Sequence record: OR699282.2
Direction: 5' to 3' (one strand)
Length of the DNA: 64,000 nt
This document shows, piece by piece, positions 1-64,000 of this stretch (positions are counted from its first letter, which is position 1; each line of letters starts with the position of its first letter). The position numbers and the translations under genes were made by a program. The notes beneath the pieces were generated by a model. That model had not been told where the DNA came from, did not search any database, and worked only from the letters and a program-made list of their open reading frames with translations.

Positions 1-138
1 AGTAGGCAGAGGAAGTCTGCCGTACTTTGTAGTTTCCAAGCTCCTTTTCCATTTTTCAAATTACATCAAATGTAATCAAAAGTAATCACGCAATGATTAG
101 TACTGAATTATTACTTTCACCTTAATTTCAATTACCCC

Positions 139-156
139 TTTACCCTTCGGGGTAAA
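139..156 (+). other. hairpin TTTACCC-TTCG-GGGTAAA
   Basis: Perfect 7-bp stem with C(UUCG)G loop. Confidence 0.6.
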
Positions 157-365
157 ATTCCATTACCCCTTGAGGCTCCAGCAAAAAGTTGGTTAGTACT
201 CCATCCTAAATCTCGATCCTAAAAATTTTGGAGTACCTATGAAATAAAAGTTGGATCTTCGAAAGTTGAAATTTACGTTGGGACGTTTATGATTTGTGGG
301 ATATAATGATGTTTGTAGTCGGGTAGTTCTCAAGAATATCAGTACTGAATGGTGAAAGAAAGTTA

Positions 366-393
366 TTGACATTATGATTCAGTACTGTATAAT
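366..393 (+). promoter_or_regulatory. sigma70 promoter
   Basis: TTGACA-16-TATAAT with AGTACT at 381. Confidence 0.8.
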
Positions 394-577
394 GTTCTAC
401 ATAGAGAGATGAGTTGCTGCGAACAATTCATTTACTCTACCTCCTGTCGTGAGACAGTACAGAAAAGATAGTTCCTCCTGTGGTGGTACATCTTTTTGAA
501 CCTCATATGAAAATCGTAATAACAGTACTGATATTAACAGAATGGTGTCAGTACTGATTTTAATCTAAATCATTATG

Positions 578-597
578 CCACCAGCACAAGCTGGTGG
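578..597. other. two inverted Chi sites forming a hairpin
   Basis: CCACCAGC-ACAA-GCTGGTGG; GCTGGTGG is the enterobacterial RecBCD Chi octamer. Confidence 0.75.
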
Positions 598-776
598 ATT
601 CCCTCTAACAGTATTCAGTACTACATGATAGTCTTCATCCTCCTAGGGTAACATAGTGAGGGCTATGATGGCAGTACTGAATACTCCCTTTCAAAAGATA
701 GATCTATGGTATAGTACTGACGGATTTTGGGTGTAGTTACCCTGGATGGATTTTGGGCGTAGATATGTCTAGCCCT

Positions 777-912
777 CCAGAAGTCTGGAAGTAAAGATGG
801 CTATCCATCTAGACGGCTAAACGGCTAGATTTCTGGATGGCTGGATGGCTAGACGTTTGGACGGCTAAACGGCTAGATGGTTACACGTCTGGAAGTATAG
901 ACGGCTAAATCA
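777..912. repeat. degenerate 8-bp tandem array, 17 units
   Basis: Units such as CTAGACGG, CTAAACGG, CTGGATGG, CTGGAAGT in exact 8-nt register. Confidence 0.85.
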
Positions 913-1059
913 AAATTTTATTTTGTTTTTTCCAATAGTTCCCCTACCGCGTGGGGATAGTTTCCCCGCAGTATCTGGTGTTAGATTTTTCTGAATCTGG
1001 AATCATTATCTTATAAACTGGGGGCAATGTCAACGACCTGGACGGATATTTTTAAAAAT

Positions 1060-1158
1060 TTTTTCAGTACTGAATTTTGGGCGTAACTATGCACCCGGTG
1101 GGCTGGAGTCTTTCTCGACTTGATGGAACTATTATACAGTACTGGAAAAATAAAGCAA
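1060..1158 (-). ncRNA. candidate small RNA cassette, CCCA-GGGTGC family copy 1
   Basis: TTGCTT-16-TATAAT (1158-1131), core AGCCCACCGGGTGC at 1104-1091, no ORF. Confidence 0.45.
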
Positions 1159-1188
1159 TACCCTGGAAGCAAAAAAGTTTTAATTAAT

Positions 1189-1280
1189 TTGCTTGCTATC
1201 CTGGGCCGGACTATGGTACTATAATTCAGTACTGAGAAAGTGCGTTTGCCTGCTAGGGTGCGGGAGTGTATCCTTTTTTT
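1189..1280 (+). ncRNA. candidate small RNA cassette copy 2 (degenerate)
   Basis: Core GCCTGCTAGGGTGC 1248-1261 then GGGAGTGTATCC; weak promoter TTGCTT-17-TATGGT. Confidence 0.3.
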
Positions 1281-1284
1281 ATAT

Positions 1285-1374
1285 CTTGAATTTTGGGCGT
1301 AATTCCGCACCCTCTGGGGTTTCCGCTTTCTCGTGTCTATGTAGTAATTATACGCTTTTTCAGGATCAAGTCAA
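1285..1374 (-). ncRNA. candidate small RNA cassette copy 3
   Basis: TTGACT-16-TATAAT (1374-1347), core ACCCCAGAGGGTGC 1320-1307. Confidence 0.4.
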
Positions 1375-1526
1375 TACCTAAAAACAAAATAATTGAAAAT
1401 AATTTAACGCGTTTAAACGGCCTGTAAAGCCCTGGAATGATTGGAATGGTGCAAATGTATAGCTTATGTGTATTAATGCGTTAGAATGCGTCTGAGGCCG
1501 TTTTTTGGGGTGTAGTAGTGATTTGG

Positions 1527-1619
1527 TTGATTCAGTACTGAATAATAGTACTCCTATATAGAAAGATAGTTCCCCTGGATTGATTCAGTACTGAATAATA
1601 GTACTCCTATATAGAAAGA
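1527..1619. repeat. 40-bp direct repeat, 2 copies, period 53
   Basis: TTGATTCAGTACTGAATAATAGTACTCCTATATAGAAAGA at 1527 and 1580. Confidence 0.85.
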
Positions 1620-1733
1620 AAACTATTTTAAAAGTATTTGTAGAAAGTACTTGCACCGTACTGATAAAAGCGTATAATGTTTTACATCGAGAGCGGGAAC
1701 ACTTCCCGCTACACTTTAAAAGAGATGAAAACG

Positions 1734-2096
1734 ATGGCGACTCAAATCAATAAAATCATGCTTAACCTGGTAAACTTCCGCGATGAGATGAAAGGTCTTC
1801 CGGCTGAAACTGTAAAAATTCACATTGCAGCTTATCGGGAACTTATTGCAATGTTGCCGCTTAAGCGTGAACAATACGCCGCTACTTTGATGCTGGATTC
1901 AATGATCCATATAATGATCTCAAATGATTTGACGATGGTTTATCAGTATATGGGCGAAAATTTCGCGGTGTGTAGTAAGCCAGTACCAGGGATGGCAACA
2001 ACTGAGGAATTGCACGGCTTAAACTTAAAACAAGATGCATGGGATAATATGCCTCGTTTCCTGGTATGGGCTGACAGTGGCAAAATTTACAAATAA
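1734..2096 (+). CDS. hypothetical early protein
   Basis: Promoter 1651, leader hairpin, SD, start moved from 1677 to MATQ. Confidence 0.8.
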   Translation: MATQINKIMLNLVNFRDEMKGLPAETVKIHIAAYRELIAMLPLKREQYAATLMLDSMIHIMISNDLTMVYQYMGENFAVCSKPVPGMATTEELHGLNLKQDAWDNMPRFLVWADSGKIYK

Positions 2097-2190
2097 GTTT
2101 AATAAAGTACTTGCATACTAAGTTAAAACAAGTATAATACTTTCTATCAGGTGGGGAATAGTTCCCCACTATAATTAAGAGATTAATTTT

Positions 2191-2424
2191 ATGAGTACTA
2201 TTTTAACTGTTTCTCAATCCGTTGCACTGACTGACCTATTAAACGCTTTAAGCCGTTGCACTGAGGTTGGCTTGTTTGATGTGGTTGACGTTGCACCGGA
2301 CGTTATTAATCATTTTTGTGATGCGATGGAAGAATGTAAGGAAGATGATAGCCGTATGATGGCGGTCGCCTTTGAGGAAGTACAGCCAGGTGAGATCAAA
2401 GGTTTACCAGTACTGAAAAAATAG
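2191..2424 (+). CDS. hypothetical early protein
   Basis: ORF behind promoter 2111 and leader hairpin. Confidence 0.8.
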   Translation: MSTILTVSQSVALTDLLNALSRCTEVGLFDVVDVAPDVINHFCDAMEECKEDDSRMMAVAFEEVQPGEIKGLPVLKK

Positions 2425-2506
2425 TACTTGCAAACTAAGTTTAAAAGCGTATAATGTTTTACATCAGGTGGGGAATAGTTCCCCACTATATAAGAGGATT
2501 AAAAAA

Positions 2507-2746
2507 ATGGCAAAATCAAAAATGTTCTTAGGTCACAAAAACAAAACTCATTGGAATGTAAGCCTGTGGATTAATAACGATGAGGGATTGTATCGGTTGG
2601 CCCTGGATTTTATTAACGACAACACTAATCGCAATGATGCGGCCCGTCATATGATGTTATTTTTAGAACAGACTGGACAAGATAAAACACCGGACGGATT
2701 CAAATATAGCACTACTGCGATCCGTGCGGCGATGGTTGGAATGTAA
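2507..2746 (+). CDS. conserved phage protein, GHKNKTHWNVSLWINN family; paralog of 4620
   Basis: SD GAGG, paralog shares identical 3' DNA. Confidence 0.85.
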   Translation: MAKSKMFLGHKNKTHWNVSLWINNDEGLYRLALDFINDNTNRNDAARHMMLFLEQTGQDKTPDGFKYSTTAIRAAMVGM

Positions 2747-2836
2747 TAGAATAGAATTTATTTAAAGTACTATCGCAAAAAATGATAGTACTTTATAATA
2801 GTGTTTTATTCATACACCAACGATAAGGGCAACAGC

Positions 2837-3103
2837 ATGAATATTAAGTATTTTGCGACGCGTGAACAAGCTCGGATCGCCGCACGCCAGGACGGGGCAA
2901 CGTTTAAAGATATGGGCGTACAATCGGAACGTGGTAAACGTTGGGCCATTGTAAAGCGTAGTACCGCCAGATCATTACAGTACTGGTTAGCGGCCTTAAA
3001 AAGTCCCGATAGTGTATCGCGTCGAGTGGTAGAAATAAAGCTCGACCGAAAGGGCAACCGCGTGACCGTGTACCGTACTAAAAAGATTGCAGTACTTGAA
3101 TAA
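2837..3103 (+). CDS. hypothetical protein, paralog of 16016
   Basis: Shared motifs FATRExAR..FKDMG..RWA and DRKGNRVTVY. Confidence 0.8.
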   Translation: MNIKYFATREQARIAARQDGATFKDMGVQSERGKRWAIVKRSTARSLQYWLAALKSPDSVSRRVVEIKLDRKGNRVTVYRTKKIAVLE

Positions 3104-3190
3104 AAAGTACTTGCAAACTAAGTTTAAAAGCGTATAATGTTTTACATCGAGAGCGGGAACACTTCCCGCCTATAACCTGGAGTAATAAAA

Positions 3191-3421
3191 ATGACTAATA
3201 TGTATATGACTGAAGTTAAAACCGTAAAAGATACTACCACAAATAAAGTTACTTACTTACAGCGGATCTGTGGTGTATGGCAACGTATCAGCAAATCAAA
3301 GTACTTTAAATTAACATCATATGCAAACCGTTCGGATTCATTCAGTACTGAAATAAAAGGTAATAAAGTACACCAATATGGCACTTATTATTATTATAGC
3401 CTGGACGCGATTGCAGTATAA
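3191..3421 (+). CDS. hypothetical early protein
   Basis: Promoter 3111, SD GGAG. Confidence 0.8.
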   Translation: MTNMYMTEVKTVKDTTTNKVTYLQRICGVWQRISKSKYFKLTSYANRSDSFSTEIKGNKVHQYGTYYYYSLDAIAV

Positions 3422-3451
3422 GCAGTTTACAAATCTTTACAATTGCCGGTA

Positions 3452-3535
3452 TTGACTTATTTTGTCAGTACTGGCATAATGTATTCATTGGCAGATAAGC
3501 CGTAGCCCATAGGGTGCGGGAGTGTATCTATAGAA
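3452..3535 (+). ncRNA. candidate small RNA cassette copy 4
   Basis: TTGACT-17-CATAAT, core AGCCCATAGGGTGC 3504-3517, GGGAGTGTATCT. Confidence 0.5.
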
Positions 3536-3544
3536 AAATTAGTT

Positions 3545-3624
3545 TAGTATAGTTACAATTGTGCACCCGGTGGGTTAGCTGTTGTCATGTGGTATATTAT
3601 GCCAGTACTTGATAATGCTGTCAA
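3545..3624 (-). ncRNA. candidate small RNA cassette copy 5 (convergent with copy 4)
   Basis: TTGACA-17-CATAAT (3624-3596), core AACCCACCGGGTGC 3576-3563. Confidence 0.5.
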
Positions 3625-3705
3625 TACTTTTTTTTACTATTCAGTACTGAAAACTATTTTTAAAAAGTACTTGCAAACTATGTTTAAAGGCGTATAATGT
3701 TTTAC

Positions 3706-3780
3706 ATCAGGACGGGGAACGAAATAAGTAACTTCCCGTTAAGTAGCCCAGGAGTAAGGCACACGAAAAACTCCCCTGAT
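3706..3780 (+). ncRNA. candidate three-way-junction RNA, copy 1
   Basis: Behind promoter 3671; ATCAGG/CCTGAT closing stem, ACGGG/CCCGT and GGAG/CTCC arms; no ORF before the next promoter at 3789. Confidence 0.5.
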
Positions 3781-3848
3781 AAAATAGTTTGACAAATGTT
3801 TTTAAAAGCGTATAATACTTACATCAACTACTGAATGAGGGTTACAAA

Positions 3849-4537
3849 ATGAAAACTATCACTACTACTACTTTCGTTATGGATTTTTCTGAATTGAACG
3901 CAGAACAAAAAACGTCAGCTATCGAACTGGTTCGGGAACGTGAAAAAAACTCAAACGACATTTTTCTGAATTGAACGCAGAACAAAAAACGTCAGCTATC
4001 GAACTGGTTCGGGAACGTGAAAAAAACTCAAACGACAATTATTTTTCTGAAAGTGAAATTGAATACTATAAAGAAACAGTACTACCGGAATATGGCATTA
4101 ATGACGCTGAAATACAATTCAGTGGTTTTTGGTCCCAGGGTGACGGTGCATCAATCAGTACTGACCACGTTGACGCAGTGAAGTTTTTACGCAAGGTAAG
4201 AGCATTAACTAAGTATCGCTCAATCCGTCACTTGCTGAATGAAGATGATTTGGCGATGAGTGTAAAGCGTTCGCACTCCCACTACTCGCATGAGAATACT
4301 GTAAGCGGGTACATTGAATCGGCTTACACTGATTTAACCGCAAAACAAGAAACGTTAGTTAATGAGCTTGAGGAACTACTCACTGAAACTATTCGTGAAT
4401 TGTCCCGCAAGTTGTACCGTGATTTAGAGAATGCATATGAGGATCAATTCACTACTGAAAACATTACGGCACTGATTGAGGGTAACGAGTATCAATTCAA
4501 TGTTATTGATGGCGTAGTGGAATCAATCGAATATTAA
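3849..4537 (+). pseudogene. FSGFWSQGDGA-motif phage/plasmid protein, frameshifted by a 77-bp tandem duplication
   Basis: ATG 3849 with SD GAGG; 3884-3960 repeated at 3961-4037; reading stops at ..NDIFLN*, rest is in ORF 3971-4537. Confidence 0.65.
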
Positions 4538-4619
4538 TTTAAAAAGTACTTGTTTAAAGGCGTATAATACTTTATATCGAGGCGGGGAGTGGTTCCCCGC
4601 TCAAACGAGGATTAAAAAA

Positions 4620-4859
4620 ATGGCTAGTACTAAAACTTACAACGGGCACAAAAACAAAACTCATTGGAATGTAAGCCTTTGGATTAATAACGGTGAGTCA
4701 TTGTATCGGCTTGCTCAAAGTTGCATCGCACAAAGTAGAACTAAAGATATTGCAGCGGAATGTATGTACCGCAGATTAAAAGCCAACGGTACTACTACAA
4801 CGCCGGACGGATTCAAATATAGCACTACTGCGATCCGTGCGGCGATGGTTGGAATGTAA
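4620..4859 (+). CDS. conserved phage protein, paralog of 2507
   Basis: GHKNKTHWNVSLWINN and TPDGFKYSTTAIRAAMVGM identical. Confidence 0.85.
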   Translation: MASTKTYNGHKNKTHWNVSLWINNGESLYRLAQSCIAQSRTKDIAAECMYRRLKANGTTTTPDGFKYSTTAIRAAMVGM

Positions 4860-4916
4860 TATTCAGTACTGAGATAATGGCGGGTAATAGTTCCCGCCTT
4901 TACTGAGGGTTATCTA

Positions 4917-5204
4917 ATGAGTAAAGTAATAAAGTACAATGTGTTAAGCAAATCATTGTCTATCAGTGAATGCACCGATGGTTTTTGGATGTACGATGAA
5001 ACGCGTGGCATGAATTTAGCTATGCGTGCAAAAACTGCTGAGGCGGCGTATATTCAAGCACTGGAATACTACCAGGAACGTTTAAAGGAAGTAGAAGAAG
5101 ATTATAAAAGCCTCAAAGCGAAAGTAGATCATTTCGTCGGTCAATTCGTGGAAGACAACGACGAGGACGGGCACTACTGCGACCGTTGCGGATCTTACAG
5201 TTAA
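4917..5204 (+). CDS. hypothetical protein
   Basis: ORF with SD GAGG. Confidence 0.8.
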   Translation: MSKVIKYNVLSKSLSISECTDGFWMYDETRGMNLAMRAKTAEAAYIQALEYYQERLKEVEEDYKSLKAKVDHFVGQFVEDNDEDGHYCDRCGSYS

Positions 5205-5221
5205 GTACTGAGGATTATCTA

Positions 5222-5425
5222 ATGAGTGATTTAATCGACCGCATCAAAGAGCTTGAAGAAAAAGAATTGCAGTTGATCGGGTTACGGAATAAAGTATTCC
5301 ATGATTTAGGTGGCTTTATTAATGCCTGGGATAGTGGCGATCCTGATGCGTTACCTGCTAACCGCCAGGCGATGATCAATGATGTGCGTGGTGTCTTTGA
5401 GTATGTTTTAAAGCAATTAAATTAA
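5222..5425 (+). CDS. hypothetical protein
   Basis: SD GAGG, start moved to MSDLI. Confidence 0.75.
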   Translation: MSDLIDRIKELEEKELQLIGLRNKVFHDLGGFINAWDSGDPDALPANRQAMINDVRGVFEYVLKQLN

Positions 5426-5511
5426 AAAAGTACTTGCAATTAGTTTTCAGTACTGTATAATGGTTTACATCAAAGGGAGAAATGGTTCTCCCTGGTAATG
5501 AGGAAAATAAA

Positions 5512-5733
5512 ATGGCAAATATCACTACTCTTTCCCAACTGGAAGCACTGGTTAAATCTATGCGGGAACATGCCGACAAAATCGGCGTACAAGATCCAGC
5601 CGTTTGCTTCTGCGACGAATTGAATGATGATACCCTGGTAATAGCAGAAGTCCAGGACGTTTCTAACTATTCCTCGCGTTACACTGGCGGCGTAGCAAAT
5701 AAAGGTGACTTCTGTTTATACCTTACAAAATAA
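5512..5733 (+). CDS. hypothetical early protein
   Basis: Promoter 5434, leader hairpin, SD GAGG. Confidence 0.8.
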   Translation: MANITTLSQLEALVKSMREHADKIGVQDPAVCFCDELNDDTLVIAEVQDVSNYSSRYTGGVANKGDFCLYLTK

Positions 5734-5764
5734 CAACGCGGGGAGATAATAACTCCCCGTTACT

Positions 5765-5868
5765 TTTTCAGTACTGAATCATTTAATAGACGGATCTCGG
5801 CACCCGGTGGGTTAGTGACTGTTTCGTCTTGATGTAGTAATTATGCCAGTACTGGATGCACTTGTCAA
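5765..5868 (-). ncRNA. candidate small RNA cassette copy 6
   Basis: TTGACA-17-CATAAT (5868-5840), GAC-GAAACA-GTC hairpin, core AACCCACCGGGTGC 5813-5800. Confidence 0.5.
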
Positions 5869-5975
5869 CAACTATTTTTCAAATACTTTTTATTAAAATA
5901 CTTGCTAATAGTTTTTAAACGCGTATAATGTTTTGCATAGGGGAGCGGTTCCCCTGGTAACTAAGGAATAAGAAA

Positions 5976-6212
5976 ATGCTTGAACAAATCAAATCAACGT
6001 CTGCTAATGTAACGGGAACGGTATCACACTTTATTGGTGATGAATCGCGGGGCGTTCCCTATTGTGCTGTACATGTAAACACTGAGGGTAACTACTGGTT
6101 TACGGTTTACGGATCATATTCATTTGGACGGCCAGGGCATCAAAAAATTCTGGATAAAGTACAGCCAACGGGTAAAAATATCACGGCTGAAATGTTTTAT
6201 AAAAAATCATAA
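5976..6212 (+). CDS. hypothetical early protein
   Basis: Promoter 5902, SD AAGG. Confidence 0.8.
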   Translation: MLEQIKSTSANVTGTVSHFIGDESRGVPYCAVHVNTEGNYWFTVYGSYSFGRPGHQKILDKVQPTGKNITAEMFYKKS

Positions 6213-6296
6213 AGTACTTGATAATAGTTTTTAGTACTGTATAATATTTTACATAGCACGGGGGAGCGGTTCCCCCTGGTAACTAAGGATAATCAA

Positions 6297-6596
6297 ATGA
6301 AAATTGCAATCATCGCCCTGGCTTTATCTGTTTCCTCTTTCGCTGTTAATGCGTCGTTAGATGTGAGTAGTGAAAAATTCATTCAGTGCACTGTTGCGAT
6401 GACCAATGAAAGTACGGGCGAGATTGTTTTAAAGGATTTAGAGATCCAGCCACAAGCATTTAAAAACGGGCCGTTCCATGAAGAAGACGAAAACGGTAGC
6501 ACAACCATTTACTATGATGCCAGTACTAAACGCGGTTCGGTCACGGTTATGGATACTGAGAAAGTAACTCATACAGGCGTTATTAATTGCCGTTGA
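6297..6596 (+). CDS. hypothetical exported protein
   Basis: N-terminus MKIAIIALALSVSSFAVNA looks like a Sec signal peptide; two Cys. Confidence 0.75.
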   Translation: MKIAIIALALSVSSFAVNASLDVSSEKFIQCTVAMTNESTGEIVLKDLEIQPQAFKNGPFHEEDENGSTTIYYDASTKRGSVTVMDTEKVTHTGVINCR

Positions 6597-6617
6597 TTGA
6601 TACTACGGGGTAACATC

Positions 6618-6848
6618 ATGACAGCACGAATAGTTTTACTTAACGAAAGCAGTACTACACAACTACTTAACGCCGTGCATTATGATATTGAAACGAGCGT
6701 TAATCTTATCAGTACTGTCGTACTGTTGGACACTGGAAAGGTCGCCAATGATAAAGCGATTGCAGGTATACTAACGGATCTTGAGCCTGGTAGCAGTGCA
6801 CCAATAACGTTAAATGGTAAAGTGTTTAACATTTTACTTACTGATTAA
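6618..6848 (+). CDS. hypothetical protein
   Basis: ORF followed by terminator. Confidence 0.7.
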   Translation: MTARIVLLNESSTTQLLNAVHYDIETSVNLISTVVLLDTGKVANDKAIAGILTDLEPGSSAPITLNGKVFNILLTD

Positions 6849-6854
6849 GTACAT

Positions 6855-6876
6855 AGCCCACCTGGTGGGCTTTTTT
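6855..6876 (+). terminator. intrinsic terminator
   Basis: AGCCCAC-CTG-GTGGGCT then T-tract. Confidence 0.85.
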
Positions 6877-6965
6877 GTTTTTGTAGTATCGTAGTACTGA
6901 GATACTTTGAAAATAGTTTTAAAAAAGTAGTTGACATTACCGCAGAAAAGCGTAGAATGTATTAC

Positions 6966-7038
6966 ATCAAGACGGGGAGCACTAAGTAGACCGCCAGTAA
7001 GTCGAACGAAAAACTGGACACGTCGAGAAAACTTTGAT
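6966..7038 (+). ncRNA. structured leader, variant of the three-way-junction RNA
   Basis: ATCAAG/TTTGAT closing stem, shared TAAGTAG and CCAG-TAAG-N4-ACGAAAAA-CTGG modules. Confidence 0.4.
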
Positions 7039-7081
7039 ACACTAATAAACGTAAACTAAACTTTAATTGAGGATTTATAAA

Positions 7082-7564
7082 ATGGCTAATGTAAAATCAT
7101 TCATCAAAGCACTGGTAGCAAATGAAACTAACGTCGCGGCTGAGATCCTGGCTGAACTGGATAACGATACCATGAAAGCGGTACGCAATAATTTTAACAT
7201 CGCGTACAGTACTGCGAAAGAACTACAAGCAAATAAAGCGGCAGAAATTGAAGCGGCAAAGGCGGCCCGTGAAGCAGAACTACAAGCAACAATCGAAAGT
7301 ATTCAGGCGGCAGTAGTTGGATTGGATCTGGAAGTAGTTACAGAGATGGCACAAAAAGCCCTGGCGGTTAAGTATGGGGAAGACAAGCCAGAAGTAAAAG
7401 CCAAAAAATGGATTCAGGAACGCGTAGCGGTAGTACTGGACAACGGGGAAGAATATCTGATTCCGGTGCGTGGTAACTGTATTGCGGTAGTACTGGACGC
7501 GATTAACTCCAGTGGTATGACTCGCGAGGAATGGATCGAAGCTCATCGCAAAGTTGAAGCATAA
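7082..7564 (+). CDS. H-NS/StpA-like protein (diverged)
   Basis: Helical N-terminus, Ala/Glu-rich central helix, C-terminus LDNGEEYLIPVRGNCIAVVLDAINSSGMTREEW aligns by eye to H-NS [34 protein letters not shown]. Confidence 0.6.
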   Translation: MANVKSFIKALVANETNVAAEILAELDNDTMKAVRNNFNIAYSTAKELQANKAAEIEAAKAAREAELQATIESIQAAVVGLDLEVVTEMAQKALAVKYGEDKPEVKAKKWIQERVAVVLDNGEEYLIPVRGNCIAVVLDAINSSGMTREEWIEAHRKVEA

Positions 7565-7585
7565 CAATTAAAGTACTGAATCACT

Positions 7586-7612
7586 AGCCCACCTTAAACG
7601 GTGGGCTTTTTT
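7586..7612 (+). terminator. intrinsic terminator
   Basis: AGCCCACC-TTAAAC-GGTGGGCT then T-tract. Confidence 0.85.
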
Positions 7613-7849
7613 GTGTTTATCGTTTACCAGGCCACCAGCACCGCCTAGAAACGATTCTAACGCATTAAACTGATTATCTGATGCATTGCCCTAGCTGGTG
7701 GCGTTAAGGTCGTTGTAATGCGATTGAGAGCGTTTAAAGTATTTTGCAAAAAGTAATAAAAAGTACTTGCACGATTAAGAGATTAGCGTATAATGTTTTA
7801 CATCGAGAGGGGGAAACGGTTCTCCTTCCAAATCAAAGGAATCAAAACA

Positions 7850-8077
7850 ATGGCTATTATCATTACTCGCGTATCTGGTACTACTGGCAACGAACAAGTA
7901 GTTGCAGTCATTACCAACAAGGAAGGTGCGGAATTGCAAAATGCAATGAATACCTGGGCCGTTAATGAGTTCGGTCAGTGGGCAAGTGTAGCATACATTG
8001 AAACCTATCAAGTGCCGTCGATTAGTTTAACTGATTTGGGCGTTGAGCGTATCCTTTGCCTGGATGAATTAAATTAA
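7850..8077 (+). CDS. hypothetical early protein
   Basis: Promoter 7767, SD AAGGA. Confidence 0.8.
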   Translation: MAIIITRVSGTTGNEQVVAVITNKEGAELQNAMNTWAVNEFGQWASVAYIETYQVPSISLTDLGVERILCLDELN

Positions 8078-8162
8078 AAAAGTACTTGCAAAGTAAATCG
8101 AATAAAGTATAATACATTACATCAAGGGGAGAAATGATTCTCCCCACTACAAGGAAACTAAT

Positions 8163-8306
8163 ATGAAAACTTGTCAATGTGGTCAGAAATCTATTACTGG
8201 TTTAAAGCGGGGCGTTGCTCTTTGCCAGTACCATTATAATTTACAAGTATGGGGTAAAGAATGGGCCGACCAGGTGGAAGCAGCAAAGAAAGCAAAAAGT
8301 AAGTAA
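8163..8306 (+). CDS. small Cys-containing protein, 47 aa
   Basis: MKTCQCG..LCQYH; promoter 8086 and SD AAGGA; below the ORF track cutoff. Confidence 0.7.
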   Translation: MKTCQCGQKSITGLKRGVALCQYHYNLQVWGKEWADQVEAAKKAKSK

Positions 8307-8397
8307 AAATATTATCACAGTACTATTGACATAGTTTGATAGTACTGGCATAATAGATTTTATCAAAACGACACATATTAATTTAAGGAATACCAAA

Positions 8398-8721
8398 ATG
8401 GCTAAAACTATCATCAACACCGTTTCCCTGGCTGCAATCCGTGCAATCAATGTTGACGGTAAACGTTGGACTGATTCATATGGCAATACTTATCATTCTT
8501 GTCATGTAAGCGTTGAACTGGATAACGGTTTGAATGATCTGGCGGTTGAATCATTTACTTATGGCTATGAAGATGCATATCAACAAACGGCGTTTGATCT
8601 CTTAAAGGAATCAGTAGACGGGCTTGATACTGTTGAAACCTCCCTTACTCGTTTATGTAATGATTTGTCTATCCCGTTGCATTGTACTGTACAGAATGTT
8701 AAACGTAAAAAAGATCTTTAA
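8398..8721 (+). CDS. hypothetical protein, paralog of 15606
   Basis: RWTDSxGNTYHSC..FTYGY..VKRKKD shared. Confidence 0.85.
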   Translation: MAKTIINTVSLAAIRAINVDGKRWTDSYGNTYHSCHVSVELDNGLNDLAVESFTYGYEDAYQQTAFDLLKESVDGLDTVETSLTRLCNDLSIPLHCTVQNVKRKKDL

Positions 8722-8801
8722 TTAGCTTTACTTTATGCAGATACTTTGATATAGTGTCTGCATAGGGGAAAGAAATTAAATTAACTTAAGAGGATAGTAT
8801 A

Positions 8802-9071
8802 ATGAAAAATATCAGTACTTTAATCGATGCAGGTACACATGTTCGTCGGTCTATGGTTACAACCAGTACTACAAAACAAGTAGCAAGCGGTTATCTTGTA
8901 TTTGTGCACGATGGAAAACTCCTGGAACGTTCAATCAATTTTGATGTTAAAAACAATTGCCGTTTTATTATCTTTAAGCGTGAACAATATAAAATCGATT
9001 TACCAGCGAAGCCCATAAGCGGGGCGTACAACGTGCAATCATTGTTTGAGCGTCAACCATACACCTATTAA
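8802..9071 (+). CDS. hypothetical protein
   Basis: SD GAGG. Confidence 0.75.
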   Translation: MKNISTLIDAGTHVRRSMVTTSTTKQVASGYLVFVHDGKLLERSINFDVKNNCRFIIFKREQYKIDLPAKPISGAYNVQSLFERQPYTY

Positions 9072-9122
9072 TCAAAACATCGTTAGCGGTCGATTCAGGC
9101 CGCTTATATTGGGGATTATACC

Positions 9123-9395
9123 ATGAACGTTAATCAAGTACTGAATGAGATCGAAAGCATCATTAAACCGATGAAGCGTACTGATGCTATGTTAACACCG
9201 GAAGAATGCCGCCTTTATGAGCGTTACAGCGTCGAACAAGTCCAGGCAATGGCTATGGCTACCCCAGCCGTTAAACCGCCTGAGAATGCGTTACAGGACG
9301 TTACAGGGGATTATATCATTAATCCAGTACTAGGGAAGATGGCTGCAATCACCGAAGATCAACAAGACTACTTAAGCCAGTACTTAAAAGGTTAA
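9123..9395 (+). CDS. hypothetical protein
   Basis: SD GGGG. Confidence 0.7.
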   Translation: MNVNQVLNEIESIIKPMKRTDAMLTPEECRLYERYSVEQVQAMAMATPAVKPPENALQDVTGDYIINPVLGKMAAITEDQQDYLSQYLKG

Positions 9396-9400
9396 TTAAT

Positions 9401-9610
9401 ATGCTTACTGTACAGGATAAGATCGACATCTTAAAGGTTAATATGTATGTGATTGATGCAGTACCTGGTAAAGTATTTGCATACGATGACACTACTGTAA
9501 GCAATTTCTACTATAGCCAGGACGTGGGGGATCTTTCTGTACAGTCGGTTATTGAAAACGTAGTTAATGCAGCGTATGAGCATTTACTTTCAAATAGTAC
9601 TTGCAATTAG
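9401..9610 (+). CDS. hypothetical protein
   Basis: Follows 9123 closely. Confidence 0.7.
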   Translation: MLTVQDKIDILKVNMYVIDAVPGKVFAYDDTTVSNFYYSQDVGDLSVQSVIENVVNAAYEHLLSNSTCN

Positions 9611-9679
9611 TTTTTAAACGCGTATAATGTTTTACATGAAGGGGAGAAATGATTCTCCCCACTAATTAAGGAATATGAA

Positions 9680-9826
9680 ATGAAAGCATCAAAAAAGAGT
9701 AATACTAAGAAAGCACGTTCAACCTTAGATGGGGTATTCCCTTTACGTTTCGTTGATGAAGTAGTTTCCTACCCGCCGGGCCTTACTCCTGAGATGGTAG
9801 AAAGTTTGCGTAAATCTAAAAAATAG
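9680..9826 (+). CDS. small basic protein, 48 aa
   Basis: Promoter 9601, SD AAGGA. Confidence 0.65.
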   Translation: MKASKKSNTKKARSTLDGVFPLRFVDEVVSYPPGLTPEMVESLRKSKK

Positions 9827-9908
9827 TACTTGCAATTAGTTTTTAGTACTGTATAATAGTTTACATGAAGGGGAAAACGTTCCCCTTACACCTAACGAGG
9901 AAAGTATA

Positions 9909-10160
9909 ATGGAAACAATTTTAATCAAAGACACTGCTACTACTGTAACTTATGATAATGATTGCATTATCCCAGGGACTGAGTACGGCGAACGTGTACC
10001 CGTTCAAGTAGAGATTGATACCACATACATCGACAAGGCTGACCAGTGTATCACTATTGTAATTGGTGAATATCGTTTTCTACCAGAAGAGATCCAAAAA
10101 TGGCAGAATATGATTGACCGTGCGAAATTAGTCGCACAAAGTTTAAAATACAAAGTTTAA
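9909..10160 (+). CDS. hypothetical early protein
   Basis: Promoter 9830, SD GAGG. Confidence 0.8.
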   Translation: METILIKDTATTVTYDNDCIIPGTEYGERVPVQVEIDTTYIDKADQCITIVIGEYRFLPEEIQKWQNMIDRAKLVAQSLKYKV

Positions 10161-10246
10161 AATAATACTTGCAATTAGTTTTTAGTACTGTATAATGTTT
10201 TACATGAAGGGGAGAAATGATTCTCCCCAATAACAGGAGAAACAAA

Positions 10247-10399
10247 ATGAAACAATACAACGCTCGGTTTGATGTTACTATCGGTAACGGCAAAGGTCAA
10301 TTCTCTTTCAGTACTCGCCGCAGTTATACAGAAAACTTCCTGCGTAATTGTGCACTGACCGCCGCTCAAATTAAACATTATTTTCAGGCTAAAAAATGA
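10247..10399 (+). CDS. small hypothetical protein
   Basis: Promoter 10169, SD AGGAG. Confidence 0.7.
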   Translation: MKQYNARFDVTIGNGKGQFSFSTRRSYTENFLRNCALTAAQIKHYFQAKK

Positions 10400-10485
10400 G
10401 ATCATTAGCTTATTACAGTTCGGCCCTGGTCGGTGCATTGATCGCGGCGTTGTTAGTAACCTATCTATTCTTTATGGTGATTTAA
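10396..10485 (+). CDS. small membrane peptide, 29 aa
   Basis: ATGA overlap, single hydrophobic stretch. Confidence 0.5.
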   Translation: MRSLAYYSSALVGALIAALLVTYLFFMVI

Positions 10486-10629
10486 ATGAATCCAACAGGT
10501 TTAAACTATAAAAGTTGTTCGGCATTTACGAAAGCAAATAAAGCGAATGCACGTAAAGCGAAAGTACAGGAATACATCAAGCAAGGCATGACGCGAAAGG
10601 CGGCGATTCTAAAAGCTAAAAATAAATGA
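10486..10629 (+). CDS. small basic protein, 47 aa
   Basis: Abuts the previous stop; Lys/Ala-rich. Confidence 0.55.
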   Translation: MNPTGLNYKSCSAFTKANKANARKAKVQEYIKQGMTRKAAILKAKNK

Positions 10630-10638
10630 AAAAAGTGG

Positions 10639-10745
10639 TTGACTCCGGTCAGCCATTTTGCTATTATATATTCATTGAGAGATAGCTCACTAGCCCACAG
10701 GGTGCAGGAGTGTATCTATTGTATAATGTTTGAGTACTGAAAACT
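10639..10745 (+). ncRNA. candidate small RNA cassette copy 7
   Basis: TTGACT-17-TATTAT, TGAG-AGATAG-CTCA hairpin, core AGCCCACAGGGTGC 10692-10705. Confidence 0.5.
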
Positions 10746-10850
10746 ATTTTAAAGTATTTGATAAAAAGTACTTGCAAACTATCTCAATAAGCGTATAATG
10801 TTTTACATCGCAAGGGGAAACGGTTTCCCCTAGTAATAAGGAAACGAATC

Positions 10851-11192
10851 ATGACTATCTCAATTGCTCAATCTAACTTTGAAAATGAAATCATCGCCCA
10901 GGCACTGCGTTTAAATGATGGTCGGGCCGAAATCAATTACGGTTTCAATTCAGGCGGTTGTGAAAAATATCAGTACTTTGTAACGGCTGATGGCGGTGTC
11001 CTGGGTATCAATACAGTTATTGTAAACATCCAAAAAATTAATTTCAATGATCCAGACGATAGCCAGTTTTACATCACTGGCGTAGACGTGAACTATGAGG
11101 ATGACTCACTAACTGATGATCACACTGGTGAGCGGTTAGAAAGTGCATACGGTGAAGATGATTATCAGTCCGGTCCAGAAGATTTCGAATAA
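10851..11192 (+). CDS. acidic hypothetical protein
   Basis: Promoter 10772, SD AAGGA; motif VNYEDxxLxDDHTGERLESAYGED. Confidence 0.85.
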   Translation: MTISIAQSNFENEIIAQALRLNDGRAEINYGFNSGGCEKYQYFVTADGGVLGINTVIVNIQKINFNDPDDSQFYITGVDVNYEDDSLTDDHTGERLESAYGEDDYQSGPEDFE

Positions 11193-11287
11193 TATAAAAA
11201 AATAGTTTGACAATAGATTATAGTACTGTATAATAGTTTACATCAAGGGGAGAATAGTTCTCCCCACTAACAGAGAGAGAAAACAAA

Positions 11288-11500
11288 ATGGCTAATATCC
11301 GGTCGAAATTAAAAAATGCAAAACAAGTTTTATTTTCAGATCATGAATACTTTAATAAAGATATTACAGGAGTTACAAGTATCAAGGAAGTAAAAGAAAA
11401 AACCGGCGTTTTGTGTGATGTGCGATTAGTTGGAACATTTGGGAATAACGTGCTATATCGCTGCGGTGATTACAATTTTACACTGACTATCATTAACTAA
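11288..11500 (+). CDS. hypothetical early protein
   Basis: Promoter 11207. Confidence 0.75.
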   Translation: MANIRSKLKNAKQVLFSDHEYFNKDITGVTSIKEVKEKTGVLCDVRLVGTFGNNVLYRCGDYNFTLTIIN

Positions 11501-11582
11501 AAATATTATCACAGTACTATTGACATAGTTTGATAGTACTGACATAATAACTTTTATCAACTACACTACTAAGGAATTAAAA

Positions 11583-11762
11583 ATGGCTATCATCGCAAAA
11601 ACTGAAATCATCGGCCTGGATTCTATCATCATGACGTTTGAAGATCAAAAAGGTATGTATGTGGTTTCCTATGGTGATTATGTTCGGGAGTATGAAACGG
11701 TAGACGAAGCCTTTGAAAGTTACATTCGCCAGGTGAATAAAGCATACGACGACTACCGCTAA
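11583..11762 (+). CDS. hypothetical protein, 59 aa
   Basis: Promoter 11520, SD AAGGA. Confidence 0.75.
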   Translation: MAIIAKTEIIGLDSIIMTFEDQKGMYVVSYGDYVREYETVDEAFESYIRQVNKAYDDYR

Positions 11763-11861
11763 AATATATTACCAGTACTATTAAATCTATTGACAATGTT
11801 TGATAGTACTGTATAATAAGTTTTATCAACAGTAGTTAACTTAACCTAAGAGAGAAACAAA

Positions 11862-12005
11862 ATGATCGCACTGGATTCATTCATCGACGCAGTACTGGCA
11901 AAAACTGGCGAGGATCTGACCGCAGAACAATACGCAATGATCGAGCAATGCCAGCAAGACGGTAAATCGGTGAAAGATACTGTTAAGATTATCCGCAAGA
12001 TGTAA
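11862..12005 (+). CDS. hypothetical protein, 47 aa
   Basis: Promoter 11790, terminator follows. Confidence 0.7.
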   Translation: MIALDSFIDAVLAKTGEDLTAEQYAMIEQCQQDGKSVKDTVKIIRKM

Positions 12006-12011
12006 GATTAT

Positions 12012-12039
12012 AGCCCACTGGTTAACGCTGGTGGGCTTT
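12012..12039 (+). terminator. intrinsic terminator containing a Chi site
   Basis: AGCCCAC..GTGGGCT-TT; GCTGGTGG at 12027. Confidence 0.65.
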
Positions 12040-12110
12040 AATTCATTACCCTATACAATGCCAGTACTAAACCGTTTATCTCGTTAGAATGCGTTACAGG
12101 ACGTTTAACA

Positions 12111-12308
12111 ATGATTAGCATGAAATCAGTACAAAAACAAATAGAAACATTATCAAAAATTAAACGTAAACAGTACTCCTTAGAATATACAATCAATGGT
12201 AACTATCATCTAATGAAAGAAAATAATTTTATAGTCATTGATGAATCATTGCAAATCATTAGTATAGTACTGAAAGCATTAATCAATGACAGAAAAAAAT
12301 TAAAATAA
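12111..12308 (+). CDS. hypothetical protein
   Basis: ORF track. Confidence 0.6.
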   Translation: MISMKSVQKQIETLSKIKRKQYSLEYTINGNYHLMKENNFIVIDESLQIISIVLKALINDRKKLK

Positions 12309-12312
12309 ACTA

Positions 12313-12395
12313 TTGACAATATCATCCAGTACTGGCATAATACTTACATCAAGACGAGAACGTCACTAACCCATAGGGTGCACAAATGTAACTGT
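12313..12395 (+). ncRNA. candidate small RNA cassette copy 8
   Basis: TTGACA-17-CATAAT, GAC-GAGAAC-GTC hairpin, core AACCCATAGGGTGC 12368-12381. Confidence 0.5.
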
Positions 12396-12639
12396 ATAAT
12401 ATTGATCAAAAAATGATCTGATCAATACTTGATCAATTTGCGTAAAGTAGTATAATTCTATGCAGTTGGTTAGACGAAAGGTTATGATTAGTAGTGCAAG
12501 TGTATAAAAATTTTCATGGTGTATCGTTCCGCACATATGGGGATGAATATGTGGTATCATGTGGATTGGAAAAAGTAAGAACAAGTAATATTATTGTCGC
12601 ATTACAGTACTATAGTATTTTTATAATGAGGTTAAAATA

Positions 12640-12897
12640 ATGGCTGTAGGATTCGCGAAAGATGGGGCCGAACAAGACGAGATTAACGCAGTGATTCAGG
12701 CTGCCGTTAACCACGCTAGAAAGCAAATTAACGCACAAATAGAATCACTGATACATTGCCTCGACTGCGGCGATATAATCCCTGAGAAACGACGCCAGGC
12801 CGTTAAGGGATGTAAGTACTGCATAACTTGCCAGGAGGATCATGATAGTACTTTTAAACGTCCCCCGCGTAATTGTTGGCATAGATCTATGAGATAA
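12640..12897 (+). CDS. TraR/DksA C4-type zinc finger protein (YbiI-like)
   Basis: MAVGFAKDGAEQDEI N-terminus with acidic tip, CxxCG-x-IPExRRxA-x3-CxxCxxCQ. Confidence 0.9.
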   Translation: MAVGFAKDGAEQDEINAVIQAAVNHARKQINAQIESLIHCLDCGDIIPEKRRQAVKGCKYCITCQEDHDSTFKRPPRNCWHRSMR

Positions 12898-12961
12898 AAA
12901 GTAATTGACAGTACTGAAAGATAGTGTATAATGTTTTATATCTTAACTGAGGATAGTAATC

Positions 12962-13318
12962 ATGGGAATACAACATATCACGCGTACTACTGACAATGGC
13001 GAGATCACTGGCTATCAAGTACAGGGCAAAGTAGCACAATTGCAGTACTGGTTTGTTAAACGTGGAATCATTGCACCGGATCTTGATTATGACCGTGTAG
13101 CGTTTATTGATTCTCTTTATGTTGATCCTGATAGTCGGGGCAATGGTGAAGGTAACGAATTAATGAATGCCTTTATCGATGCCGCCGATGATTCAGATTG
13201 TATCATCTTAGAATGCGATACGGGAGAAGATAACGCCTTTAATCTTAAAGAATGGTACGAAGGTTTCGGATTCGAGGTATTGATAGATAGTGAATATCCT
13301 ATCATGATTTTATCATAG
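12962..13318 (+). CDS. GNAT-family acetyltransferase
   Basis: IDSLYVDPDSRGNGEG (motif A) and WYEGFGF. Confidence 0.85.
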   Translation: MGIQHITRTTDNGEITGYQVQGKVAQLQYWFVKRGIIAPDLDYDRVAFIDSLYVDPDSRGNGEGNELMNAFIDAADDSDCIILECDTGEDNAFNLKEWYEGFGFEVLIDSEYPIMILS

Positions 13319-13396
13319 TACTTGCATTTAGTTTTCAGTACTGTTATAGTACTTGCATCAAGGGGAAACATCTTCCCCTACTAAGAGGAAATAAAA

Positions 13397-13585
13397 ATGG
13401 AAAACTTATCAAGTATTTTAGTACAAGATGATTTCGGTAATCCTGGAAGTGCTATCATTGTTCGGGGTAATAAAGCAACATTTGTTATTGCTGGTGGACC
13501 TGTACAGCGTAGCATTAAAAACAATGCCGTTACTATTAATAATGTACGCTATCGCTTAGATAAAGAATTGATTCATAAACTGTAA
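13397..13585 (+). CDS. hypothetical protein
   Basis: Promoter 13322, SD GAGG. Confidence 0.75.
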   Translation: MENLSSILVQDDFGNPGSAIIVRGNKATFVIAGGPVQRSIKNNAVTINNVRYRLDKELIHKL

Positions 13586-13612
13586 TATTAATTTAATAGA
13601 GGATAACAATAA

Positions 13613-13936
13613 ATGTACATTCATACTACTATCACAAAGGAAGTCCGTTGCCAGTTCGAAAGTATTCCGGGCGTATGTTTCATCACTGGTACGTTTTCCC
13701 CTGGTGATCGTGATAATCCAGTACTGTTACAATTACGCCATCCATCATGGGATAAAGCATTTGATCTACCGTTGAATGAATTCGCAACTACTGCTGAAAA
13801 GTACATTAAAAATATTCGCGAGAATGATCGACTATTCATTAATGCTTTTAGTGATTCCGCGTTAAGCGAGATCCACGGCGTATTGGTTGCAATCATGGAA
13901 TCAATGCAGAAAACTAAATTCAAACAAGGTGAATAA
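13613..13936 (+). CDS. hypothetical protein
   Basis: SD GAGG. Confidence 0.75.
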   Translation: MYIHTTITKEVRCQFESIPGVCFITGTFSPGDRDNPVLLQLRHPSWDKAFDLPLNEFATTAEKYIKNIRENDRLFINAFSDSALSEIHGVLVAIMESMQKTKFKQGE

Positions 13937-14019
13937 AAACTATTGACAATGCAATCCAGTACTGTATAATAAGTTACATGAAGGGGAGAAATGATTCTCC
14001 CCACTGAGAGGAAAGAAAA

Positions 14020-14232
14020 ATGCAAGGTCAACTAATCGTTCGTAAATGGTCTGATACTAACGAAAAACCGTGGGATGTACAATACATCGGACCGGATGGG
14101 GTATCACGTTATCAGCCTGGCGTAACGCATAGTACTGAGCAATATGCCGCCGCTCACCGCGAACGCCTGTTAGAATCCATGAAACAGGGATACGGTGAAA
14201 AATTCATTCAAGATCATTGGCTGAAAGATTAA
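14020..14232 (+). CDS. hypothetical early protein
   Basis: Promoter 13943, SD GAGG. Confidence 0.8.
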   Translation: MQGQLIVRKWSDTNEKPWDVQYIGPDGVSRYQPGVTHSTEQYAAAHRERLLESMKQGYGEKFIQDHWLKD

Positions 14233-14249
14233 TAGAAGGAGTACAGCTT

Positions 14250-14342
14250 ATGCAAATGAATCCGATGATTATTGTTTTAGCTGTACTTATGATCATTCAT
14301 GCAATTGTAGAAGTATTAACGCAATCAGGAGTAATAAAATGA
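14250..14342 (+). CDS. small membrane peptide, 30 aa
   Basis: SD AAGGAG, hydrophobic. Confidence 0.55.
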   Translation: MQMNPMIIVLAVLMIIHAIVEVLTQSGVIK

Positions 14343-14512
14343 TTCAAGTAGAATTATCAGTACTGAAAGATCTGTTTTATCGGTTAGGTACTACTGGAGA
14401 GTATCCTAAAAGTGATACCGCAAAACTTTTTGTATCACTCGACTTATGGCAACGCGAACAATTAGTAATGTCCTGGCGTAAAGGTAAAGCAGATAGCGAG
14501 GTGAAAGCATGA
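14339..14512 (+). CDS. hypothetical protein, 57 aa
   Basis: ATGA overlap, SD AGGAG. Confidence 0.65.
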   Translation: MIQVELSVLKDLFYRLGTTGEYPKSDTAKLFVSLDLWQREQLVMSWRKGKADSEVKA

Positions 14513-14658
14513 AAGAATTCTTATTCGAAGTAGTGTTTCAAGGTGTCGGTAGTAACCAACTGATTCGCTCAAGTGGTTACAATGTTAACCAGGCATGGAA
14601 TAACATTAAACAAATGTACCCGAACGCTATCACCTATCGCAACCCGAAAGAAGTTTAA
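14509..14658 (+). CDS. hypothetical protein, 49 aa
   Basis: ATGA overlap, SD GAGG. Confidence 0.65.
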   Translation: MKEFLFEVVFQGVGSNQLIRSSGYNVNQAWNNIKQMYPNAITYRNPKEV

Positions 14659-14676
14659 AAATAATTGAAAAAGGGA

Positions 14677-14785
14677 TTGACTCCGGTCAGTCCCTTTGCT
14701 ATTATATACGCATAGAAACAAATCAGCCCACAGGGTGCATAAATGTATCTATTGTTAGCTGGTGGCTAGTACTGAAAACTATTTT
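14677..14785 (+). ncRNA. candidate small RNA cassette copy 9
   Basis: TTGACT-17-TATTAT, core AGCCCACAGGGTGC 14725-14738, Chi at 14758. Confidence 0.5.
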
Positions 14786-14830
14786 TAAAAAGTACTTGCA
14801 TTGTACTTAGAATCAAGTATAATGTTTTAC

Positions 14831-14903
14831 ATCAGGACGGGGAACGAAACAAGTAACCCCGTTAAGTAGTCCAGGAGTAAGACATACGAAAACCTCCCCT
14901 GAT
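14831..14903 (+). ncRNA. candidate three-way-junction RNA, copy 2
   Basis: Near-identical to 3706-3780, behind promoter 14796, no ORF. Confidence 0.5.
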
Positions 14904-14972
14904 AAAAAAGATTGACAATAGTTTGAAGTACTGATAAAATAATCACATCAACTACTGATAAGGAAACATAAA

Positions 14973-15248
14973 ATGCGGATTCTACTGACAGCTAACGAAA
15001 TCGAACAAGTACTGACTACTAACCTGGAAGACTGGAAACGTGAAGCAGATATCCAGGCGGTTCAATGGCTTAACGATAAGTTAACGCCGGATGACTTAAG
15101 CAAGATTGTAGATCCTCAATTCTACGAAGATATTCACGACACCGCGTTAAGCGTCGAGGATGTACTAGATAAGCACTACATTGATACTGATTTGCAGGTT
15201 TACGGTCGTAAAAACTTTATCACTATTCACGATATTTACAATAATTAA
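14973..15248 (+). CDS. hypothetical early protein
   Basis: Promoter 14912, SD AAGGA. Confidence 0.8.
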   Translation: MRILLTANEIEQVLTTNLEDWKREADIQAVQWLNDKLTPDDLSKIVDPQFYEDIHDTALSVEDVLDKHYIDTDLQVYGRKNFITIHDIYNN

Positions 15249-15334
15249 GTATTGACAAAGTATCTTAGTACTGTATAATAGTTTACATCGAGAGGGGGAA
15301 TGGTTCCCCTCCTAACTAAAAGAGAGAAATAAAA

Positions 15335-15517
15335 ATGGCTAAGTGCACTATCTGTAATAAAGAAATAGTATTAGTTCCAAGTGCCCGTGAACGTGCCGCT
15401 CGGTTCGGTGGCAAAGCGTCAGACTATACAAAAATGTTTACTGCCCATACAGCTTGCCAGGTAGCAAAACGTTCACAAGAAAGCGTAGAATTAATGCGTA
15501 AACTTTCCAAAAAATAA
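15335..15517 (+). CDS. small CxxC..H..C protein
   Basis: MAKCTIC..HTAC; promoter 15252. Confidence 0.75.
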   Translation: MAKCTICNKEIVLVPSARERAARFGGKASDYTKMFTAHTACQVAKRSQESVELMRKLSKK

Positions 15518-15605
15518 GTATTGACAAAGTATCTTAGTACTGTATAATAGTTTACATCAAGTGAGGGGAAACGGTTCCCCTCCTAACAAAGAGAGAGAAA
15601 TAAAA

Positions 15606-15929
15606 ATGGCTATGATCCTTACCCAGAAAGTGGAACTGAAAATTGTAACCTCCTTTGACATTAACGTTAATCGGTGGACTGATTCACACGGCAATACTTA
15701 CCACTCTTGCTACGTGTCTGCTTTAATTGGCGACCGCTGGGAAGACCTGGGACACGAAACCTTTACATACGGTTACGGTACACAAGGCGAATACACGGGC
15801 TTGGAGATCATTAAAGAAACCGTTATAGGTTTCAACCCGAAAGAAAAAGTTATTCACCGCATCGAGGAAGAGATCAACAAAGAAATAACAGTTCGCTACC
15901 ACGATGTAAAACGTAAGAAAGACATGTAA
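15606..15929 (+). CDS. hypothetical protein, paralog of 8398
   Basis: Shared motifs; promoter 15521. Confidence 0.85.
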   Translation: MAMILTQKVELKIVTSFDINVNRWTDSHGNTYHSCYVSALIGDRWEDLGHETFTYGYGTQGEYTGLEIIKETVIGFNPKEKVIHRIEEEINKEITVRYHDVKRKKDM

Positions 15930-16015
15930 TAGAATCCATTTAAAGTACTATTTGACATTGCCCAGATAGTACTTTATAATAGACTCTAACTTGTAGTACT
16001 AACTTAACTAATAGG

Positions 16016-16420
16016 ATGTATACCATGATTACTAAATTCTACGCTACCCGTGAAGCTGCCCGTATTGTTGCACGCGAGGAAGGCGAAACATTTAAAGACA
16101 TGGGCAAAGATGCACCGAAAGGTCAACGCTGGGCCGTACAGTTCAAAGAGATCTCTGATATTGTGAATTCACCGGAGCCAGTACTAACAGCAGCAGAACT
16201 AAAACGAGCGGATTTACTGGCGTCAATACTTGATGCACAAGATGAGTTTATCGCTGATTCTGATATCAAAGTACAGACAAACCATACCGCATGGACTCAC
16301 GCGGATCACCTGGCAAACCTTAAGCGTCCAAGTGAACTGATTCGCAACCAGAAAGAGATCCGACACGACCGTAAGGGTAATCGTGTAACAGTATACAGTA
16401 AACGCCGCCAGGTTATCTAA
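16016..16420 (+). CDS. hypothetical protein, paralog of 2837 with a central insertion
   Basis: FYATREAAR..FKDMG..RWA and DRKGNRVTVY. Confidence 0.8.
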   Translation: MYTMITKFYATREAARIVAREEGETFKDMGKDAPKGQRWAVQFKEISDIVNSPEPVLTAAELKRADLLASILDAQDEFIADSDIKVQTNHTAWTHADHLANLKRPSELIRNQKEIRHDRKGNRVTVYSKRRQVI

Positions 16421-16442
16421 TAACTTGCAGTACTAACAACAC

Positions 16443-16467
16443 GGCGGGATCAGTTCCCGCCTTTTTT
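16443..16467 (+). terminator. intrinsic terminator
   Basis: GGCGGGA-TCAGT-TCCCGCC then T6. Confidence 0.8.
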
Positions 16468-16481
16468 ATAGGACAAACAAA

Positions 16482-16736
16482 ATGATTAAGGTTCAACTAT
16501 ATAAAGATAACATCTTACGGGTACACTATAAAGCACCACAGAGAATCATCACAAAGGCCGTACAGCTTGCTAATGAGTTTATTAATGGTAACCTATTACC
16601 TAGGAAGTTAAGCAACGGGAAACTGCGTGTAATCGACGTGGACACTAACAACAGGATAGTAATCGAGAACACAGGAAAGATAAACCTTTATGAGCATCAA
16701 CAATACAATAAGAAAATAAAACTAATATCACGTTGA
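16482..16736 (+). CDS. possible ParE/RelE-like fold protein
   Basis: Basic 84 aa; pattern KA..G..RKL..VIDV..RIV..HQQYN resembles phage ParE-like proteins. Confidence 0.4.
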   Translation: MIKVQLYKDNILRVHYKAPQRIITKAVQLANEFINGNLLPRKLSNGKLRVIDVDTNNRIVIENTGKINLYEHQQYNKKIKLISR

Positions 16737-16790
16737 CAGTACTCAAATGTTTTAGTACTATATGTACATACCAACACGGGGAGAAACAAA

Positions 16791-17033
16791 ATGATTACTT
16801 TAGAAAAACGTATCAAAGAAACTACATCGCTGGTGGAACTGTTAACAGTACTCAAATGTAAAACTACTCGGTTTAGTACACCGGACTTTATTAATATGGT
16901 TGATGTTAACGGTCGTTATCGTATTGCAGTAGAACAAGGCACGGCAAAAGTATTCAGTACTAAAAACACTAAGGAAGTGATTCACGCGGTTAGTGTGAAA
17001 AAAGTGGTTGCCATTGATAGTAAAGTACTGTAA
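16791..17033 (+). CDS. hypothetical protein
   Basis: SD GGGGAG. Confidence 0.75.
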   Translation: MITLEKRIKETTSLVELLTVLKCKTTRFSTPDFINMVDVNGRYRIAVEQGTAKVFSTKNTKEVIHAVSVKKVVAIDSKVL

Positions 17034-17064
17034 GATAGTTTCATTAACTCAAGGAGAACATGCA

Positions 17065-17649
17065 ATGCGTAATTATACTAAATTCATCCGTACCCTGTCA
17101 GAAATGGAAACCAACAAAGAGATCCTTTCAGCTTGTCGGTTAGCTGGCCTGGAGATCATCGGTGCTGGTTCTTCCCGTATAGTTTTCGCTTTAAATGATC
17201 GGTTAGTGATTAAGGTCGCGAATTGTGATGCGGGTGTAGAACAAAATGAAACTGAATGTAAGGTATGGAATTTTTTAGACTATGACCGCCCTCAGTTGAA
17301 ACAGTACTTTGCAAAGGTGCATATGCATTTATGCGATCCTGATAATATGTTTATCGTTATGGATCGGTTGAGTACTGCAAGCAAAGGCAGTGTGAAGCAC
17401 GTAAACGCGTGCAATGAATTAAAGTACAATATTAAACGTAATGCAATCGAACGCCAGCACCGCTTTGCTGATGCACTACAACACGTTGATGATACATTAT
17501 CAACACTAACGATAAGAGATATCAGAAAACAGAATATCGGCCAGGATCGTAATGGACTTATTAAAGTACTTGATTACGGTTTAACCAGCAATATCTGGAA
17601 TCAGTACTATAAAAAGCGTGATGTGGCAGCAAGTAAGGTAACACGATAA
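17065..17649 (+). CDS. Ser/Thr protein kinase-like protein
   Basis: G-loop IGAGSSRIVF, VIK lysine, alphaC Glu, catalytic DIRKQN, DYG; SD AAGGAG. Confidence 0.85.
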   Translation: MRNYTKFIRTLSEMETNKEILSACRLAGLEIIGAGSSRIVFALNDRLVIKVANCDAGVEQNETECKVWNFLDYDRPQLKQYFAKVHMHLCDPDNMFIVMDRLSTASKGSVKHVNACNELKYNIKRNAIERQHRFADALQHVDDTLSTLTIRDIRKQNIGQDRNGLIKVLDYGLTSNIWNQYYKKRDVAASKVTR

Positions 17650-17667
17650 AAAAGATTAAAAAAGGGA

Positions 17668-17772
17668 TTGACTCCGGTCAGTCCCTTTGCTATTATATAT
17701 CCATTGAGAGATAACTCACTGACCCATAGGGTGCGGAAGTGTATCTATTATATAAGTATTCAGTACTGAAAA
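17668..17772 (+). ncRNA. candidate small RNA cassette copy 10
   Basis: TTGACT-17-TATTAT, TGAG-AGATAA-CTCA, core GACCCATAGGGTGC 17721-17734. Confidence 0.5.
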
Positions 17773-17872
17773 CTATTTGATAAAAAGTACTTGCATTGTA
17801 CTTAGAATCAAGTATAATGTTTTATATCGAGAGGGGGAAATGGTTCTCCCTGGTATATTAAGGAATAAAATC

Positions 17873-18094
17873 ATGACTACAATGACTTGCATTTACGCTT
17901 CCAATCTTCTGAATGATGCGGCCTTTAATGTTGATTCAGAATATCAATGTTATCGGGATGAAAATAAAAAAGTTTTTGTAGTTGATAATAATGGTTTCCA
18001 TATTGAATTGCAATCCGGTTTCACTGGTGTTGATGGTAAATCAGTATGGGGCGTACAGGATGATAAAGGCACATATCATTTTAAACGTAATTAA
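17873..18094 (+). CDS. hypothetical early protein
   Basis: Promoter 17791, SD AAGGA. Confidence 0.8.
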   Translation: MTTMTCIYASNLLNDAAFNVDSEYQCYRDENKKVFVVDNNGFHIELQSGFTGVDGKSVWGVQDDKGTYHFKRN

Positions 18095-18180
18095 GTATTG
18101 ACAAAGTATCTTAGTACTGTATAATAGTTTACATCAAGGGGAGAATAGTTCTCCCCACACCAATAAAAGGAAACATAATT

Positions 18181-18453
18181 ATGTCTAGCTACTCCGCTAC
18201 TATGATCATTAAAGATATGAACGGTAATCCTACTTCTGCTGGTGGATCATTTGGAAACATTAATTTAGATGGTCGGTTATCCATGCAATCAGCAATCGAT
18301 GCAGCGAAAGAAGTTTTTAAGAATGAATGTACTGTTAGTAAGCTGGATTATATGGGATTTGCTATCGAAAAAACTAATCGTTTTGTGAACTACAAAAAAC
18401 CATTGATGATTGATACTAACCTGAAAGCTAACGAAGTGGAGTACTTATTATGA
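18181..18453 (+). CDS. hypothetical early protein
   Basis: Promoter 18098. Confidence 0.8.
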   Translation: MSSYSATMIIKDMNGNPTSAGGSFGNINLDGRLSMQSAIDAAKEVFKNECTVSKLDYMGFAIEKTNRFVNYKKPLMIDTNLKANEVEYLL

Positions 18454-18641
18454 CAGTTGAAGAAGTTAAAAAAGTACTGGCAGTACTACGCTATCATAAT
18501 CATTGCAAGGTGAAGAATGATCCTGATTATCTCGATTCATCCCTGGAAGAGGATACACTACAAGCAATAAGCCATATGCAAACATTAGCAAAGCGTATGA
18601 CTGAAAAGAACATGCCGGACTATATCGGAAATAAAATTTAA
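18450..18641 (+). CDS. hypothetical protein
   Basis: ATGA overlap, SD GGAG. Confidence 0.7.
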   Translation: MTVEEVKKVLAVLRYHNHCKVKNDPDYLDSSLEEDTLQAISHMQTLAKRMTEKNMPDYIGNKI

Positions 18642-18728
18642 AAAGTACTTGCATTGTAGTTAGATTAACGTATAATGTTTTATATCGAGAGGGGGAAATG
18701 GTTTCCCCTCAAGTCCAGGAGATACACC

Positions 18729-18992
18729 ATGAACACTATCGAAATCACTATCAATGCACACGTATACGACAACGTAGTACTGCAAACTACTATGACCGCT
18801 AATGATACCAGTACTTTGCGGAATACTGTTATTAGTGCCGTATGTGCCGCTATCGGTGATGTCGCCCTGGAAAATGCAAAACACGTAAACGATGGTTTCA
18901 CTATGTGCAAACGTGATAACGCAAAACATATCATCGTAGAAGGTTACGGCGGTGTAGAATATAATGTTTATATGAAAAAAGTACTTGCATAA
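18729..18992 (+). CDS. hypothetical early protein
   Basis: Promoter 18649, SD AGGAG. Confidence 0.8.
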   Translation: MNTIEITINAHVYDNVVLQTTMTANDTSTLRNTVISAVCAAIGDVALENAKHVNDGFTMCKRDNAKHIIVEGYGGVEYNVYMKKVLA

Positions 18993-19059
18993 TAACTAAA
19001 ACAAAGTATAATGTTTTGCATAGGGGGAGATATCCTCCCCCACTAAAAGGAGTAATAAA

Positions 19060-19284
19060 ATGGCTAACTTTGATGAACTGATGCGGGAAGTAGCTACCCT
19101 GGCAGAAGAAAAGAAATCATTCGATTCTATCTATAGCACCGCTCACCGTGATTCAGTACTGGCATGTAACCAGGATCAAAAAGATGAACTAATCGCCACC
19201 TATCATGAAGCATGGAAGTACTACCGACAATGGGAGAAAGAAGAAAGAGAGTCTACCATTGACGGCCTCAATAATCTAATCTAA
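19060..19284 (+). CDS. hypothetical early protein
   Basis: Promoter 18985, SD AAGGAG. Confidence 0.8.
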   Translation: MANFDELMREVATLAEEKKSFDSIYSTAHRDSVLACNQDQKDELIATYHEAWKYYRQWEKEERESTIDGLNNLI

Positions 19285-19360
19285 AAGTTTTATTTCAGTA
19301 CTATTGACATAGCTTGATAGTACTGATGTAATAACTTTACTAACTACAAGGGGAAACATA

Positions 19361-19618
19361 ATGGAACAGTTCACACAATATCGGGTAAATCCTCAAGCTA
19401 TGGCCTACGTAGAAGACCATAAAACATTACCAGTACTAACACCAATTAAAGGCCATATCTATCGTGCAATGTCATGGAATACCGCCCAGGATAGATATAC
19501 TACCGCTGGCGTGGGTATGTATTGCGGGAATGGTGAATGGTTTGATCCAAATAATCCGGTAGCCATTGACAGTACTGAAAAAATGAAATGGGCCGACTAC
19601 ATCGAAGATATTTCATAA
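19361..19618 (+). CDS. hypothetical early protein
   Basis: Promoter 19304. Confidence 0.8.
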   Translation: MEQFTQYRVNPQAMAYVEDHKTLPVLTPIKGHIYRAMSWNTAQDRYTTAGVGMYCGNGEWFDPNNPVAIDSTEKMKWADYIEDIS

Positions 19619-19708
19619 AAACTATTTGACAGTACTAACCAGTAATGTATAATGTTTTACATAGAGCGGGGGAATAGTTCTCCCGCCAATAGTTTGGAGT
19701 AAAACATT

Positions 19709-19909
19709 ATGTCTATCGCTATCGCCCTGGTTGAAGTACTGAAAGAAGCTAAAGCCAACCAGATCGACGTAAAGATCCAGGAACTACAAAACGGCGTAAT
19801 CGGCTGTACTTGTACCGCTGGTGGAGCGGCAGACTATCGAGAACACGAATCACTCGAATCACTGGTTCGGTATCTTACCATGATCGTTGATGATTGGAGA
19901 ATCATCTAA
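19709..19909 (+). CDS. hypothetical early protein
   Basis: Promoter 19626, SD GGAG. Confidence 0.8.
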   Translation: MSIAIALVEVLKEAKANQIDVKIQELQNGVIGCTCTAGGAADYREHESLESLVRYLTMIVDDWRII

Positions 19910-19930
19910 CAAAAAAGAATAAAAAAGGGA

Positions 19931-20060
19931 TTGACTCCGGTCAGTCCCTTTGCTATTATATACGCATAGACAAAAACTAGCCCACAGGGTGCATAGGTGT
20001 ATCCAAAATATATAGTTAATAACGGTGAGTAACTATCTGCTGGTGGAGTGAAAACTATTA
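19931..20060 (+). ncRNA. candidate small RNA cassette copy 11
   Basis: TTGACT-17-TATTAT, core AGCCCACAGGGTGC 19979-19992, Chi at 20039. Confidence 0.5.
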
Positions 20061-20153
20061 ATAAAAAAGTATTGACAAAGTATATCAGTACTGCGATAAT
20101 GTATCTCGTAGGGCGGCAATGGTGCAACGGCCCACAAAGTTAGGAGATTCAAA

Positions 20154-20486
20154 ATGAGTACTTCAATCGCTATCGTTAAAGCTTTCATCCGTACCAATGT
20201 TTCATCTGTATTCATCGACGGACTGGATCGTGAAGTAGAATACTCAATCATTATCGCACAGACTGCAAACGGTGCTCGGTATATCCTCAATGATAGTGAA
20301 GCAAATCACTACTACTTCACTAAAGCTACTGGCTTTAAACGCATCGATGCCGATGTAGTATACGCTAAGATGAATAAGCTGGTAGACAAGATTAACGCTA
20401 AAGGCACTATTGATTTACAGTACTGGACCGAAACCGATCCAGAATATGGATCTCACCGCTACCTGAATCCAGGTATCAAAATGTAA
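20154..20486 (+). CDS. hypothetical protein
   Basis: Promoter 20072, SD AGGAG; WxETDPxYGS motif. Confidence 0.85.
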   Translation: MSTSIAIVKAFIRTNVSSVFIDGLDREVEYSIIIAQTANGARYILNDSEANHYYFTKATGFKRIDADVVYAKMNKLVDKINAKGTIDLQYWTETDPEYGSHRYLNPGIKM

Positions 20487-20575
20487 AAAGTACTTGCATA
20501 GTACTTAGATTCATGTATAATGTTTTACATAGAGAGGGGGAAATGGTTCTCCCTCCTAAATTAAGGAGTTTTATC

Positions 20576-20977
20576 ATGACCTTCTCAATCACTTCCTTCG
20601 CTGACGTTTTAGTACTGGCTCGGACTTTTGGTAAAGATGCACTGGAGTACGCTGTAAGTAATGGCACTATCCAACCGGAACAGTGCCGCATCATTGGAAA
20701 CTGCAAACGTTGGGCGGTATCCAATACTATTGCACTGGAAAACTTCCACGATGGCAACAATGAATATTCTGTTGATGTAGTATTCGAAGCCGTTGATCTC
20801 GGCGGTATCTATAATACTAACCTGAATGATGTGCGTATCGTTCGCACTGGGTTCGGTGCTTATGATGTATCTATTCGTGAAGCTATGAACACCGGATACA
20901 TTAGCAAGGACTTACTTGCTCACATCATGCAGCTGTGTACGGAACGTAACGAAGCACGCACTATCTTAGGACTGTAA
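20576..20977 (+). CDS. hypothetical early protein
   Basis: Promoter 20494, SD AAGGAG. Confidence 0.8.
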   Translation: MTFSITSFADVLVLARTFGKDALEYAVSNGTIQPEQCRIIGNCKRWAVSNTIALENFHDGNNEYSVDVVFEAVDLGGIYNTNLNDVRIVRTGFGAYDVSIREAMNTGYISKDLLAHIMQLCTERNEARTILGL

Positions 20978-21045
20978 GCGTTACACATCACCAAACATCA
21001 TAGGCCGCTCTCTAGCGGCCTTAACTATATCAGGAGTACATACAC

Positions 21046-21255
21046 ATGATCTATACAGTATACAGCGTCCTAGGCACTATTGCAGGCGTACATGATAACG
21101 TCGATAGTGCTATGCGTACAGTACTGCAACAGGTTCCACTAAAGCCTAAGACCATTAAGCAGATGACAGCACGACTAACCAGGGCGACCGATGGCGTGGA
21201 AGTATGGCAGGACTACGGGGATACACAGATAATCGTTAGCGTAACGAAGGATTAA
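21046..21255 (+). CDS. hypothetical protein
   Basis: SD AGGAG. Confidence 0.75.
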   Translation: MIYTVYSVLGTIAGVHDNVDSAMRTVLQQVPLKPKTIKQMTARLTRATDGVEVWQDYGDTQIIVSVTKD

Positions 21256-21505
21256 TGCGTAAAGGGATCTAGTACTGATTCAGAAAAAAGTCAAGGCGTT
21301 TTTTAAATTATGCGTTAAAAAAATGCATAGGTAATCCCTTGACTTTTTTGAAATAAAAGGGATTGGACTATGGCAAAATGCGTAGGGGGCTAAAGGGCGG
21401 GTAACCTTTAGCGACTTCGATAAAGGGGTATTACGAATAAAATGTTATTGATTTTTTATACGAATCGTATATTATAGGATTGATATTATTTTTAATGGAG
21501 TCCCT

Positions 21506-21703
21506 ATGCGTATTTTAACTAAAGAACAGCACCACGAAAGACTTATCAATAACATGGCTATGATAATGTATAAGTCCCATGACCGTGGTATTGCCTATAA
21601 GCGTGAATTAATTATGGCACTATTCATTGGAACTAACTTTCAGGAAAGGTATGTCAACGATTGGATTTGGTATTTAATTGAAGATATAACGAGTAAACTA
21701 TGA
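21506..21703 (+). CDS. family A (LGTxYQE) mini-protein
   Basis: FIGTNFQE. Confidence 0.8.
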   Translation: MRILTKEQHHERLINNMAMIMYKSHDRGIAYKRELIMALFIGTNFQERYVNDWIWYLIEDITSKL

Positions 21704-21900
21704 AAATGCGTATTTTAAATAAAGAAGAATATCAATCACTGTTACGTAAAAACTTCACAAAGATTTATAATACAGACACACACGTAGAACGAATGGAGTT
21801 ATACCTTTTGATTACTTTGGGAACTAACTATCAGGAAAGATGGGTGATTCAATATATGGATACATTGAAAAATAAAATATTGTCCACGAGGAAACAATGA
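21700..21900 (+). CDS. family A mini-protein
   Basis: TLGTNYQE. Confidence 0.8.
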   Translation: MKMRILNKEEYQSLLRKNFTKIYNTDTHVERMELYLLITLGTNYQERWVIQYMDTLKNKILSTRKQ

Positions 21901-22106
21901 AAACTATAACACGAACCCAATCATACGGTCTTATCTTGAAATACATGGACTTAATGGTGGATATCAGCAAAGACCTTCCTAAAACTGAAATTGAAGTTGC
22001 AAGAGCAGAGATCCGCATGTTGGCTGTACTGAACACAAACCATCAGGAAGATTATGTTGAAGAATGGATTCGATTTTTAATAGAAGATATTAAGAGTAAA
22101 CTATGA
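21897..22106 (+). CDS. family A mini-protein
   Basis: VLNTNHQE. Confidence 0.8.
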   Translation: MKTITRTQSYGLILKYMDLMVDISKDLPKTEIEVARAEIRMLAVLNTNHQEDYVEEWIRFLIEDIKSKL

Positions 22107-22318
22107 TTATTATAGAAAACTCATATCAATATACTGAACGCATCGCTGCCAGACAACTTGAAATCCTCATAATATACGAAGAGACTTCTGATTTAAACTT
22201 AGCCGAGGTATTGGAAAATGATATACTATTGGGTGCATTCTTAGGAACAGACTATCAGAAGTATTATGAGGAAAAGTATTTGTCATCTCTTGAGAAATAT
22301 ATCAGGAGCAAATTATGA
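22103..22318 (+). CDS. family A mini-protein
   Basis: FLGTDYQK. Confidence 0.8.
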   Translation: MIIIENSYQYTERIAARQLEILIIYEETSDLNLAEVLENDILLGAFLGTDYQKYYEEKYLSSLEKYIRSKL

Positions 22319-22527
22319 TTTTTTTAACACCAGAAGAATATAAGAAACGTTTCAATTCCGCACAGGGTGAAATCTTACTTATATACCTTTCAAATGCAGA
22401 CCTTAACTTATCAAGGGTATTAGAAAAAGATTTACTTATGGGTGCATTCCTTGATACAGACTTTCAGGTGTATTATGTAGGGGAATACTTAATTGCACTT
22501 CAGAATTATATCAGGAGTAAACTATGA
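22315..22527 (+). CDS. family A mini-protein
   Basis: FLDTDFQV. Confidence 0.8.
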   Translation: MIFLTPEEYKKRFNSAQGEILLIYLSNADLNLSRVLEKDLLMGAFLDTDFQVYYVGEYLIALQNYIRSKL

Positions 22528-22742
22528 AACATTTAAGTAACTCCGAGAAGAATAAAATTATCGTTGCTGCAATAAACAAATATTTTACACTTCCTCACAC
22601 AGAAGGTTTATGTGTAAGGGAACACAGGATAAACACCACCGATATACGCATGATGGCTGTACTGGGGACGAACTTTCAGGAAGAGTATGTTGTTGCACAC
22701 ATAGTTGCCCTCACTGATCTAATAAGGGACAAATGTAAATGA
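22524..22742 (+). CDS. family A mini-protein
   Basis: VLGTNFQE. Confidence 0.8.
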   Translation: MKHLSNSEKNKIIVAAINKYFTLPHTEGLCVREHRINTTDIRMMAVLGTNFQEEYVVAHIVALTDLIRDKCK

Positions 22743-22996
22743 AACACTTAACTGATGATGAATTTGAAACTATAATTCGTAAACTAACCCCCATCACAAG
22801 GATAGTCTACGGTGACCCCAGCCTTACATGGAACCAAATGCGAGCTAAAGTTAATGAGCTATGGTTGCTGTACTTTATGGGGACTCAATATCAAGATAAG
22901 TTTTGCACAGAATATATCGAACAATTAACGAATGTTATACAGGATAAACTAGATGATTATTTGCTCACAAAACATGAAGACTTTATCAGGAGTTGA
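22739..22996 (+). CDS. family A mini-protein
   Basis: FMGTQYQD. Confidence 0.8.
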   Translation: MKHLTDDEFETIIRKLTPITRIVYGDPSLTWNQMRAKVNELWLLYFMGTQYQDKFCTEYIEQLTNVIQDKLDDYLLTKHEDFIRS

Positions 22997-23225
22997 GTAT
23001 CAAACTGCCCTATTCTCTTTAATCCATGCCCTTAGAAAAAACAATGCCTTATATGGTGCACCTGAAGTGGATGTTATCAACGGTGAACTTTATCTTATGA
23101 AATTCATTGGAACAAACTATCAAGATCTGTTCATTCAACGATACTTATCAGCATTAAGAAACCAAATCCAATATAAAACCCAGAGAGCCAAAAAAGAATG
23201 GAATAAACAATGCGACACAGACTAA
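22974..23225 (+). CDS. family A mini-protein
   Basis: FIGTNYQD. Confidence 0.8.
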   Translation: MKTLSGVEYQTALFSLIHALRKNNALYGAPEVDVINGELYLMKFIGTNYQDLFIQRYLSALRNQIQYKTQRAKKEWNKQCDTD

Positions 23226-23458
23226 ATCACAAAATGTATTGTAAACTATTACAGACACTGGCACAGAAACACTATGACACGGTATCTGGAATATTACCCT
23301 ATGATATCATGCGTTTACTTCACTGTGAGGCCGAGATGCTTGTACTGATGACAGGCACTGATAAAAACGCAATTGCCAAATCAATAGATATGTTCATCGA
23401 AGCACACTGCCAACACATGAGAACCGAAATCTGGAGGAAAGAGAATGATAATCCTTAA
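23210..23458 (+). CDS. family A mini-protein, divergent
   Basis: MTGTDKNA. Confidence 0.65.
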   Translation: MRHRLNHKMYCKLLQTLAQKHYDTVSGILPYDIMRLLHCEAEMLVLMTGTDKNAIAKSIDMFIEAHCQHMRTEIWRKENDNP

Positions 23459-23660
23459 TGAGTATCAGTATCATTGGAGGTTACAAACTATCAAATCAAA
23501 AGTGTATAGTATTGTGTTAAACAAATCTATTGCACAAGAGGACAAATGTGTTATAATAGCTGAAATGAAGTTGGGTGCTTTCGTAGGGACAAACTATCAA
23601 AACATCTACACTGACGTATTGTTAAGTGCCTTACGTAACAAGGTGGTATCCAAAATATGA
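23445..23660 (+). CDS. family A mini-protein
   Basis: FVGTNYQN. Confidence 0.8.
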   Translation: MIILNEYQYHWRLQTIKSKVYSIVLNKSIAQEDKCVIIAEMKLGAFVGTNYQNIYTDVLLSALRNKVVSKI

Positions 23661-23875
23661 GAAATTTACAAGGCTTTGAATACATCAGACTCCTGAAAAC
23701 ATGTGGAAGCAGAAGGAGAATGATATCAAGCGATAAGAGCATCCAAGCTAACCTTAAGCACGCACTAGTAACTGAACTCTATGTAGGTGCACTCTTAGGC
23801 ACAAACTATCAACAAATGTATGTAGATCTATGGATTGACGCTCTACAGAAAGAGGTTAAAAGTAAATGCAAATGA
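23657..23875 (+). CDS. family A mini-protein
   Basis: LLGTNYQQ. Confidence 0.8.
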   Translation: MRNLQGFEYIRLLKTCGSRRRMISSDKSIQANLKHALVTELYVGALLGTNYQQMYVDLWIDALQKEVKSKCK

Positions 23876-24084
23876 TTAATTTAAGTAAAGACGAATTTTA
23901 TGTTATACTGGCGAAAACTTATCCAGCACGTAAGGCCGTTTATGATAGTCACATTATTGAACCCTCAAAGAAGTTGATTTTAGTAAATGAGATAAAGATG
24001 CTTTCAGTCTTAGGAACAAACTATCAAGAGAATGCTGTACTGATGTTAATTGATGCCCTCCAGAGAGAGGTTAAACGTAAATGA
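23866..24084 (+). CDS. family A mini-protein
   Basis: VLGTNYQE. Confidence 0.8.
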   Translation: MQMINLSKDEFYVILAKTYPARKAVYDSHIIEPSKKLILVNEIKMLSVLGTNYQENAVLMLIDALQREVKRK

Positions 24085-24311
24085 AAATGATTAATTTAAC
24101 TTACCATGAATATCAAAAACGTTTAAATGCATCCAGAGATATAAGGATTCAAATATTCAATAACAAAAAATTGAAACCTGATACCAGAAGAATCAAAATC
24201 ATAGAAGCCGTGTTGTGTAACTTCCTAGGGACTAACTATCAGGAAGGTAAGGTAGAAAACTATCTTATAGAACTCATGAATAGTATTGAAAATAAATGTA
24301 AGGGTAATTAA
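24081..24311 (+). CDS. family A mini-protein
   Basis: FLGTNYQE. Confidence 0.8.
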   Translation: MKMINLTYHEYQKRLNASRDIRIQIFNNKKLKPDTRRIKIIEAVLCNFLGTNYQEGKVENYLIELMNSIENKCKGN

Positions 24312-24312
24312 C

Positions 24313-24552
24313 ATGAAAATGATTAAATTATCTCAAGCAAAATATAAAGAACGCCTGGTGAAAATTGCACCTGGACTTAATGAAATCCATCACGGAGAAG
24401 TCATTAAACACGGAAATAAGATGATTATGAAACTTGAGTTAAAGGTGGGTGCATTCATAGGAACAAACTATCAGGAGTATTATGTAGATGAATACATAAT
24501 CGCACTTAAGAGATACATTGGAAGAAAACTATATATACAAACTAAAGAATAG
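24313..24552 (+). CDS. family A mini-protein
   Basis: FIGTNYQE; start moved to ATG. Confidence 0.8.
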   Translation: MKMIKLSQAKYKERLVKIAPGLNEIHHGEVIKHGNKMIMKLELKVGAFIGTNYQEYYVDEYIIALKRYIGRKLYIQTKE

Positions 24553-24581
24553 TATTGAAAATAAATGTAAGGGTATTTAAC

Positions 24582-24845
24582 ATGAAAATGATTAATTTAA
24601 GTAAAGATGAATATACCGAGCGTATGACAAAAATTACGCACAAACGTAATACAATCTATCACAACCCAGAAATTCAACACAGTAAGAAAATGATTATGAT
24701 GCGTGAGTTAAAGATGGGTGTATTCTTAGGAACAAACTATCAAGATACAGAAGTAAATCGCTTAATCGCGGAGTTACTACTGGAAATCAGAGGTAAGCTG
24801 TACTTTCATCAAATGACCCAACCACTGAGGTGTACTGATCGATGA
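24582..24845 (+). CDS. family A mini-protein
   Basis: FLGTNYQD; start moved to ATG. Confidence 0.8.
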   Translation: MKMINLSKDEYTERMTKITHKRNTIYHNPEIQHSKKMIMMRELKMGVFLGTNYQDTEVNRLIAELLLEIRGKLYFHQMTQPLRCTDR

Positions 24846-25093
24846 ATGCGATGAATATTGTGAATAACATCAGATTAGCAGAAAGATTTGATAGAATTGG
24901 GGAAGCACTGAGAAGATACGATAAAGAATATGGTCATTTGAGCTTTTCTATAGAAAAGAGATATGAACTTGAAGCAGAGTTTAAAATGCAGAGTCTCTTA
25001 GGCACACAGTATCAAAACCAATATATTCAAACTTGGATTGATTGTTTAATCCAGACAATTTACGTAAGAAACATTAAATGCAAAATGAAATGA
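24842..25093 (+). CDS. family A mini-protein
   Basis: LLGTQYQN. Confidence 0.8.
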   Translation: MNAMNIVNNIRLAERFDRIGEALRRYDKEYGHLSFSIEKRYELEAEFKMQSLLGTQYQNQYIQTWIDCLIQTIYVRNIKCKMK

Positions 25094-25332
25094 TATACTT
25101 AACACATGATGAGTTAACAGAAAGACTAGATAAATCCAAAAGACTTACAAATAAACTTCCTCACAACACAAATCAAACCCCAGCAGAAAGGAGTGCAGAA
25201 GTTTTATTCCAAAGATTACCATACCTTCTTGGAACTGATAGGCAAGAGTATCACATTGAACGTATAATTAAATATCTCAAAATTACTATTAAGGAAAAAG
25301 TAAATGCAAATGAAATACTTAACAGACGATGA
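25078..25332 (+). CDS. family A mini-protein
   Basis: LLGTDRQE; close paralog of the next gene. Confidence 0.8.
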   Translation: MQNEMIYLTHDELTERLDKSKRLTNKLPHNTNQTPAERSAEVLFQRLPYLLGTDRQEYHIERIIKYLKITIKEKVNANEILNRR

Positions 25333-25555
25333 GTTAAAAGAACGACTAATTAAATCCAGAAAACTTACAAATCAACTTCCAAACGACACAAACAAGTCAC
25401 ATGCCGAAAGGAGTGCAGAAGTTTTATACATTCAACTCATGTACTTTCTTGGCACTGACAGACAAGAGTATTACATTGAAAGTATGCTTCGATATCTTAA
25501 ATTCTCTATAAAGGAAAAGATACATGCTCAAGAATTTAAAAATCCTAACAGTTAA
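25304..25555 (+). CDS. family A mini-protein
   Basis: FLGTDRQE. Confidence 0.8.
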   Translation: MQMKYLTDDELKERLIKSRKLTNQLPNDTNKSHAERSAEVLYIQLMYFLGTDRQEYYIESMLRYLKFSIKEKIHAQEFKNPNS

Positions 25556-25766
25556 TGAATATCATACGATTGTAATGAAAACTAATAGTGCAATTTCTAA
25601 AAAATCAAACCCCAAGTACATACTGGAACACACATTTGAAGAACGTCAATTAGCTTTAGTTGAAGCAAAACTTCTTGCACTCCTAGGAACAAACTATCAA
25701 GAAGAATACATCAGAAAACTAATATACCTTTTAACTAAACATATAAGAAAAAGAAAAAATGCATGA
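25524..25766 (+). CDS. family A mini-protein
   Basis: LLGTNYQE. Confidence 0.8.
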   Translation: MLKNLKILTVNEYHTIVMKTNSAISKKSNPKYILEHTFEERQLALVEAKLLALLGTNYQEEYIRKLIYLLTKHIRKRKNA

Positions 25767-25993
25767 AACACTTGACAGATGATGAACATGGGCTTATAGT
25801 AATGGATGTAATCAACATCGAATACAAAAAGTTGATACGCTACCGTTGTTATGAAGATAAGCAACTCGTTCTAGCAGAACAGAAGTTGTTTCGACTCTTA
25901 AACACAAACTTCCAAGCACAATACGAAGAATCGTATATGTACCTTTTGGCGAGGAAAGCAAAAAGAGATTATGAAAATTTTAAGCAAAGGTGA
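25763..25993 (+). CDS. family A mini-protein
   Basis: LLNTNFQA. Confidence 0.8.
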   Translation: MKHLTDDEHGLIVMDVINIEYKKLIRYRCYEDKQLVLAEQKLFRLLNTNFQAQYEESYMYLLARKAKRDYENFKQR

Positions 25994-26186
25994 TTCAGTA
26001 ATATTACTTATAGAGAGTTCAAGTAAATTCTTAAACATAACACTGTCTGATATAGATGAAGATGACAAAGAAGTACTGAGAGCAGATTTAAGAGTACTGT
26101 TACATATCGGAACAAACCTACAAGAAGAATATGTAGAGTGCTACATCAATGAACTTAAAGAATTAGTACTGAGAACATGCAAATGA
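25971..26186 (+). CDS. family A mini-protein
   Basis: HIGTNLQE. Confidence 0.8.
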   Translation: MKILSKGDSVILLIESSSKFLNITLSDIDEDDKEVLRADLRVLLHIGTNLQEEYVECYINELKELVLRTCK

Positions 26187-26419
26187 AAATCCTTTCACCA
26201 AGTGAATACCACGAACTATTAAGTAGTTTAATTCTAAAATTGTATATAGCAAAGACCACAGATTTACCTGATGAAGAAAAAAATATTCTAATGAGTGAAA
26301 TCTATGTTAATTCTACCCTAGGGACTAACTATCAAGAATGTAATATTAATGATTACATCAAAGAACTAAAAAGGTTTATCCAATGCAAATGCGAATCATT
26401 ACCGAAACAGAATACCTAA
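26177..26419 (+). CDS. family A mini-protein
   Basis: TLGTNYQE. Confidence 0.8.
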   Translation: MQMKILSPSEYHELLSSLILKLYIAKTTDLPDEEKNILMSEIYVNSTLGTNYQECNINDYIKELKRFIQCKCESLPKQNT

Positions 26420-26625
26420 CAATCATAAATGGACTGTTTTTGAAGTTATTTGCCATTAACACATCAAAACTACCAGATACTGATAAAATTATTAAGTTAA
26501 ATGAAATCTATGTTCAAGCTACACTGGGAACTAACTATCAAGAAGCCAATGTGTATAATTACATTAATACACTCAAAAGGGTAATAAAATTAAAATGCAC
26601 AAACAGCCAATACACAAACCACTAG
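26383..26625 (+). CDS. family A mini-protein
   Basis: TLGTNYQE. Confidence 0.8.
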   Translation: MQMRIITETEYLTIINGLFLKLFAINTSKLPDTDKIIKLNEIYVQATLGTNYQEANVYNYINTLKRVIKLKCTNSQYTNH

Positions 26626-26825
26626 GAACAGCAGAATACATTGAACTCATGGCATTACACTTCTCATCCTTTCAGAAACTTAGGCGAGAATCAAAGAATG
26701 ATTTAGAATATACCATCAGAGGTTCCGATTTAAGAATGCTTCTCACCCTAGACACAGATTCCCAAGAGCGATTTGTCAATGAGCATATTAGAGCACTTTT
26801 AATGGAAATTCAAAGTAAACTATGA
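26595..26825 (+). CDS. family A mini-protein
   Basis: TLDTDSQE. Confidence 0.8.
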   Translation: MHKQPIHKPLGTAEYIELMALHFSSFQKLRRESKNDLEYTIRGSDLRMLLTLDTDSQERFVNEHIRALLMEIQSKL

Positions 26826-27037
26826 AGATAATATCAAACCAAGAGTACTTGGCACTATTCAGGAAGAATAATCACAAATATATGGCACTTGATTCAAGAA
26901 CTGATATAAGTGAACTTGAAAAAAATCTTTTGCGTTCAGATATGATAGTACTGACACTCTTAGGAACACAGCATCAAGAGAGAACTGTTAATTCACACAT
27001 AGGGATTCTTATGCAGATAGTACAGGAAAAGATATGA
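26822..27037 (+). CDS. family A mini-protein
   Basis: LLGTQHQE. Confidence 0.8.
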   Translation: MKIISNQEYLALFRKNNHKYMALDSRTDISELEKNLLRSDMIVLTLLGTQHQERTVNSHIGILMQIVQEKI

Positions 27038-27255
27038 GAATCATAACACAACAAGATATTCTTAAGTTCACAAGGGTTCATGCATCTGAATTTGATGCTA
27101 TATTATCAAAAAGTTACAACAACCCTTATACACAAGATGTACATTACAGTGAATTATGGATGTATATACTTTTAGGTACAAATAAGCAAGAGCAAGCCGT
27201 ACAGAAGTATTTGACAGCTTTACGTGATGCTACTGCTAATGGAGTACATGTTTAA
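27034..27255 (+). CDS. family A mini-protein
   Basis: LLGTNKQE. Confidence 0.8.
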   Translation: MRIITQQDILKFTRVHASEFDAILSKSYNNPYTQDVHYSELWMYILLGTNKQEQAVQKYLTALRDATANGVHV

Positions 27256-27256
27256 T

Positions 27257-27499
27257 ATGAAAGTACTGACAGAACTAGAAATGTATCATAGATTTAATAA
27301 GTACTATCATTTACTTAAGCCTATACAGAGGATTAAATGTCCATTTGAAGAGAAACAGGTTTTAATCTATGAGCACAAGTTCTTTGTATCATTAGGTACA
27401 GATCAACAAGAGTACTATTTGACGTTGTACTTGATTACATTAATAGATTTAATTCACTATAAAACCAAACAAGCTAATAAAGAGAAATATGAAAACTAA
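27257..27499 (+). CDS. family A mini-protein
   Basis: SLGTDQQE; start uncertain (27248 or 27257). Confidence 0.75.
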   Translation: MKVLTELEMYHRFNKYYHLLKPIQRIKCPFEEKQVLIYEHKFFVSLGTDQQEYYLTLYLITLIDLIHYKTKQANKEKYEN

Positions 27500-27833
27500 T
27501 ATACAACTCAAGGTATATAAATCATTTGAACATACATATATCAAAAGTAGTCTATGTAGAGATGTAATGGATTACAAGGGTAAGCCATTCACAATTACCT
27601 ATGATTCTTATGTTAGTGATTTATATATATCATTTGTTAATTACGAAAATAAAATATACAAGCACGTTGATATTAAAGATTTAAGTACTTTATCACCAGA
27701 GGAATACTTTCAGGAATCATTAGTATGGGATTTAGAGTTTCCTATGCCATTAGTACATAAGATGATAGTACTAATGAAAGAATCTAAACAGGAGCCTAAT
27801 GGTGATTATGAAGAACACACAGTTGAGTATTAA
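27489..27833 (+). CDS. family B (EExFQxS) protein
   Basis: DLSTLSPEEYFQESLVWD. Confidence 0.8.
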   Translation: MKTNIQLKVYKSFEHTYIKSSLCRDVMDYKGKPFTITYDSYVSDLYISFVNYENKIYKHVDIKDLSTLSPEEYFQESLVWDLEFPMPLVHKMIVLMKESKQEPNGDYEEHTVEY

Positions 27834-28203
27834 AAGTACTGATAATATTAAGAGTTATACAAGCTCAAGTACTGTGACAATCGAAGTGAATTCTCTTAAT
27901 GCTGGTAATACAGTAGATAAGTTCTTTATTGCTCAAGGGTACAGGAAAGATATTCATCAATATTGTTCAGTATATGGGGAGTACAATAGTACTGAAGATA
28001 TAATTTATTGGTCAACACATCAAGATTATATAACTAAAATTGGCGTTCCAGATGTTAGTACTTTATCTGAAGAAGAATACTTTCAGTACAGCTTAATATG
28101 TGATGTACCTATACCTTTAGGGTTAATCAAGGGTATACAGGAAGAGGTTCATAAGCTTAAATCCATGAGTAAAGGTACTTTCATTAGAACAGTGCAATAC
28201 TAG
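27799..28203 (+). CDS. family B protein
   Basis: DVSTLSEEEYFQYSLICD. Confidence 0.8.
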   Translation: MVIMKNTQLSIKSTDNIKSYTSSSTVTIEVNSLNAGNTVDKFFIAQGYRKDIHQYCSVYGEYNSTEDIIYWSTHQDYITKIGVPDVSTLSEEEYFQYSLICDVPIPLGLIKGIQEEVHKLKSMSKGTFIRTVQY

Positions 28204-28204
28204 C

Positions 28205-28233
28205 TTGACAGTACTTTTCATTACTGATATAGT
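28205..28233 (+). promoter_or_regulatory. sigma70 promoter, extended -10
   Basis: TTGACA-17-TATAGT with TG. Confidence 0.7.
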
Positions 28234-28262
28234 ACACTAACGTTAATCATAGGGTAAAAATT

Positions 28263-28508
28263 ATGTTAAATTTTTTAAATTTTCTTATCGTCTTGTGTAT
28301 TGTTCTTGGGATTGCACCATTTGTATTGTATTTCATGGATTCAGATGAAATGCAAAAGATGAATTGCACAAGGACAGGACAGAGTAGAGTAGAGACGATT
28401 CTTATGCCTGTTACGGTTATTGTTAATAATATGCCCATTACCAACATGGTCCCTACCCTAACGACAACGTACCAGTACTCTTGTGCTGACGGAGAGAGGT
28501 GGAGATGA
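28263..28508 (+). CDS. membrane-anchored protein
   Basis: N-terminal hydrophobic helix; C-x-RTG..YSCxDG. Confidence 0.75.
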   Translation: MLNFLNFLIVLCIVLGIAPFVLYFMDSDEMQKMNCTRTGQSRVETILMPVTVIVNNMPITNMVPTLTTTYQYSCADGERWR

Positions 28509-28816
28509 AATTTAATATAGCAAAAACATCGAGTATATGTATTTTTGGTTATGCAGAAGAGTTAGGTGATATTGACATTCTTTTGTACAAAAAGGATGGT
28601 GTTATGCATTTCAAGTACCAGGATGAAGAGGCAGACAATTATCTTTTACCTAATTTAGTACAAATGCAGGAAGAGGAATTATTCCAGTACAGCTTAGTAT
28701 ACGACATTGATATTTGCACGATGCCAGTACTAATTAGTATTCAAAAAGTGATGCTCGATATGTATGATAAGCTAATACAAGGTATGTCAGGGAGGATCAT
28801 TGAAATTGACATATAA
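28499..28816 (+). CDS. family B protein
   Basis: MQEEELFQYSLVYD. Confidence 0.8.
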   Translation: MEMKFNIAKTSSICIFGYAEELGDIDILLYKKDGVMHFKYQDEEADNYLLPNLVQMQEEELFQYSLVYDIDICTMPVLISIQKVMLDMYDKLIQGMSGRIIEIDI

Positions 28817-29012
28817 GAATATACCTAATGCATATGAAATGAAGTACAGGGAGTTTATTAAAAATGTACACACCGATCCTTTTAATATCAAAATATCAGA
28901 GTTTGATGTATTATTTTATCTAGGGTCAATAGCACAGGATCAATGCGTTGATAAGCTCATATGGTCCTTGAAAATGGAGATACAATGCAGACCCAAATAT
29001 ATAAAAAGGTAG
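28800..29012 (+). CDS. family A mini-protein
   Basis: FYLGSIAQD. Confidence 0.7.
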   Translation: MKLTYKNIPNAYEMKYREFIKNVHTDPFNIKISEFDVLFYLGSIAQDQCVDKLIWSLKMEIQCRPKYIKR

Positions 29013-29248
29013 ATTCTTTATTGTACGCTTCAAAGTACAGGGATTTTTGTTTACGAGGGGGAGAGGAAGATTTCTCTCTGAGATTATCTGAATTTAATAT
29101 GTTATTTTATCTTGGTACAAAAGATCAAGAAGATACAGTACAGAAATTTATCAAGCACCTTGAACAAAAAATTAATATGCAAATTTTGATGCTTAAGTTA
29201 CAGAATGAGATAAATGAATATGAATCCAGAAATAGTTCAGGATCTTAA
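28985..29248 (+). CDS. family A mini-protein
   Basis: FYLGTKDQE. Confidence 0.75.
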   Translation: MQTQIYKKVDSLLYASKYRDFCLRGGEEDFSLRLSEFNMLFYLGTKDQEDTVQKFIKHLEQKINMQILMLKLQNEINEYESRNSSGS

Positions 29249-29606
29249 AAAAGTAATATTTCTTTTGAATACCAGAAGTGAATTGTATACAGAGTTAAAA
29301 GAGATTAATGCATTTTATCAGAATTTTGTAATCCAAGAGATCAGTGATTTAATTACAGATGCATTATTTGAATTCTCGGAGAAATACAAAGGTTCAGAGT
29401 TCAGTGTTAAGAATGTTATTCGTCCAAGTGCAAGGAAAATTATATTATCACATTTTACATTTGACAATAAAGATTTATTCAGTCATAATCCAAGTACAGC
29501 TTTATATTTTATTCCTGATTCAGACAAAAATCATCCTATTCATTACGGATGGATTTTGTCATATATAGTACAAGGAAAGGAGTATCCTATTAAATGGAAA
29601 GATTAG
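29214..29606 (+). CDS. hypothetical protein
   Basis: ORF track, coupled. Confidence 0.7.
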   Translation: MNMNPEIVQDLKKVIFLLNTRSELYTELKEINAFYQNFVIQEISDLITDALFEFSEKYKGSEFSVKNVIRPSARKIILSHFTFDNKDLFSHNPSTALYFIPDSDKNHPIHYGWILSYIVQGKEYPIKWKD

Positions 29607-29755
29607 GGCGATTAGATTATTACACAATTAATACAAATTATTTGTTGCGTAATATAAAATCCGATTACAAAATATGGATAAAGAACAGAGATAGCATGTG
29701 TTATGAATTTTATTTAGATTATGCTATCAAACGATTTTTAAGAGAAGAACATTAA
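29594..29755 (+). CDS. hypothetical protein, 53 aa
   Basis: SD AAGGAG; fills the gap between coupled genes. Confidence 0.5.
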   Translation: MERLGRLDYYTINTNYLLRNIKSDYKIWIKNRDSMCYEFYLDYAIKRFLREEH

Positions 29756-29958
29756 TGCAAAAGATTAATACGATAACATTAAATGCATTACAGGATTCAT
29801 TATTAGATAGTATTAAGATGTATTACAATATACATTTGAAGGGTGGTATTGATAATTACGATTATTATTTGAGTTTAATTACATTTGAGCACCTTTCAGT
29901 ACAGGACAGGATTTTACATCCTACAAATCCTAGGTATCCATCGATAGGTAAATTATGA
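29755..29958 (+). CDS. hypothetical protein
   Basis: Coupled ORF. Confidence 0.65.
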   Translation: MQKINTITLNALQDSLLDSIKMYYNIHLKGGIDNYDYYLSLITFEHLSVQDRILHPTNPRYPSIGKL

Positions 29959-30503
29959 ATGAGATAGAGTTATTAGCACACAAGATAAGTACAATAATGC
30001 TTATCCTCAATAACAACCATCCTATATCGCATATAGATGGAATCCTGAGTCAGAGAACAGGTGGTAGTTTATATTTGTCCATAAACGCAGATATCGCAAG
30101 GAAATACATTGATATTGATGTTGAAATCGAATATGATACAACGGGGATTGTTGATGTAGGTGCATTAATCAGTTCAAATCCAGTATCAGCATCCCCATTG
30201 ACCAAAGGTGTTAGTACAGGATTCGAAGGGTATTTGTGGTACAATACCAATGATGATTATTTTATATATCAGCATTCCAATACAAATTATGATGAAGACA
30301 AATTTCAGTTCATAGACCCTTATGATGAAGCTGGCGTATTCCAACAATCATTAATCACAAAACCGCATGAGATGATGTATCTAATGTTATTCAGTACAAT
30401 GCATTTGAATTCATTAATTAAAGGTTTAAAATTTTATATTCAATTAAATTTAGTCCATGTAGTTTATGATTTATTAATGCAAGGATATAGTTATGAAGTA
30501 TAA
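29955..30503 (+). CDS. family B protein (MNEIELLAHK subfamily)
   Basis: DEAGVFQQSLI; paralog of 30575. Confidence 0.8.
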   Translation: MNEIELLAHKISTIMLILNNNHPISHIDGILSQRTGGSLYLSINADIARKYIDIDVEIEYDTTGIVDVGALISSNPVSASPLTKGVSTGFEGYLWYNTNDDYFIYQHSNTNYDEDKFQFIDPYDEAGVFQQSLITKPHEMMYLMLFSTMHLNSLIKGLKFYIQLNLVHVVYDLLMQGYSYEV

Positions 30504-30574
30504 AATGTTGTATACCCCAAGATATGATTTATGTTGAATTAGAAGATGATGCATCCATCAATAGGTAATAATAT

Positions 30575-31081
30575 ATGAATGAGATAGAATTATTAGCACA
30601 CAAGATTAGTACAGTAATGCTTATGCTCAAGAATAATCATTCTATGCATAAGTACATTTATATAGGTGATTTACGCATAGAAGATAGATATGATAAATTA
30701 TCGTTTTTGTTTAAAGATGAAAGTAATGCAAAAGTTTGTTTTGCAGCATTTGCCCAAGGCAATCCAGAACAAGCATCTCCTGTTATATACGAAAATAGTG
30801 AAGGGTATTTGTGGGTCAACACAAACGATTATTTCTTTTATGATTTGAAACAAAATGATGAAGTAGAAGCACGAATTGATTTAATTGATATTAGTTCAGA
30901 TTGTAGTTCTGAATTATTTCAGAAATCGTTATTATACAGTCCTCGTCAAATACATTATCTAAAGTTATTCAGTTCATTGTACGCGAATCCTTTAATTAAG
31001 GGTTTTAAATTTTATATCAAAATTCCGTACCTTTCAAACGTTTATGATATTTTGATGCAAGGATATAGTTATGAAGTATAA
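30575..31081 (+). CDS. family B protein (MNEIELLAHK subfamily)
   Basis: SSELFQKSLLY. Confidence 0.8.
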   Translation: MNEIELLAHKISTVMLMLKNNHSMHKYIYIGDLRIEDRYDKLSFLFKDESNAKVCFAAFAQGNPEQASPVIYENSEGYLWVNTNDYFFYDLKQNDEVEARIDLIDISSDCSSELFQKSLLYSPRQIHYLKLFSSLYANPLIKGFKFYIKIPYLSNVYDILMQGYSYEV

Positions 31082-31382
31082 AATGATGTATACCCCAGAT
31101 ATGATTTATGTTGAATTAGAAGATGATGACGATGGGTGGAATTTGATTTATTCAAGAAGTTCAGGTTGGTACATGGCACATTTAAATGATTCGATAGTTA
31201 CAGATTATTTTGTAGATTTCAATACATTATCCGATGAAGAATTGTTCCAACAGCAATTAGTGATTGACACGGGTGGTTATGATGTCTTATTATTAAAAAA
31301 GATACAAAAAGCTGTTATTGATTTTAAGCCCATGATATGGCAAAGGAAATATTATGACCTCGAAGTACCATACCAGCAATGA
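31071..31382 (+). CDS. family B protein
   Basis: DFNTLSDEELFQQQLVID. Confidence 0.8.
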   Translation: MKYKMMYTPDMIYVELEDDDDGWNLIYSRSSGWYMAHLNDSIVTDYFVDFNTLSDEELFQQQLVIDTGGYDVLLLKKIQKAVIDFKPMIWQRKYYDLEVPYQQ

Positions 31383-31920
31383 AATTCAGTACACCTACGC
31401 TAATGCCATCCTTATGGGACAAAAGTTAGCTTGTATTGTTGCAGCCTTATATAATGCCCAGAAATATCACAAGCGTCATTTCCACAAATGTATTGGTATT
31501 ATTCCATCGAAGTACAATACATATATTGCGTGCACGAGTCATTTTGATAAACGATTCAATACACCTGATACCCCAAATTCCCGTAGTGTTATTGGTCTTT
31601 TGGATTTCGCCCCTGGTGCTGTTATTGGAAAGAATGATTTAGAGTACGCATGGTATAATAAAAATGCCCCGTTAGTAATGGTAAAATATGATACAGAAAC
31701 GAACAAAACAATAGAGTACAATACATATAAATCAGAGGAAGAATTTTTCCAAGGTTCATTGCTTGTACCAGTGCGTTTGTTGTTTTATAATGTCCTTATT
31801 AGTACAGTACACAATAGTCCATTACACAAGAATCACAAAATTAATTTCAATTTTTGTGCTTATGCGATTGATGGTGTGTATGAGTGTTTAATGGAGGTAT
31901 TGAGTTATGAAGCTGAATAA
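31354..31920 (+). CDS. family B protein
   Basis: SEEEFFQGSLLV. Confidence 0.8.
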   Translation: MTSKYHTSNEIQYTYANAILMGQKLACIVAALYNAQKYHKRHFHKCIGIIPSKYNTYIACTSHFDKRFNTPDTPNSRSVIGLLDFAPGAVIGKNDLEYAWYNKNAPLVMVKYDTETNKTIEYNTYKSEEEFFQGSLLVPVRLLFYNVLISTVHNSPLHKNHKINFNFCAYAIDGVYECLMEVLSYEAE

Positions 31921-32248
31921 TACATTTGATATTAATAAGTTAAGAGAATGGTTTTATAGTATTGAAATTGAAGCCATCCCGTATCATAGATATGAACAAT
32001 ATAATTTAACCAGTATTGATATCAGTGAGTTGTACGCGTATTATCAAAGTGCATTAGAGATGCATAAGTTATTTTTGAGTACAGATTTTGTTCTAAATTA
32101 CAATTTTGAGGAATTTAAAAATTATAATTTAGTACAGAAATATGTAGTAGCAAAGTACATGTACAATCAAGGAATCAAAGGTTGCATCGAATTCAATACC
32201 GTTCTTGTTTTAGTTGAGGTAATTTTATGCACCGCATGTCTGATTTAG
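31907..32248 (+). CDS. hypothetical protein
   Basis: Coupled ORF. Confidence 0.7.
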   Translation: MKLNNTFDINKLREWFYSIEIEAIPYHRYEQYNLTSIDISELYAYYQSALEMHKLFLSTDFVLNYNFEEFKNYNLVQKYVVAKYMYNQGIKGCIEFNTVLVLVEVILCTACLI

Positions 32249-32733
32249 AGTTCAGTTTAGATGCAGCATTTAAATTTGTTCACAAAATAGAAACAATATA
32301 CAGTACATTATGTGCAATAACATCAGTATCAAAAGAGCTTGATGTTGGTGAAAGGTATCAGGTGTGGAATAATTCATTTTTTAATAAAGAACATTCTTCG
32401 ACGGCATTTTATATTTTAGCATTTAATCCCAGCAATTGTTACCCAGAGAAGCATGAACGTTATCCGAATGACGACATGTGGTTTGAGTACAAAGAAGATT
32501 CTGATATGTCGTCAATTGTAGTTCCTGATGATTTTAATGCACAAGATTTAACAGAAGAGTGGTGGTTCCAGCAGAATTTAGTACATGATGATATTGATTT
32601 ATTTTTCTATATTGCATTTAAAATGCTTTATCACAACAATATAGTTAAAGAAAGTGTATCGTTTTCATGTCTATATATTGATGATTTGTACAATGAAATT
32701 CAAATAAACATGCCCAGAACGCCTGTATCGTAA
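32227..32733 (+). CDS. family B protein
   Basis: DLTEEWWFQQNLVHD. Confidence 0.8.
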   Translation: MHRMSDLEFSLDAAFKFVHKIETIYSTLCAITSVSKELDVGERYQVWNNSFFNKEHSSTAFYILAFNPSNCYPEKHERYPNDDMWFEYKEDSDMSSIVVPDDFNAQDLTEEWWFQQNLVHDDIDLFFYIAFKMLYHNNIVKESVSFSCLYIDDLYNEIQINMPRTPVS

Positions 32734-32758
32734 GATATGGGCTTTTTTCGTTTTGGTA

Positions 32759-32787
32759 TTGACATAGAAGACCAAAGCTGTTATCAT
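32759..32787 (+). promoter_or_regulatory. sigma70 promoter, extended -10
   Basis: TTGACA-17-TATCAT with TG. Confidence 0.7.
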
Positions 32788-32815
32788 GTGTATTCATTTT
32801 AAAGGAGAACATATA

Positions 32816-33328
32816 GTGAGTTTCATAATCCCAAGTACATACGAAGATGCATCAAGTGCAGTTCATAAGATTCATTATATTTTTAATTTAATTATTAGAT
32901 CTGCAAAAATTAAAATGTATGCACCTCTTGTGACAAATAATCGAAATGAAGAAATTTTTATTAGCACAGACAAAATTATTTTTCCATATTTCAATGAAGA
33001 TAGATTGTGGTTCATACATTTAGCTGCATTACAAAAATATAAGATGTCAATTCGTAATAATTTGGTTATACCGTTATATCATCCCGATATTGGAGAGGAT
33101 GAGTATTTTCAGTACAGCACAGTACACCGCCATGAAGATATCTTTGCTGCTATGCTTATTGCTAAATTGAACACCGTTGATTTGGAGCAGTACAAATACA
33201 ATAATAAATCATGTAAGATCATAATCCCTGCATTCATAGCTCTTTATGATTATGTGGTGCATAACAAAAAAGATGATACATATGCTTTCAATGAAGAGTA
33301 TTTGAATTTTTTTAAGGAGAAAATATGA
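32816..33328 (+). CDS. family B protein
   Basis: GEDEYFQYSTVH; GTG start behind AAGGAG. Confidence 0.8.
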   Translation: MSFIIPSTYEDASSAVHKIHYIFNLIIRSAKIKMYAPLVTNNRNEEIFISTDKIIFPYFNEDRLWFIHLAALQKYKMSIRNNLVIPLYHPDIGEDEYFQYSTVHRHEDIFAAMLIAKLNTVDLEQYKYNNKSCKIIIPAFIALYDYVVHNKKDDTYAFNEEYLNFFKEKI

Positions 33329-33864
33329 GCAGTACAACAGTATCAAAAGTACAGAAAGCAATGTCATTCAATGAAATTGGTACATTTAAAGATAAGATCA
33401 TTGATTGCCTTGAATACATGATTTGTAGTAATATCGAAAGTATCGAGATATTTAACAAGACAAATCGCTCTTACCATATGATGTACATTGCAAACAATAA
33501 TGGTATCATTCCATTTATTTCGGATAGTACAATATGGTACGCATGTGATACGAAAAAATACACAGCAGGTTCGTATAGCTTAGGGTCACATACGGAATTG
33601 ATTATTCCTGAGCATTGTATGCAAGAAGAAGAATATTTTCAAATGCAATGTATACATTCACCATTAGTGTTGTTTAGTTTATATATTATACCTTATATCA
33701 CCAAATGTGTTCATGAGAATAAAGCTCCGTGGAATCATGAATTTGTATCGTTGAAGTTATTGTATAATGTATTAGTAGAATATTATGATTACAGGCACAA
33801 TGGTACAATCAGTGATGTATGGGAATTTGAATCGCTAAGGGTGAAAACATACACAGGTGAATGA
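33325..33864 (+). CDS. family B protein
   Basis: MQEEEYFQMQCIH. Confidence 0.8.
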   Translation: MSSTTVSKVQKAMSFNEIGTFKDKIIDCLEYMICSNIESIEIFNKTNRSYHMMYIANNNGIIPFISDSTIWYACDTKKYTAGSYSLGSHTELIIPEHCMQEEEYFQMQCIHSPLVLFSLYIIPYITKCVHENKAPWNHEFVSLKLLYNVLVEYYDYRHNGTISDVWEFESLRVKTYTGE

Positions 33865-34480
33865 TATGACCAGAATTAAAATGTATGATTTGATGCAGTA
33901 CAGTAAAATTGCCATTCCAGTGCTTAATAAAGTGCTGGATGCATTCATTGCCAAATACCCTGAGAATTCAGTGTTATGTATTCCATTTAGTGTTCCAGAT
34001 AAAGATGATATATTCCAAGTGAATGTCAGTACACGTGGTATTACATTACAGCAGAAATACATGGATACGGAATATTATGGAATAAAGTTGGATTCAGTAC
34101 AGGGTTCAAAATCAGCCTATGATTTTTTTGTTCCTAATAATATAGAGTCATGGGAAACAAACATTTCAAAGAAAGATGAAAATGATGTTCCTATTAGTGG
34201 TGTGTTCAACAATAAAGTTTTTTATTATTACGAAACCGACAAATTCCCTGAAGAGTTATATTACAATTCAGAAATGAATGAAGATGTAGATGCATTCATG
34301 TTTCAATTATCTTTAGTACATGATATCATTGATGTTCAAGAGTTAAGAGCAGAAATCAATTTAGCTAAAGAGTTATCGGACATGCTGCCACCGTTTAGTA
34401 TGCTTTTTTGTGAAGGTGGTTATTTTTCAAAAGAAGTGTTTGAACATTTCGTAGATGTTGTAAAAGGGTTGGATATATAG
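33857..34480 (+). CDS. family B protein
   Basis: VDAFMFQLSLVHD. Confidence 0.8.
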   Translation: MNDMTRIKMYDLMQYSKIAIPVLNKVLDAFIAKYPENSVLCIPFSVPDKDDIFQVNVSTRGITLQQKYMDTEYYGIKLDSVQGSKSAYDFFVPNNIESWETNISKKDENDVPISGVFNNKVFYYYETDKFPEELYYNSEMNEDVDAFMFQLSLVHDIIDVQELRAEINLAKELSDMLPPFSMLFCEGGYFSKEVFEHFVDVVKGLDI

Positions 34481-34481
34481 T

Positions 34482-34676
34482 ATGCTTACAGTTGATGTTA
34501 AACAAAAATACCGTAAGTTTGATTGGTTCACCGACAGTTTCCAGCTTGAATTATTACATTTGAATATCTGTGAAACATTATGTGCAGAAACACAAGATGA
34601 ATTTGATGATAGAGTGATGAACATAGTAATGCTTTCTTGCTTTAAACATTTTGGTTATTTTTTCGGACAGAATTGA
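34482..34676 (+). CDS. hypothetical protein
   Basis: Coupled ORF. Confidence 0.65.
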   Translation: MLTVDVKQKYRKFDWFTDSFQLELLHLNICETLCAETQDEFDDRVMNIVMLSCFKHFGYFFGQN

Positions 34677-34684
34677 GGTAAAAA

Positions 34685-35203
34685 ATGCATCAACACAAGC
34701 ATCATTCATATGATTTTGCAATTAACATTATGAAGTTCATTCGAGCGTTGGAGGATGGGAAGCTTAGTCATAAGTACAGAAAAGAGGGTAACAATTGGTT
34801 CAGAAATGATGATGATGAGTTCAGAAGTCATAAGATTGTTTACAGCAATAATTACAGTGCCAATTACCTACAAGATGTAGTGATGTGTTTTGAATACGTG
34901 TTGCAGTTCAGGGGTTCAATCCAGGATGAGTTGATGGAGCACATGTACATCAGATACCTTCCAATGCTCAAAGATGAAAATGTATTATTAAATTCAATAT
35001 ACCAACGAGTTCGTGAAATTGAGTGCAGGGATATATTAGATACAGAAGAATCGTATTTCCAGCAATCCCTGATTTATGCACCTGATTTATTACAGGTACA
35101 TAATTTGTTTAATACATTACGTCAAAACATCAGTACAGACATATTTTTGTCATTATCGGATTATGATACATTTGTCAAAGATTTAGAGGAAATAGGTTTA
35201 TGA
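34685..35203 (+). CDS. family B protein
   Basis: DTEESYFQQSLIY. Confidence 0.8.
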   Translation: MHQHKHHSYDFAINIMKFIRALEDGKLSHKYRKEGNNWFRNDDDEFRSHKIVYSNNYSANYLQDVVMCFEYVLQFRGSIQDELMEHMYIRYLPMLKDENVLLNSIYQRVREIECRDILDTEESYFQQSLIYAPDLLQVHNLFNTLRQNISTDIFLSLSDYDTFVKDLEEIGL

Positions 35204-35544
35204 GTCAATTTTCGGTTTATATAGTAAACGTCAGTAAAGATGGTAGTTTAATTGAATTTGATGTAGTTGATAACAATGATAATTCATATGGTATTAAGGT
35301 ACAGGACAATGATGTACAGTTCAGTACAAGGACAAATTTTGAGAATCCAGTCCAAGTTCCGAATTTCATAGAAGATGAAGCTGCACGATTCCAATACGAA
35401 ACGGCATATGACAATGTACATATGCATATTATTATGCAAACGAGTTTAGTTCAATTAGTTCCTTTGTTCAGACAAAATATATATGTACATGAAGTGTCGA
35501 TTAATGGCATTCAAAGTTCCGTTTTGTTCGGTACAAATATGTAA
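35200..35544 (+). CDS. family B protein
   Basis: EDEAARFQYETAYD. Confidence 0.7.
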   Translation: MSQFSVYIVNVSKDGSLIEFDVVDNNDNSYGIKVQDNDVQFSTRTNFENPVQVPNFIEDEAARFQYETAYDNVHMHIIMQTSLVQLVPLFRQNIYVHEVSINGIQSSVLFGTNM

Positions 35545-35554
35545 GGAAAGTACA

Positions 35555-36106
35555 ATGAGTTCAATGAGTTTATTAGATACATTAGAAAAAGACAGAAGTG
35601 CAATTAAGCGTTTAAAAGAGCAAGTACAAAAGATTGTATACAACGTTGATAAGTTTGAAGTCCCAGGAAGATTTGGTGATATTTCCCATACGGAGATCAA
35701 ATCCCTTAAGTCAGATTTGTTGATTAAAAATAAAAATGGGTTGATTTTAGTTTTGAGTTCAGATATGATGGGGGCAACACATAGTTATAATGCAGTATCG
35801 GTGCGTTCAGAGTGTGAAGGTATATATCTATCACAGGGTTTCAATAGCGAGACACAGGTTTGTTTTTGTGATGCAGTACATGACCCTATGAAGTTCACGA
35901 GAAGTGAAGCCCAAGCGTTATTAGAGCTATCAGACGAGAGTTTGTTTCAGTACAGTACAATGTATGACAATGATAAGCTTCGTTGTATGTACGCTGTAAA
36001 GCATTATACACAGGAGTTTTCTGGATTTGCATACCTTTTAGTTAGAACCAATACCAGATATATTGATATGTTAGAAGATTACATCGATAAAGTTGTTAAT
36101 GTATGA
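35555..36106 (+). CDS. family B protein
   Basis: LSDESLFQYSTMYD; start moved. Confidence 0.8.
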   Translation: MSSMSLLDTLEKDRSAIKRLKEQVQKIVYNVDKFEVPGRFGDISHTEIKSLKSDLLIKNKNGLILVLSSDMMGATHSYNAVSVRSECEGIYLSQGFNSETQVCFCDAVHDPMKFTRSEAQALLELSDESLFQYSTMYDNDKLRCMYAVKHYTQEFSGFAYLLVRTNTRYIDMLEDYIDKVVNV

Positions 36107-36296
36107 TGTATTATTATGGGATGGGATAATGCTGATGAAAGAGTTATTTGAAGATCAGTTCAATACATATGTGGATAATATTCTTTATTCCAGCCGTGCT
36201 AGTCAACGAGGAAATCGTGCTTACAATATAGATTACCTATTAGTGGTGCTGAGTTCACAGTACACCTACGCTGTACAGAGGACATATTATGAATAA
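36093..36296 (+). CDS. hypothetical protein
   Basis: Coupled ORF. Confidence 0.65.
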   Translation: MLMYDVLLWDGIMLMKELFEDQFNTYVDNILYSSRASQRGNRAYNIDYLLVVLSSQYTYAVQRTYYE

Positions 36297-36492
36297 TTTT
36301 AGAGATGTTGCTAAGGAGAAGTTCAAGTGCAGTTTAGATTACGGTTTAAATGATTTTCTTACATGCACAATGTACAGGAATGATGATTATGAGCAATCCG
36401 TAATTTCGTTGCACAGATATTTCGAAATAATTTACGCAAGATATCTTAGAAGGTTAGATGGGATAGGGGATTGGAATTATGATTACGTTTGA
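36289..36492 (+). CDS. hypothetical protein
   Basis: Coupled ORF, SD GAGG. Confidence 0.65.
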   Translation: MNNFRDVAKEKFKCSLDYGLNDFLTCTMYRNDDYEQSVISLHRYFEIIYARYLRRLDGIGDWNYDYV

Positions 36493-36688
36493 AGAGCCGG
36501 AAGTGTTAAGTTCGCATAGTATTAAGGGTTTTGAATACATGATGGATTTGATTTTGAAGGATACATATTTGGTTCAGAGTGTAGATAATACGGTACACCG
36601 AGTATTGAATTTATACGAGATGACGAGTCGAAGGCTTTGTGCGATGAAAAGGATTGAAGAAATCAAGCTTTCTAGGCTGAATAAATAG
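36479..36688 (+). CDS. hypothetical protein
   Basis: Coupled ORF. Confidence 0.65.
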   Translation: MITFEEPEVLSSHSIKGFEYMMDLILKDTYLVQSVDNTVHRVLNLYEMTSRRLCAMKRIEEIKLSRLNK

Positions 36689-36884
36689 AGACGTTTCATT
36701 TTTACAGGCCGCAGGGGGTCAAAAAAATTTCCGCTGAAAAACATGCTAAGGTATATGTTTAATATAAAGTTTTATATTGTGTTTTTCAGAGTACAGTCCA
36801 TGTTTCCTGAAACAAAAAATACCCCGCCCCCGCAACGTGCTCCTTATATTGGAGTTTACCTTATTAATTATAGTAGAGATTAAG

Positions 36885-37262
36885 ATGGAAATAAAATATA
36901 ATGAATTTTGTGCAAGGACATGGATGTACACTGGTGAGTTAGTTACGCACTCTAACTTATACAAGGGTGATTTAAACTACGCTAGGGACAAGATTTTAAA
37001 GTACTGGAATGCTGACTTTTATTTGATGGATTTTAGTACTGGGTTTCATGGGATATCTATCGAGATGCCGGACTATACAGTACTTGATGATGCTGCACTG
37101 TTCCAGGAGGCATTAGTATTTGATAAGAAGTACATCTGTACATTAGAAGAGATGATTGAATTACAGCGTAGAATTAAATGTATTCACAGGGAATGTATAG
37201 ATATCTGGTGCAGTACTGGTGAGGCCGATTTCTGGAAATTTTTTAATCTAGGAGAAGAGTGA
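36885..37262 (+). CDS. family B protein (DYTxLD subfamily)
   Basis: DYTVLDDAALFQEALVFD; start moved. Confidence 0.8.
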   Translation: MEIKYNEFCARTWMYTGELVTHSNLYKGDLNYARDKILKYWNADFYLMDFSTGFHGISIEMPDYTVLDDAALFQEALVFDKKYICTLEEMIELQRRIKCIHRECIDIWCSTGEADFWKFFNLGEE

Positions 37263-37618
37263 TGGAATTTGATTTTTTAATATCAGTACATACTTTCAAG
37301 CACAGTTATCAGTACTTTTGTAATTTAAACAAAGGTGATTTAATGCACAGTGCGAATGAGTATGTTCATTACACTCAGGGTAAATTTACATTCATTGATT
37401 ACAGTTCATTACAGTATCCACACCAAGATATGCCGGACTATACATTAATGGATACCGCAGAACTATTCCAAGAATCATTAGTATTTGATAAGAAGTACTT
37501 GTGTACATTTGAAGAAGTTATTGCAATACAAAATGAAATGAAAGAGTATGCTGCTTTGCATAAACCCAATGCAAGTATTAATCAAGAATACAAATTCAAT
37601 TTAGGAATTCAAGAATGA
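37259..37618 (+). CDS. family B protein (DYTxLD subfamily)
   Basis: DYTLMDTAELFQESLVFD. Confidence 0.8.
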   Translation: MMEFDFLISVHTFKHSYQYFCNLNKGDLMHSANEYVHYTQGKFTFIDYSSLQYPHQDMPDYTLMDTAELFQESLVFDKKYLCTFEEVIAIQNEMKEYAALHKPNASINQEYKFNLGIQE

Positions 37619-37974
37619 CATATGATTATTCTATGTACTATTATAAGTTACCTAAAGGATGGGACTTGTGCTGTAATCTTATTAAGGGCGACTCGGAACA
37701 TGAGTTGAGTTTATATATGCATTACAAAGATTCTTGTTTTAAATTTATTCATGTATCACATGACGACTATGACTATGAATCTGAGAGTCTTATAGATTAT
37801 ACAGTACTGGACGATGGCGAACTATTTCAGGCTGCATTAGTGTTTGATAAGAATAAGTACTCCTGTACATTTGAAGAAATGGTTTCTTTGCAAAATGAAA
37901 TGAAGAGATTTGAAAAAGAAAACGTATTTAATCCATCCCCATCAAGAACGAATAATTATTATTTCAATATATGA
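37615..37974 (+). CDS. family B protein (DYTxLD subfamily)
   Basis: DYTVLDDGELFQAALVFD. Confidence 0.8.
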   Translation: MTYDYSMYYYKLPKGWDLCCNLIKGDSEHELSLYMHYKDSCFKFIHVSHDDYDYESESLIDYTVLDDGELFQAALVFDKNKYSCTFEEMVSLQNEMKRFEKENVFNPSPSRTNNYYFNI

Positions 37975-37983
37975 GATTATAAA

Positions 37984-38475
37984 ATGACATTACAGAGTTC
38001 ATTGGAAAAAGCAAAGAAGATTCATGAGTACATGAATATGGCAAAAGAAGGTTCAGTTTACGGTGTTTTCAAAGACACAAGTACTCAATATTATGTACCG
38101 GATAACCTCCTTTATAATGACTGCTCAGATACAGAAACGTGCGTACTGGATACAGAAACGTGCATACTAGATACCGACCCTAATGATTATGAATGCTTCA
38201 TTAATATGCATAATGAGTACATGGTCTATATTAATGATACAGATACCATCAACAGTACTGACAGCGATTCCAATGACATTATAATTCCGAGTGAAGTACT
38301 GGAAGGTCCGTGGGATAGTGAAGAGTATTACTTCCAACAAAGTACTGTATATGATAATGAAGTACTTGATGTTATTATAATTATGTGGTACTTTAAAAGT
38401 ATTGGTTCTGGGAACTTCTATTTCGATTACAAATACGTAAAGAAAACTGTAGATAACGGTATTAACAGGGGTTGA
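37984..38475 (+). CDS. family B protein (GPWDSEEYYFQ subfamily)
   Basis: GPWDSEEYYFQQSTVYD; 21-bp in-frame tandem repeat 38128-38169. Confidence 0.8.
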   Translation: MTLQSSLEKAKKIHEYMNMAKEGSVYGVFKDTSTQYYVPDNLLYNDCSDTETCVLDTETCILDTDPNDYECFINMHNEYMVYINDTDTINSTDSDSNDIIIPSEVLEGPWDSEEYYFQQSTVYDNEVLDVIIIMWYFKSIGSGNFYFDYKYVKKTVDNGINRG

Positions 38476-38476
38476 A

Positions 38477-38947
38477 ATGAGTTTAGAAAGAGCATTAGAG
38501 ATTGCGAAGTTAATTGATTTATGCAGCAAAGAAATTGTAGCAAATTGTCTTAATGGATATCTATTCAAGGAAGGTAAATCTTATTGTCGAATGAGATACG
38601 ATGACAGTAGTGAGTACATTCACATGTATGAAGAAAACTTAGATTCTTCTGAAACAACACTCAATGGGTGTGATGTTAATTTGGAAGATAATTACATGTA
38701 CTTCTGTCGTGATGCTGATATTTTAATACAAGATTCTGACATTATATCTGGTGCAGCAGAGAAACATCTTCCGTATTCAGTACTGGATAATGACTGGGGA
38801 AGTGAAGAGTTCTACTTCCAGCAGAATACTATCTACGAGGAATATGTGCTTGACAAGCTTGTCATTCTGTGGTACTTTAATAATACCGATTGTCCTAGCT
38901 TCTATCTGGACTTGGATCTACTACGAGTTATTAAAGAGGATATATGA
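38477..38947 (+). CDS. family B protein (GPWDSEEYYFQ subfamily)
   Basis: WGSEEFYFQQNTIYE. Confidence 0.8.
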   Translation: MSLERALEIAKLIDLCSKEIVANCLNGYLFKEGKSYCRMRYDDSSEYIHMYEENLDSSETTLNGCDVNLEDNYMYFCRDADILIQDSDIISGAAEKHLPYSVLDNDWGSEEFYFQQNTIYEEYVLDKLVILWYFNNTDCPSFYLDLDLLRVIKEDI

Positions 38948-39384
38948 GTTTAGCAAGTGCACTTAAACTGGCACACAAAATACATCACTTCCACGATAAC
39001 ATAAAAAGTGGTTTCTATGGTGATAAAGTAAGTGCATTTGGTAATGAGTATTATCTATCAGGTATAAAGACATACTCTGATGATATTTTACTTATGGGCC
39101 ATGATAAAGACAATACTATACAGTACTCTTCATGTAGTCAATATACTAGTTTCTTTGTATATATTCCAGGTACTAAGATTACTTTTGACACATCAAATAC
39201 ACCTGTTGACTTCGGGGTACTTGATGGGCCGTGGGGTACTGAAGAGTATTACTTCCAACAGAGTCTTATTTTTAACCAAGAAATGCTTGATTCCTTGGTT
39301 GTTTTGTGGTACTTTAAGGAATTGAATTTTGAACCCTTCTTCCTTGACTGGGGAGCATGTGAATATTTAAGTACAGGGGATTAG
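38944..39384 (+). CDS. family B protein (GPWDSEEYYFQ subfamily)
   Basis: GPWGTEEYYFQQSLIFN. Confidence 0.8.
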   Translation: MSLASALKLAHKIHHFHDNIKSGFYGDKVSAFGNEYYLSGIKTYSDDILLMGHDKDNTIQYSSCSQYTSFFVYIPGTKITFDTSNTPVDFGVLDGPWGTEEYYFQQSLIFNQEMLDSLVVLWYFKELNFEPFFLDWGACEYLSTGD

Positions 39385-39386
39385 TA

Positions 39387-39878
39387 ATGTCATTAGAAAG
39401 TGCATTGAAAGAAGCAAAGAAGATTCATGAGTACATGATTATGGTACAAGAAGGTTCAGTGCCTGGTGTGTATAAAACATCTGATACTGAATTTTTTGTA
39501 AAAGACCGCGACGATTATGATGAGTCAGAGATACATGCAGAAACGTTAGTACTACACACTGATACGGGTGATACTGATGACTGTGAATATCATATGTACA
39601 ATCAGTACATTAGTTATTGTAGAGATGAAGATATTATAATTTACAGCCCTGATTACGATGATTATGACACAATCATTCCGTATTCAGTACTAGAAGGTCC
39701 GTGGGATAGTGAAGAATATTACTTCCAGAATAGTACGTTGTACAATGAAGAAGAATTAGATGTTATTGTAATTATGTGGTACTTTAAAAGTATTGGTTCT
39801 GATAGTTTCTATTTCGATTATGAATACGTAGAGAATACTGTAGGGGAAGATAATGTCATTACAAAGTGCTCTGGATAA
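39387..39878 (+). CDS. family B protein (GPWDSEEYYFQ subfamily)
   Basis: GPWDSEEYYFQNSTLYN. Confidence 0.8.
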   Translation: MSLESALKEAKKIHEYMIMVQEGSVPGVYKTSDTEFFVKDRDDYDESEIHAETLVLHTDTGDTDDCEYHMYNQYISYCRDEDIIIYSPDYDDYDTIIPYSVLEGPWDSEEYYFQNSTLYNEEELDVIVIMWYFKSIGSDSFYFDYEYVENTVGEDNVITKCSG

Positions 39879-40296
39879 AGCAAAAGAACTACAGGTATAT
39901 ATTGAAGATATCAAGGCTGGGAAGTTCGAAGAAGTATACAAAGCCGAGAATGGTAACTACTACAAGGATAGTGATTTTGCTACAACTACAGTTATTCTTG
40001 GGTTGAATTCCAAAAGTCCCGCAGATTTTTCACAATACAATCCAGATGCAGAATTTATCAGTTATGCTTATGGTGGTGAAATCCGTTTTTATAATCGCAG
40101 CAGACCTTTAAAATTGAACTTTGAAGTACTGAAAGGTCCGTGGGATAGTGAAGAGTATTACTTTCAGAATAGTACTTTGTATGATGATGAAGTACTAGAT
40201 ACTTTAGTTATTATGTGGTACTTTAAAAGTATTGATAGTACAAGGTTTTATTTGGATTATGAATATGTACGTGCCGAACATAAGGGTAAACGATGA
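39853..40296 (+). CDS. family B protein (GPWDSEEYYFQ subfamily)
   Basis: GPWDSEEYYFQNSTLYD. Confidence 0.8.
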   Translation: MSLQSALDKAKELQVYIEDIKAGKFEEVYKAENGNYYKDSDFATTTVILGLNSKSPADFSQYNPDAEFISYAYGGEIRFYNRSRPLKLNFEVLKGPWDSEEYYFQNSTLYDDEVLDTLVIMWYFKSIDSTRFYLDYEYVRAEHKGKR

Positions 40297-40607
40297 AATT
40301 ATTATACAGTATTCAGTACATTCCAGGTACAATTAGTTTAATGTATTTCTTCGATCATGATAATTTCCAGCACCTTGCCGTTAGAAGATGTAATGAATCT
40401 TTAATGATTGAATATCTTCACGATTGTGATTATCTTCCTGACTTCCTTGAATGTGATTACAGAGATGATCATGAATCATTTATTTTTCAGGAATCACTTG
40501 TATGGGATAAGAGAATTAATTTTTATGCTTTACTTGAGATACAAAAACATGTGAAGTACTACTGGGATTACTTAATTACCCAAAAATATATAGAGATTGA
40601 AATATAA
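40293..40607 (+). CDS. family B protein
   Basis: HESFIFQESLVWD. Confidence 0.8.
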   Translation: MKLLYSIQYIPGTISLMYFFDHDNFQHLAVRRCNESLMIEYLHDCDYLPDFLECDYRDDHESFIFQESLVWDKRINFYALLEIQKHVKYYWDYLITQKYIEIEI

Positions 40608-41080
40608 TGTACGAAAGTGATCTTAAGCACGCTGAGGAATTAGTTAATATAGTAAAGTTCTTTCAAAATAATGTAAAGTACTTAGACGACAAAGGGGCAT
40701 ATATTAGTACTATAAGTGTTGGTACAGATATTCTAGGATTAGGTAATGAATATAAGTACGAGTCCCATGATTATGATTTGGAATTCAAGTACTTCGAATG
40801 GAATCCTGGAACTTTCTATTCAATCGATGAAAGTGGGAAATATTTTGAATTCACCGAAGAAGACGTACTATTCTTAAATTCAGAAGATGCTTACTTCCAG
40901 TACAGTACTATATACCCAAATAGTGCATTAAGATCTTTAGTAGTTTTTAATGCATTTCTGAAAGAGAACTTTAATAATTCTATATTCATTGATTTAAATT
41001 ATGTATATGAACTAAATCAGGTGATATATATGGAGTCCAGAAAAAATGAGTTACGAAAGTGCAATCAAGAAAGCAAATGA
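40607..41080 (+). CDS. family B protein
   Basis: NSEDAYFQYSTIYP. Confidence 0.8.
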   Translation: MYESDLKHAEELVNIVKFFQNNVKYLDDKGAYISTISVGTDILGLGNEYKYESHDYDLEFKYFEWNPGTFYSIDESGKYFEFTEEDVLFLNSEDAYFQYSTIYPNSALRSLVVFNAFLKENFNNSIFIDLNYVYELNQVIYMESRKNELRKCNQESK

Positions 41081-41492
41081 TATTCTAAAAGTTGTTAAGT
41101 TCTTCAAAGAAAATCCTGAATACGTAGATGATGAACGAAGAGAAGTTTCTAATGGCACGAAGATTACAATTGATTCTTTATTTGATACTAGCAACAACAA
41201 CTGTAGTACTATTGAATTAGCATACGATTATATTTCATTGAACAGAAAATATGATGAAGTTACGATAGAGCGTCATGAGAATGAAGAATCTTTTAAAATT
41301 TCTGATATTTTATCTCTGAGTACAGAAGAAGGGTACTTCCAGGGAAGTACTGTTTATAATGAAGGAACACTAGACAATCTATGTACATTTAGTGTACTAT
41401 ATCAGAAGTCAGTACTGGATATATTTTATCTAGACACTGAAAAACTTGATAGGTTAGTTGATTTCGTTACTATAGAAGAGGCATCCGTTTGA
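41046..41492 (+). CDS. family B protein
   Basis: STEEGYFQGSTVYN. Confidence 0.8.
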   Translation: MSYESAIKKANDILKVVKFFKENPEYVDDERREVSNGTKITIDSLFDTSNNNCSTIELAYDYISLNRKYDEVTIERHENEESFKISDILSLSTEEGYFQGSTVYNEGTLDNLCTFSVLYQKSVLDIFYLDTEKLDRLVDFVTIEEASV

Positions 41493-42025
41493 GAAAAATT
41501 AACATTAATGATTATGATGCATTACAAGATTTATCAAAAAAGATTCGCACTATCGTACCAGTACTGAAGAAATGCAGTACTGGTTTAATCGATCCTAGTA
41601 CTGTTGTTAATGAGAAGTACAATTTTCATTATGTATTACAGGGTACTGGGGCATTCCAGAAGTGTGAGGTGCGTGAGACACACGTAATTGATACATCATT
41701 GTTTTCTATTGGTGCACCTGTGTCGAATAATACTATTTTCCTAGACAACGCTGGAAATATTCAACAATTAACATTTAAGAAAAGGAAAAAGAACAATAAC
41801 ATTGGTGTGTATGCGATGAAGTGGGGTCAACCTGATTTGAAGCGTGAAATTCACATCCCTAAGTACAATTACAATGCATTTGACGAACAGTGTTTTCAAC
41901 TATCGTGTACTGACCCTGACTATGCTATTATTCAGTTCTATATGGAATTGCAGATAGCATTTAACAGTAATTTGTATATTAACTTATTGGCGATGAACAT
42001 CGATGAAGTATTCAAAAACATTTAA
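41489..42025 (+). CDS. family B protein
   Basis: FDEQCFQLSC. Confidence 0.75.
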   Translation: MRKININDYDALQDLSKKIRTIVPVLKKCSTGLIDPSTVVNEKYNFHYVLQGTGAFQKCEVRETHVIDTSLFSIGAPVSNNTIFLDNAGNIQQLTFKKRKKNNNIGVYAMKWGQPDLKREIHIPKYNYNAFDEQCFQLSCTDPDYAIIQFYMELQIAFNSNLYINLLAMNIDEVFKNI

Positions 42026-42221
42026 TCGAATTGAATACATGAGAACTGTGAGTGCAGTGTGGGACATATGGTTCACTACTAAACCAAAAATGGATTACCA
42101 TGACTTTAAGCTCTTGTTCTTCGTTGGCTCTAACAAACAGGATGTTGCAATGAAGGGTTATATTCAGCACTTACAGGAACTAATCCAGAAGAGAATATAT
42201 GAAAATAATAGACCAAAATGA
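42003..42221 (+). CDS. family A mini-protein
   Basis: FFVGSNKQD. Confidence 0.7.
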   Translation: MKYSKTFNRIEYMRTVSAVWDIWFTTKPKMDYHDFKLLFFVGSNKQDVAMKGYIQHLQELIQKRIYENNRPK

Positions 42222-42390
42222 CATTGCTAAACTATTCAATATATATTCTACTAGAATGATGCAAACAGACTCATATAGTACTGAATTCAAAGAGTTGAAA
42301 GTCCTGATGTACTTGGGAACCCAATATCAGGAACAAGTTATTTTGGAATATATTAATTCGCTGAAGAAGGATATCCGTTATGTACGATGA
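42199..42390 (+). CDS. family A mini-protein
   Basis: YLGTQYQE. Confidence 0.8.
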   Translation: MKIIDQNDIAKLFNIYSTRMMQTDSYSTEFKELKVLMYLGTQYQEQVILEYINSLKKDIRYVR

Positions 42391-42940
42391 TTTAGATCTT
42401 GCGTTTGAACGTATGGTAATTTTAATGCAATGTGCAGAAATGCATGAAACAATCCGTCGCACCAAAGGGATTGAATATACAAGTAAACTATTCTCATACG
42501 AAAGTCGTCGAGGGATGGATCATTTTTACTGCACTGATTGTTCAAAGTTTTCAGTACTGAAATATTATCATCCTACTGTTTCCAATAATAGTTTAATATC
42601 CACATATGACGGTGATCTGTTTAGTGTAATGTATGACACATTACATCCATCAATTTCAATCTATAAAGATTGCGATAGTAGTTTATCGTATATAATTGAA
42701 GATTACTTATCTCCTAATACTGAAGAGAATATTTTTCAGAACAGTGTGTTGTATGATGAATTAAGTATAAAATGCATCTATATGTTCAATAAGTTAAAAG
42801 AGTACGCCGATAATAATTACTTAATTGATAAGTTAGCAGTATTGTCTGTTTCCGTTTTTAATACAAATGACATTGATATGAAATACTATAATGAGATTTG
42901 TAAAGTACATCATATGTATAAGGAACTATTATGTCAATAA
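42380..42940 (+). CDS. family B protein
   Basis: TEENIFQNSVLYD. Confidence 0.8.
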   Translation: MYDDLDLAFERMVILMQCAEMHETIRRTKGIEYTSKLFSYESRRGMDHFYCTDCSKFSVLKYYHPTVSNNSLISTYDGDLFSVMYDTLHPSISIYKDCDSSLSYIIEDYLSPNTEENIFQNSVLYDELSIKCIYMFNKLKEYADNNYLIDKLAVLSVSVFNTNDIDMKYYNEICKVHHMYKELLCQ

Positions 42941-43533
42941 ATGCAAATAAATGTTGTAGTGCAGATGTGCATTTGTTTTTTAAGAAATTAGCAAATGATA
43001 TTATATATATGCAGGAAATGATTTATCACAAACGAGCGGATTTAGAAAAAGCATTAGTACAGTTCTCATTTATGCTTGATGGTGATATATTTCTAGAGAG
43101 TGATGCATTGCGAATAGTATTAGACAAAAATGCTAAAAGATTTTTATTTCATATAGATAATAAATTATGTTCCTCCGTATGTCGTACTTTTTATAATCGT
43201 GATTCGGACTTATATCAATTCCTTTATTCTAAAGGTGCAGTAGAAGCATCATATGGTGATGGTTATGCCCTAGGAAAGAGTATTCCATTTATGAAATCAT
43301 TTAAAATAGAACACATCAGTACTGATGAAGATGTAATGTTCACAAATGATATAACTATGGGACGTGAAGATGCAATGCGATATATTACAAATTCTATGCA
43401 TACATTCTTTCAACGAACAGAATTTGATAATGTATATATATCAAATGTAAATATTTTCAATGACCTGTGTCAGTACTTGAAAAGTGTTTGTGATTTTGAT
43501 GAAAGCTATTGTAAGCTATACACTGAGGTATAA
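42931..43533 (+). CDS. hypothetical protein
   Basis: 200-aa coupled ORF. Confidence 0.75.
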   Translation: MSINANKCCSADVHLFFKKLANDIIYMQEMIYHKRADLEKALVQFSFMLDGDIFLESDALRIVLDKNAKRFLFHIDNKLCSSVCRTFYNRDSDLYQFLYSKGAVEASYGDGYALGKSIPFMKSFKIEHISTDEDVMFTNDITMGREDAMRYITNSMHTFFQRTEFDNVYISNVNIFNDLCQYLKSVCDFDESYCKLYTEV

Positions 43534-43538
43534 AACCA

Positions 43539-43901
43539 ATGAACACATTAAGTATTACATACTATACAACTAAAAAATTAGTTACTTGTTTAATATCATT
43601 GAAGACAAATCATGATGATATGTTTGATATGGCGGCATATGAATTAGAATTATCAGAAGATGGCTTCAAGAGCTATGAAGTATATAGCTATGTTCGTGAA
43701 GATGTAATTGACACTACACTAATGCAAGAGGATGAGTTATTCCAAGAAAGTTTAGTATGGGATAATAAGTACGATTGTAACTTTGATTTCTTATGTTTAA
43801 TCCAGAAAGAAATGAAAAGAATCTTTGATAATTATCCAGTGAAGAGATTGAGTACTGGACCGGAGCAGTACAGGAGAATTTTATTCCGTTATGAAGACTG
43901 A
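43539..43901 (+). CDS. family B protein
   Basis: MQEDELFQESLVWD. Confidence 0.8.
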   Translation: MNTLSITYYTTKKLVTCLISLKTNHDDMFDMAAYELELSEDGFKSYEVYSYVREDVIDTTLMQEDELFQESLVWDNKYDCNFDFLCLIQKEMKRIFDNYPVKRLSTGPEQYRRILFRYED

Positions 43902-44226
43902 ATTAGTGAAAGTAATGTACGCTACTCATATTAAACTACTACTTGTGAAATTTGATTATAATAAAAAACATAATGATTTCTATACTTTAATTCGTGATGA
44001 AAATACATTCTCCTTGCGATGCAACAATATACCGTTGAAGATAAATGATTTTACTTCACTTGACGAGGGTGAATTATTTCAAGAATCATTAGTTTTTAAT
44101 AGTAATATAAAAATTGATATAGAAGTTATTAAAAAATACCAGATTTTATTGAACAAAATTATGAATTGTTATCCATGTGAAATAGGTGGTCATATGCAGT
44201 TCAAATCAAAAATGTATGAATTATGA
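43891..44226 (+). CDS. family B protein
   Basis: LDEGELFQESLVFN. Confidence 0.8.
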   Translation: MKTELVKVMYATHIKLLLVKFDYNKKHNDFYTLIRDENTFSLRCNNIPLKINDFTSLDEGELFQESLVFNSNIKIDIEVIKKYQILLNKIMNCYPCEIGGHMQFKSKMYEL

Positions 44227-44233
44227 GGTTTAT

Positions 44234-44770
44234 ATGTTAGATGAAAAAATGAACAATGGAACACAATATAATCATCTTAAGTTAGATACATTCGAATCAG
44301 CTATCAGTACTGCACAAGATATAATTGATATTATCAAGTTCATTAAAGAAAATAAGTTCAAATGTTTGAAAATACTAAATCGTTCAATGTACCGTGATAA
44401 CAATATTCATGTATCAGTACGTAGACCGAAAGATAAAGAAAGTGGGAGAGATTTCTATAACAACAGTGAGCAGTTCGAATGTGAATATGATCCAGAATTC
44501 AGAGGCGGTTTCATGTGTTACAGTATAAAGGATACCTCACACATTGAGATACGTTCATCGAAAGGTGGCATACGTACATTAGAGTTCATTGATATAGTTT
44601 TAAATCAGGAATACTACTTTCAACTATCATTATTGTTTCCTGCATACGATTTAGGAGTTCTATTCATGTATAAGTACTTTTATGAGCACTGGAATGAAGA
44701 CTTCTATCTGGACTTAGAAGATTACCAATTAGTTTGGAAAGAAATGGTAGAACTTCGCAATCCCTCTTGA
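44234..44770 (+). CDS. family B protein
   Basis: NQEYYFQLSLLFP; start uncertain. Confidence 0.75.
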   Translation: MLDEKMNNGTQYNHLKLDTFESAISTAQDIIDIIKFIKENKFKCLKILNRSMYRDNNIHVSVRRPKDKESGRDFYNNSEQFECEYDPEFRGGFMCYSIKDTSHIEIRSSKGGIRTLEFIDIVLNQEYYFQLSLLFPAYDLGVLFMYKYFYEHWNEDFYLDLEDYQLVWKEMVELRNPS

Positions 44771-44796
44771 CACCCACCGATTCTTTGTGATATAAT
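44767..44796 (+). promoter_or_regulatory. sigma70 promoter, extended -10
   Basis: TTGACA-18-TATAAT with TG. Confidence 0.7.
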
Positions 44797-44829
44797 CCCT
44801 TTATATTAATTGTAAAGGGTTATAACACA

Positions 44830-45306
44830 ATGTCCAAAGACCTATCATTTAGCAATGCACAAAAAATAGCAAAAGACATTATCAGGGTTTATAAATTCCT
44901 TGCGAATGTTACTGAAGATTTTTCCGTGGGGGAACATAAAGTTATTAAACGAAATGGATACCTTTCATTTATGGATGGGTTACTCTATAGTTCAGATGAA
45001 TCAACTTGTAGCATTAGAGTACTTGATGAAGTACCAAGTGGTGATTTTATTTCATACCATTTTCCAAGTTCAGATAATTTCAAATACTACAATCATCTTC
45101 TTATAAATGAAGCATTTAATACGATTGTAATTAACACTGAAGAAGAGTTCTTCCAGTACAGTACTGTGTATCCAGAGAGGATTGTTTTCAGTTCAGTGAT
45201 TTTAACAGCCCTTAAAAATGAACTAAATTCCGATAGTGATCATTTCTACTTGGACCTGAACAATGTCGATTGTATTATTGAGTACCTGGAGAAAAATGGT
45301 TTATGA
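44830..45306 (+). CDS. family B protein
   Basis: TEEEFFQYSTVYP. Confidence 0.8.
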   Translation: MSKDLSFSNAQKIAKDIIRVYKFLANVTEDFSVGEHKVIKRNGYLSFMDGLLYSSDESTCSIRVLDEVPSGDFISYHFPSSDNFKYYNHLLINEAFNTIVINTEEEFFQYSTVYPERIVFSSVILTALKNELNSDSDHFYLDLNNVDCIIEYLEKNGL

Positions 45307-45788
45307 TTACTACAGAATATGATTACTATGGTGTTTTAGAATTTACAGAAAATATCTATCGCATTGCAAAGGAGTTCAGAAGTCCTAAGCCTTTTGGTGG
45401 AATGCCTTTTGGTGGTATGTTTCAATACGATGAGTTCAGTTCATCTAAAGGAAGACTAGCATTTACTAATGGTAGAGGTAATCAAATCTACGCGGAGTAC
45501 TTTGATGATAATGACTTTCATTACAAAGCCGAATACATTTCATATTGCCCTGGGTCTGATTTGAAGATTAATATTGATACATTTAGAGAAGCAGTATTTG
45601 TTCCGTATAATGATTTAGTCTTCATGTCAGAGGAAATGTACTTTCAGGGTTCTTGTATTCATGATGTAAAAGTACTTAATGCTATGTTATTTTATGGTGC
45701 ACTACTTAATCATTACAAATACAATCAACGATTCTTTTTAGATTTAGCAGTCTACTATAAATGCGTGGATTATTTGAATGCAAAATAA
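45303..45788 (+). CDS. family B protein
   Basis: MSEEMYFQGSCIHD. Confidence 0.8.
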   Translation: MITTEYDYYGVLEFTENIYRIAKEFRSPKPFGGMPFGGMFQYDEFSSSKGRLAFTNGRGNQIYAEYFDDNDFHYKAEYISYCPGSDLKINIDTFREAVFVPYNDLVFMSEEMYFQGSCIHDVKVLNAMLFYGALLNHYKYNQRFFLDLAVYYKCVDYLNAK

Positions 45789-46140
45789 GAAAACAATTCA
45801 GTACATGACGGATGGCAATGAATGCTTTGCTTCAAGATATGAATTCAACAAGAACCATTTCGTAACCTATATCCCTGAATATAATCAGTTTTATCTACAG
45901 ATTTACCAAAATGATTCATATATGAATGAGATATATTCTGAAATAAAAATCCTGGATTATAGTACTTTATCAGAAGAGGAATTGTTTCAGCAGAGCACTA
46001 TCAGTACTGAAGATGTGTATGAAATAATGGAATACCAGAAGGTACTTAAATATTTCCATGAAGTTCAGGATATACAAATGGATAGTGTTAAAGCGTGGAA
46101 TTATAACACATACGAGGTAAATTATGTTCGAAATGATTAA
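45778..46140 (+). CDS. family B protein
   Basis: DYSTLSEEELFQQSTI. Confidence 0.8.
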   Translation: MQNKKTIQYMTDGNECFASRYEFNKNHFVTYIPEYNQFYLQIYQNDSYMNEIYSEIKILDYSTLSEEELFQQSTISTEDVYEIMEYQKVLKYFHEVQDIQMDSVKAWNYNTYEVNYVRND

Positions 46141-46537
46141 AATTATGCAACGATGTATTGTAGACCAACACGGGATATATGGATATAGTTTAAGTGCTCC
46201 TATTGACAAAAATAAAACAACCTATGTAAGCTATAATGCTGTACAAGGATTTGATATATTCATTGATGCCAACAATAAAATCAAACAAGCTAAGGATGTG
46301 TCTATAATGACCCCTGACGAGCTATTTCAGTACAGCTTAGTTCTGCCTACCTGTATTGATTTACAACGTCTAGGAGCTATACAGAAGGTTTTACGCGAAC
46401 ATAAAGTACAACCCAATAAAGTCACACACATTCCAGAAACAATCTTCAAAACCATAGAAGTAGAAACTCCTGATTATATGTTAAGTGATGATGAGTACTA
46501 CGAGAAACACTTCCCTGGTAAAGTTTGGAGAGACTAA
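46124..46537 (+). CDS. family B protein
   Basis: MTPDELFQYSLVLP. Confidence 0.8.
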   Translation: MFEMIKIMQRCIVDQHGIYGYSLSAPIDKNKTTYVSYNAVQGFDIFIDANNKIKQAKDVSIMTPDELFQYSLVLPTCIDLQRLGAIQKVLREHKVQPNKVTHIPETIFKTIEVETPDYMLSDDEYYEKHFPGKVWRD

Positions 46538-47019
46538 TGAACCGAAAGTACAGAGAAACTATGAAGTTCGCTAAGGAGTGTTTAGAGACAGTTGATTTCA
46601 TTTTCGATAACAAAGACTCACTGGGTCATCACTTCGTAATTACAAAGAAAGAAGATAAGAGATACAAGTGTGAAAGATTAGGATACAGTATTGAGTTCTC
46701 CTTAATGATTGATGGAATGATAAACTCCTTATATGAATGTGGTAAGACTGATTACCTTTCATTTAGATCATGGAGTGAAGGTATCATGTTCTTGAGAACA
46801 AATGGAGTTTTATATCCGTTTCTTGATGATTTATCAGAAGAAAGTTACTTTCAAAATAGTTTAATTTACACAGAAAAAGAACTCAAGATGCTATTCATTA
46901 TGTCGTACTTTAAAAAGTACTGCAATTTTAAATCATTATCTTTTGAGATCTCTGCAATGAAAGTATTCATTAAAAATGTAAAAGAATTAAAGAGGATTTA
47001 CGATGTACATAGAAAATGA
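46525..47019 (+). CDS. family B protein
   Basis: LSEESYFQNSLIY. Confidence 0.8.
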   Translation: MERLMNRKYRETMKFAKECLETVDFIFDNKDSLGHHFVITKKEDKRYKCERLGYSIEFSLMIDGMINSLYECGKTDYLSFRSWSEGIMFLRTNGVLYPFLDDLSEESYFQNSLIYTEKELKMLFIMSYFKKYCNFKSLSFEISAMKVFIKNVKELKRIYDVHRK

Positions 47020-47545
47020 TAATGTAAAATGCATTGCCGACATTTGTATAAAATTAATGAAAATTTTCATTAACCCAAAATACAAGACTCGTTCTTTACG
47101 TCATAATATTGATGAGCATTGTACCATTAATATACTAGGTAGTATTCTTGATGTAAAATATGATGGTAAAATGTTATTCGGTATAAGAGAAGAGAAGATA
47201 GATGATGCATTCTTTTCTTCTAAAGATAAATTTGAACCTTCTGATTATAAAGTGATTATTCGTGATGATAGCATCTATATTAGTAGTGATTATTCAAATT
47301 ACTTCGATAAAATATACACTGAAAACGTTGACTACCATTATGAAATGATTGATTTACCAGTAACAGACATTGATATGGAGAGAATCAAATTTTCATTATC
47401 AGATAATGAGTACTTAGGTATACAAACATATTATTCACTACAAGGAAAGATTCCACCTGCTATGTATATAAGGATTGAGATTGGTAATGTATTCAATGAT
47501 AAGGTTATATCAATTGCTGATAAAATATTGAGGGTTGAATTATGA
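47003..47545 (+). CDS. hypothetical protein, possible divergent family B
   Basis: DMERIKFSLS. Confidence 0.7.
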   Translation: MYIENDNVKCIADICIKLMKIFINPKYKTRSLRHNIDEHCTINILGSILDVKYDGKMLFGIREEKIDDAFFSSKDKFEPSDYKVIIRDDSIYISSDYSNYFDKIYTENVDYHYEMIDLPVTDIDMERIKFSLSDNEYLGIQTYYSLQGKIPPAMYIRIEIGNVFNDKVISIADKILRVEL

Positions 47546-48105
47546 ATATCAATGATTACCAATTTCATAGGCTTGAATTTCGTCATTGTGTTGCATTTGC
47601 AAAAACATTGATGTGCATCATTGACACTCTTTCATCCAAACAATTTCGTAAGGATAATGATTTATTTCTGAAAAAAGGTCGTGTAACATCATCCGATATC
47701 AGTGTTGAACTATTTGTTGATATCAGTGTTGATACCGGAGACAGTACAAGGGTTGGTTGTATAGGTCATATTGGTACACATTGCTTCACATGGAATCCAA
47801 ATACAAGTCAAGTACGAATTGATTATAGAAATTCACGTTGGGTTGATCTTAGTACTGAATCCGATTTAGAATCAGCTATGTTCCAGCTAAGTTTAATTCA
47901 CAATCCTAATGAACTTCTTTACATTATTACTTTCAGTTATCTGTTACAAAACTACGATAATCCATCAGGGTTTTTCATAGAATCGGATATAGAAGAAATT
48001 ATGGAAGAGTTTCCTAGTTTAAAGGATATTCTGGAAGAAAAAGATTTCTATGAAGACTTCAGAGATTTATACGACATGCACTTGGAGTTATTTAAGAATG
48101 GATAA
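47542..48105 (+). CDS. family B protein
   Basis: DLESAMFQLSLIHN. Confidence 0.8.
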   Translation: MNINDYQFHRLEFRHCVAFAKTLMCIIDTLSSKQFRKDNDLFLKKGRVTSSDISVELFVDISVDTGDSTRVGCIGHIGTHCFTWNPNTSQVRIDYRNSRWVDLSTESDLESAMFQLSLIHNPNELLYIITFSYLLQNYDNPSGFFIESDIEEIMEEFPSLKDILEEKDFYEDFRDLYDMHLELFKNG

Positions 48106-48616
48106 AGATGATATTCTAATTAGACTAATTAAGAGTTTAATAAAGTTCTCAAATAATGATGTCGATACATACAAAGTAGGGGATATTGAATTCAAATCAT
48201 TTGGTATGTACGGTGAGGACAAAACATATTATGCGTCAATGAAAATTCAAGATTTTCACGAGATGTTAATATCGTTATCATATGAAGATGTTGATCCAAG
48301 ATGGAGTTCCAGTATTTCACTATCGAGAATGGTAATTCGTAGTAAGCATCGTTACATTTCGTCAAAGAATACTCCTAACTTGATTAATATTGTGTTGAAT
48401 GAAAATACCAATCCTATATCTAAACTTGATATCGTACCGTTAACCGATGAAGTACTTTTTCAATTGAGTACCATTTGTGATGAAGATGTGATATCATGTA
48501 TGAAAATTTATGAGACGGTTGGGAGTGATATTCCCATGAACTATTACCTAACGATAGATGGAACATACCTCAGAGATGAAGCTCTAGCGTACATTGACAG
48601 TGTTTTACCAAAATAA
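48098..48616 (+). CDS. family B protein
   Basis: LTDEVLFQLSTICD; start moved. Confidence 0.8.
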   Translation: MDKDDILIRLIKSLIKFSNNDVDTYKVGDIEFKSFGMYGEDKTYYASMKIQDFHEMLISLSYEDVDPRWSSSISLSRMVIRSKHRYISSKNTPNLINIVLNENTNPISKLDIVPLTDEVLFQLSTICDEDVISCMKIYETVGSDIPMNYYLTIDGTYLRDEALAYIDSVLPK

Positions 48617-48677
48617 AGACCCTTATTGGGTCTTTTTGTGTTTACGTCTTTACAGTAGCATTCAGATGTGTTATAAT
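48617..48677 (+). terminator. terminator followed by a sigma70 promoter
   Basis: AAAGACCC-TTATT-GGGTCTTTTT, then TTTACA-17-TATAAT (48649-48677). Confidence 0.7.
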
Positions 48678-48704
48678 CGCTTTTAATAGAGTACAGGAGA
48701 AGAT

Positions 48705-49271
48705 ATGAGTACTGAATTAATTAAAGAAGTTACCTTACTTCTGAAGCATTGTTTTAAGTTCATTCCTGATACTGGTTCACGCCAGTACATTAAAGTTAAT
48801 GAGAAATATAACATCAATATCCTTGTATCTGAAACTGCGAGCAGTTATGCTAACATTGAGTTGGATTCTGAAGAAAAATATACAGTATTACAAATCATAG
48901 CAGATGTACAACGTAAACAAGATTATCGTTCTTCATTTTACAACGATTATCTGTGTGTTTGCTCAAACTTCAGTGAGAATAAAATTGTGTATAAGAATTT
49001 ATACACACATGAAGTGATTGATACATATAATTATAAAATTTCATCTGATGAATACAATGTGCTAATGTTCAACGCAAACCTTTTGTATGATGCCAGTACT
49101 GTACGCTGTTTAGAGTTAGCATATAAAATTCCAAAGATCATGGAAAGAAAAGATTTGATTCACTTTAAAACTATTTTAAAATACAGTACAAAAGAATTAG
49201 AGGATTTAGTACAGGCTCTTAAGAATTTCATTAATGAACATGTACCTGTTAAATTCGAGGATGCACAATGA
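48705..49271 (+). CDS. hypothetical protein, possible divergent family B
   Basis: LMFNANLLYD; SD AGGAG. Confidence 0.75.
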   Translation: MSTELIKEVTLLLKHCFKFIPDTGSRQYIKVNEKYNINILVSETASSYANIELDSEEKYTVLQIIADVQRKQDYRSSFYNDYLCVCSNFSENKIVYKNLYTHEVIDTYNYKISSDEYNVLMFNANLLYDASTVRCLELAYKIPKIMERKDLIHFKTILKYSTKELEDLVQALKNFINEHVPVKFEDAQ

Positions 49272-49852
49272 ACCATATCAGAACTAAAATTTTGAGACTC
49301 ATGCATGACATTGCAGAACTTTCAGAGATTCATGACATTACAGAAATTGTTGAATTTGATGATTATCGACTGAAAATTGAAAACAAATCCAAACATCGTT
49401 TTGGATCAGTTCAGTTGGATGTATATAAAACTTATGAATTTTCTAAAAAAATTAAAAGTTCATGGGATACGATTACTATGTACATTCGCACATCCAGAAA
49501 TCGTGAACGTATTGGTTCTATTTCTTCTAATATGGTATTTGCGAATGCATTACATGAAAAAATGAATAAAATTGTAGAATCTGATTTCAGTGAAGATGAT
49601 GGTTTTATTGGGTTGGATGTTCCACCAGAATTAGACCAAAGTGAAGATATTCGAGATGCATTCATTTTCCAGAAATCATTGTTGGACAATTACAAAGAAT
49701 TCGAGTACTTAATGCTTTGTTACGATACTGCAAAAGTTCTTGATTGTGGTGAACTAGTTATGTACAATGATTTTATCAATTACAAGACTGATGTTCTGAA
49801 TACACTACTTCAAAATATAGAATCGGTTAAGGAAAAATATGAACGCTTATAG
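49268..49852 (+). CDS. family B protein
   Basis: DAFIFQKSLLD. Confidence 0.75.
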   Translation: MNHIRTKILRLMHDIAELSEIHDITEIVEFDDYRLKIENKSKHRFGSVQLDVYKTYEFSKKIKSSWDTITMYIRTSRNRERIGSISSNMVFANALHEKMNKIVESDFSEDDGFIGLDVPPELDQSEDIRDAFIFQKSLLDNYKEFEYLMLCYDTAKVLDCGELVMYNDFINYKTDVLNTLLQNIESVKEKYERL

Positions 49853-50417
49853 TTATATGACAGAACGCCATCAGTTATTATATGATATCAGTACAAAAAT
49901 GTTATCAATTGTTAGTAGTGCAAAAGAAATTGAAAAACAATACCTCATCCGTGATGTAGCAATTTCATCTAAATGTTGGTCCAATGAATATTACGATCAC
50001 GGTATTCTTACTATTTCTGGGGCTAGAAATATTTGTATTGTAAAAAATAAAAATAAAAGTAATGAAGAGTGTGAGATTATAACCGATATACAAATTAAGG
50101 ATGATGGAAGTTTTTCACACCACCCATTCCATATTAGTACTATTGGTGTTTTATATAATATTAAAGTACTATTCGGTGATGAAGAGTATGTGTTAAAATC
50201 TATCAATCCAGAATCAAGTACAGTTGAAGAAGAACTGTTCCAGATGAGCACTGTTATACCTGAAGAGGTTCTTAGTACTGTTATTTTTTGTAGTTTAATT
50301 TATCATGAATACAAAAAGTACCAGTTCGATTTCCACATGTTAGGAACATACATCTTCAATAATTTGAATGTAGATCGTTTAACAGCATTAAATGCAGCAA
50401 TGGATAAGGTGCTATAA
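49839..50417 (+). CDS. family B protein
   Basis: VEEELFQMSTVIP. Confidence 0.8.
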   Translation: MNAYSYMTERHQLLYDISTKMLSIVSSAKEIEKQYLIRDVAISSKCWSNEYYDHGILTISGARNICIVKNKNKSNEECEIITDIQIKDDGSFSHHPFHISTIGVLYNIKVLFGDEEYVLKSINPESSTVEEELFQMSTVIPEEVLSTVIFCSLIYHEYKKYQFDFHMLGTYIFNNLNVDRLTALNAAMDKVL

Positions 50418-50845
50418 TGACAAGAGATGATTGTTTGTACATATGGGATATAATTGAAACTACACTTTCAAATCCAGAAAATTATAAAACAAAAAAAAGA
50501 CAACGACACAAAATATGGATAGATTTGTTCGTTGAGGGCATACACGCAGTGACTATTTGGGATTCACCGAGGGCATCATCATCTACTCTGTTGGACAATG
50601 AATGCATTGATTGCATTAATTCCACTTTTCATCTCCACGGTACTACAATTTTTGGTACATTTCTGGATATTGAAAGTAAAGATGATATTGATTCACTTGC
50701 GTTACAATACCAAGTACTATATAATACTAAATTAATTTACGATTTAGTACTAGCTTCTTATGTGTATAAATTAATGATGAAATATAATCATATTTCTGTT
50801 TCAGTTTATACTAAGGATATTCTTTCATTAAGAGACAAAACATGA
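50417..50845 (+). CDS. hypothetical protein, possible divergent family B
   Basis: DSLALQYQVLYN. Confidence 0.7.
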   Translation: MTRDDCLYIWDIIETTLSNPENYKTKKRQRHKIWIDLFVEGIHAVTIWDSPRASSSTLLDNECIDCINSTFHLHGTTIFGTFLDIESKDDIDSLALQYQVLYNTKLIYDLVLASYVYKLMMKYNHISVSVYTKDILSLRDKT

Positions 50846-51351
50846 GTTTATTAAATGCACGCGAATTGGTTGAGATGTATGAGATTTTGTCTTCATATAA
50901 AAATTCTCCAAAAGATGTAATTCTAAACAAAAAGTTCCATGTCAGTGTTGAACATATAACAAATATAGATATGATTTCTTTGGTGGAAAGTAATAAGTCA
51001 GGTCTGGAGCGTGATATCATGCGTTTGATTTATATTCCTAAACCATCATATACTAATGATAGTACTATTAGCAATGAGACATTCATGTATAGTCCTGGTA
51101 CGGATTCTACTATAGTATCGCTGTCCAATAAATCAATGGATACTTTCCAATTCATCTATACCAGTACTGATAACATTGAAGAAATTGAATTTCAAAACAA
51201 TACATTAAGTCCATGTAGTAGTGTTATAACCTTTATGTCATATCTATGGTCAACTAAAACAAGTGCTGTTGTATATAGTTCAAATTATACACAAGATAGT
51301 ATTGTTGAATCATATAAAGTTCTAAAGGAATACTATGAAAATAACAAATGA
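50842..51351 (+). CDS. family B protein
   Basis: IEEIEFQNNTLS. Confidence 0.7.
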   Translation: MSLLNARELVEMYEILSSYKNSPKDVILNKKFHVSVEHITNIDMISLVESNKSGLERDIMRLIYIPKPSYTNDSTISNETFMYSPGTDSTIVSLSNKSMDTFQFIYTSTDNIEEIEFQNNTLSPCSSVITFMSYLWSTKTSAVVYSSNYTQDSIVESYKVLKEYYENNK

Positions 51352-51916
51352 TTTTATTAAAAGTGTAGTACACCCTATGCTTAGTATTATGAAAAAAATA
51401 CAGAATCTACCGGAAGATAACGATTACAAGTTTAATCGTTTTGATTCAGATGTGTTTTGTATTGAAATTGAAATTAATAACAATCGTAATTTACATTTAA
51501 AATTCAAAGAATCTTCGAGTCCGTACTACAACTTTGATATGAATTTTAAAATAGATACTGACATTGAAGAAAACGTAATATCAAATCATACTAGCAAAAA
51601 TGGTTTTATGCATAGAACTACTATGTACAATAATAAAAATAGTATTATATCTAAATGGAATCAACAATTCACTAAAATTTGTGAAATTGAATATAATGAT
51701 TTTGGTGAAGAACATTACTTTCAGTTAAGTACAATTCATGAACTTCCACCATATGATTATGTTAAAACATGGTTTGATATTCATAATATAATTGATGATG
51801 CAATCAAACTTCCATTTGGTGTGTCAATATCATATACTGCTCCTAAAACATTTGTTTTTACTGAAGATATGATTATGAAAAAGATATGGGCAATCATCCC
51901 ACTTATGATGGATTAA
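51335..51916 (+). CDS. family B protein
   Basis: FGEEHYFQLSTIHE. Confidence 0.8.
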   Translation: MKITNDFIKSVVHPMLSIMKKIQNLPEDNDYKFNRFDSDVFCIEIEINNNRNLHLKFKESSSPYYNFDMNFKIDTDIEENVISNHTSKNGFMHRTTMYNNKNSIISKWNQQFTKICEIEYNDFGEEHYFQLSTIHELPPYDYVKTWFDIHNIIDDAIKLPFGVSISYTAPKTFVFTEDMIMKKIWAIIPLMMD

Positions 51917-51922
51917 ATTTGT

Positions 51923-51959
51923 ACCAGGGGTTGACTCTGGTTTTTTTGTATGATACATT
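51923..51959 (+). terminator. overlapping terminator and promoter
   Basis: ACCAGGG-GTTGA-CTCTGGT-T6; TTGACT-17-TACATT with TG. Confidence 0.6.
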
Positions 51960-51977
51960 GTTCTCAAGGAGAATTTT

Positions 51978-52529
51978 ATGAACTACAATCATGATCTTTT
52001 TACATTATGTGCATCCAAATGTGTTGAAGGATGGGCAGATAAAATCAATACCATAATTCATCGATATCTCGTCTTTAGTTCCCGTGCACGAAGTGAGGGG
52101 GCTATGGATTTCAAATATACACTATCTATTGATGGTGTAACTATCCATGCAGACGAAGAACGTCTGAACATTAATTTGTATGATTCCTGTGTATTTGCTA
52201 TTCACCAAAAGATGGGGAAAGGATGGGGTTGTAATAACATTAACTCCAAAGCTATCTTTTGGGTTGGTCACCATCAGACAGTACTTGATCCTTCAATCAA
52301 ATCTAATCTTTTATCCGATAATATGGTTTATGATTTATTGTACTCCGAAGAACAACATTTTCAGTTAAGTACATTACATGATCTGGCACAGTACGAGGAT
52401 TGTTACAAAACATTAGAACTATGCCATTCCCTTGAACTTAAAGATAAATTGATACAAGTTTACCCTTCATTCTTTCATGAAGAAGTACAAAGTACACTAG
52501 ATCATATTTTATATGGATACGATAAATGA
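51978..52529 (+). CDS. family B protein
   Basis: SEEQHFQLSTLHD. Confidence 0.8.
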   Translation: MNYNHDLFTLCASKCVEGWADKINTIIHRYLVFSSRARSEGAMDFKYTLSIDGVTIHADEERLNINLYDSCVFAIHQKMGKGWGCNNINSKAIFWVGHHQTVLDPSIKSNLLSDNMVYDLLYSEEQHFQLSTLHDLAQYEDCYKTLELCHSLELKDKLIQVYPSFFHEEVQSTLDHILYGYDK

Positions 52530-53128
52530 GAAAAAGTTATCAAGAAGCTATTGACTTAATTCGTGAAGTTATCAAGGTGGCTCCTGCTGCTATTGAGTTC
52601 AAGAAGTCCATATACAAGAAGTATGGTTCAATGTCGAGTATGTGCTTTCAAAAGAAACGTAGAGCATTCACTACCCAGTACTGGAATGATTCTATCATCC
52701 TGAGCAATGAGACTCAGCGTATTTTAACACTAGAATCTGAACCTAATGAGTACGGGGAAGGGAACATTTGTGTACCTGATTATGATGAAATTAACTTCAA
52801 CTGCGGTGATTTTGAAACAACATTATTACTTCATGAGGGTTATCCAGAAGGTGATGTATTAGCTGAGTACAATCCAAAAACTAAAATTCTCAAAAGAGGA
52901 ATCCAGTTCACTATTAATAACAAAGATGATGTTCAAGCAGCACTGATGCAACTGAGTACAAGTGAACCTATCACTATTAGTGTAGAAGAGTTATGGGGAA
53001 TTATTTCAGTACTCAATGAGTGCTACAAAGTAAAATCATTGCGTAAACACAGCATTATATTACATACCAATATGGCAAATATAAAATGTAAGCACATTCA
53101 AGAAATGGTGGTTCCAGATGGACTTTAA
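52526..53128 (+). CDS. hypothetical protein, possible divergent family B
   Basis: VQAALMQLSTS. Confidence 0.75.
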   Translation: MRKSYQEAIDLIREVIKVAPAAIEFKKSIYKKYGSMSSMCFQKKRRAFTTQYWNDSIILSNETQRILTLESEPNEYGEGNICVPDYDEINFNCGDFETTLLLHEGYPEGDVLAEYNPKTKILKRGIQFTINNKDDVQAALMQLSTSEPITISVEELWGIISVLNECYKVKSLRKHSIILHTNMANIKCKHIQEMVVPDGL

Positions 53129-53702
53129 AGAAATTGAAAGTAAATTAAAGTACTTCAAAGATATCAAACTTCTTTGGAAAAAGTATAAAGTTGATTACAA
53201 TTTCAGTGATGATGAGACAATAAAATACATTGAGATTAATATCAAAATCAAGTTCAAGAATAATAATTATGGTGAAGTAACCTTAAATCATACTGGTATA
53301 TCACTCAAGGACTATGATGGTACAACACTCGCATATTTTGACTTCACACCAGAACCAGGTGAAACACTACTTAGTGAGATAAATTCCTATGACATGGAAG
53401 TGTTCGGCGGGAATCCGTTACTGTTCCGACTTTCTGAAGAGTGGAGTGAAGAGTACTACACTTACAAAGATGGTGTAGTACTTGACATTCATGGAGAAGT
53501 TGTGAATGACTTGGAAGAACGTTTGTTCCAAGAATTGTGTGTTTCAAATACTTCATATGCATACAATCATATCCTTGACATGTTTGATTTATATAGTAAA
53601 ATAGATGCTGAAATGAAGGCACATGGTATTCATTACCTTACAATTAACGACTATGCTCAACTCGAAACCGCTGTGAAAGCATTGACTAAAGTACTGAAAT
53701 AG
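53118..53702 (+). CDS. family B protein
   Basis: LEERLFQELCVS. Confidence 0.75.
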   Translation: MDFKEIESKLKYFKDIKLLWKKYKVDYNFSDDETIKYIEINIKIKFKNNNYGEVTLNHTGISLKDYDGTTLAYFDFTPEPGETLLSEINSYDMEVFGGNPLLFRLSEEWSEEYYTYKDGVVLDIHGEVVNDLEERLFQELCVSNTSYAYNHILDMFDLYSKIDAEMKAHGIHYLTINDYAQLETAVKALTKVLK

Positions 53703-53711
53703 GAATGAAAT

Positions 53712-54125
53712 ATGAAACTGTATCATGCGAGTACTGTAAAAATTGATAACTTTTATATCCCGTATGGTGGTCTTCATATGGGAGGTAAACACAGTGCTTT
53801 GGAAGCTGCATTACGCAAGCTGAGAAGCCCACTGAACGTAGTAGACGCATGTACAGTATACTTGCATACCTTAGAAGTTGATGTTGATAACGTGCTTCTG
53901 TGTGAAGATTTAGGCAGTGATGATGAGTGGCGTTCACTTATTGAGAATTGCACTGCTCAAGGTTATGATGCTGTTCAGTACAAAAATGATTACGAGCCAG
54001 ACAATGTTCCTAGCTTTATGATTTGGGATGCATCTAAAGTTCGCATCATTGAAGTTGATGCTATGCATATGGATGAAGCTGAAATGATTATCGAAGATTT
54101 TCTTGATGAATATGAAGGTGTATAA
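53712..54125 (+). CDS. putative ADP-ribosyltransferase-fold protein (ART-PolyVal-like)
   Basis: LYHAS..LHMG..A..GYDAVQYKNDYE..SFMIWDASKVRI pattern. Confidence 0.5.
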   Translation: MKLYHASTVKIDNFYIPYGGLHMGGKHSALEAALRKLRSPLNVVDACTVYLHTLEVDVDNVLLCEDLGSDDEWRSLIENCTAQGYDAVQYKNDYEPDNVPSFMIWDASKVRIIEVDAMHMDEAEMIIEDFLDEYEGV

Positions 54126-54661
54126 TGACTGACCCGATGGTAGCACTGGCACGTACTAAGTTACTATTAAAGATTGGTGAGATTTTTACGGTTCTTCTGT
54201 CCAATAATATTGATATTACTGAGCTAGATATTAAGCAACCGTGGGAAGTGACTATGTTCTCGGCGTTCCACCGATTGTCATATAAAGGTGAAAGTGTTCT
54301 TGATTTTAACCCTAAAGCAAAATTCATAGATTATGCTGCGTTGTACAGAGAGTTGCACCGAAATATTTATTCCGGTTGTATAACCAATAACTTCAAAGAA
54401 ATTAAAGTTCAAACTGCATCACATGAGTTCAATGATTTACTTTATCCAGAATTTAATCTAACGGAAGAATTACTCTTTCAGTACTCGTTAATTCTCACAA
54501 ATCTCGAAACGCTAGAGTACTACAAAGAGTTAGTAGATATTTTTATGAATACACGTCTTTCAAAAGATATTGTGATATTCTGGTATACAGAGCATGTTAC
54601 GGAGGAATTGCTTACTGAATTTCTTCTAAATATGACAGCTATAAAGGAGAAGTTATGTTAG
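54125..54661 (+). CDS. family B protein
   Basis: LTEELLFQYSLIL. Confidence 0.8.
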   Translation: MTDPMVALARTKLLLKIGEIFTVLLSNNIDITELDIKQPWEVTMFSAFHRLSYKGESVLDFNPKAKFIDYAALYRELHRNIYSGCITNNFKEIKVQTASHEFNDLLYPEFNLTEELLFQYSLILTNLETLEYYKELVDIFMNTRLSKDIVIFWYTEHVTEELLTEFLLNMTAIKEKLC

Positions 54662-55128
54662 ATATTTTAGGAAACATCGACACTGCAAATTATTTTATTC
54701 AAGATGCATTGTTTAATACAGTACAACAAGGTTTAGAAGTTCACCACAATGTTTATCAGGGTGATGGATATTTTGTTGATATTATCGAGACACGTAAAAA
54801 TACATTTAATGTTAACATTACGACGCTTGGAAGACAGAACATTGCACGAATTTTAGTAAGTAAAGATGAAATAGTACTGAGATACAGTGCTAAGTTTATG
54901 TTGACTTATAAGAAAAAAACTGATATGTTCAGTACTAATTTATTTGATGAGCCATTTGACCTTGAAGATATTGAAGCTACTTTCTTTACTCAAAGTACTA
55001 TGGTAAAATACACTGATGTTCAATTTTCTGCTGATGTAATGTCGGAAACATTACAAATGATCAAGGTATTATTTTATGCATTTGAGCAATTTAGAGAAGA
55101 AAGAAACAAGGTTAACAACCACAGATGA
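54655..55128 (+). CDS. hypothetical protein, possible divergent family B
   Basis: IEATFFTQSTMV. Confidence 0.75.
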   Translation: MLDILGNIDTANYFIQDALFNTVQQGLEVHHNVYQGDGYFVDIIETRKNTFNVNITTLGRQNIARILVSKDEIVLRYSAKFMLTYKKKTDMFSTNLFDEPFDLEDIEATFFTQSTMVKYTDVQFSADVMSETLQMIKVLFYAFEQFREERNKVNNHR

Positions 55129-55489
55129 ACTAATAGAGGCGATCACTAAGGAGTCAAAATACCACAAAGGGATTCGTCTATATTTTATAGATATTGGTTC
55201 AATGGAAGGCATATACATTTATGGTTCACAATCTTTATCTTATGATGTAATGCCAAAAAAACATGTAAAAATCTTTTTAGGTTCAGATAAAAAAACTTTC
55301 TTGACAATTAATGATAAAAACGTTATTATGAATTCGTTGGGTCATGATAAGGTGGAAATTGATCTAAACACACTGGAGGATATTGATTTTTTTCAATACG
55401 AGTGTTTAGGTGTTGACTTACATGGCATTAGTAGCGATATGATAAAATCATTAATCAAATATTTCGAAGGTGTTCATAAATGTATCTAA
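55076..55489 (+). CDS. family B protein
   Basis: LEDIDFFQYECLG. Confidence 0.75.
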   Translation: MHLSNLEKKETRLTTTDELIEAITKESKYHKGIRLYFIDIGSMEGIYIYGSQSLSYDVMPKKHVKIFLGSDKKTFLTINDKNVIMNSLGHDKVEIDLNTLEDIDFFQYECLGVDLHGISSDMIKSLIKYFEGVHKCI

Positions 55490-55977
55490 CTAAATCAATG
55501 AAAAATTCATTTGATAAAATCAAGAGTTGTCTTGATGGGGAAAATATTACAAGTGTTACACAAACTGCTGACCAAATTCAAAGCAGTTCAAGTGATTGTA
55601 CTGTTATTTTAGGTTTACATAGTCTACGTTTATCAATAGTAAATAATATTGACAACACTGCTATTGTAATCACACCATGCCATATTCAAAATGAGAATGG
55701 TGTATATCTTCATCACATGGGAACAGTATTTCATATTTTCAATACAAACGAAAACATTGTTAAGGAATACAAATCTCTTAATATTGATTCAGGTGAATTA
55801 TTTCAAATGAGTACTTTGTACTCATGTAATTTTACAGATACTTCATGTATTTTGCCATTTTTCTTGGAAATTATTAAGAAAATGGAAAATTTAAAACGTG
55901 AATACAATAAAGAAATGGTTCCTGAAGCTATATTAAATATTACTAATGCTATAGAGAAGTATAATGCAGTGACTTAA
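55480..55977 (+). CDS. family B protein
   Basis: IDSGELFQMSTLYS. Confidence 0.8.
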   Translation: MYLTKSMKNSFDKIKSCLDGENITSVTQTADQIQSSSSDCTVILGLHSLRLSIVNNIDNTAIVITPCHIQNENGVYLHHMGTVFHIFNTNENIVKEYKSLNIDSGELFQMSTLYSCNFTDTSCILPFFLEIIKKMENLKREYNKEMVPEAILNITNAIEKYNAVT

Positions 55978-56019
55978 TAAAAACGCACATGGAGTGCATT
56001 AGAAGATCAAGGATAGATC

Positions 56020-56493
56020 ATGGAGATTAAAACTGTTGAAAATGGGAAAATTGATGACATTTTAGAGTTGGACGCATTCAAAGTTCATGATATAATGTTT
56101 AATGTGAAGGACATTATTCAATGTCTATTTTTGTGTAGCAAGACAATGCATGATTTTTTTCACAACCCAAATACTAACGTTTTTATACTAACAATCAGTA
56201 CTGAAAACTCGTTTATCATGGGTATGCCTATGAGTACAAATGAACAATATATTGATTGTGTTATTCGTAATAACGATAGTATTACGCCACAATCTGAAGT
56301 ACGTAAAAAGAAAAACACCTACACAATCAAAGATGATAAAATTATGATGTGCTGTAGTAAAGGGTTTATATTAGATAATTTTATCATCAAAGACAGTTAT
56401 CACGACTTTAAAGTGTCTGAAAATCAATCCAATGTAGTTCTTTATGCGAGTGACATAGAAAGTCTAACAGTTAAAGATCCCAGTTTGGAGTAA
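56020..56493 (+). CDS. hypothetical protein
   Basis: SD AAGGA. Confidence 0.75.
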   Translation: MEIKTVENGKIDDILELDAFKVHDIMFNVKDIIQCLFLCSKTMHDFFHNPNTNVFILTISTENSFIMGMPMSTNEQYIDCVIRNNDSITPQSEVRKKKNTYTIKDDKIMMCCSKGFILDNFIIKDSYHDFKVSENQSNVVLYASDIESLTVKDPSLE

Positions 56494-56495
56494 GT

Positions 56496-56627
56496 ATGGC
56501 TAAGAAAGTAAACAATTTCGTACAGAAACACATGAATGAGTTTAACAAGCCTCAGACACATGTTGATCGTAAGAAAGAAATGAAAAATGGTAAAGTAAAA
56601 CACAAGTCGAGATTTATTCTCGACTAA
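56496..56627 (+). CDS. small basic protein, 43 aa
   Basis: NFVQKHMNEFNKPQTHVDRKK; SD GGAG; hairpin terminator 56605-56635 overlaps the stop. Confidence 0.7.
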   Translation: MAKKVNNFVQKHMNEFNKPQTHVDRKKEMKNGKVKHKSRFILD

Positions 56628-56656
56628 TTTTTTGTCTAAATTTATGGAGATTTTAT

Positions 56657-57508
56657 ATGTTAGATAGCACTGACTTTCGCAATTTCAAAAAGTATTCAGT
56701 TCTTGAACATATAAACGAATTTCTAAATTCTACTACACCATTTGGCATCAGTGCGTTCGACTCATACGATGGGTATAGAATCTTCTCATGCAATGACTTT
56801 CAAATTTCCGTCAAAAAAGGTTTTACAAAAGAAGTTGCAATTCGTGATGTAGTACTGTATAGCGATTCTTCCATTTCTTACTGTCATGATGCGAACAATT
56901 TTGAATCTCTTTCAACACCTAATTGTTCATACTACAAATCCCATGACACGATGATGTACAAAGAACAACATATCAATGGTGTTTCGTTCTATAAAACGAA
57001 CAGTGATAAGTCATATACATCGAGAGATGATTTTGGAAAGTACACATGTACTATGCACGCGGATAATGAAAAAACAAGCTACACACATTCATTCGAGTCC
57101 AAATTCAAAGAGAGTGACTTTTCAAATATCACTATTCAAGAACAAGTTACAGAAGAAGGTGTTGTATATCGTAGTACTGCATTCTTTCGCATGAAAGATA
57201 TTGTCACTGGTAGACCAATGATGTACAATATTGACATATATATGAAAGGTGATATATCCGAAGTAGTGATTAGTACTGGTTATCGTGAAAAATATACAGT
57301 TACGATGGAATCACCAGATGCATCACTAGTTCACCTCTTTAACAATTTATACACATTCCAATTCGAACTTAGTTTCGAACCCAATGAATATCAAATATTC
57401 GATGTATTAAAAAGTAATATTATTAATAAGTTAGAATATTACTACAAGTTAGGTGGGAAAATGAGCATAGTTAATACTATGTTACATAACATAAAAGAAA
57501 CATTATAA
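56657..57508 (+). CDS. hypothetical protein
   Basis: 283 aa, SD GGAG. Confidence 0.8.
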   Translation: MLDSTDFRNFKKYSVLEHINEFLNSTTPFGISAFDSYDGYRIFSCNDFQISVKKGFTKEVAIRDVVLYSDSSISYCHDANNFESLSTPNCSYYKSHDTMMYKEQHINGVSFYKTNSDKSYTSRDDFGKYTCTMHADNEKTSYTHSFESKFKESDFSNITIQEQVTEEGVVYRSTAFFRMKDIVTGRPMMYNIDIYMKGDISEVVISTGYREKYTVTMESPDASLVHLFNNLYTFQFELSFEPNEYQIFDVLKSNIINKLEYYYKLGGKMSIVNTMLHNIKETL

Positions 57509-57523
57509 ATTGGAGGATTTGGG

Positions 57524-57817
57524 ATGGATACTAAATTCAAAGTTATATTTAAAACTAAGCCGTATATTCCGCATACAGCAGAACGTTTTATACCACATGG
57601 TGCAGAGGAAATTATTCACCATGATGGTACAAAGTTATATCTAGTGCCATGTTCATATGAACGTGCAGTAGAAATGTTACTCATGAATTCTAAATTATGT
57701 ACAAACAAGTACATTAGCTACTTATACAATGAACATATTTTAGATTTTAATGATGAAAATATGTTTATTCTAGCAATTGAAGATTTTAATAATTGGTACA
57801 ACATTATTAAAATCTGA
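57524..57817 (+). CDS. hypothetical protein
   Basis: SD GGAGG. Confidence 0.75.
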   Translation: MDTKFKVIFKTKPYIPHTAERFIPHGAEEIIHHDGTKLYLVPCSYERAVEMLLMNSKLCTNKYISYLYNEHILDFNDENMFILAIEDFNNWYNIIKI

Positions 57818-57887
57818 TAAAAATATTGTGAACATATTAAATCTTTATGATATAATGTTCACATCTTTTTTGATAATGGAGATATAG

Positions 57888-58274
57888 ATGAATACAAGTT
57901 CAATCCTAAAAGCAATTGGTGGTGTTTTACTTATTGAAGTGAAAGGTGAACCAAAACTATGCTGTTTGGAAGATATGAAGAATACAAAACACTTCAGTAC
58001 TGGTCAGATTTTTAATGCCATTCGTGTTCTAAATGATAAATCAATCGCTGATTATGGTAAAGTTTGGCCTGTATATCAAAACGCAGAGGGTGATATCAGT
58101 TCTGACTGGAAAACCATCGAAGCAGTTCGACAAAGTTGCGATAGTGACTGGGACTTTATTGTCGAAGTATGTGATCAACTACAAGAAGATGTTCCAGAAA
58201 TTGTCGAACGAAAAGAAGTCCTAGCACGACTTGAAAAATTCCGTCACGGAACACTACAGTATGACACAATCTAA
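57888..58274 (+). CDS. hypothetical protein
   Basis: Extended -10 promoter at 57848-57856, SD GGAG. Confidence 0.8.
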   Translation: MNTSSILKAIGGVLLIEVKGEPKLCCLEDMKNTKHFSTGQIFNAIRVLNDKSIADYGKVWPVYQNAEGDISSDWKTIEAVRQSCDSDWDFIVEVCDQLQEDVPEIVERKEVLARLEKFRHGTLQYDTI

Positions 58275-58323
58275 TCTGCTTATTAAAAATATCTAATTAA
58301 CATTATATAAAAGGAATTTAAAA

Positions 58324-58629
58324 ATGGAAGACAATGGAATGAAATTTGATATGTTTGAAGGTGTACCAGAGTTCGATTTCAATAAACTTGAAAATGGTGA
58401 AGAATCAGAACTAGTAAGTGTTACACTAAAATCAGATACCAAAAAGAAATATTCCCCATCAGTTCGTTCACGTTCTCAAGAAGAATATGAAACCTTCATT
58501 GAGAGTATTCATTACGAAACGTTCCATCATGCAGATGGTACTCCGTATGAAGTTCGTGTTACAGTACTGAAGCCTGAAGTAAACCCAATGGAAAATCTAC
58601 GTCCTGTTTACTGCTGGGCAAGCCACTAA
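58324..58629 (+). CDS. acidic hypothetical protein
   Basis: SD AAGGA; terminator 58638-58669. Confidence 0.8.
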   Translation: MEDNGMKFDMFEGVPEFDFNKLENGEESELVSVTLKSDTKKKYSPSVRSRSQEEYETFIESIHYETFHHADGTPYEVRVTVLKPEVNPMENLRPVYCWASH

Positions 58630-58681
58630 TAAACCAAAGGACGGGATATAATATCTCGTCTTTTTTTTTGTCTGGAGATAT

Positions 58682-59530
58682 ATGAAACTTTATCTAATCG
58701 TTGACTACAGTAAGGGTTATTATGACTACGCAGAAGAATCTGAAGGGTATTGCTCGTCTACTAATGTCAATGTACGCACCAGTAGTACACATGAGCATGA
58801 ATCTATTACAAACCTAAAAGATTTCATCGCATATCGAGCATTTGAAAAGAATTTCTGTCGTAGTAGATATTCGAAGTTTGAGTACCCGTTAATTGATGTT
58901 CCTGATGAATTGATGTTCCAGTTAATGCTCACTGGAGTACAAGATTATGATTACATCGCGTACAATCACATTACTAAGAAAATTTATATCGGTACGTCAA
59001 CACATGACATTTCTATGTATGCATCATGCCCCGATGATCGAATGAATGATAGAAAATCATACTATAGTGGATCAGTTGGTTCAAATGATTCATTAAATAA
59101 AAATTTATTCTTTGAGTACGAGTTTGATAATCATCGAGGGAAAAAAGACCGAGAAGATTATTGTACTGAAATTGATAGTACCAATGGATATGAAGAAGTG
59201 AAAGAAGCGATAATGCCATATATCCTTGACAAGTACTACAAAGATTTTCAGTACTGTAGTAATTTTCTAATCCGAAATTCTATCATAATCGGTCGTCAAA
59301 GTACTGCATTCTCTAAGTACTACAATGATTCCCCTGTTGCTGAAAATGAAAACTGTAATATTCTCTCAATCCCACGTGAAGATATGGTATTCATGTTCAC
59401 ATCTTTCATTGAAGATGATGAGTTGTATGTAAAAAACAAGCACAGGTTCATGCCAAGTAAGATTGAGGTTATGAGAAGCTTAAGTGCAGATATCTTAACT
59501 AATTTCACTGAAAAAACAGAATACAACTGA
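58682..59530 (+). CDS. hypothetical protein with an N-terminal family B-like motif
   Basis: DVPDELMFQLML. Confidence 0.8.
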   Translation: MKLYLIVDYSKGYYDYAEESEGYCSSTNVNVRTSSTHEHESITNLKDFIAYRAFEKNFCRSRYSKFEYPLIDVPDELMFQLMLTGVQDYDYIAYNHITKKIYIGTSTHDISMYASCPDDRMNDRKSYYSGSVGSNDSLNKNLFFEYEFDNHRGKKDREDYCTEIDSTNGYEEVKEAIMPYILDKYYKDFQYCSNFLIRNSIIIGRQSTAFSKYYNDSPVAENENCNILSIPREDMVFMFTSFIEDDELYVKNKHRFMPSKIEVMRSLSADILTNFTEKTEYN

Positions 59531-59558
59531 GACATACCATAAGTTTATGATATAATGT

Positions 59559-59594
59559 AAGGTGACAGCAGAATATGTTGTCGCCTTTTTTTTT
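59559..59594 (+). terminator. intrinsic terminator
   Basis: AAGGTGACAGCA-GAATA-TGTTGTCGCCTT then a T-run. Confidence 0.8.
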
Positions 59595-59597
59595 AAT

Positions 59598-60177
59598 CCT
59601 GAAAGGTTCCATATGGAAATGATTAAAGCCTAATCCACTCGAAAAGTAGAGGGTAGATGAGTAGTCCTTTCAGTACGAACAGCAAATGAAACCCGTTAGA
59701 TGATGGCATAGTTTGAACCACTCACGGCAATGCGGCTGTATAAAGAACTCCAATAGGATAAAGAGAGTTCCTCGATAGACATATAAGGATCGCACCTTAC
59801 CAATTATCTAAGGGAGATTTCATGAGAAATTTGCGGTCGTAATTTATACAAAATAGTTGCGTCCAAAATTCGTGAAATCAAATACAAGTACTGGTCATAT
59901 GGTATTTGTATTATGTGTCGGGATGTTTAAGACCGACGACCGTTGCTACAAGAACCGCGATAGAGAGAAACAGAGCAACCCGCTTTCGTCTCGTAAGAGA
60001 ATTCGTGATATGAACTATGTGAAGGCCACCAGCGTCAAACTTTTTTGTTCTTTCCCCTGCGGGGGGATGAAATATGCTCAAGCAAACCCCGTCAATATTA
60101 ATTAAAAGAAAATAGTACTTGTAGAATTAGACATGCGTAGCATGGTAATTCTACTGATGTTGATGGAATCAACGTCA
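59598..60177 (+). ncRNA. candidate large structured non-coding RNA, about 580 nt
   Basis: At least 12 nested or adjacent stems, GNRA and UNCG loops, higher GC, no credible ORF; strand inferred from tetraloops and G-U pairs. Confidence 0.55.
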
Positions 60178-60207
60178 CGTATATTCATTGATGTTTCCAT
60201 AGGAATA

Positions 60208-60753
60208 ATGATGGCATTTATTAGAAAACAAAAAACTTTTACCTATAAGACTTTGGATTTTGTTGATTGTGAAAACCAATTACAAGATGAAGATAACTTT
60301 ACAGGATTTGTTGTTATTAAAGAAAAAGGATGCATTTCGTATATAAAGGAATTACAGAACGGCATTGAAGTTACTTCAGTCAAATTACTTCCTACACAAA
60401 AACCAACAATATTAAAAGCACAGTATGGTAATTATTTCGAGGAAAGATATAGTAATAATTTAATAAGTGTTAAGGCTCATATTATAAAAGGAGAACTAGA
60501 AGGAGAATATAGAAAATACAACCCACAAGGAAAATGTGTTTGGGTTAAATACTTCAATTCAGGAAATGATGTAACATCTGAAATAATTGAGTTTTTAGGT
60601 TTAACATGTACCCCTGAAACTCTTCATGATTACAAATTTAATACTGAAGAAGAGTTTAATCTGATGATGCGTTATGGTTCACATTTTAAATTTTTATATG
60701 AATATAACATTGACAGTAGTACTTTTGATAAGATAGTACAGAACTGTCTCTAA
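60208..60753 (+). CDS. hypothetical protein with a MORN-like segment
   Basis: KGELEGEYRKYNPQGKCVWVKYFNSG; start moved behind AGGA. Confidence 0.7.
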   Translation: MMAFIRKQKTFTYKTLDFVDCENQLQDEDNFTGFVVIKEKGCISYIKELQNGIEVTSVKLLPTQKPTILKAQYGNYFEERYSNNLISVKAHIIKGELEGEYRKYNPQGKCVWVKYFNSGNDVTSEIIEFLGLTCTPETLHDYKFNTEEEFNLMMRYGSHFKFLYEYNIDSSTFDKIVQNCL

Positions 60754-60769
60754 CAAAAGGAATTATATA

Positions 60770-61291
60770 ATGTCGAAGAAGGATGCTTCGAAAAAACATT
60801 CAGTACATTTTAGTACTGGTAAAGATAACTGGACAACTCCAAAAGATTTCTTTGAAGAGTTAGATGAGTTATGGGGATTTACGCTTGATGCTGCTTGTGT
60901 TGATGAGACTGCATTATGTGAGAATTATTTTACACCAAATGATGATTCTCTTTCACAGGATTGGGGAAAGAATATAGTTTGGTTGAACCCTCCATATAGT
61001 GATTTGAAAACATGGTTATCTAAAGCAGTAGATGCGTATAATAAAGGAGCAACTGTATTAATTCTTGTACCATCAAGAACGGATACTATAGCCTTTCAGG
61101 ATTATGCTGCGAAAGTTTGTGATTGTATTTGTTTTATTAAGGGAAGGTTACGATTTGGTATCCCAGAAGAACCAGAGAAGAAAACAGATTCAGCACCATT
61201 TCCTTCGTGTCTGATAGTACTGGATAAGTACTTAACCACTGCTAAAATCAATTATCTTAAATCTCTTGGATTGGTGATGAAGAATTTATGA
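60770..61291 (+). CDS. phage DNA N6-adenine methyltransferase (Dam-type family)
   Basis: DNWTTP..FTLDAA..WLNPPYS..LVPSRTDT..FIKGRLRF. Confidence 0.9.
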   Translation: MSKKDASKKHSVHFSTGKDNWTTPKDFFEELDELWGFTLDAACVDETALCENYFTPNDDSLSQDWGKNIVWLNPPYSDLKTWLSKAVDAYNKGATVLILVPSRTDTIAFQDYAAKVCDCICFIKGRLRFGIPEEPEKKTDSAPFPSCLIVLDKYLTTAKINYLKSLGLVMKNL

Positions 61292-61821
61292 AAGAAACAT
61301 GCGTATTAACTTTTGGACGTGTTAATCCCGTACATCGTGGACATGGTTTAGTTTTTGAAAAGGCCAAAACATTACAAGAACAGTACAATGCTGATTTAAA
61401 AATATATCTAAGCACCAGTACTGACAATATAAAAAACCCACTCCCACCTGAACTAAAAATGTATTATACAGAGGGATTTTATCCTTCAGTGCAAGAGAAC
61501 ATCTACACAGAAGACAATCTGTTTGATATAATGAGAGAACTGGATGGAAAGTACTTAGATGTTCTTTTCATATGTGGTTCTGACCGTATTGATTCTTTTC
61601 AAAAAACTCTTGACATGTACAATGGTAAGTTGTATAATTTTTGTAGTATAAAAGTAATTCAAGCAGGTATTGACCGTAATGTAAGTCAATATAGCTCAAC
61701 ACAAATGCGTAACTTCGCAAAAAATGAAGATTTTGATAGTTTTCGTGAGTTTTTACCTGGAAATGACGAGAACTTAAAAATACAATTATTTGAAGACGTT
61801 ATAAAATACATGAGGAAATAA
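61288..61821 (+). CDS. HxGH nucleotidyltransferase (cytidyltransferase-like)
   Basis: TFGRVNPVHRGH, ICGSDR, SSTQMR. Confidence 0.85.
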   Translation: MKETCVLTFGRVNPVHRGHGLVFEKAKTLQEQYNADLKIYLSTSTDNIKNPLPPELKMYYTEGFYPSVQENIYTEDNLFDIMRELDGKYLDVLFICGSDRIDSFQKTLDMYNGKLYNFCSIKVIQAGIDRNVSQYSSTQMRNFAKNEDFDSFREFLPGNDENLKIQLFEDVIKYMRK

Positions 61822-61823
61822 TT

Positions 61824-62117
61824 ATGTCAGTACTGTTCAAAACCAATCCAGTACTTTGGGATCAAAATGAGCAATCAGGATTTCGTTCCATCCATGTTGA
61901 ATACAAAGGTAATACTGTAGTTGCAATTATTGCTAACAAAACTCTAGGAAACTGGACTGCACAGGTTGTTCCTATGGGATATTCTTACACATCTGATGAG
62001 GTTCAATTCCTGGCTGAACTATATCGTCAAGTGCCGTTTATCATTAATGTACTAGAAGGTAATGATACATTATCACATGCAGATGTGATTAATTTTCTTG
62101 GAAACTTGCATGTGTGA
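61824..62117 (+). CDS. hypothetical protein
   Basis: Coupled ORF. Confidence 0.75.
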   Translation: MSVLFKTNPVLWDQNEQSGFRSIHVEYKGNTVVAIIANKTLGNWTAQVVPMGYSYTSDEVQFLAELYRQVPFIINVLEGNDTLSHADVINFLGNLHV

Positions 62118-62397
62118 TGAAATAAATCTTACAGGATATTTTTTACAAGAATCAATGATTAAATTTAGTGATAAATTTTCAGTACTGGATGGTATCGAAA
62201 TGTGGCATGTCAAACCACTGTTCCACACTTTCAGTAAAGAGCACAAAATGTTATTGACTGAAGCGAGTAAATCAAATAACATATGTGAAATCAAAATTGG
62301 TGTAAATGTCTATAAAGGGATGGTTATCTTTTTTGACAATAACAGCAACTACTTTTATATTGTTAAGGAGCATTACGTTGACAAATACAAATACTAA
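62110..62397 (+). CDS. hypothetical protein
   Basis: ATG overlaps the previous stop. Confidence 0.7.
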   Translation: MCDEINLTGYFLQESMIKFSDKFSVLDGIEMWHVKPLFHTFSKEHKMLLTEASKSNNICEIKIGVNVYKGMVIFFDNNSNYFYIVKEHYVDKYKY

Positions 62398-62992
62398 TAC
62401 ATACTTCCGTTATCTTCGCTTAGGTCTTTCCCTACGTCCGATCCGTGGAAAGTGCGATTCACTCGCTGACCTTGACTATGCATATGCATTACATCATGAA
62501 GGTGTACAGTATGTATTGGGTGATTATGGTGAATTTGAAGAAACAAATGACAGTACTGGAATTAATGCTGGTGTAGAAAATCTTAACAACATTGCTAACA
62601 GTTCTCGCCATGACATTGTGTTACAGATTCAAAACTTTATTGAGCAGCACACAGGTAAACGTGTTTGGTGCTATGTCGGTACTGATGCACAAATGTCAAT
62701 TTCATTCGGTAACGATGAAGGATATGTTGCACAGCTTATTATGGATTTTGAATCTGAAGAGAAGTTTTTAGAATTCAAAGAAAAGATTATTCAGTCACTT
62801 GTTGATATGGGTATCCCCGAAGATAAAATGCCAGAAGTTCAAAACATTGATGAATTTGTTTTGATTCCATCTGATGAGAAATATGATGCAATGTTTACTG
62901 CCCTTAATATTCCAGGAGTTATTGTGGAGTACTTTGATGATGGTGATGATAGTATCTATATCGATCTAGATGACGATGACGACGATGAATAA
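62378..62992 (+). CDS. acidic hypothetical protein
   Basis: TTG start behind AAGGAG; poly-Asp C-terminus. Confidence 0.8.
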   Translation: MTNTNTNTYFRYLRLGLSLRPIRGKCDSLADLDYAYALHHEGVQYVLGDYGEFEETNDSTGINAGVENLNNIANSSRHDIVLQIQNFIEQHTGKRVWCYVGTDAQMSISFGNDEGYVAQLIMDFESEEKFLEFKEKIIQSLVDMGIPEDKMPEVQNIDEFVLIPSDEKYDAMFTALNIPGVIVEYFDDGDDSIYIDLDDDDDDE

Positions 62993-62997
62993 TGTAC

Positions 62998-63026
62998 ATA
63001 GCCCGACATAAGTTCGGGCTATTTTT
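62998..63026 (+). terminator. intrinsic terminator
   Basis: ATAGCCCGA-CATAAGT-TCGGGCTAT then T-tract. Confidence 0.8.
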
Positions 63027-63038
63027 GTAAGGGGATAT

Positions 63039-63314
63039 ATGAATTATAAAGTTCTACAATATACATACAGTGTTTTGTTTGATTTACATCACAATGGAAG
63101 ATATCTCAATACAATACGAGAAAACACATTCACTCATACTATCTGGATTAATCACTTAATAATGATACGTGAATATTTTGTTAATAGTGAGATAATCATT
63201 CGTGGTAAAAAACAGAAGATAGAACAAGTTAATAGTTTTGGTGGTAAATTAGTACTATCATTTATAGATAGTAATACTAATGAAAGATATAGTATAGATT
63301 TGGTGGACATATGA
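63039..63314 (+). CDS. family C hypothetical protein
   Basis: MNYK..TY..L.DL start. Confidence 0.7.
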   Translation: MNYKVLQYTYSVLFDLHHNGRYLNTIRENTFTHTIWINHLIMIREYFVNSEIIIRGKKQKIEQVNSFGGKLVLSFIDSNTNERYSIDLVDI

Positions 63315-63577
63315 ATTATAAAGATTTCCTACTAACATACAAGATTATTCGAGATTTAGCACACGACAATGATAGCCCTAGTCTAGAAGACACATGCACT
63401 GAAATGATTCATACAATTCGTGGTAAGATTAAAAAAAAATTCAGTACTGTTATTATTGGTGATGACCATGCAGAATTTTCTGATATAATCATTAGACGTG
63501 ATGGTAAAGTTGAGGTTCAGTACTACACTGATTTTGGATTTACCAGTATTCCGTTGGAGATATTCCCTTGGGATTAA
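63311..63577 (+). CDS. family C hypothetical protein
   Basis: MNYK..TYKII.DL start. Confidence 0.7.
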   Translation: MNYKDFLLTYKIIRDLAHDNDSPSLEDTCTEMIHTIRGKIKKKFSTVIIGDDHAEFSDIIIRRDGKVEVQYYTDFGFTSIPLEIFPWD

Positions 63578-63879
63578 ATTTAAATGATATACAATTCACT
63601 TATAAGATCCTATATGATTTGTATGATGTATACCTTGTTAGTAACAAAATAGGTTCACATAACCCATACAAAGAACAACCATTTATTGATTTATATATTG
63701 AGTACTTAGATTCAGTAGGTGAATATATAAAAAAGAATTACAGTACTTTTATCGATGGAAATGATAAATTCGATTTCTATGGTGTGCAATCATATAATGG
63801 TATAATCCATGTTCAATTTCAGGAAATAACCGATAGGGGATTTATCGAGATTAAAGTTGTGAAGTTGGTGAATTTATAA
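63568..63879 (+). CDS. family C hypothetical protein
   Basis: LNDIQFTYKILYDL. Confidence 0.7.
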   Translation: MGLNLNDIQFTYKILYDLYDVYLVSNKIGSHNPYKEQPFIDLYIEYLDSVGEYIKKNYSTFIDGNDKFDFYGVQSYNGIIHVQFQEITDRGFIEIKVVKLVNL

Positions 63880-63889
63880 GAGGTTACAT

Positions 63890-64000
63890 ATGTTATTAAA
63901 TGATATACAATTCACATACAAATTTTTGTATATCCAATACGCTACGGTTGATGCTGGAGAATATCTCTACAGTGAAATCTATCGTTCGGTATGGATAAAG
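63890..64000 (+). CDS. family C hypothetical protein, partial (runs off the window)
   Basis: MLLNDIQFTYK, SD GAGG. Confidence 0.7.
   Translation, partial: MLLNDIQFTYKFLYIQYATVDAGEYLYSEIYRSVWIK

Follow-up and report, generated by a model that had tools for sequence, protein, structure and literature searches.

Genomic context of the element

The window analyzed here, a 64-kb stretch of sequence record OR699282.2, belongs to an Asteriusvirus, a jumbo coliphage, and its terminal repeat of ∼21 kb carries three copies of an element of ∼75 nt, all on the + strand. Since there are three copies per terminal repeat, the packaged genome contains six. The pattern TAAGTAG..GTAAG..ACGAAAA matched the window three times, always on the + strand, compared to 0.00 matches expected (100 shuffles). 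A search of the 64 kb with a covariance model of the core scored the three copies at 52 to 53 bits (E ∼1e-12), with the runner-up reaching 8 bits. A preliminary description made from the sequence had located these stretches correctly. The features are as follows.

3671-3698, + strand: sigma-70 promoter of copy 1 (TTGCAA-16-TATAAT)
3706-3780, + strand: copy 1, three-way-junction type; P1 3706-3711/3775-3780, P2 3712-3718/3733-3739, junction UAAGUAG 3740-3746, P3 3751-3754/3771-3774; predicted pseudoknot G3746-C3747-C3748 with G3758-G3759-C3760 (central pair C-G); A-rich loop strand ACGAAAAA at 3763-3770
3789-3816, + strand: second promoter after copy 1 (consensus TTGACA-16-TATAAT), driving the gene that starts at 3849
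6931-6958, + strand: promoter of copy 2 (TTGACA-16-TAGAAT)
6966-7038, + strand: copy 2, no P2 hairpin; clamp helices 6966-6971/7033-7038 and 6972-6974/7021-7023, UAAGUAG 6983-6989, P3 6994-6997/7014-7017; predicted pseudoknot G6989-A6990-C6991 with G7001-U7002-C7003 (central pair A-U)
14796-14823, + strand: promoter of copy 3 (TTGCAT-16-TATAAT)
14831-14903, + strand: copy 3, three-way-junction type; P1 14831-14836/14898-14903, P2 14837-14842/14857-14862, UAAGUAG 14863-14869, P3 14874-14877/14894-14897; predicted pseudoknot G14869-U14870-C14871 with G14881-A14882-C14883 (central pair U-A, compensatory relative to copy 1)
14912-14940, + strand: second promoter after copy 3 (TTGACA-17-TAAAAT), driving the gene at 14973-15248

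A sigma-70 promoter ends 7 nt upstream of each copy. By analogy with T7 A1, the copy 1 transcript would start at A3706, 7 nt past the −10 hexamer, and the starts predicted for copies 2 and 3 are A6966 and A14831; we thus infer that each copy occupies the 5′ end of a sigma-70 early transcript, from +1 onward. The motif was found at only 3 of the ∼35 early promoters in the window, and nearly all of the others are followed by a simple GC-rich 5′ hairpin.

As had been described, copies 1 and 3 each lie between tandem promoters, with no conserved open reading frame. The 31-amino-acid open reading frame at 3697-3792 starts inside the −10 hexamer and has no counterpart at copy 3, where there is a 2-nt indel and no + strand open reading frame; since the reading frame is not conserved, we rejected the possibility of an encoded peptide. 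Copy 2 is itself the 5′ untranslated region (UTR) of the gene at 7082-7564. The earlier assignment of this gene as H-NS-like did not hold, as no H-NS signature was seen with Pfam and PDB sequences; the gene belongs to phrog_27871, a group of unknown function.

Conserved core and covariation

The stems originally proposed for copies 1 and 3 (P1 ATCAGG/CCTGAT, P2 ACGGGG(A)/(T)CCCCGT, and P3 GGAG/CTCC) and for copy 2 (ATCAAG/TTTGAT and CCAG/CTGG) could all be recovered. The proposal of a three-way junction in all three copies stands for copies 1 and 3; copy 2 is a two-helix variant and not a three-way junction, because the 3′ strand and the loop of P2 are missing. The P2 loop ACGAAA-Y-AAGTAA, previously thought to be conserved, is poorly kept among relatives.

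The conserved core consists of UAAGUA-GNC, 1 nt, the P3 hairpin (4 to 6 bp), and a loop (A)UAA-GN′C-NN-ACGAAAAA. All three window copies fit UAAGUA-GNC...P3...UAA-GN′C-NN-ACGAAA, with N and N′ complementary and P3 paired. Across the family, the covariation of N and N′ includes each of the four Watson-Crick pairs (AU, 19; UA, 4; CG, 3; GC, 1; mismatch, 1), which indicates that the GNC and GN′C triplets pair with each other in a predicted 3-bp H-type pseudoknot. When scans required a non-A junction base, the complementary loop base was present in every true match. A local C-G/G-C pair within the P3 loop was considered and rejected, since its partner C changes to U or A without compensation, unlike the pseudoknot partner. 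Neither this junction-to-loop pseudoknot nor the presence of the core in T7 (see below) had been noticed in the preliminary description.

P3 was 95% paired, compared to 71% in shuffles, with double-sided changes in four of its five pairs, and the P2 stems diverge widely in sequence with their pairing always kept. In addition, the 3′ tail just past P3 is clamped to upstream sequence, the partner being the 5′ end of the transcript (forming P1) in the OR699282.2 phage and the P2 loop in T7-like phages. In the latter, the clamp constitutes a second pseudoknot that is 98.9% paired, all five of its pairs changing on both sides. As a stand-alone helix, P1 did not reach significance in the shuffle test (median P ∼0.16, with some start sites mis-assigned); its main support comes from the analogous, covarying clamp of the T7-like phages and from a single compensatory change that separates copy 2 from copies 1 and 3. 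G-U pairs are possible only when the + strand is the one that folds, and a fold of the minus strand, with which the G-U pairs are incompatible, gave no better result.

The double-pseudoknot fold leaves ∼20 invariant bases unpaired. The initial suggestion that the RNA is structured and functional, its covarying stems carrying conserved unpaired nucleotides, is borne out by covariation in P3, in the pseudoknot, and in the second, T7-like pseudoknot. Its definition as a three-way-junction RNA survives in part: the RNA is structured, but the junction is a variant of its architecture and does not define it. The window copies and their relatives form a previously uncatalogued family of compact pseudoknotted RNAs, for which we propose the name T7 A1-leader pseudoknot.

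Distribution of the element and the T7 locus

The core was found in Justusliebigvirus, Vequintavirinae, other jumbo phages, and ∼485 T7-like genomes, including T7 itself. The carriers fall into three groups of virulent phages that are unrelated to one another, all with hosts among the Enterobacterales, and in all groups the element is 5′-terminal on a sigma-70 early transcript. The T7 copy spans nucleotides 536 to 593 (+39 to +96 of the A1 transcript) in the interval from promoter A1 to promoter A2, and its 3′ strand overlaps the A2 −35 hexamer. Across Studiervirinae, Melnykvirinae, and Limelightvirus, the core is near-invariant, and no other stretch of the left-end control region of T7-like phages, the A1 and A2 hexamers included, is as well conserved.

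A downstream promoter nearly always follows 3 to 50 nt past the element at variable spacing, and some members have none. Among the four contigs of the L093 clade, three (L093, L203, and L206) have a single promoter, the motif, and then an rrn-type boxA 15 to 40 nt further on, and the fourth (L208) has no boxA. In these three contigs, the motif stands where the boxB hairpin stands relative to boxA in rrn leaders. In T7-like phages, boxA lies 150 to 400 nt downstream of the element; a link to the ACGAAAC hairpin upstream of the T7 boxA was rejected, since this hairpin is inconsistently conserved. In phage Munch, a strong terminator closes the first gene behind the motif, and no promoter precedes the gene that comes after it.

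As the preliminary description had stated, no known ribozyme or riboswitch corresponds to the element. Rfam 15 yielded no match at the gathering threshold over the whole window, and no relevant match was obtained at E values of up to 10 in positions 3400 to 15200, with riboswitch, ribozyme, sRNA, and leader families included, or at E values of up to 1 at the loci of T7, outra, and Munch. ARAGORN detected no tRNA or tmRNA genes in the window, and sequences resembling boxA (GCTCTTTAACAA-like) occurred there as chance-level near-matches only, none of them close to the copies. An origin in, or mimicry of, the host was rejected: among 185,579 species genomes there were 40 scattered non-enteric matches, consistent with chance, and neither the 5,426 E. 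coli genomes nor the 72,556 plasmids searched gave a match. The element was thus absent from the hosts, prophages, and plasmids scanned. In the literature found on its sequence, T7 leader RNA, Asteriusvirus transcription, and phAPEC6, the element is undescribed, and we found no description of an RNA structure at the T7 A1-A2 stretch; where the T7 sequence has been printed, it was treated only as a promoter spacer or template (PMC11863960, PMC7430646).

Proposed role as a leader RNA acting on host RNA polymerase

Our tentative best guess, with a probability of roughly 0.3, is that the element is a nascent leader RNA acting on elongation by host RNA polymerase. The RNA would fold on the nascent transcript and act in cis on the host elongation complex, via RNA polymerase or an elongation factor, so that a subset of early complexes would become resistant to pauses, terminators, and roadblocks. 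These complexes would then run inward from the leading genome end, across the next promoter and the early-gene terminators, in a mode like that of the HK022 put RNA or a boxB/boxA leader while being homologous to neither. The genes after the element differ and have no known function, and the element is therefore no gene-specific switch. It also counts in favor of this reading that several early genes in the window end at terminators and that the motif is found at 3 of the ∼35 promoters. The 5′-terminal position in three unrelated phage groups, the promoter that nearly always comes next, the boxA settings, and the gene order in Munch likewise point to transcription. As a precedent, the put RNA, of ∼70 nt with two stem-loops and a triplex, lies just downstream of PL and acts protein-free on the β′ zinc-binding domain (PMC9378689). 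It is suggestive that a CRISPRi block at A1 caused the greatest delay of T7 lysis with reporter output unchanged (PMC11863960).

Several observations weigh against an action on elongation. The window has no boxA. With a monocistronic layout, a strong terminator at 7586-7607, and a separate promoter for the gene that follows, the copy 2 unit has no obvious need for read-through. In T7, the A2 and A3 transcripts express the same genes without the element, and T7-like phages already possess a Nus/boxA system. Moreover, a dense double pseudoknot that leaves so many invariant bases unpaired is no less typical of an aptamer or ribozyme than of a polymerase-binding RNA. We know of no report of unusual processivity over decades of in vitro work with T7 A1 templates, although most of these end before the motif.

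Alternative explanations

A decoy or sponge, in which abundant RNA from the earliest, strongest promoters would neutralize a conserved enterobacterial RNA-binding protein (a nuclease, a defense effector or toxin, or a global regulator) or recruit a host protein to early transcripts, seems to us unlikely, though several features would fit it. The rigid fold displays invariant purine-rich unpaired segments, is independent of the gene downstream, and is arranged as a promoter-plus-RNA cassette placed before the gene's own promoter; the six copies per packaged genome and the lack of the element in hosts, prophages, and plasmids would also fit, and a phage RNA that mimics a type III antitoxin is an established precedent. 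However, the element resembles no antitoxin or sponge RNA in Rfam and is present in a single copy in T7-like phages, and since it has no terminator or defined 3′ end, it would stay in a long mRNA unless processed. We regard as rather improbable a riboswitch-like sensor, whose aptamer would bind a small molecule or ion reporting the host state and thereby adjust early transcription or the fate of the RNA. The H-type pseudoknot is compact, its third loop is A-rich, a clamp helix is present, and ∼20 unpaired bases are invariant, all of which recalls small pseudoknot aptamers like preQ1-I and SAM-II; nevertheless, there is no expression platform, with neither a fold-linked terminator nor sequestration of a ribosome-binding site, the downstream context varies (promoter, boxA, or plain UTR), the downstream genes provide no metabolic clue, and no Rfam riboswitch model matches.

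The inferred +1 base of copies 1 and 3 is already paired in P1, and such a paired 5′ end together with the knotted fold could shield early transcripts from decay that begins at the 5′ end (RppH, RNase E entry and scanning). That nearly all other early promoters precede a 5′ hairpin suggests 5′ protection as a general theme in the window; yet because a plain hairpin serves the other ∼32 promoters, protection alone leaves the extra module and its near-invariant unpaired bases unexplained. Given also that the transcripts from the second promoters do not contain the element and that RNase III separates the leader from the mRNAs in T7, we consider a stabilizing role to be quite doubtful. Self-cleavage to trim the leader would be reminiscent of the twister and pistol ribozymes, which share the double-pseudoknot architecture with a conserved unpaired core, but it is highly improbable: no ribozyme model matched even at an E value of 10, and we know of no reports of cleavage of natural T7 A1 run-off transcripts, which have long been used as size standards. 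Least of all do we favor an element acting as DNA, an UP element or protein site for the downstream promoter. Although T7-like phages have an A-tract where the proximal UP subsite of A2 would be, and the 3′ pseudoknot strand extends into the A2 −35 hexamer, we rejected this reading on the basis of the variable spacing (the next promoter is 3 to ∼50 bp away, and in some members there is none) and of the covariation in four helices, with G-U pairs on the + strand only, which fits RNA and not duplex DNA.

Implications

The T7 A1-A3 region is a textbook sequence and a standard transcription template, yet the 58 nt that are best conserved in it seem to code for a double-pseudoknot RNA that had escaped description. 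Three unrelated phage groups share the element and hosts, prophages, and plasmids lack it, which points to a host target that is conserved and is hit as infection starts. With due reserve, we can envisage a protein-free device, conserved from T7 to 370-kb jumbo phages, that takes effect in the first 100 nt of the very first transcripts and reprograms either a core host factor or the host RNA polymerase. If the elongation reading is true, privileged, unstoppable elongation complexes would drive leading-end expression and possibly transcription-powered entry; if the RNA is an aptamer or decoy instead, it would represent a new ligand-binding or immune-evasion class that went unnoticed in a heavily studied phage. 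The element may be relevant to the ways in which early transcription of phages evades pausing, termination, decay, or defense. Routine methods of T7 genetics and of in vitro transcription in the E. coli system allow its function to be tested directly. The family is a clean addition to RNA databases and calls for caution in synthetic-biology uses of A1-A3 fragments.

Comparison with known systems

Twister, pistol, and the exonuclease-resistant viral RNAs resemble the family in size (55 to 75 nt), in the pairing of a hairpin loop with the 3′ tail, and in a second short pseudoknot. They differ in that no model of theirs matched and in that the threading topology varies within the family, the jumbo-phage version being closed by an ordinary P1; furthermore, to our knowledge, E. 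coli has no 5′-3′ exonuclease. With preQ1-I, SAM-II, and guanidine-III, the family shares two short interleaved helices, a 1-nt first loop, and an A-rich third loop beside a short helix, but it has no Rfam match or expression platform and contains a clamp helix or second pseudoknot. The boxB-boxA(-boxC) leaders of lambda nut and rrn are likewise structured modules in an untranslated early leader, and the proximity of motif and boxA in three of four L093-clade contigs adds to the likeness. In contrast, boxB is a simple pentaloop hairpin, the window contains no boxA, and the element does not imply an N-like protein.

Homology to put was rejected, since the core covariance model scored no higher than 8 bits anywhere in the whole HK022 genome and the architecture also differs, put being a pair of long stem-loops in a V shape with a triplex and the family an H-type or double pseudoknot. 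Put belongs to temperate lambdoid phages and the family to virulent phages only, and put acts on polymerase, an action that is only proposed for the family. Nevertheless, HK022 putL and putR are similar to the element in their length of ∼70 nt, their position at the start of an early transcript made by host RNA polymerase, and their multihelix fold with tertiary contacts, as well as in occurring in more than one copy per genome, needing no phage protein, and being specific to a host lineage (PMC9378689).

Three copies at early promoters of the window

The preliminary description had reported an RNA element in three copies, and its sequences were confirmed at the following positions, each copy beginning 7 nt after the −10 hexamer of a promoter:

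3706-3780, +, copy 1; −10 hexamer TATAAT at 3693-3698, +
6966-7038, +, copy 2; −10 hexamer TAGAAT at 6953-6958, +
14831-14903, +, copy 3; −10 hexamer TATAAT at 14818-14823, +

Since this spacing is the same as at A1, a left-end promoter of T7 for host RNA polymerase, A3706, A6966 and A14831 are the probable start sites. A composite pattern occurs three times in the window, where no occurrence is expected, and a covariance model of the core (UAAGUA-GNC, one nucleotide and hairpin P3 with its loop) finds just these three sites in the 64 kb, at 52-53 bits, the next best scoring 8 bits. The element contains no ORF conserved across the copies and matches no RNA family in Rfam; no tRNA was found in the window. 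The proposed three-way junction stood for copies 1 and 3 and not for copy 2, which lacks the loop and 3' strand of P2, the hairpin before UAAGUAG, so that only the former two are three-way junctions. The gene after copy 2 (7082-7564) had been called H-NS-like, a label to be dropped because its product carries no H-NS signature.

The region 3400-7600 shares 98% identity with Escherichia phage BAU.Micro_ELP-22 and 85-96% with SP27, phAPEC6 and 121Q. Copy 1 sits at identical coordinates in OR699282.2, and in vB_Ec-M-J its equivalent lies inside the annotated direct terminal repeats, which in Asteriusvirus span ∼21 kb (PMC13070987). These relatives and the terminal-repeat annotation identify the window as the left end of a jumbo coliphage genome, its leading end, and with all three copies within the terminal repeat, each packaged genome would carry six.

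The first 20 kb (1651-20521) hold ∼35 strong, near-consensus sigma-70 promoters on the + strand, about one per small early gene; in nearly all cases the promoter is followed by ACATC(G/A)AG and a GC-rich 5' hairpin, then by a Shine-Dalgarno sequence and ATG. Examples of these promoter-leader units are as follows:

2428-2500, +
3111-3190, +
7767-7850, +
15252-15330, +

The initial transcribed sequence of these promoters, ATCGAGAGGG, is also that of T7 A1, which suggests a promoter-plus-leader module common to unrelated phages. P2 of the element corresponds to the generic 5' hairpin of the other early leaders, and the extra module, UAAGUAG plus P3, is present on only three of the ∼35 promoters. 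A second, consensus promoter lies immediately downstream of copies 1 and 3; copy 2 leads straight into gene 7082-7564 with no intervening promoter. The genes after the element belong to phrog_5162, phrog_27871 and phrog_14947 in the window and to phrog_871 (DUF7249) in phage outra, four mutually unrelated families with no assigned function.

The phrog_14947 gene after copy 3 (14973-15248) also follows the RNA module in Justusliebigvirus muut (L121, a locus of a relative, 1649-1921), and the RNA and this neighbor seem to have moved together between the 370-kb and 146-kb phage families. After copy 1, an exact 77-bp tandem duplication (3883-4037; 2.0 copies, 100% identical), which may be genuine or an artifact of assembly, shifts the frame of the phrog_5162 gene, which is intact in phage 121Q (203 aa).

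A second repeat family occurs at these sites:

3452-3530
10632-10720
12313-12390
14670-14750
17661-17745
19931-20000

Its promoter, mostly TTGACT-17-TATTAT, lies inside a 12-bp hairpin in at least 3 copies and is followed by a conserved leader of ∼50 nt that has no ORF and no Rfam match and contains CCCAYAGGGTGC (6 copies on the + strand versus 0.07 expected). Two of these repeats stand directly upstream of copies 1 and 3, creating triple promoter arrays.

Relatives in four groups of phages

Relatives gathered by BLAST and pattern scans fell into four phage groups, and public members number roughly 600. In Asteriusvirus, the type of copies 1 and 3 was found in 45 records. Searching with copy 2 gave 52 records: ∼37 were Asteriusvirus, and the remainder were partial matches to the core in other jumbo phages and in T7-like phages of Yersinia. 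The second group comprises the unrelated 145-kb Justusliebigvirus and Vequintavirinae (outra, muut, EmilieFrey, A7_1, A73 and LTH01) and the third other jumbo phages (Munch, Hallingskeid and a 366-kb IMG/VR contig). Unexpectedly, the fourth consists of T7-like phages. In T7 itself the core (nt 551-587) lies downstream of the start site of A1, at 498, and ahead of the −35 hexamer of A2, a placement that the T7 sequence printed in PMC11863960 confirms. A 55-nt T7 query matched 485 phage records, including Teseptimavirus, T3-like phages, Kayfunavirus, Klebsiella phages, Cronosvirus and Limelightvirus; all named hosts in this set are Enterobacterales, except for one "Enterococcus phage" record that is 94.5% identical to T7. 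In an alignment of 34 sequences, the core is the most conserved stretch of T7-like left ends, above the A1 and A2 hexamers.

True members score 43-67 bits in the covariance model, versus at most 24 bits for chance pattern matches. A damaged copy in phage CMSTMSU (L124, 1536-1571; 34 bits) lacks part of the 5' strand of P3, a deletion that may be a sequencing error, the record being flagged UNVERIFIED_ORG. Nothing similar was found in 5,426 complete E. coli genomes, in plasmids, in the HK022 genome or in a set of one genome per bacterial species, where 40 matches in scattered non-enteric taxa were consistent with chance.

A predicted pseudoknot closed by a clamp helix

Among 28 distinct cores, pairing in P3, the hairpin after UAAGUAG, reaches 95% (shuffled sequences, 71%), and four of its five pairs show double-sided changes (stems GGAG/CUCC, CCAG/CUGG, CCUG/CAGG and CUUG/CAAG). 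Its outer pair is often G-U, which is compatible with folding of the + strand only. The base after UAAGUAG and the base after loop UAAG form A-U in 19 cores, U-A in 4, C-G in 3 and G-C in 1, with one C·A mismatch. Since this covarying pair is flanked by invariant G..C and C..G pairs, we infer that junction and P3 loop form a 3-bp pseudoknot. As an unbiased test, metagenomes and IMG/VR were scanned for cores whose junction base was not A, the loop base being left free, and the complement was present in every true match, as follows:

L190, junction-loop pair G-C
L201, L202, L206 and L209, junction-loop pair U-A
L203 and L208, junction-loop pair C-G

The central pairs of the window copies are C-G, A-U and U-A.

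P2 is free to vary in sequence yet always paired directly before UAAGUAG. In T7-like phages, RNAalifold predicted a further helix between five P2-loop bases and five bases beginning one nucleotide past P3. It is 98.9% paired, shows double-sided change at all five pairs and exists in five complementary versions (GUCAA/UUGAC, UCAUC/GAUGA, UCGGU/ACCGA, AUUAG/CUAAU and UCAAG/CUUGA). In jumbo and 145-kb phages, the equivalent 3' tail pairs with a segment 5' of P2, forming P1 (AUCAGG/CCUGAU in the window; CGGC/GCCG, GACGG/CCGUC and AUCAA/UUGAU elsewhere). P1 as a stand-alone helix was not significant in a shuffle test; analogy with the T7-like clamp, and a single compensatory change that sets copy 2 apart from copies 1 and 3, make it a probable helix. 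Together, the P3, junction-loop and clamp pairings argue that the conserved unit is an H-type pseudoknot closed by a clamp helix, as judged from comparative sequence data. The claim of conserved unpaired bases on varying stems was borne out, with ∼20 near-invariant ones (UAAGUA, UAA and ACGAAAAA) in the conserved unit.

Possible action on host RNA polymerase

Any proposed role has to explain why the element stands only at the 5' end of early transcripts made by host polymerase, does not depend on which gene lies downstream, is confined to virulent phages of Enterobacterales, combines a complex fold with extreme sequence constraint and is followed by the next promoter at a variable distance. 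The likeliest reading, which we propose tentatively with a probability of roughly 30%, is that the element on nascent RNA binds the host polymerase during elongation, or a factor associated with it, whereby a subset of early complexes would become resistant to pauses and terminators. This would suit phages whose transcription has to start at the entering end and proceed inward past more promoters and terminators. Nascent HK022 put RNA acts on polymerase in this way (PMC9378689), and a CRISPRi block at A1 caused the largest delay of T7 lysis with reporter output unchanged (PMC11863960), a result compatible with our proposal. Three of four contigs of the L093 clade, phages of ∼43-44 kb, have the order promoter, motif, rrn-type boxA, first gene; L208 of the same clade has no boxA. 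In these three, the motif is without P2, boxA follows 15-40 nt on and there is no second promoter:

L093, 4113-4190
L203, 5388-5470
L206, 861-960

In T7-like phages boxA lies farther downstream of the element. In Salmonella phage Munch (L129, 4363-4403), a strong intrinsic terminator directly follows the first gene behind the motif, and the next gene starts 20 nt on without a promoter of its own, so that its expression would need read-through.

Upstream of boxA (CGCTCTTTAACAATCTGG), T7 (L183, ∼740-830) and the equivalent T7-like loci have a conserved hairpin pair; one such hairpin carries ACGAAAC in its loop, reminiscent of the motif's ACGAAAA strand, and is not kept in all clades.

Several observations speak against an action on polymerase. 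The window has no boxA, the copy 2 unit has its own terminator, the hairpin at 7586-7607, with the following gene separately promoted, and the A2 and A3 transcripts manage without the element. The dense fold also counts against the polymerase proposal, being as typical of aptamers and ribozymes. Among the rival readings, an RNA that acts as a decoy for a host protein, or recruits one, is unlikely; a sensor and a stabilizer of the transcript's 5' end are each somewhat less likely still, a ribozyme is very improbable and a DNA site scarcely credible.

Comparison with known RNAs

Membership in Rfam families, tRNA-like RNAs and put failed in every test, and membership among boxA-linked leaders failed for the window. 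In full-text literature, with older T7 work thinly covered, the only papers found were ones in which the T7 stretch serves as a promoter fragment. Given these failed memberships and a literature without a description of the element, we rate it as a new family of RNA with a new fold, although the older T7 literature may hold an earlier description. With put, nut, small pseudoknot aptamers and double-pseudoknot ribozymes, the element has only general principles in common.

Follow-up and report, generated by a model that had tools for sequence, protein, structure and literature searches.

A probable, deeply diverged H-NS-family protein encoded in the terminal repeat of Asteriusvirus jumbo coliphages

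H-NS silences AT-rich foreign DNA, and T7 gp5.5 and T4 Arn are early phage proteins that counter the host's H-NS-family silencing. A small gene in a 64,000-nucleotide stretch of sequence record OR699282.2 (the window; gene at 7082-7564) raises a related question: does a lytic jumbo phage carry a homolog of the silencer itself and, if so, what would it be used for? The phage genome is AT-rich (31-41% GC), with GC fractions of 0.30-0.41 along the window, and PHROGs places the protein in phrog_27871, a family of unknown function. The gene is real and under strong purifying selection; a comparison of five Asteriusvirus orthologs gave dN/dS values of 0.06-0.17 for each half of the gene and 0.05-0.16 for the region encoding the C-terminal domain (CTD).

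The gene lies within the ~21-kb direct terminal repeat (DTR) of an Asteriusvirus jumbo coliphage. The segment of the window from 6800 to 7800 is found with 100% identity and at matching coordinates in Escherichia phage BAU.Micro_ELP-22, and with 88-99% identity in 36 other Asteriusvirus jumbo coliphages (including phAPEC6, PBECO4/121Q relatives, and fEgEco12). In phage vB_Ec-M-J the ortholog (EcMJ_013) is annotated within a 21,525-bp direct terminal repeat. The ortholog in fEgEco12 encodes a protein that is 100% identical; this phage, with a genome of 35.8% GC, has a 20,993-bp terminal repeat that restriction digests confirm (PMC13070987). The ortholog in phAPEC6 is gp528, which the main text of the phAPEC6 paper does not name as a virion protein.

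The family extends well beyond these coliphages. A word search retrieved just 21 close homologs; an HMM search run exhaustively over 1.84 billion representatives retrieved 15, with identities down to 27%, and these come from metagenome contigs, where they sit in arrays of small genes that share one strand. Using tblastn, we located further members in Klebsiella phages (RaK2/K64-1, fENko-Kae01), Salmonella phages (Munch/SE_PL/PHA46), Pectobacterium phage CBB, Yersinia phage fHe-Yen9-04, Cronobacter phage GAP32, the Erwinia pEa_SNUABM phages, Hallingskeid, and Serratia phage BF. Most of these lie no more than a few kb from the start of the record or inside annotated terminal repeats; the gene is in the DTR in vB_Ec-M-J, fENko-Kae01, and CBB and close to the record starts in other genera; because this placement is shared across phages, the family is a hallmark early-region gene of Rak2-like jumbo phages. 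Only G80, G131, and N132 are invariant family-wide; R114, K97, G122, G145, and I152 are nearly invariant.

The gene is a self-contained unit because it has its own promoter, Shine-Dalgarno sequence, and terminator, and because the gene upstream ends in a terminator of its own (Table 1). The first-pass annotation had described both a structured leader and a terminator. The terminator folds well, but the leader folds no better than shuffled sequences (z +1.03; second run, z -0.85 to +1.2), so only half of that description stands. A near-identical stem (AGCCCACC...GGTGGGCT followed by a T tract) is present in both flanking terminators, at 6855-6871 and 7586-7607. The leader opens with TTACATCAAGACGGGG (from 6962, 3 nt upstream of the leader start), which resembles how the leader of the following gene begins; the same opening words, TTACATCRAGASGGGG, are found in both (6962-6977 and 7798-7813). 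The next gene's leader contains a 9-bp hairpin (z -2.2); no such hairpin is present in the leader of the gene at 7082-7564.

Table 1. Features of the gene and its product (P0001) in window coordinates; residue numbers refer to the protein.
Feature	Position	Strand	Basis
Terminator of upstream gene	6855-6871		
Sigma-70-type promoter, TTGACA - 16 nt - TAGAAT, 11/12 matches	6931..6958	+	
5' leader, ~117 nt; predicted start	6965..7081	+	start inferred from -10 box
Shine-Dalgarno GAGGA, 8 nt 5' of ATG	7069..7073	+	direct sequence reading
CDS, 160 aa; probable divergent H-NS-family protein	7082..7564	+	ORF call, profile and structure comparison
N-terminal domain, residues 1-100: acidic, all-helical, four helices, one of ~50 residues	7082..7381	+	full-length model, profile alignment, charge, ESM Atlas
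Linker, residues 101-113 (KPEVKAKKW...), mildly basic	7382..7420	+	model, charge
C-terminal domain, residues 114-155: β-β-α-α, H-NS/MvaT/Ler DNA-binding-domain fold	7421..7546	+	model, Foldseek, VIA
Loop R130-G131-N132, opposite H-NS Q112-G113-R114	7469..7477	+	alignment
Intrinsic terminator: 8-bp GC-rich stem, T tract	7586..7617	+	folds well, z -3.25

Single-family searches with the protein and its relatives remain below threshold. P0001 has no match in Pfam, and neither it nor 10 distant homologs match PF00816 at E≤10; a six-frame search of the related 121Q record for PF00816 returned nothing; the NCBIfam scan of P0001 gave no family match; and phmmer and hmmsearch found no significant match among PDB sequences. 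A simple H-NS HMM applied to the ORFs in the window did not recover the gene (E 0.21). The sole match to PF22470 (Histone_HNS_N) is that of a distant family member (P0027), at 21.5 bits (cut-off 24.5; E 2e-4).

Profile-profile comparison points to homology to H-NS over dimerization site 2, the linker, and the DNA-binding domain. Using hhalign, the family alignment matches an alignment of 20 H-NS, StpA, and plasmid-H-NS sequences with a probability of 79.6% (E 1.5e-5, score 37.9); with E. coli H-NS alone, the probability is 47.7%. The match comprises 80 collinear columns that place residues ~69-154 of the query on H-NS 56-135; the DNA-binding domain is covered in full, and residues ~69-100 (GLDLEVV...) are paired with site 2 (residues 56-83). 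The score is well separated from the controls: column-shuffled H-NS gave 12.0 ± 2.5 (maximum 19.6), the column-shuffled query gave 10.9 ± 2.1 (maximum 17.9), none of 300 shuffles reached the real score, and the reversed H-NS profile gave 23.8. In the C-terminal part, which aligns without gaps, conserved positions coincide (phage/H-NS: G122/G104, G131/G113, G145/G127, W151/F133, I152/L134, and R114/K96). The CTD alone matches H-NS at just 17.7% because it is too short for hhalign. Residues 1-72 have no significant similarity to H-NS 1-58 (site 1; score 12.1, shuffle maximum 14.2).

The predicted structures were compared with H-NS at two levels. The full-length AlphaFold model is poor (pLDDT 61.7), and a Foldseek search with it returned nothing. 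Its elements (helices 2-12, 16-24, 28-77, and 83-97; strands 114-118 and 124-128; helices 133-144 and 148-154) follow the order of those in H-NS, in agreement with the H-NS-like architecture proposed from the letters alone. For the CTD, the alignment was rebuilt from DNA references (12 diverse members); the resulting AlphaFold model (pLDDT 79.2) has strands at 114-118 and 124-128 and helices at 135-144 and 148-155. This is the β-β-α-(3-10/α) fold of the H-NS, Ler, and MvaT domains, albeit at modest scores (E 1.4; Z 3.6). When the model was used to search 350,542 PDB chains with Foldseek, the first-ranked match was the CTD of Salmonella H-NS (2l93; TM 0.41/0.46, rmsd 3.0, 38 columns); 1hnr was ranked 5 and Ler (2lev) was ranked 50. 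VIA-align, which is independent of Foldseek, identified only 6 of 48,161 representatives at Z≥2; the MvaT CTD-DNA complex was ranked 1 (2mxf; rmsd 2.9, 44/47 residues) at a Z of 3.6, and, according to the VIA notes, Z under 8 may signify merely a common arrangement. Ler (2lev) was ranked 4, and a second-look run puts Ler first. The Foldseek E of 1.4 is not significant; this value and the Z of 3.6 are as expected for a domain of only ~45 residues.

The ESM Atlas contains its own model of the exact protein, and the nearest cluster to this model is an H-NS family cluster (PF22470 99%, PF00816 72%) with TM 0.51/0.52 over 118 aligned residues (residues 3-150); further neighbors are one PF00816 cluster and one PF22470 cluster. 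In the BFVD viral fold library, only the family's own members were retrieved. The distribution of charge also resembles that in H-NS, that is, an acidic N-terminal part, a basic linker, and a near-neutral CTD (-5.5, +1.8, and -1.2 in the phage protein; -6.5, +4.5, and +0.8 in H-NS), and the phage protein is acidic overall (pI 4.9). With four methods each ranking the H-NS superfamily first and no single score decisive, we regard homology to H-NS as quite likely; the shuffle-controlled profile-profile match, the two fold searches with the CTD model, and the ESM Atlas neighbors all support the initial description of an H-NS-like protein.

The first-pass annotation had also noted that the minor-groove motif of H-NS, TWTGQGR, reads LIPVRGN in the phage protein. 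The gap-free hhalign alignment agrees: LIPVRGN (residues 126-132; 7457-7477) is placed on H-NS T108-R114, with G131-N132 on G113-R114. The AT-hook-like Q/R-G-R motif is absent; the loop is R130-G131-N132 in this protein and x-G-N family-wide. G131 and N132 are the most conserved residues of the CTD, the only invariant ones apart from one Ile, and they hold over sequences with identities down to 27%. Position 130 (Gln112 in H-NS) is invariantly R within Asteriusvirus and is S, T, K, N, or H, that is, polar, elsewhere in the family.

MvaT provides a precedent for this loop. In its KGGNH loop, Gly99-Asn100 is inserted into the minor groove (Ding et al., PMC4466236); Asn100 superposes on Arg114 of H-NS, the N100A substitution weakens binding and abolishes repression, and Arg80, at the N-terminal edge of the domain, stands in for the missing Gln/Arg (PMC4466236). 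The phage Gly-Asn, at the position of H-NS G113-R114, occupies the place that superposes on MvaT G99-N100. Because the Gly-Asn is invariant and matches this MvaT contact, the loop is more likely to be a functional variant than to have been inactivated; "rewritten" is an apt description of it. The near-invariant R114, located at the start of strand 1 opposite H-NS K96, may be the counterpart of MvaT Arg80 or Lys83, with the H-NS alignment pairing it with K96. Judged by its residues, the loop looks like a cross between the Q/R-G-R hook of H-NS/Lsr2 and the G-N half-hook of MvaT.

Membership in the MvaT/MvaU family was considered and ruled out by sequence: hhalign with an MvaT alignment seeded from pCAR1 Pmr gave 0.5% and 0.3%, with the caveat that the control comparison of H-NS with MvaT also fails (5.3%). 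Pfam PF22055 (MvaT_DBD) has no match. By sequence, the family is closer to H-NS than to MvaT, and the Gly-Asn shared with MvaT is thus probably a parallel solution.

How does the protein compare with known silencers and their antagonists? With H-NS/StpA of Enterobacterales (PF22470 + PF00816), it shares a helical N-terminal domain, a linker, and a ~45-residue β-β-α-α domain, as well as the collinear profile match to H-NS 56-135, the coinciding glycines and aromatic residue, and a similar charge layout. Unlike H-NS/StpA, it is under the Pfam thresholds, is 23 residues longer, has an unrecognizable site 1, has R-G-N instead of Q-G-R and a less basic linker, and is encoded by a lytic jumbo phage. 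With MvaT/MvaU of Pseudomonas (PF22055; 2mxf), it shares Gly-Asn at the groove-inserting position, and the MvaT CTD-DNA complex is its best VIA match; as in MvaT, the second C-terminal element is modeled as an α helix (148-155), whereas H-NS has a 3-10 helix. However, there is no profile similarity to MvaT (0.5%, although H-NS and MvaT themselves give only 5.3%), and the phage loop has the length of the H-NS loop, whereas KGGNH in MvaT is two residues shorter. Ler of the LEE island (2lev) also has an H-NS-type CTD on a different coiled-coil N-terminus; unlike the phage protein, Ler still has Arg in its groove motif, is encoded on a chromosome or an island, and is experimentally supported.

Silencer homologs encoded by mobile elements are known to modulate the silencing of AT-rich DNA, e.g., EPV1 H-NS (PMC3097231) and CgpS/Lsr2 of prophages, Sfh, and Pmr (PMC7074111), and the phage protein resembles these as a member of a host silencer family encoded by a mobile element. 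EPV1 H-NS, CgpS, Sfh, and Pmr, however, are close, easily recognized homologs, mostly from temperate elements and plasmids; the phage family is a deep, phage-only branch found in lytic jumbo phages. Mip of phage LUZ24 is an early protein directed against the host's H-NS-family silencing (PMC8501957). Mip, gp5.5, and Arn bind the silencer but are not related to it, being small folds or DNA mimics, whereas the protein described here would itself be a silencer homolog. A literature search found no paper joining H-NS with Asteriusvirus, RaK2, PBECO4, 121Q, or GAP32; phage and plasmid silencer homologs and phage inhibitors of H-NS-family proteins are known, but none of the searchable papers describes an H-NS branch that is deep, restricted to phages, and characterized by a Gly-Asn loop in lytic jumbo phages.

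Starting from the homology, fold, conservation, selection, and gene context, we propose DNA binding, oligomerization, a time of action, and an effect on host H-NS. The chances are about even, in our judgment, that the protein is a highly diverged H-NS-superfamily nucleoid-associated protein that binds AT-rich DNA and controls H-NS-type silencing of the phage genome. Given the position in the DTR and the host-type promoter, the gene could be transcribed by host RNA polymerase immediately upon DNA entry. The acidic, helical N-terminal domain would form oligomers, and the CTD would bind the AT-rich minor groove through Arg130-Gly131-Asn132. The most likely use would be the control of H-NS-type silencing on a genome of 31-41% GC, either by competing with host H-NS/StpA for occupancy of the DNA, as for Ler, or by entering mixed filaments via the site-2-like helix-turn-helix; in either case, host silencing would probably be met by a nucleoid protein of the phage's own. 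Ler is an anti-silencer that displaces H-NS from DNA. By analogy, Ler would be the closest functional model, and Ler-style anti-silencing is plausible for the phage protein. Our confidence is kept modest by several counterweights, i.e., the sub-threshold searches, the weak single structural scores, the low hhalign probability of the CTD alone, the lack of significant similarity to site 1, Asn as the third groove residue, the less basic linker, and the acidity of the whole protein. A more specific version, in which this phage-only branch, produced within minutes of infection, coats AT-rich phage DNA and excludes H-NS/StpA, so that the protein would form a self-made protective nucleoid instead of being a mere inhibitor, is a tentative possibility; if true, the coat might also bar nucleases or other DNA-targeting defenses.

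The same gene could instead encode a dominant-negative poison, i.e., its N-terminal domain would enter H-NS/StpA oligomers, its loop would not bind DNA, and the silencing filaments would break, as with H-NST and truncated H-NS. The AT-rich genome and the early placement of the gene are compatible with such a poison, the detectable similarity spans H-NS dimerization site 2, and H-NS homologs that are truncated or consist of the N-terminal part alone are established antagonists (PMC7074111). The poison fits less well because the CTD is fully conserved, whereas H-NST and other known poisons have no such domain (PMC7074111): the full domain is retained under strong selection, the G-N of the loop is the most conserved element in the protein, which is unexpected for a disabled domain, and site 1 has no similarity to H-NS. 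We consider the poison unlikely. The resemblance to H-NS might also amount to no more than a small fold in common and a coiled coil, in a protein that does not bind DNA but has another host or phage partner; that every single score is sub-threshold or modest, that the protein is acidic, and that a VIA Z under 8 may be a common arrangement only are as this explanation would have it. Its difficulty is that each of four independent methods, with 48 thousand to 7.7 million candidates to choose from, puts the H-NS superfamily at the top, that the match is collinear over two modules with coinciding conserved glycines and aromatic residue, and that the shuffle controls never came near the real score; we judge a fold-only resemblance improbable.

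Under the reading that we prefer, a diverged H-NS-superfamily protein that controls silencing, an entire clade of lytic 350-kb phages would maintain an H-NS homolog that is full-length but deeply diverged, with its gene one of the first to reach the host cell, and this homolog would independently carry the Gly-Asn groove contact of Pseudomonas MvaT. This reading suggests that chromatin proteins of their own may serve to handle host silencing in jumbo phages that lack a nucleus-like shell, and the family would provide a natural experiment for the effect of the Q/RGR to GN change on the recognition of AT-rich DNA. It also provides a testable function and a name for a conserved "hypothetical protein" (phrog_27871 and the related phrog_20181).

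The protein had been suggested in addition as a sequence-specific binder of the palindrome AGTACT, which occurs 255 times in the window (17.5 expected). The palindrome has a TpA step at its center, and MvaT-type domains prefer flexible TpA and tolerate G:C interruptions (PMC4466236). However, H-NS-type domains read the shape of the minor groove and not a 6-bp palindrome, a dimeric recognition element is absent, many copies belong to an extended -35 element, and the three sites within the gene are absent or variable in orthologs; such binding is very hard to credit. AGTACT, with a ~12-15-fold excess, is the only strongly over-represented palindromic hexamer in the window (1-64000). Its extended form is C-AGTACT-G; AAAAGTACTTGC accounts for 11 copies, which overlap -35 boxes. 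The region 32-36 kb contains no copy. Six GC-rich palindromes are present at 0 copies, i.e., CCATGG, AGGCCT, AGCGCT, and ACCGGT (5.9 expected each) and CCGCGG and CCCGGG (1.6 each).

Contigs from wastewater, soil, and other RNA libraries in several studies cover positions 6300-8300 at 90-100% identity; contigs cannot establish transcription, and DNA may be present in such libraries. In one run (X4), coverage is absent from the terminator (~7640) to ~7707 and resumes near the next promoter; the gap is a hint of transcript-shaped coverage. In one metatranscriptome contig, position 7612 connects back to 6902; here the assembler most likely jumped through the shared terminator repeat.

No paralog of the gene was found within the window. 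An uncultured relative encodes two 197-residue paralogs on one contig (L009:698-1291 and L009:2047-2640) with one small gene between them; the second of these (P0029) is 66-68% identical to its counterparts in the Salmonella phages PHA46 and SE_PL (tblastn).

Follow-up and report, generated by a model that had tools for sequence, protein, structure and literature searches.

The window analysed here, 64,000 nucleotides long, is the left end of the genome of BAU.Micro_ELP-22 (Asteriusvirus), a jumbo phage of E. coli (record OR699282.2). It contains a tandem array of 27 paralogous genes for small proteins with a LGTxxQ motif (21506..27499, + strand; HMM, phrog_4148 and AlphaFold), and our tentative reading, to which we give somewhat less than an even chance, is that the array constitutes a panel of about 30 small, specialised putative binders, co-expressed early and serving host takeover or counter-defence. 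The genes would form one gap-free early operon, probably transcribed by the sigma-70 RNA polymerase of the host, whose conserved promoter lies in the unique DNA immediately beside the left terminal repeat, and stop/start overlaps probably couple the translation of the 27 genes. Each product would be a small soluble non-virion protein of ~70 aa with a shared compact four-helix scaffold, in which the N-terminal strand is apparently clasped to the G-T-x-x-Q turn that precedes the final helix and helix 4 is predicted to carry a buried stripe of hydrophobic residues, while the exposed surface would vary between copies and stay conserved in each copy's orthologs. Since these surfaces appear copy-specific yet ortholog-conserved, we read the set as a panel of specialised protein binders. 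The members would be produced jointly when infection starts, and each would engage a different host component or variant, either in host takeover or to neutralise polymorphic effectors of defence or toxin type; a possible alternative is that they target competing phages. Such a panel would evolve through slow divergence and through the exchange, gain and loss of entire cassettes rather than through fast point mutation.

A family of 31 small paralogs

A profile HMM was built from the 27 + strand ORFs at 21506-27499 and searched against the ORFs of the window. The 27 ORFs were re-scored by their own HMM with E values of 1.7e-27 to 7.3e-18, and exactly four ORFs were retrieved beyond them, the next-ranked ORF in the window having an E value of 0.45. 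These four are the outliers of the original prediction, which had described 27 tandem paralogs plus four outliers; the HMM recovered all 31 and nothing else in the window. The array proteins are 65-87 aa in size from the annotated starts, and their genes are located on the + strand at 21506-21703, 21700-21900, 21897-22106, 22103-22318, 22315-22527, 22524-22742, 22739-22996, 22974-23225, 23210-23458, 23445-23660, 23657-23875, 23866-24084, 24081-24311, 24313-24552, 24582-24845, 24842-25093, 25078-25332, 25304-25555, 25524-25766, 25763-25993, 25971-26186, 26183-26419, 26389-26625, 26595-26825, 26822-27037, 27034-27255 and 27248-27499. All members are labelled as hypothetical proteins in GenBank OR699282.2.

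The outliers are likewise on the + strand. The first (28839..29012; 57 aa as annotated, within an ORF that opens at 28800; HMM E 1e-5) is alignable with the family and has the motif in the form LGS..Q, and the second (28985..29248; 87 aa, the ORF also given from 28961) was retrieved at E 1.3e-8 and is part of the family alignment too. The third (42003..42221; 72 aa, E 8.4e-7) is embedded among genes of 150-200 aa and clusters in the family tree with a Turkey5/L018 pair (SH-aLRT 86; 95 for the pair itself), and the fourth (42199..42390; 63 aa, E 7.3e-12) overlaps its neighbour.

In the PHROGs database, phrog_4148 was matched by 30 of the 31 members over their full lengths (best E 1.3e-26); for example, residues 1-72 of the member at 23657-23872 align to positions 1-72 of 74. 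Another entry, phrog_28039, was also matched by 13 members, and a RaK2-type fusion protein, P0081, matches phrog_4148 at E 1.2e-10. Both entries represent the same family, of unknown function, and the PHROG 4148 entry is without array organisation, position at the boundary of the terminal repeat, fold model, age or selection data. A Pfam-A search with all 31 members gave no match above the gathering threshold and no family hit by two or more members (best E 0.0046). The claim that no function has been described agrees with the lack of Pfam or PDB matches, the unknown PHROG function and a literature that consists of one sentence.

Gene junctions, promoters and the terminal repeat

The 26 internal junctions comprise 13 ATGA overlaps, 11 overlaps of 8-32 nt and two gaps, of 1 and 29 nt. 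The ATGA overlap, originally taken to be the rule, is thus found at half of the junctions and is replaced by longer overlaps or gaps at the other half; in all, 24 of the 26 junctions overlap, as do ~74% of 348 across 13 genomes. Similarly, the suggestion that the SKL end of one gene doubles as the Shine-Dalgarno sequence of the next holds for five members and fails as a general rule, most other junctions having a purine-rich element 6-13 nt upstream of the ATG. The array is without internal spacers, and promoter- and terminator-like sites within it are no commoner than in shuffled sequence. Across the 13 genomes the reading frames, the overlaps and the Shine-Dalgarno-like elements have been preserved intact. 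The tight packing and the overlaps fit the co-translation that had been proposed, and the array has the anatomy of a translationally coupled polycistron, for which the sequence makes coupling probable.

Two overlapping genes with an EEYFQxSL motif (27489-27833 and 27799-28203, + strand), which match phrog_13866 and represent another paralog family, close the same gap-free gene block. The first of these shares 11 nt with the last LGT gene, and according to the annotation tables a homologous 113-114-aa gene is located 3' of the array in all six related genomes checked. The first intergenic gap past the array holds a strong promoter-like site, TTGACA-N17-TATAGT preceded by TG (28205..28233, + strand; 11 of 12 consensus bases), which probably starts the next operon.

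The array starts 227 bp past the end of the left direct terminal repeat (DTR; 1..21279), a region of small + strand genes defined by its identity to the right end: window positions 1-21279 are 100% identical to record positions 352210-373488 over 21,279 bp. The DTR of vB_Ec-M-J is annotated at 1-21525, and that of fEgEco12, of 20,993 bp, was confirmed via PhageTerm and restriction digests (PMC13070987). The ELP-22 repeat contains 19 promoter sites with at least 11 of the 12 sigma-70 consensus bases, most of which share the spacer motif GTACTG, and most DTR genes have a near-consensus sigma-70 promoter of their own. Among its genes are one for a DksA/TraR zinc-finger protein and one for a GNAT acetyltransferase, both scoring above Pfam thresholds, and such genes are typical of host takeover.

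An invariant, non-coding bipartite motif, GGATTGGACTATG ... GCGGGTAA..TTAGCGA (21360..21414), is located where the DTR meets the unique region. It occurs once per genome, at the same position, both in 12 Asteriusvirus loci and in L018, a divergent metagenomic contig in which it is the sole stretch with DNA similarity to the window. The motif gave neither RNA covariation nor an Rfam match above threshold. It is followed by the head promoter of the array, a sigma-70-like TTGATT-N16-TATTAT sequence identified by promoter scan (21448..21475, + strand), for which most relatives have TTGACT as the -35 element and a -10 element that fits TAxxAT. This promoter is located 58 nt upstream of the first ATG in 12 of the 13 genomes, including Turkey5; the exception is A4, which has a different promoter, TTGACA, after an inserted endonuclease gene. 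A sigma-70-type promoter that is directly upstream and conserved in relatives is the arrangement expected of an early operon read by the host RNA polymerase.

Gene sets transcribed early by the host RNA polymerase include the class I genes of T7, the pre-early genes of T5, in its terminal repeat, and the immediate-early genes of T4. In the related phage PA5oct, the DTR genes are highly transcribed early genes with TTGAC/TATAAT promoters (PMC7318152), and by analogy with PA5oct we infer that the array is transcribed early in infection. The sets of T7, T5, T4 and PA5oct resemble the region studied here in their location at or near a terminal repeat, in their strong sigma-70-type promoters and single direction, and in coding for many small non-structural proteins without known function. 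They consist of unrelated proteins that usually have their own promoters, whereas the LGTxxQ set consists of about 30 one-fold paralogs in a single spacer-free operon that is predicted to be early.

Age, selection and cassette turnover

The family was found only in RaK2/121Q-like jumbo phages, and uncultured relatives without shared DNA similarity still carry tandem arrays. Copy numbers are 21-31 per genome in Asteriusvirus, with 25 in the 121Q locus, and RaK2 has only ~13 copies, scattered in groups of 2-3. Within a single genome the paralogs have a median identity of 33% and a maximum of 63%. On the family tree the genome labels require 50 changes, compared with a minimum of 4 and a mean of 56.2 for shuffled labels; paralogs are intermixed across lineages, and orthologs are colinear between lineages. 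Recent tandem duplication within one lineage was rejected given the lack of clustering by genome and the low identities. The copies are ancient, and the duplications predate lineages that are now without shared DNA similarity.

Tandem arrays in the jumbo phages 121Q and G were mentioned by Hua et al. 2017, who devoted one sentence to 121Q and, without specifying the genes, called the copies very similar and a recent genome filler (PMC5646251). The remark on 121Q may well refer to the LGTxxQ array. Both the 121Q and the phage G expansions are large sets of small-protein paralogs that belong to a single lineage of jumbo phages; the family in phage G is a zinc ribbon, whereas the LGTxxQ family is all-helical and without a metal-binding motif. 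A further reading takes the array as a by-product of genome expansion, with tandem duplicates of little individual function filling an enlarged capsid, as suggested for 121Q and phage G by Hua et al. (PMC5646251) and repeated in the phAPEC6 paper. Contrary to that picture, the copies are old, divergent and individually constrained: they are dissimilar, their duplications are older than the DNA divergence of the lineages, their intact frames, overlaps and Shine-Dalgarno-like elements have been kept, and purifying selection acts on every segment (p 1e-23 to 1e-94 versus neutrality). The selection and age data largely refute this explanation, which we consider highly improbable.

We calculated pN/pS within ortholog groups, which gave an overall value of ~0.38 and values of 0.70 or less for every column. 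The variable middle segment, originally described as hypervariable, is not so in the sense of diversification in progress but is itself constrained (pN/pS 0.48, p ~2e-28 versus neutrality), and the selection check by site found no column under positive selection. The dN/dS of the whole family, ~0.35, resembles that of the small genes nearby. With no positively selected column and a dN/dS not above that of the neighbours, there is no classic arms-race signature, a point against the panel of binders.

Among 12 close genomes we distinguished 38 cassette types, of which 14 were universal and 24 variable; close relatives have 23-31 copies per genome. Comparison of ELP-22 with Turkey5 yielded identities of 89-97% for proteins on the DTR side and of 28-71% for the array proteins just past the boundary. 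The family diverges slowly, yet cassettes are still gained and lost between close relatives. This turnover bears on the idea that the array encodes the parts of a single heteromeric assembly, for example an intracellular scaffold, made in near-equal amounts via coupled translation. The tight gene overlaps, the lack of internal promoters and terminators, the common scaffold with its long amphipathic helix 4 and the colinear, universal core of 14 types are all consistent with an assembly. The variation in copy number and the dispersed copies of RaK2, the 24 of 38 types that are dispensable among close relatives and the free divergence of paralog surfaces, from which no conserved exposed patch is inferable, argue against it, as does the virion proteome of phAPEC6, in which the text of the paper reports no array gene. 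We regard such an assembly as very unlikely; the interchangeable subunits of one complex originally suggested fit poorly with these numbers, and both an obligate complex and neutral genome filler are disfavoured.

Large eukaryotic viruses also have multigene families, such as the MGF of ASFV and the host-range genes of poxviruses. Like these and like anti-defence islands and anti-CRISPR loci, the array is a cluster of small accessory genes in a hypervariable region, with early-expression signals and with cassettes gained or lost between close relatives. Anti-defence loci typically show fast turnover, whereas the LGTxxQ paralogs evolve slowly and are retained as orthologs. No Aca-type regulator is present; general searches of Pfam, PDB and PHROGs gave no similar protein among known anti-defence proteins (Acr, Ocr/Ard, Tad, Acb, Dmd and others) or host-takeover proteins, and the PADLOC defence models gave scattered single-member hits only (E 0.0014 or higher). 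In other large phages, defence and anti-defence genes are overrepresented in the highly variable regions (PMC12028318), and the library first proposed, of binders or decoys directed at host defence, is plausible given the early-region context and the cassette turnover. The 14 universal types might instead be the sign of a core function of the phage.

The same early expression signals, diversity and cassette exchange would be expected of weapons or shields used between phages, which would bind polymorphic proteins of co-infecting or resident related phages and mobile elements rather than host proteins and result in superinfection exclusion or protection from exclusion. The family is limited to one jumbo-phage clade infecting the same Enterobacteriaceae, and ~350-kb contigs of such phages are present inside several E. 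coli assemblies, so hosts already holding such a phage may occur. None of the known exclusion proteins resembles the family, and from sequence alone inter-phage targeting looks the same as host targeting; we rate it as quite unlikely.

Fold, surface and possible mode of action

Motif frequencies were taken over 166 diverse family members. At the N-terminus the conserved positions are M1, K2 (67%), L/I4 (90%), T/S5 (74%), E8 (73%) and Y9 (50%), and in the C-terminal half E/D40 (95%), L47 (74%), G48 (93%), T49 (90%), Q52 (97%), E/D53 (67%), L63 (87%), I67 (76%) and K/R70 (78%), so that both motifs first noticed in the window hold across the family. AlphaFold predicted a confident four-helix domain (pLDDT 97.6, pTM 0.83) with a long, amphipathic helix 4, and the conserved positions are mostly in the hydrophobic core. 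The invariant polar residues may be structural or may contribute to a binding site common to the family. Independently predicted BFVD models of relatives from other phages superpose at TM 0.57-0.93, in agreement with a fixed scaffold and one common fold. The paralog surfaces differ strongly from one another.

No relative of the family was found by Pfam, PDB sequence search, Foldseek, VIA-align or the ESM Atlas, and the same searches yielded no enzyme signature; the predicted four-helix domain is without a convincing fold match, and the HMM members match no characterised family in Pfam or PDB. Nor was a DNA-binding domain matched in Pfam, PDB sequences, Foldseek (PDB and AFDB clusters), VIA-align or the ESM Atlas, the TetR-family rows in the ESM Atlas and AFDB lists being at chance level (TM 0.55 and 0.31). 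A ~55-aa domain fused to RaK2-type members, considered as a possible HicB/UPF0150-like antitoxin domain, had near-identical homologs only and gave no Pfam or PDB sequence match.

We also considered whether the members control the programme of the phage itself or work on nucleic acids as small DNA- or RNA-binding factors, for example as gene-specific transcription or translation modulators or DNA-coating proteins. Charge predictions divide the 31 members into 20 basic (pI above 8), 7 clearly acidic and 4 near-neutral proteins, and with charge so mixed nucleic-acid binding by many of them is possible. A weak shape search with a poor model (pTM 0.29, TM below 0.4) gave a resemblance of the domain fused to the family domain in P0081 to T5orf172/GIY-YIG domains, and proteins of this type in the same result rows carry N-terminal domains such as KilA-N and Bro-N, which are DNA-binding. 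The universality of 14 types among close genomes would also suit regulators, and Iyer et al. 2021 proposed such roles for the analogous zinc-ribbon expansion of ~35 copies in phage G (PMC7824862). Against this, the family has no helix-turn-helix, ribbon-helix-helix or zinc motif and no fold match to nucleic-acid binders, seven members are acidic, the P0081 resemblance is below any meaningful threshold and concerns a C-terminal domain that is an orphan without homologs, and cassette presence and absence in close relatives is atypical of core regulators. We consider this reading rather unlikely.

For the panel of specialised binders that we favour, the colicin DNase immunity proteins Im2, Im7, Im8 and Im9 offer an analogy for a possible mode of action only. 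Membership among colicin/pyocin immunity proteins was rejected: the Pfam family Colicin_Pyocin gave no match to any member even among E values up to 1, and none of these proteins was among the Foldseek or VIA-align matches. The Im proteins are small four-helix inhibitors that work by 'dual recognition', with conserved and variable helices. Their design is similar to that of the array proteins, in that helical proteins of ~70-85 aa combine a conserved core motif with specificity in the variable helices of paralogs.

Members of the array and their predicted fold

The array region was 100% identical to the record of Escherichia phage BAU.Micro_ELP-22 (here ELP-22; OR699282.2, 373,488 bp, genus Asteriusvirus), whose first 64 kb make up the window, and most of the 36 related records among the matches listed, which are E. 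coli and Salmonella jumbo phages such as PBECO4, 121Q and phAPEC6, showed 84-96% identity to it. Every gene in and around the array is annotated in OR699282.2 as "hypothetical protein", and to our knowledge most jumbo-phage genes lack a known function. The ORF listing gave 27 consecutive plus-strand ORFs of 65-96 aa at 21506-27499. A profile HMM built from these ORFs scored all 27 with E values of 1.7e-27 to 7.3e-18 and identified exactly four further ORFs in the window, located at 42199, 28961/28985, 42003 and 28800/28839, while the next best window ORF had an E value of 0.45. The search thus recovered precisely the 27 tandem members and four outliers of the original prediction. The mean column identity in the alignment of the 31 proteins, here called the LGT family, was 26%. 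Among 166 diverse members, the conserved positions were M1, K2, L/I4, T/S5, E8, Y9 and I23 in the N-terminal half, followed by E/D40 (95%), L43, L47, G48 (93%), T/S49 (98%), Q52 (97%) and E/D53, and by V56, Y59, I60, L63, I67 and K/R70.

The genes had been described as overlapping by ATGA, which was the case for 13 of the 26 internal junctions; another 11 had overlaps of 8-32 nt and two had gaps (1 and 29 nt). Likewise, the "...SKL" ending said to encode the next Shine-Dalgarno sequence was seen in five members and not in the remaining ones. Taken with the HMM count, these tallies indicate that the description was substantially correct, though a little too general in its details. The only two junctions without overlap precede the members at 24313-24552 and 24582-24845, which have near-identical leaders of about 25 nt, GAAAATAAATGTAAGGGTA(A/T)TTAAC, at 24286-24314 and 24555-24583. 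These leaders mark a single, comparatively recent event in which a gene was duplicated along with the junction upstream of it. In the segment 20001-28000, the G+C content declines steadily over the length of the array (0.39 at the beginning, 0.31 at the end) and stays at about 0.31 thereafter, and the A-over-T skew is maximal inside the array (0.24 at 24-26 kb).

An AlphaFold2 model computed with the 31-sequence alignment was very confident (pLDDT 97.6, pTM 0.83) and placed helices at residues 6-15, 17-25, 31-45 and 52-71, with a beta-bridge from residue 2 to T49. Relatives from 121Q, UB, slurp01 and PBECO4, whose models in BFVD were predicted independently, superposed with TM scores of 0.57-0.93, indicating that the family shares one fold, in agreement with the common scaffold proposed at the outset. 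No characterised family was matched: searches with the members against Pfam and with sequence profiles against the PDB identified no relatives, and 30 of the 31 members fell in phrog_4148, of unknown function. The best Foldseek match in the PDB had an E value of 2.3 and was not convincing, and the AFDB clusters yielded only two unnamed proteins (71 and 76 aa) at a probability of 1.00, which are apparently themselves LGT-family members. The confident BFVD matches were uncharacterised Asteriusvirus phage proteins, and searches of the ESM Atlas by shape and by features produced no convincing relative outside the family, nor did PADLOC identify anything outside it. As modelled, the small fold is confident but unmatched.

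Judged by the helical periodicity of the family profile, Q52 and K70 share the phase of the hydrophobic stripe along helix 4 (positions 56, 59, 63 and 67), and T/S5-x-x-E8 looks like an N-capping box. We infer that the invariant polar residues mainly stabilise the fold and that most of the surface is made by variable residues. The predicted charges are mixed across the 31 proteins (20 basic, 7 acidic and 4 near-neutral).

The terminal repeat, the putative array operon and neighbouring paralog families

Positions 1-21279 of the window recur unchanged as the final 21,279 bp of the record and thus represent a direct terminal repeat (DTR). The annotation of vB_Ec-M-J carries the same repeat, and the repeat of fEgEco12 has been confirmed experimentally (PMC13070987). 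Of the promoter sites that match the sigma-70 consensus in 11 or all 12 bases, the DTR contains 19, or about one for each small gene, and the remaining 42.7 kb of the window contains 12. Most of the DTR promoters have a common spacer motif, TTGACA-N9-11-GTACTG-TATAAT, and all are directed inward from the left end, a layout resembling that of the strong early T7 or T5 promoters. A DksA/TraR zinc-finger protein and a GNAT acetyltransferase are also encoded in the DTR. RNA-seq data for the related jumbo phage PA5oct have identified its DTR genes as highly transcribed early genes, with TTGAC/TATAAT promoters on one strand (PMC7318152).

The inner edge of the DTR is separated from the start of the array by 227 bp that contain a hairpin, a bipartite motif and a promoter. 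The long hairpin (21286-21352) starts 7 nt past the DTR edge and consists of 13-bp arms, AAAAAAGTCAAGG and CCTTGACTTTTTT, enclosing an inner hairpin. Its Rfam score, to bglG-cis-reg, was 32.9 bits, below the threshold of 80, and it may be a terminator that parts DTR transcription from that of the array. The bipartite motif (21360-21414), GGATTGGACTATG...GCGGGTAA..TTAGCGA, is invariant, non-coding and placed at the junction of the DTR and the unique region. It occurs once per genome, was also found at L018:673-716 (a metagenomic contig), L011:8637-8681 and 10 other loci, and is kept even in a metagenomic relative without other DNA similarity. Since it showed no RNA covariation, it is probably a protein-binding DNA site, with a role perhaps in packaging, in processing of the DTR junction or as the site of a regulator. 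An RNA explanation of the junction element was rejected because all Rfam matches were sub-threshold and covariation was absent; the window as a whole contained no tRNA gene and no Rfam family.

The distance from a sigma-70-like promoter at the array head (21448-21475) to the first ATG is 58 nt in 12 of the 13 genomes compared, the divergent Turkey5 among them. Within the array, promoter- and terminator-like sites were no commoner than in shuffled sequence. Two overlapping genes of another family (27489-28203) follow the array without a gap, and the next strong promoter is located at 28205. The simplest reading of this arrangement is one operon of 29 genes read by the host RNA polymerase, for which we infer an early timing. 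None of the array genes of phAPEC6 (gp467c-gp489c) is named in the text of the paper on its virion proteome. The anatomy of the array argues for an accessory module, non-structural and probably early, in which the members act individually.

Several other paralog families surround the DTR and the array. A second tandem array, beyond the window at 346732-351935 of OR699282.2 (L006:13244-18447), contains at least 23 paralogs of about 60 aa with the motif MNxxKEYY...LxLI (phrog_11711). It directly precedes the right DTR copy, so that in a concatemer the DTR would be flanked by two different small-gene arrays. An iterative HMM search identified a superfamily of at least 29 ORFs of 130-230 aa at 29955-55977; the six members checked all lacked a Pfam match and were assigned only to PHROGs of unknown function. 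The layout of a small-gene array followed by an array of 150-200-aa genes recurs in RaK2 and in metagenomic contigs. A third family, with nine members of 105-161 aa and an EEYFQxSL motif, is located at 27489-28816, 36777-37974, 43539-44250 and 46124-46540. The three members checked matched phrog_13866, and two members close the LGT operon. A link between this family and the 150-200-aa family had an hhalign probability of 64%. Relationships of the LGT family to the second array, the 150-200-aa families and the EEYFQ family were rejected (hhalign probability <4%; 2% for the phrog_11711 array).

Divergence, selection and possible roles

The 13 genomes compared contained 21-31 members per locus, representing 57 types at 60% identity. 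Gene order was kept, with cassettes inserted, lost or replaced, and the 12 close genomes had 14 universal and 24 variable types. This variation in copy number and cassette content makes it very unlikely that the members form one obligate heteromeric complex. Paralogs in ELP-22 had a median identity of 33% and a maximum of 63%. A tree of 97 members drawn from five lineages, built on 83 columns and with most deep forks unresolved, showed intermixed genome labels, with 50 changes where the minimum is 4 and shuffled labels gave a mean of 56. The well-supported ortholog pairs were colinear (M15 versus M18, and ELP-22 W03/07/10/17/24/25 versus Turkey5). Together, these patterns indicate that the duplications are old and that the order has been kept. 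Between ELP-22 and Turkey5, protein identity was 89-97% on the DTR side and 28-71% for array members, a sharp boundary that would fit whole-module exchange between diverged lineages.

The dN/dS values for array orthologs in close genomes were 0.32-0.38, compared to 0.20-0.27 for flanking small genes on the DTR side and 0.26-0.45 for those downstream. We also counted changes along minimum-spanning trees within types, which yielded an overall pN/pS ratio of 0.38. The ratios were 0.42 for the N-terminal part (columns 1-16; p 1e-23 against neutrality), 0.48 for the middle (columns 17-39; p 2e-28) and 0.31 for the C-terminal part (columns 40-72; p 1e-94). No positive selection was detected, with pN/pS at most 0.70 in every column, and the constraint on the middle part contradicts a hypervariable segment in the sense of ongoing diversification. 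The variable surface is thus paralog-specific and conserved within each paralog, a pattern of specialisation rather than continuing hypervariation.

The family was known before as an unannotated PHROG. A 2017 mention of a tandem array in 121Q leaves the genes unspecified, and we found nothing in the literature on the fold, on the promoter and the place of the array at the DTR boundary, on the wider clade or on the pattern of selection. One published sentence, on 121Q and phage G, suggests recent tandem duplication as genome filler (PMC5646251). This view is contradicted both by how old the copies are and by the selection acting on them; the data here correct it, and we regard it as highly improbable for the array.

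We tentatively favour, at somewhat less than even confidence, a panel of small, specialised binders that are expressed together and serve host takeover or counter-defence. In other large phages, the variable regions are enriched in genes of the host-takeover and counter-defence type (PMC12028318). The array belongs to a known general kind, in which small early accessory proteins of large viruses have expanded into sets of paralogs. Two alternatives to the panel of host-directed binders, both unlikely on the sequence evidence, are that the members are nucleic-acid-binding regulators or that they are aimed at rival phages. The copies are old and selection retains each of them, even though close relatives swap cassettes. 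A broader and rather doubtful proposal would be a hard-wired phage repertoire of about 30 co-expressed variants of one unseen mini-scaffold, each pre-emptively neutralising an allele or family of its own among the host's immunity or toxin effectors or among the proteins of rival phages. Cassette content would then help to set which strains can be infected, and, with the paralog families flanking the DTR, paralog panels would be a general strategy of RaK2-like jumbo phages. Phages of the group of ELP-22 have been proposed as therapy for E. coli, Salmonella and Klebsiella. The array is a clearly bounded and experimentally tractable block of about 6 kb with one promoter and 27 genes. If its members bind host or rival-phage factors, it would amount to a natural single-scaffold library, of use both in the search for new defence or takeover targets and as a compact framework for binders.

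Distribution of the family and fusion proteins

When 1.84 billion cluster representatives were searched exhaustively with a profile, only 104 proteins reached E <=0.001, nearly all of 52-96 aa. Among GenBank phages, the family was present in the 36 Asteriusvirus records and in nine records of RaK2-like Klebsiella phages (Alcyoneusvirus). RaK2 itself has about 13 members, scattered in twos or threes, two of which are fused to a small extra domain. Three metagenomic contigs contained 15, 12 and 18 tandem members, followed as in the window by arrays of 150-200-aa genes, and their DNA similarity to the window was limited to the junction motif. A scan of 185,579 bacterial and archaeal genomes with a back-translated LGTNYQE pattern, for which about 100 chance matches were estimated, gave 55 matches, all of which were rejected by the family HMM. 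The one true match to the pattern in viral contigs was RaK2.

The two RaK2 fusion members (L077:7714-8100 and 11379-11726; P0096) consist of the LGT domain and a common C-terminal domain of about 55 aa with the motif ...YxKFxF/V...CE(T/S)xExA...NNY. This domain matched nothing in Pfam or the PDB, its homologs were all near-identical, and the idea of a HicB-like identity found no support in sequence. In Asteriusvirus-like phages on four contigs (L002-L005), a 269-aa protein, P0081, combines the LGT domain with an orphan 200-aa domain, and its gene is located towards the downstream end of the array and before two outlier members. The C-terminal 200 aa had no relative in the window and zero homologs were found; the one lead was a weak T5orf172/GIY-YIG-like resemblance in shape (TM <0.4), obtained with a poor model. 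The 272-aa gene heading the array of phage A4 (L013:3979-4797), placed between the DTR junction and the array head, was rejected as a family fusion. It is an inserted endonuclease gene (phrog_681, E 3e-10), is unrelated to the family and looks like a homing-endonuclease insertion. The A4 array promoter, downstream of this insertion, differs from that of the relatives.

The four contigs encoding P0081 are 347-358 kb in size and lie within E. coli assemblies at NCBI (GCA_036253055.1, GCA_036253035.1, GCA_036254115.1 and GCA_036252695.1), which could reflect isolates carrying the phage or co-sequencing. Among their proteins is one that bears the name "hypothetical protein [Escherichia coli]".
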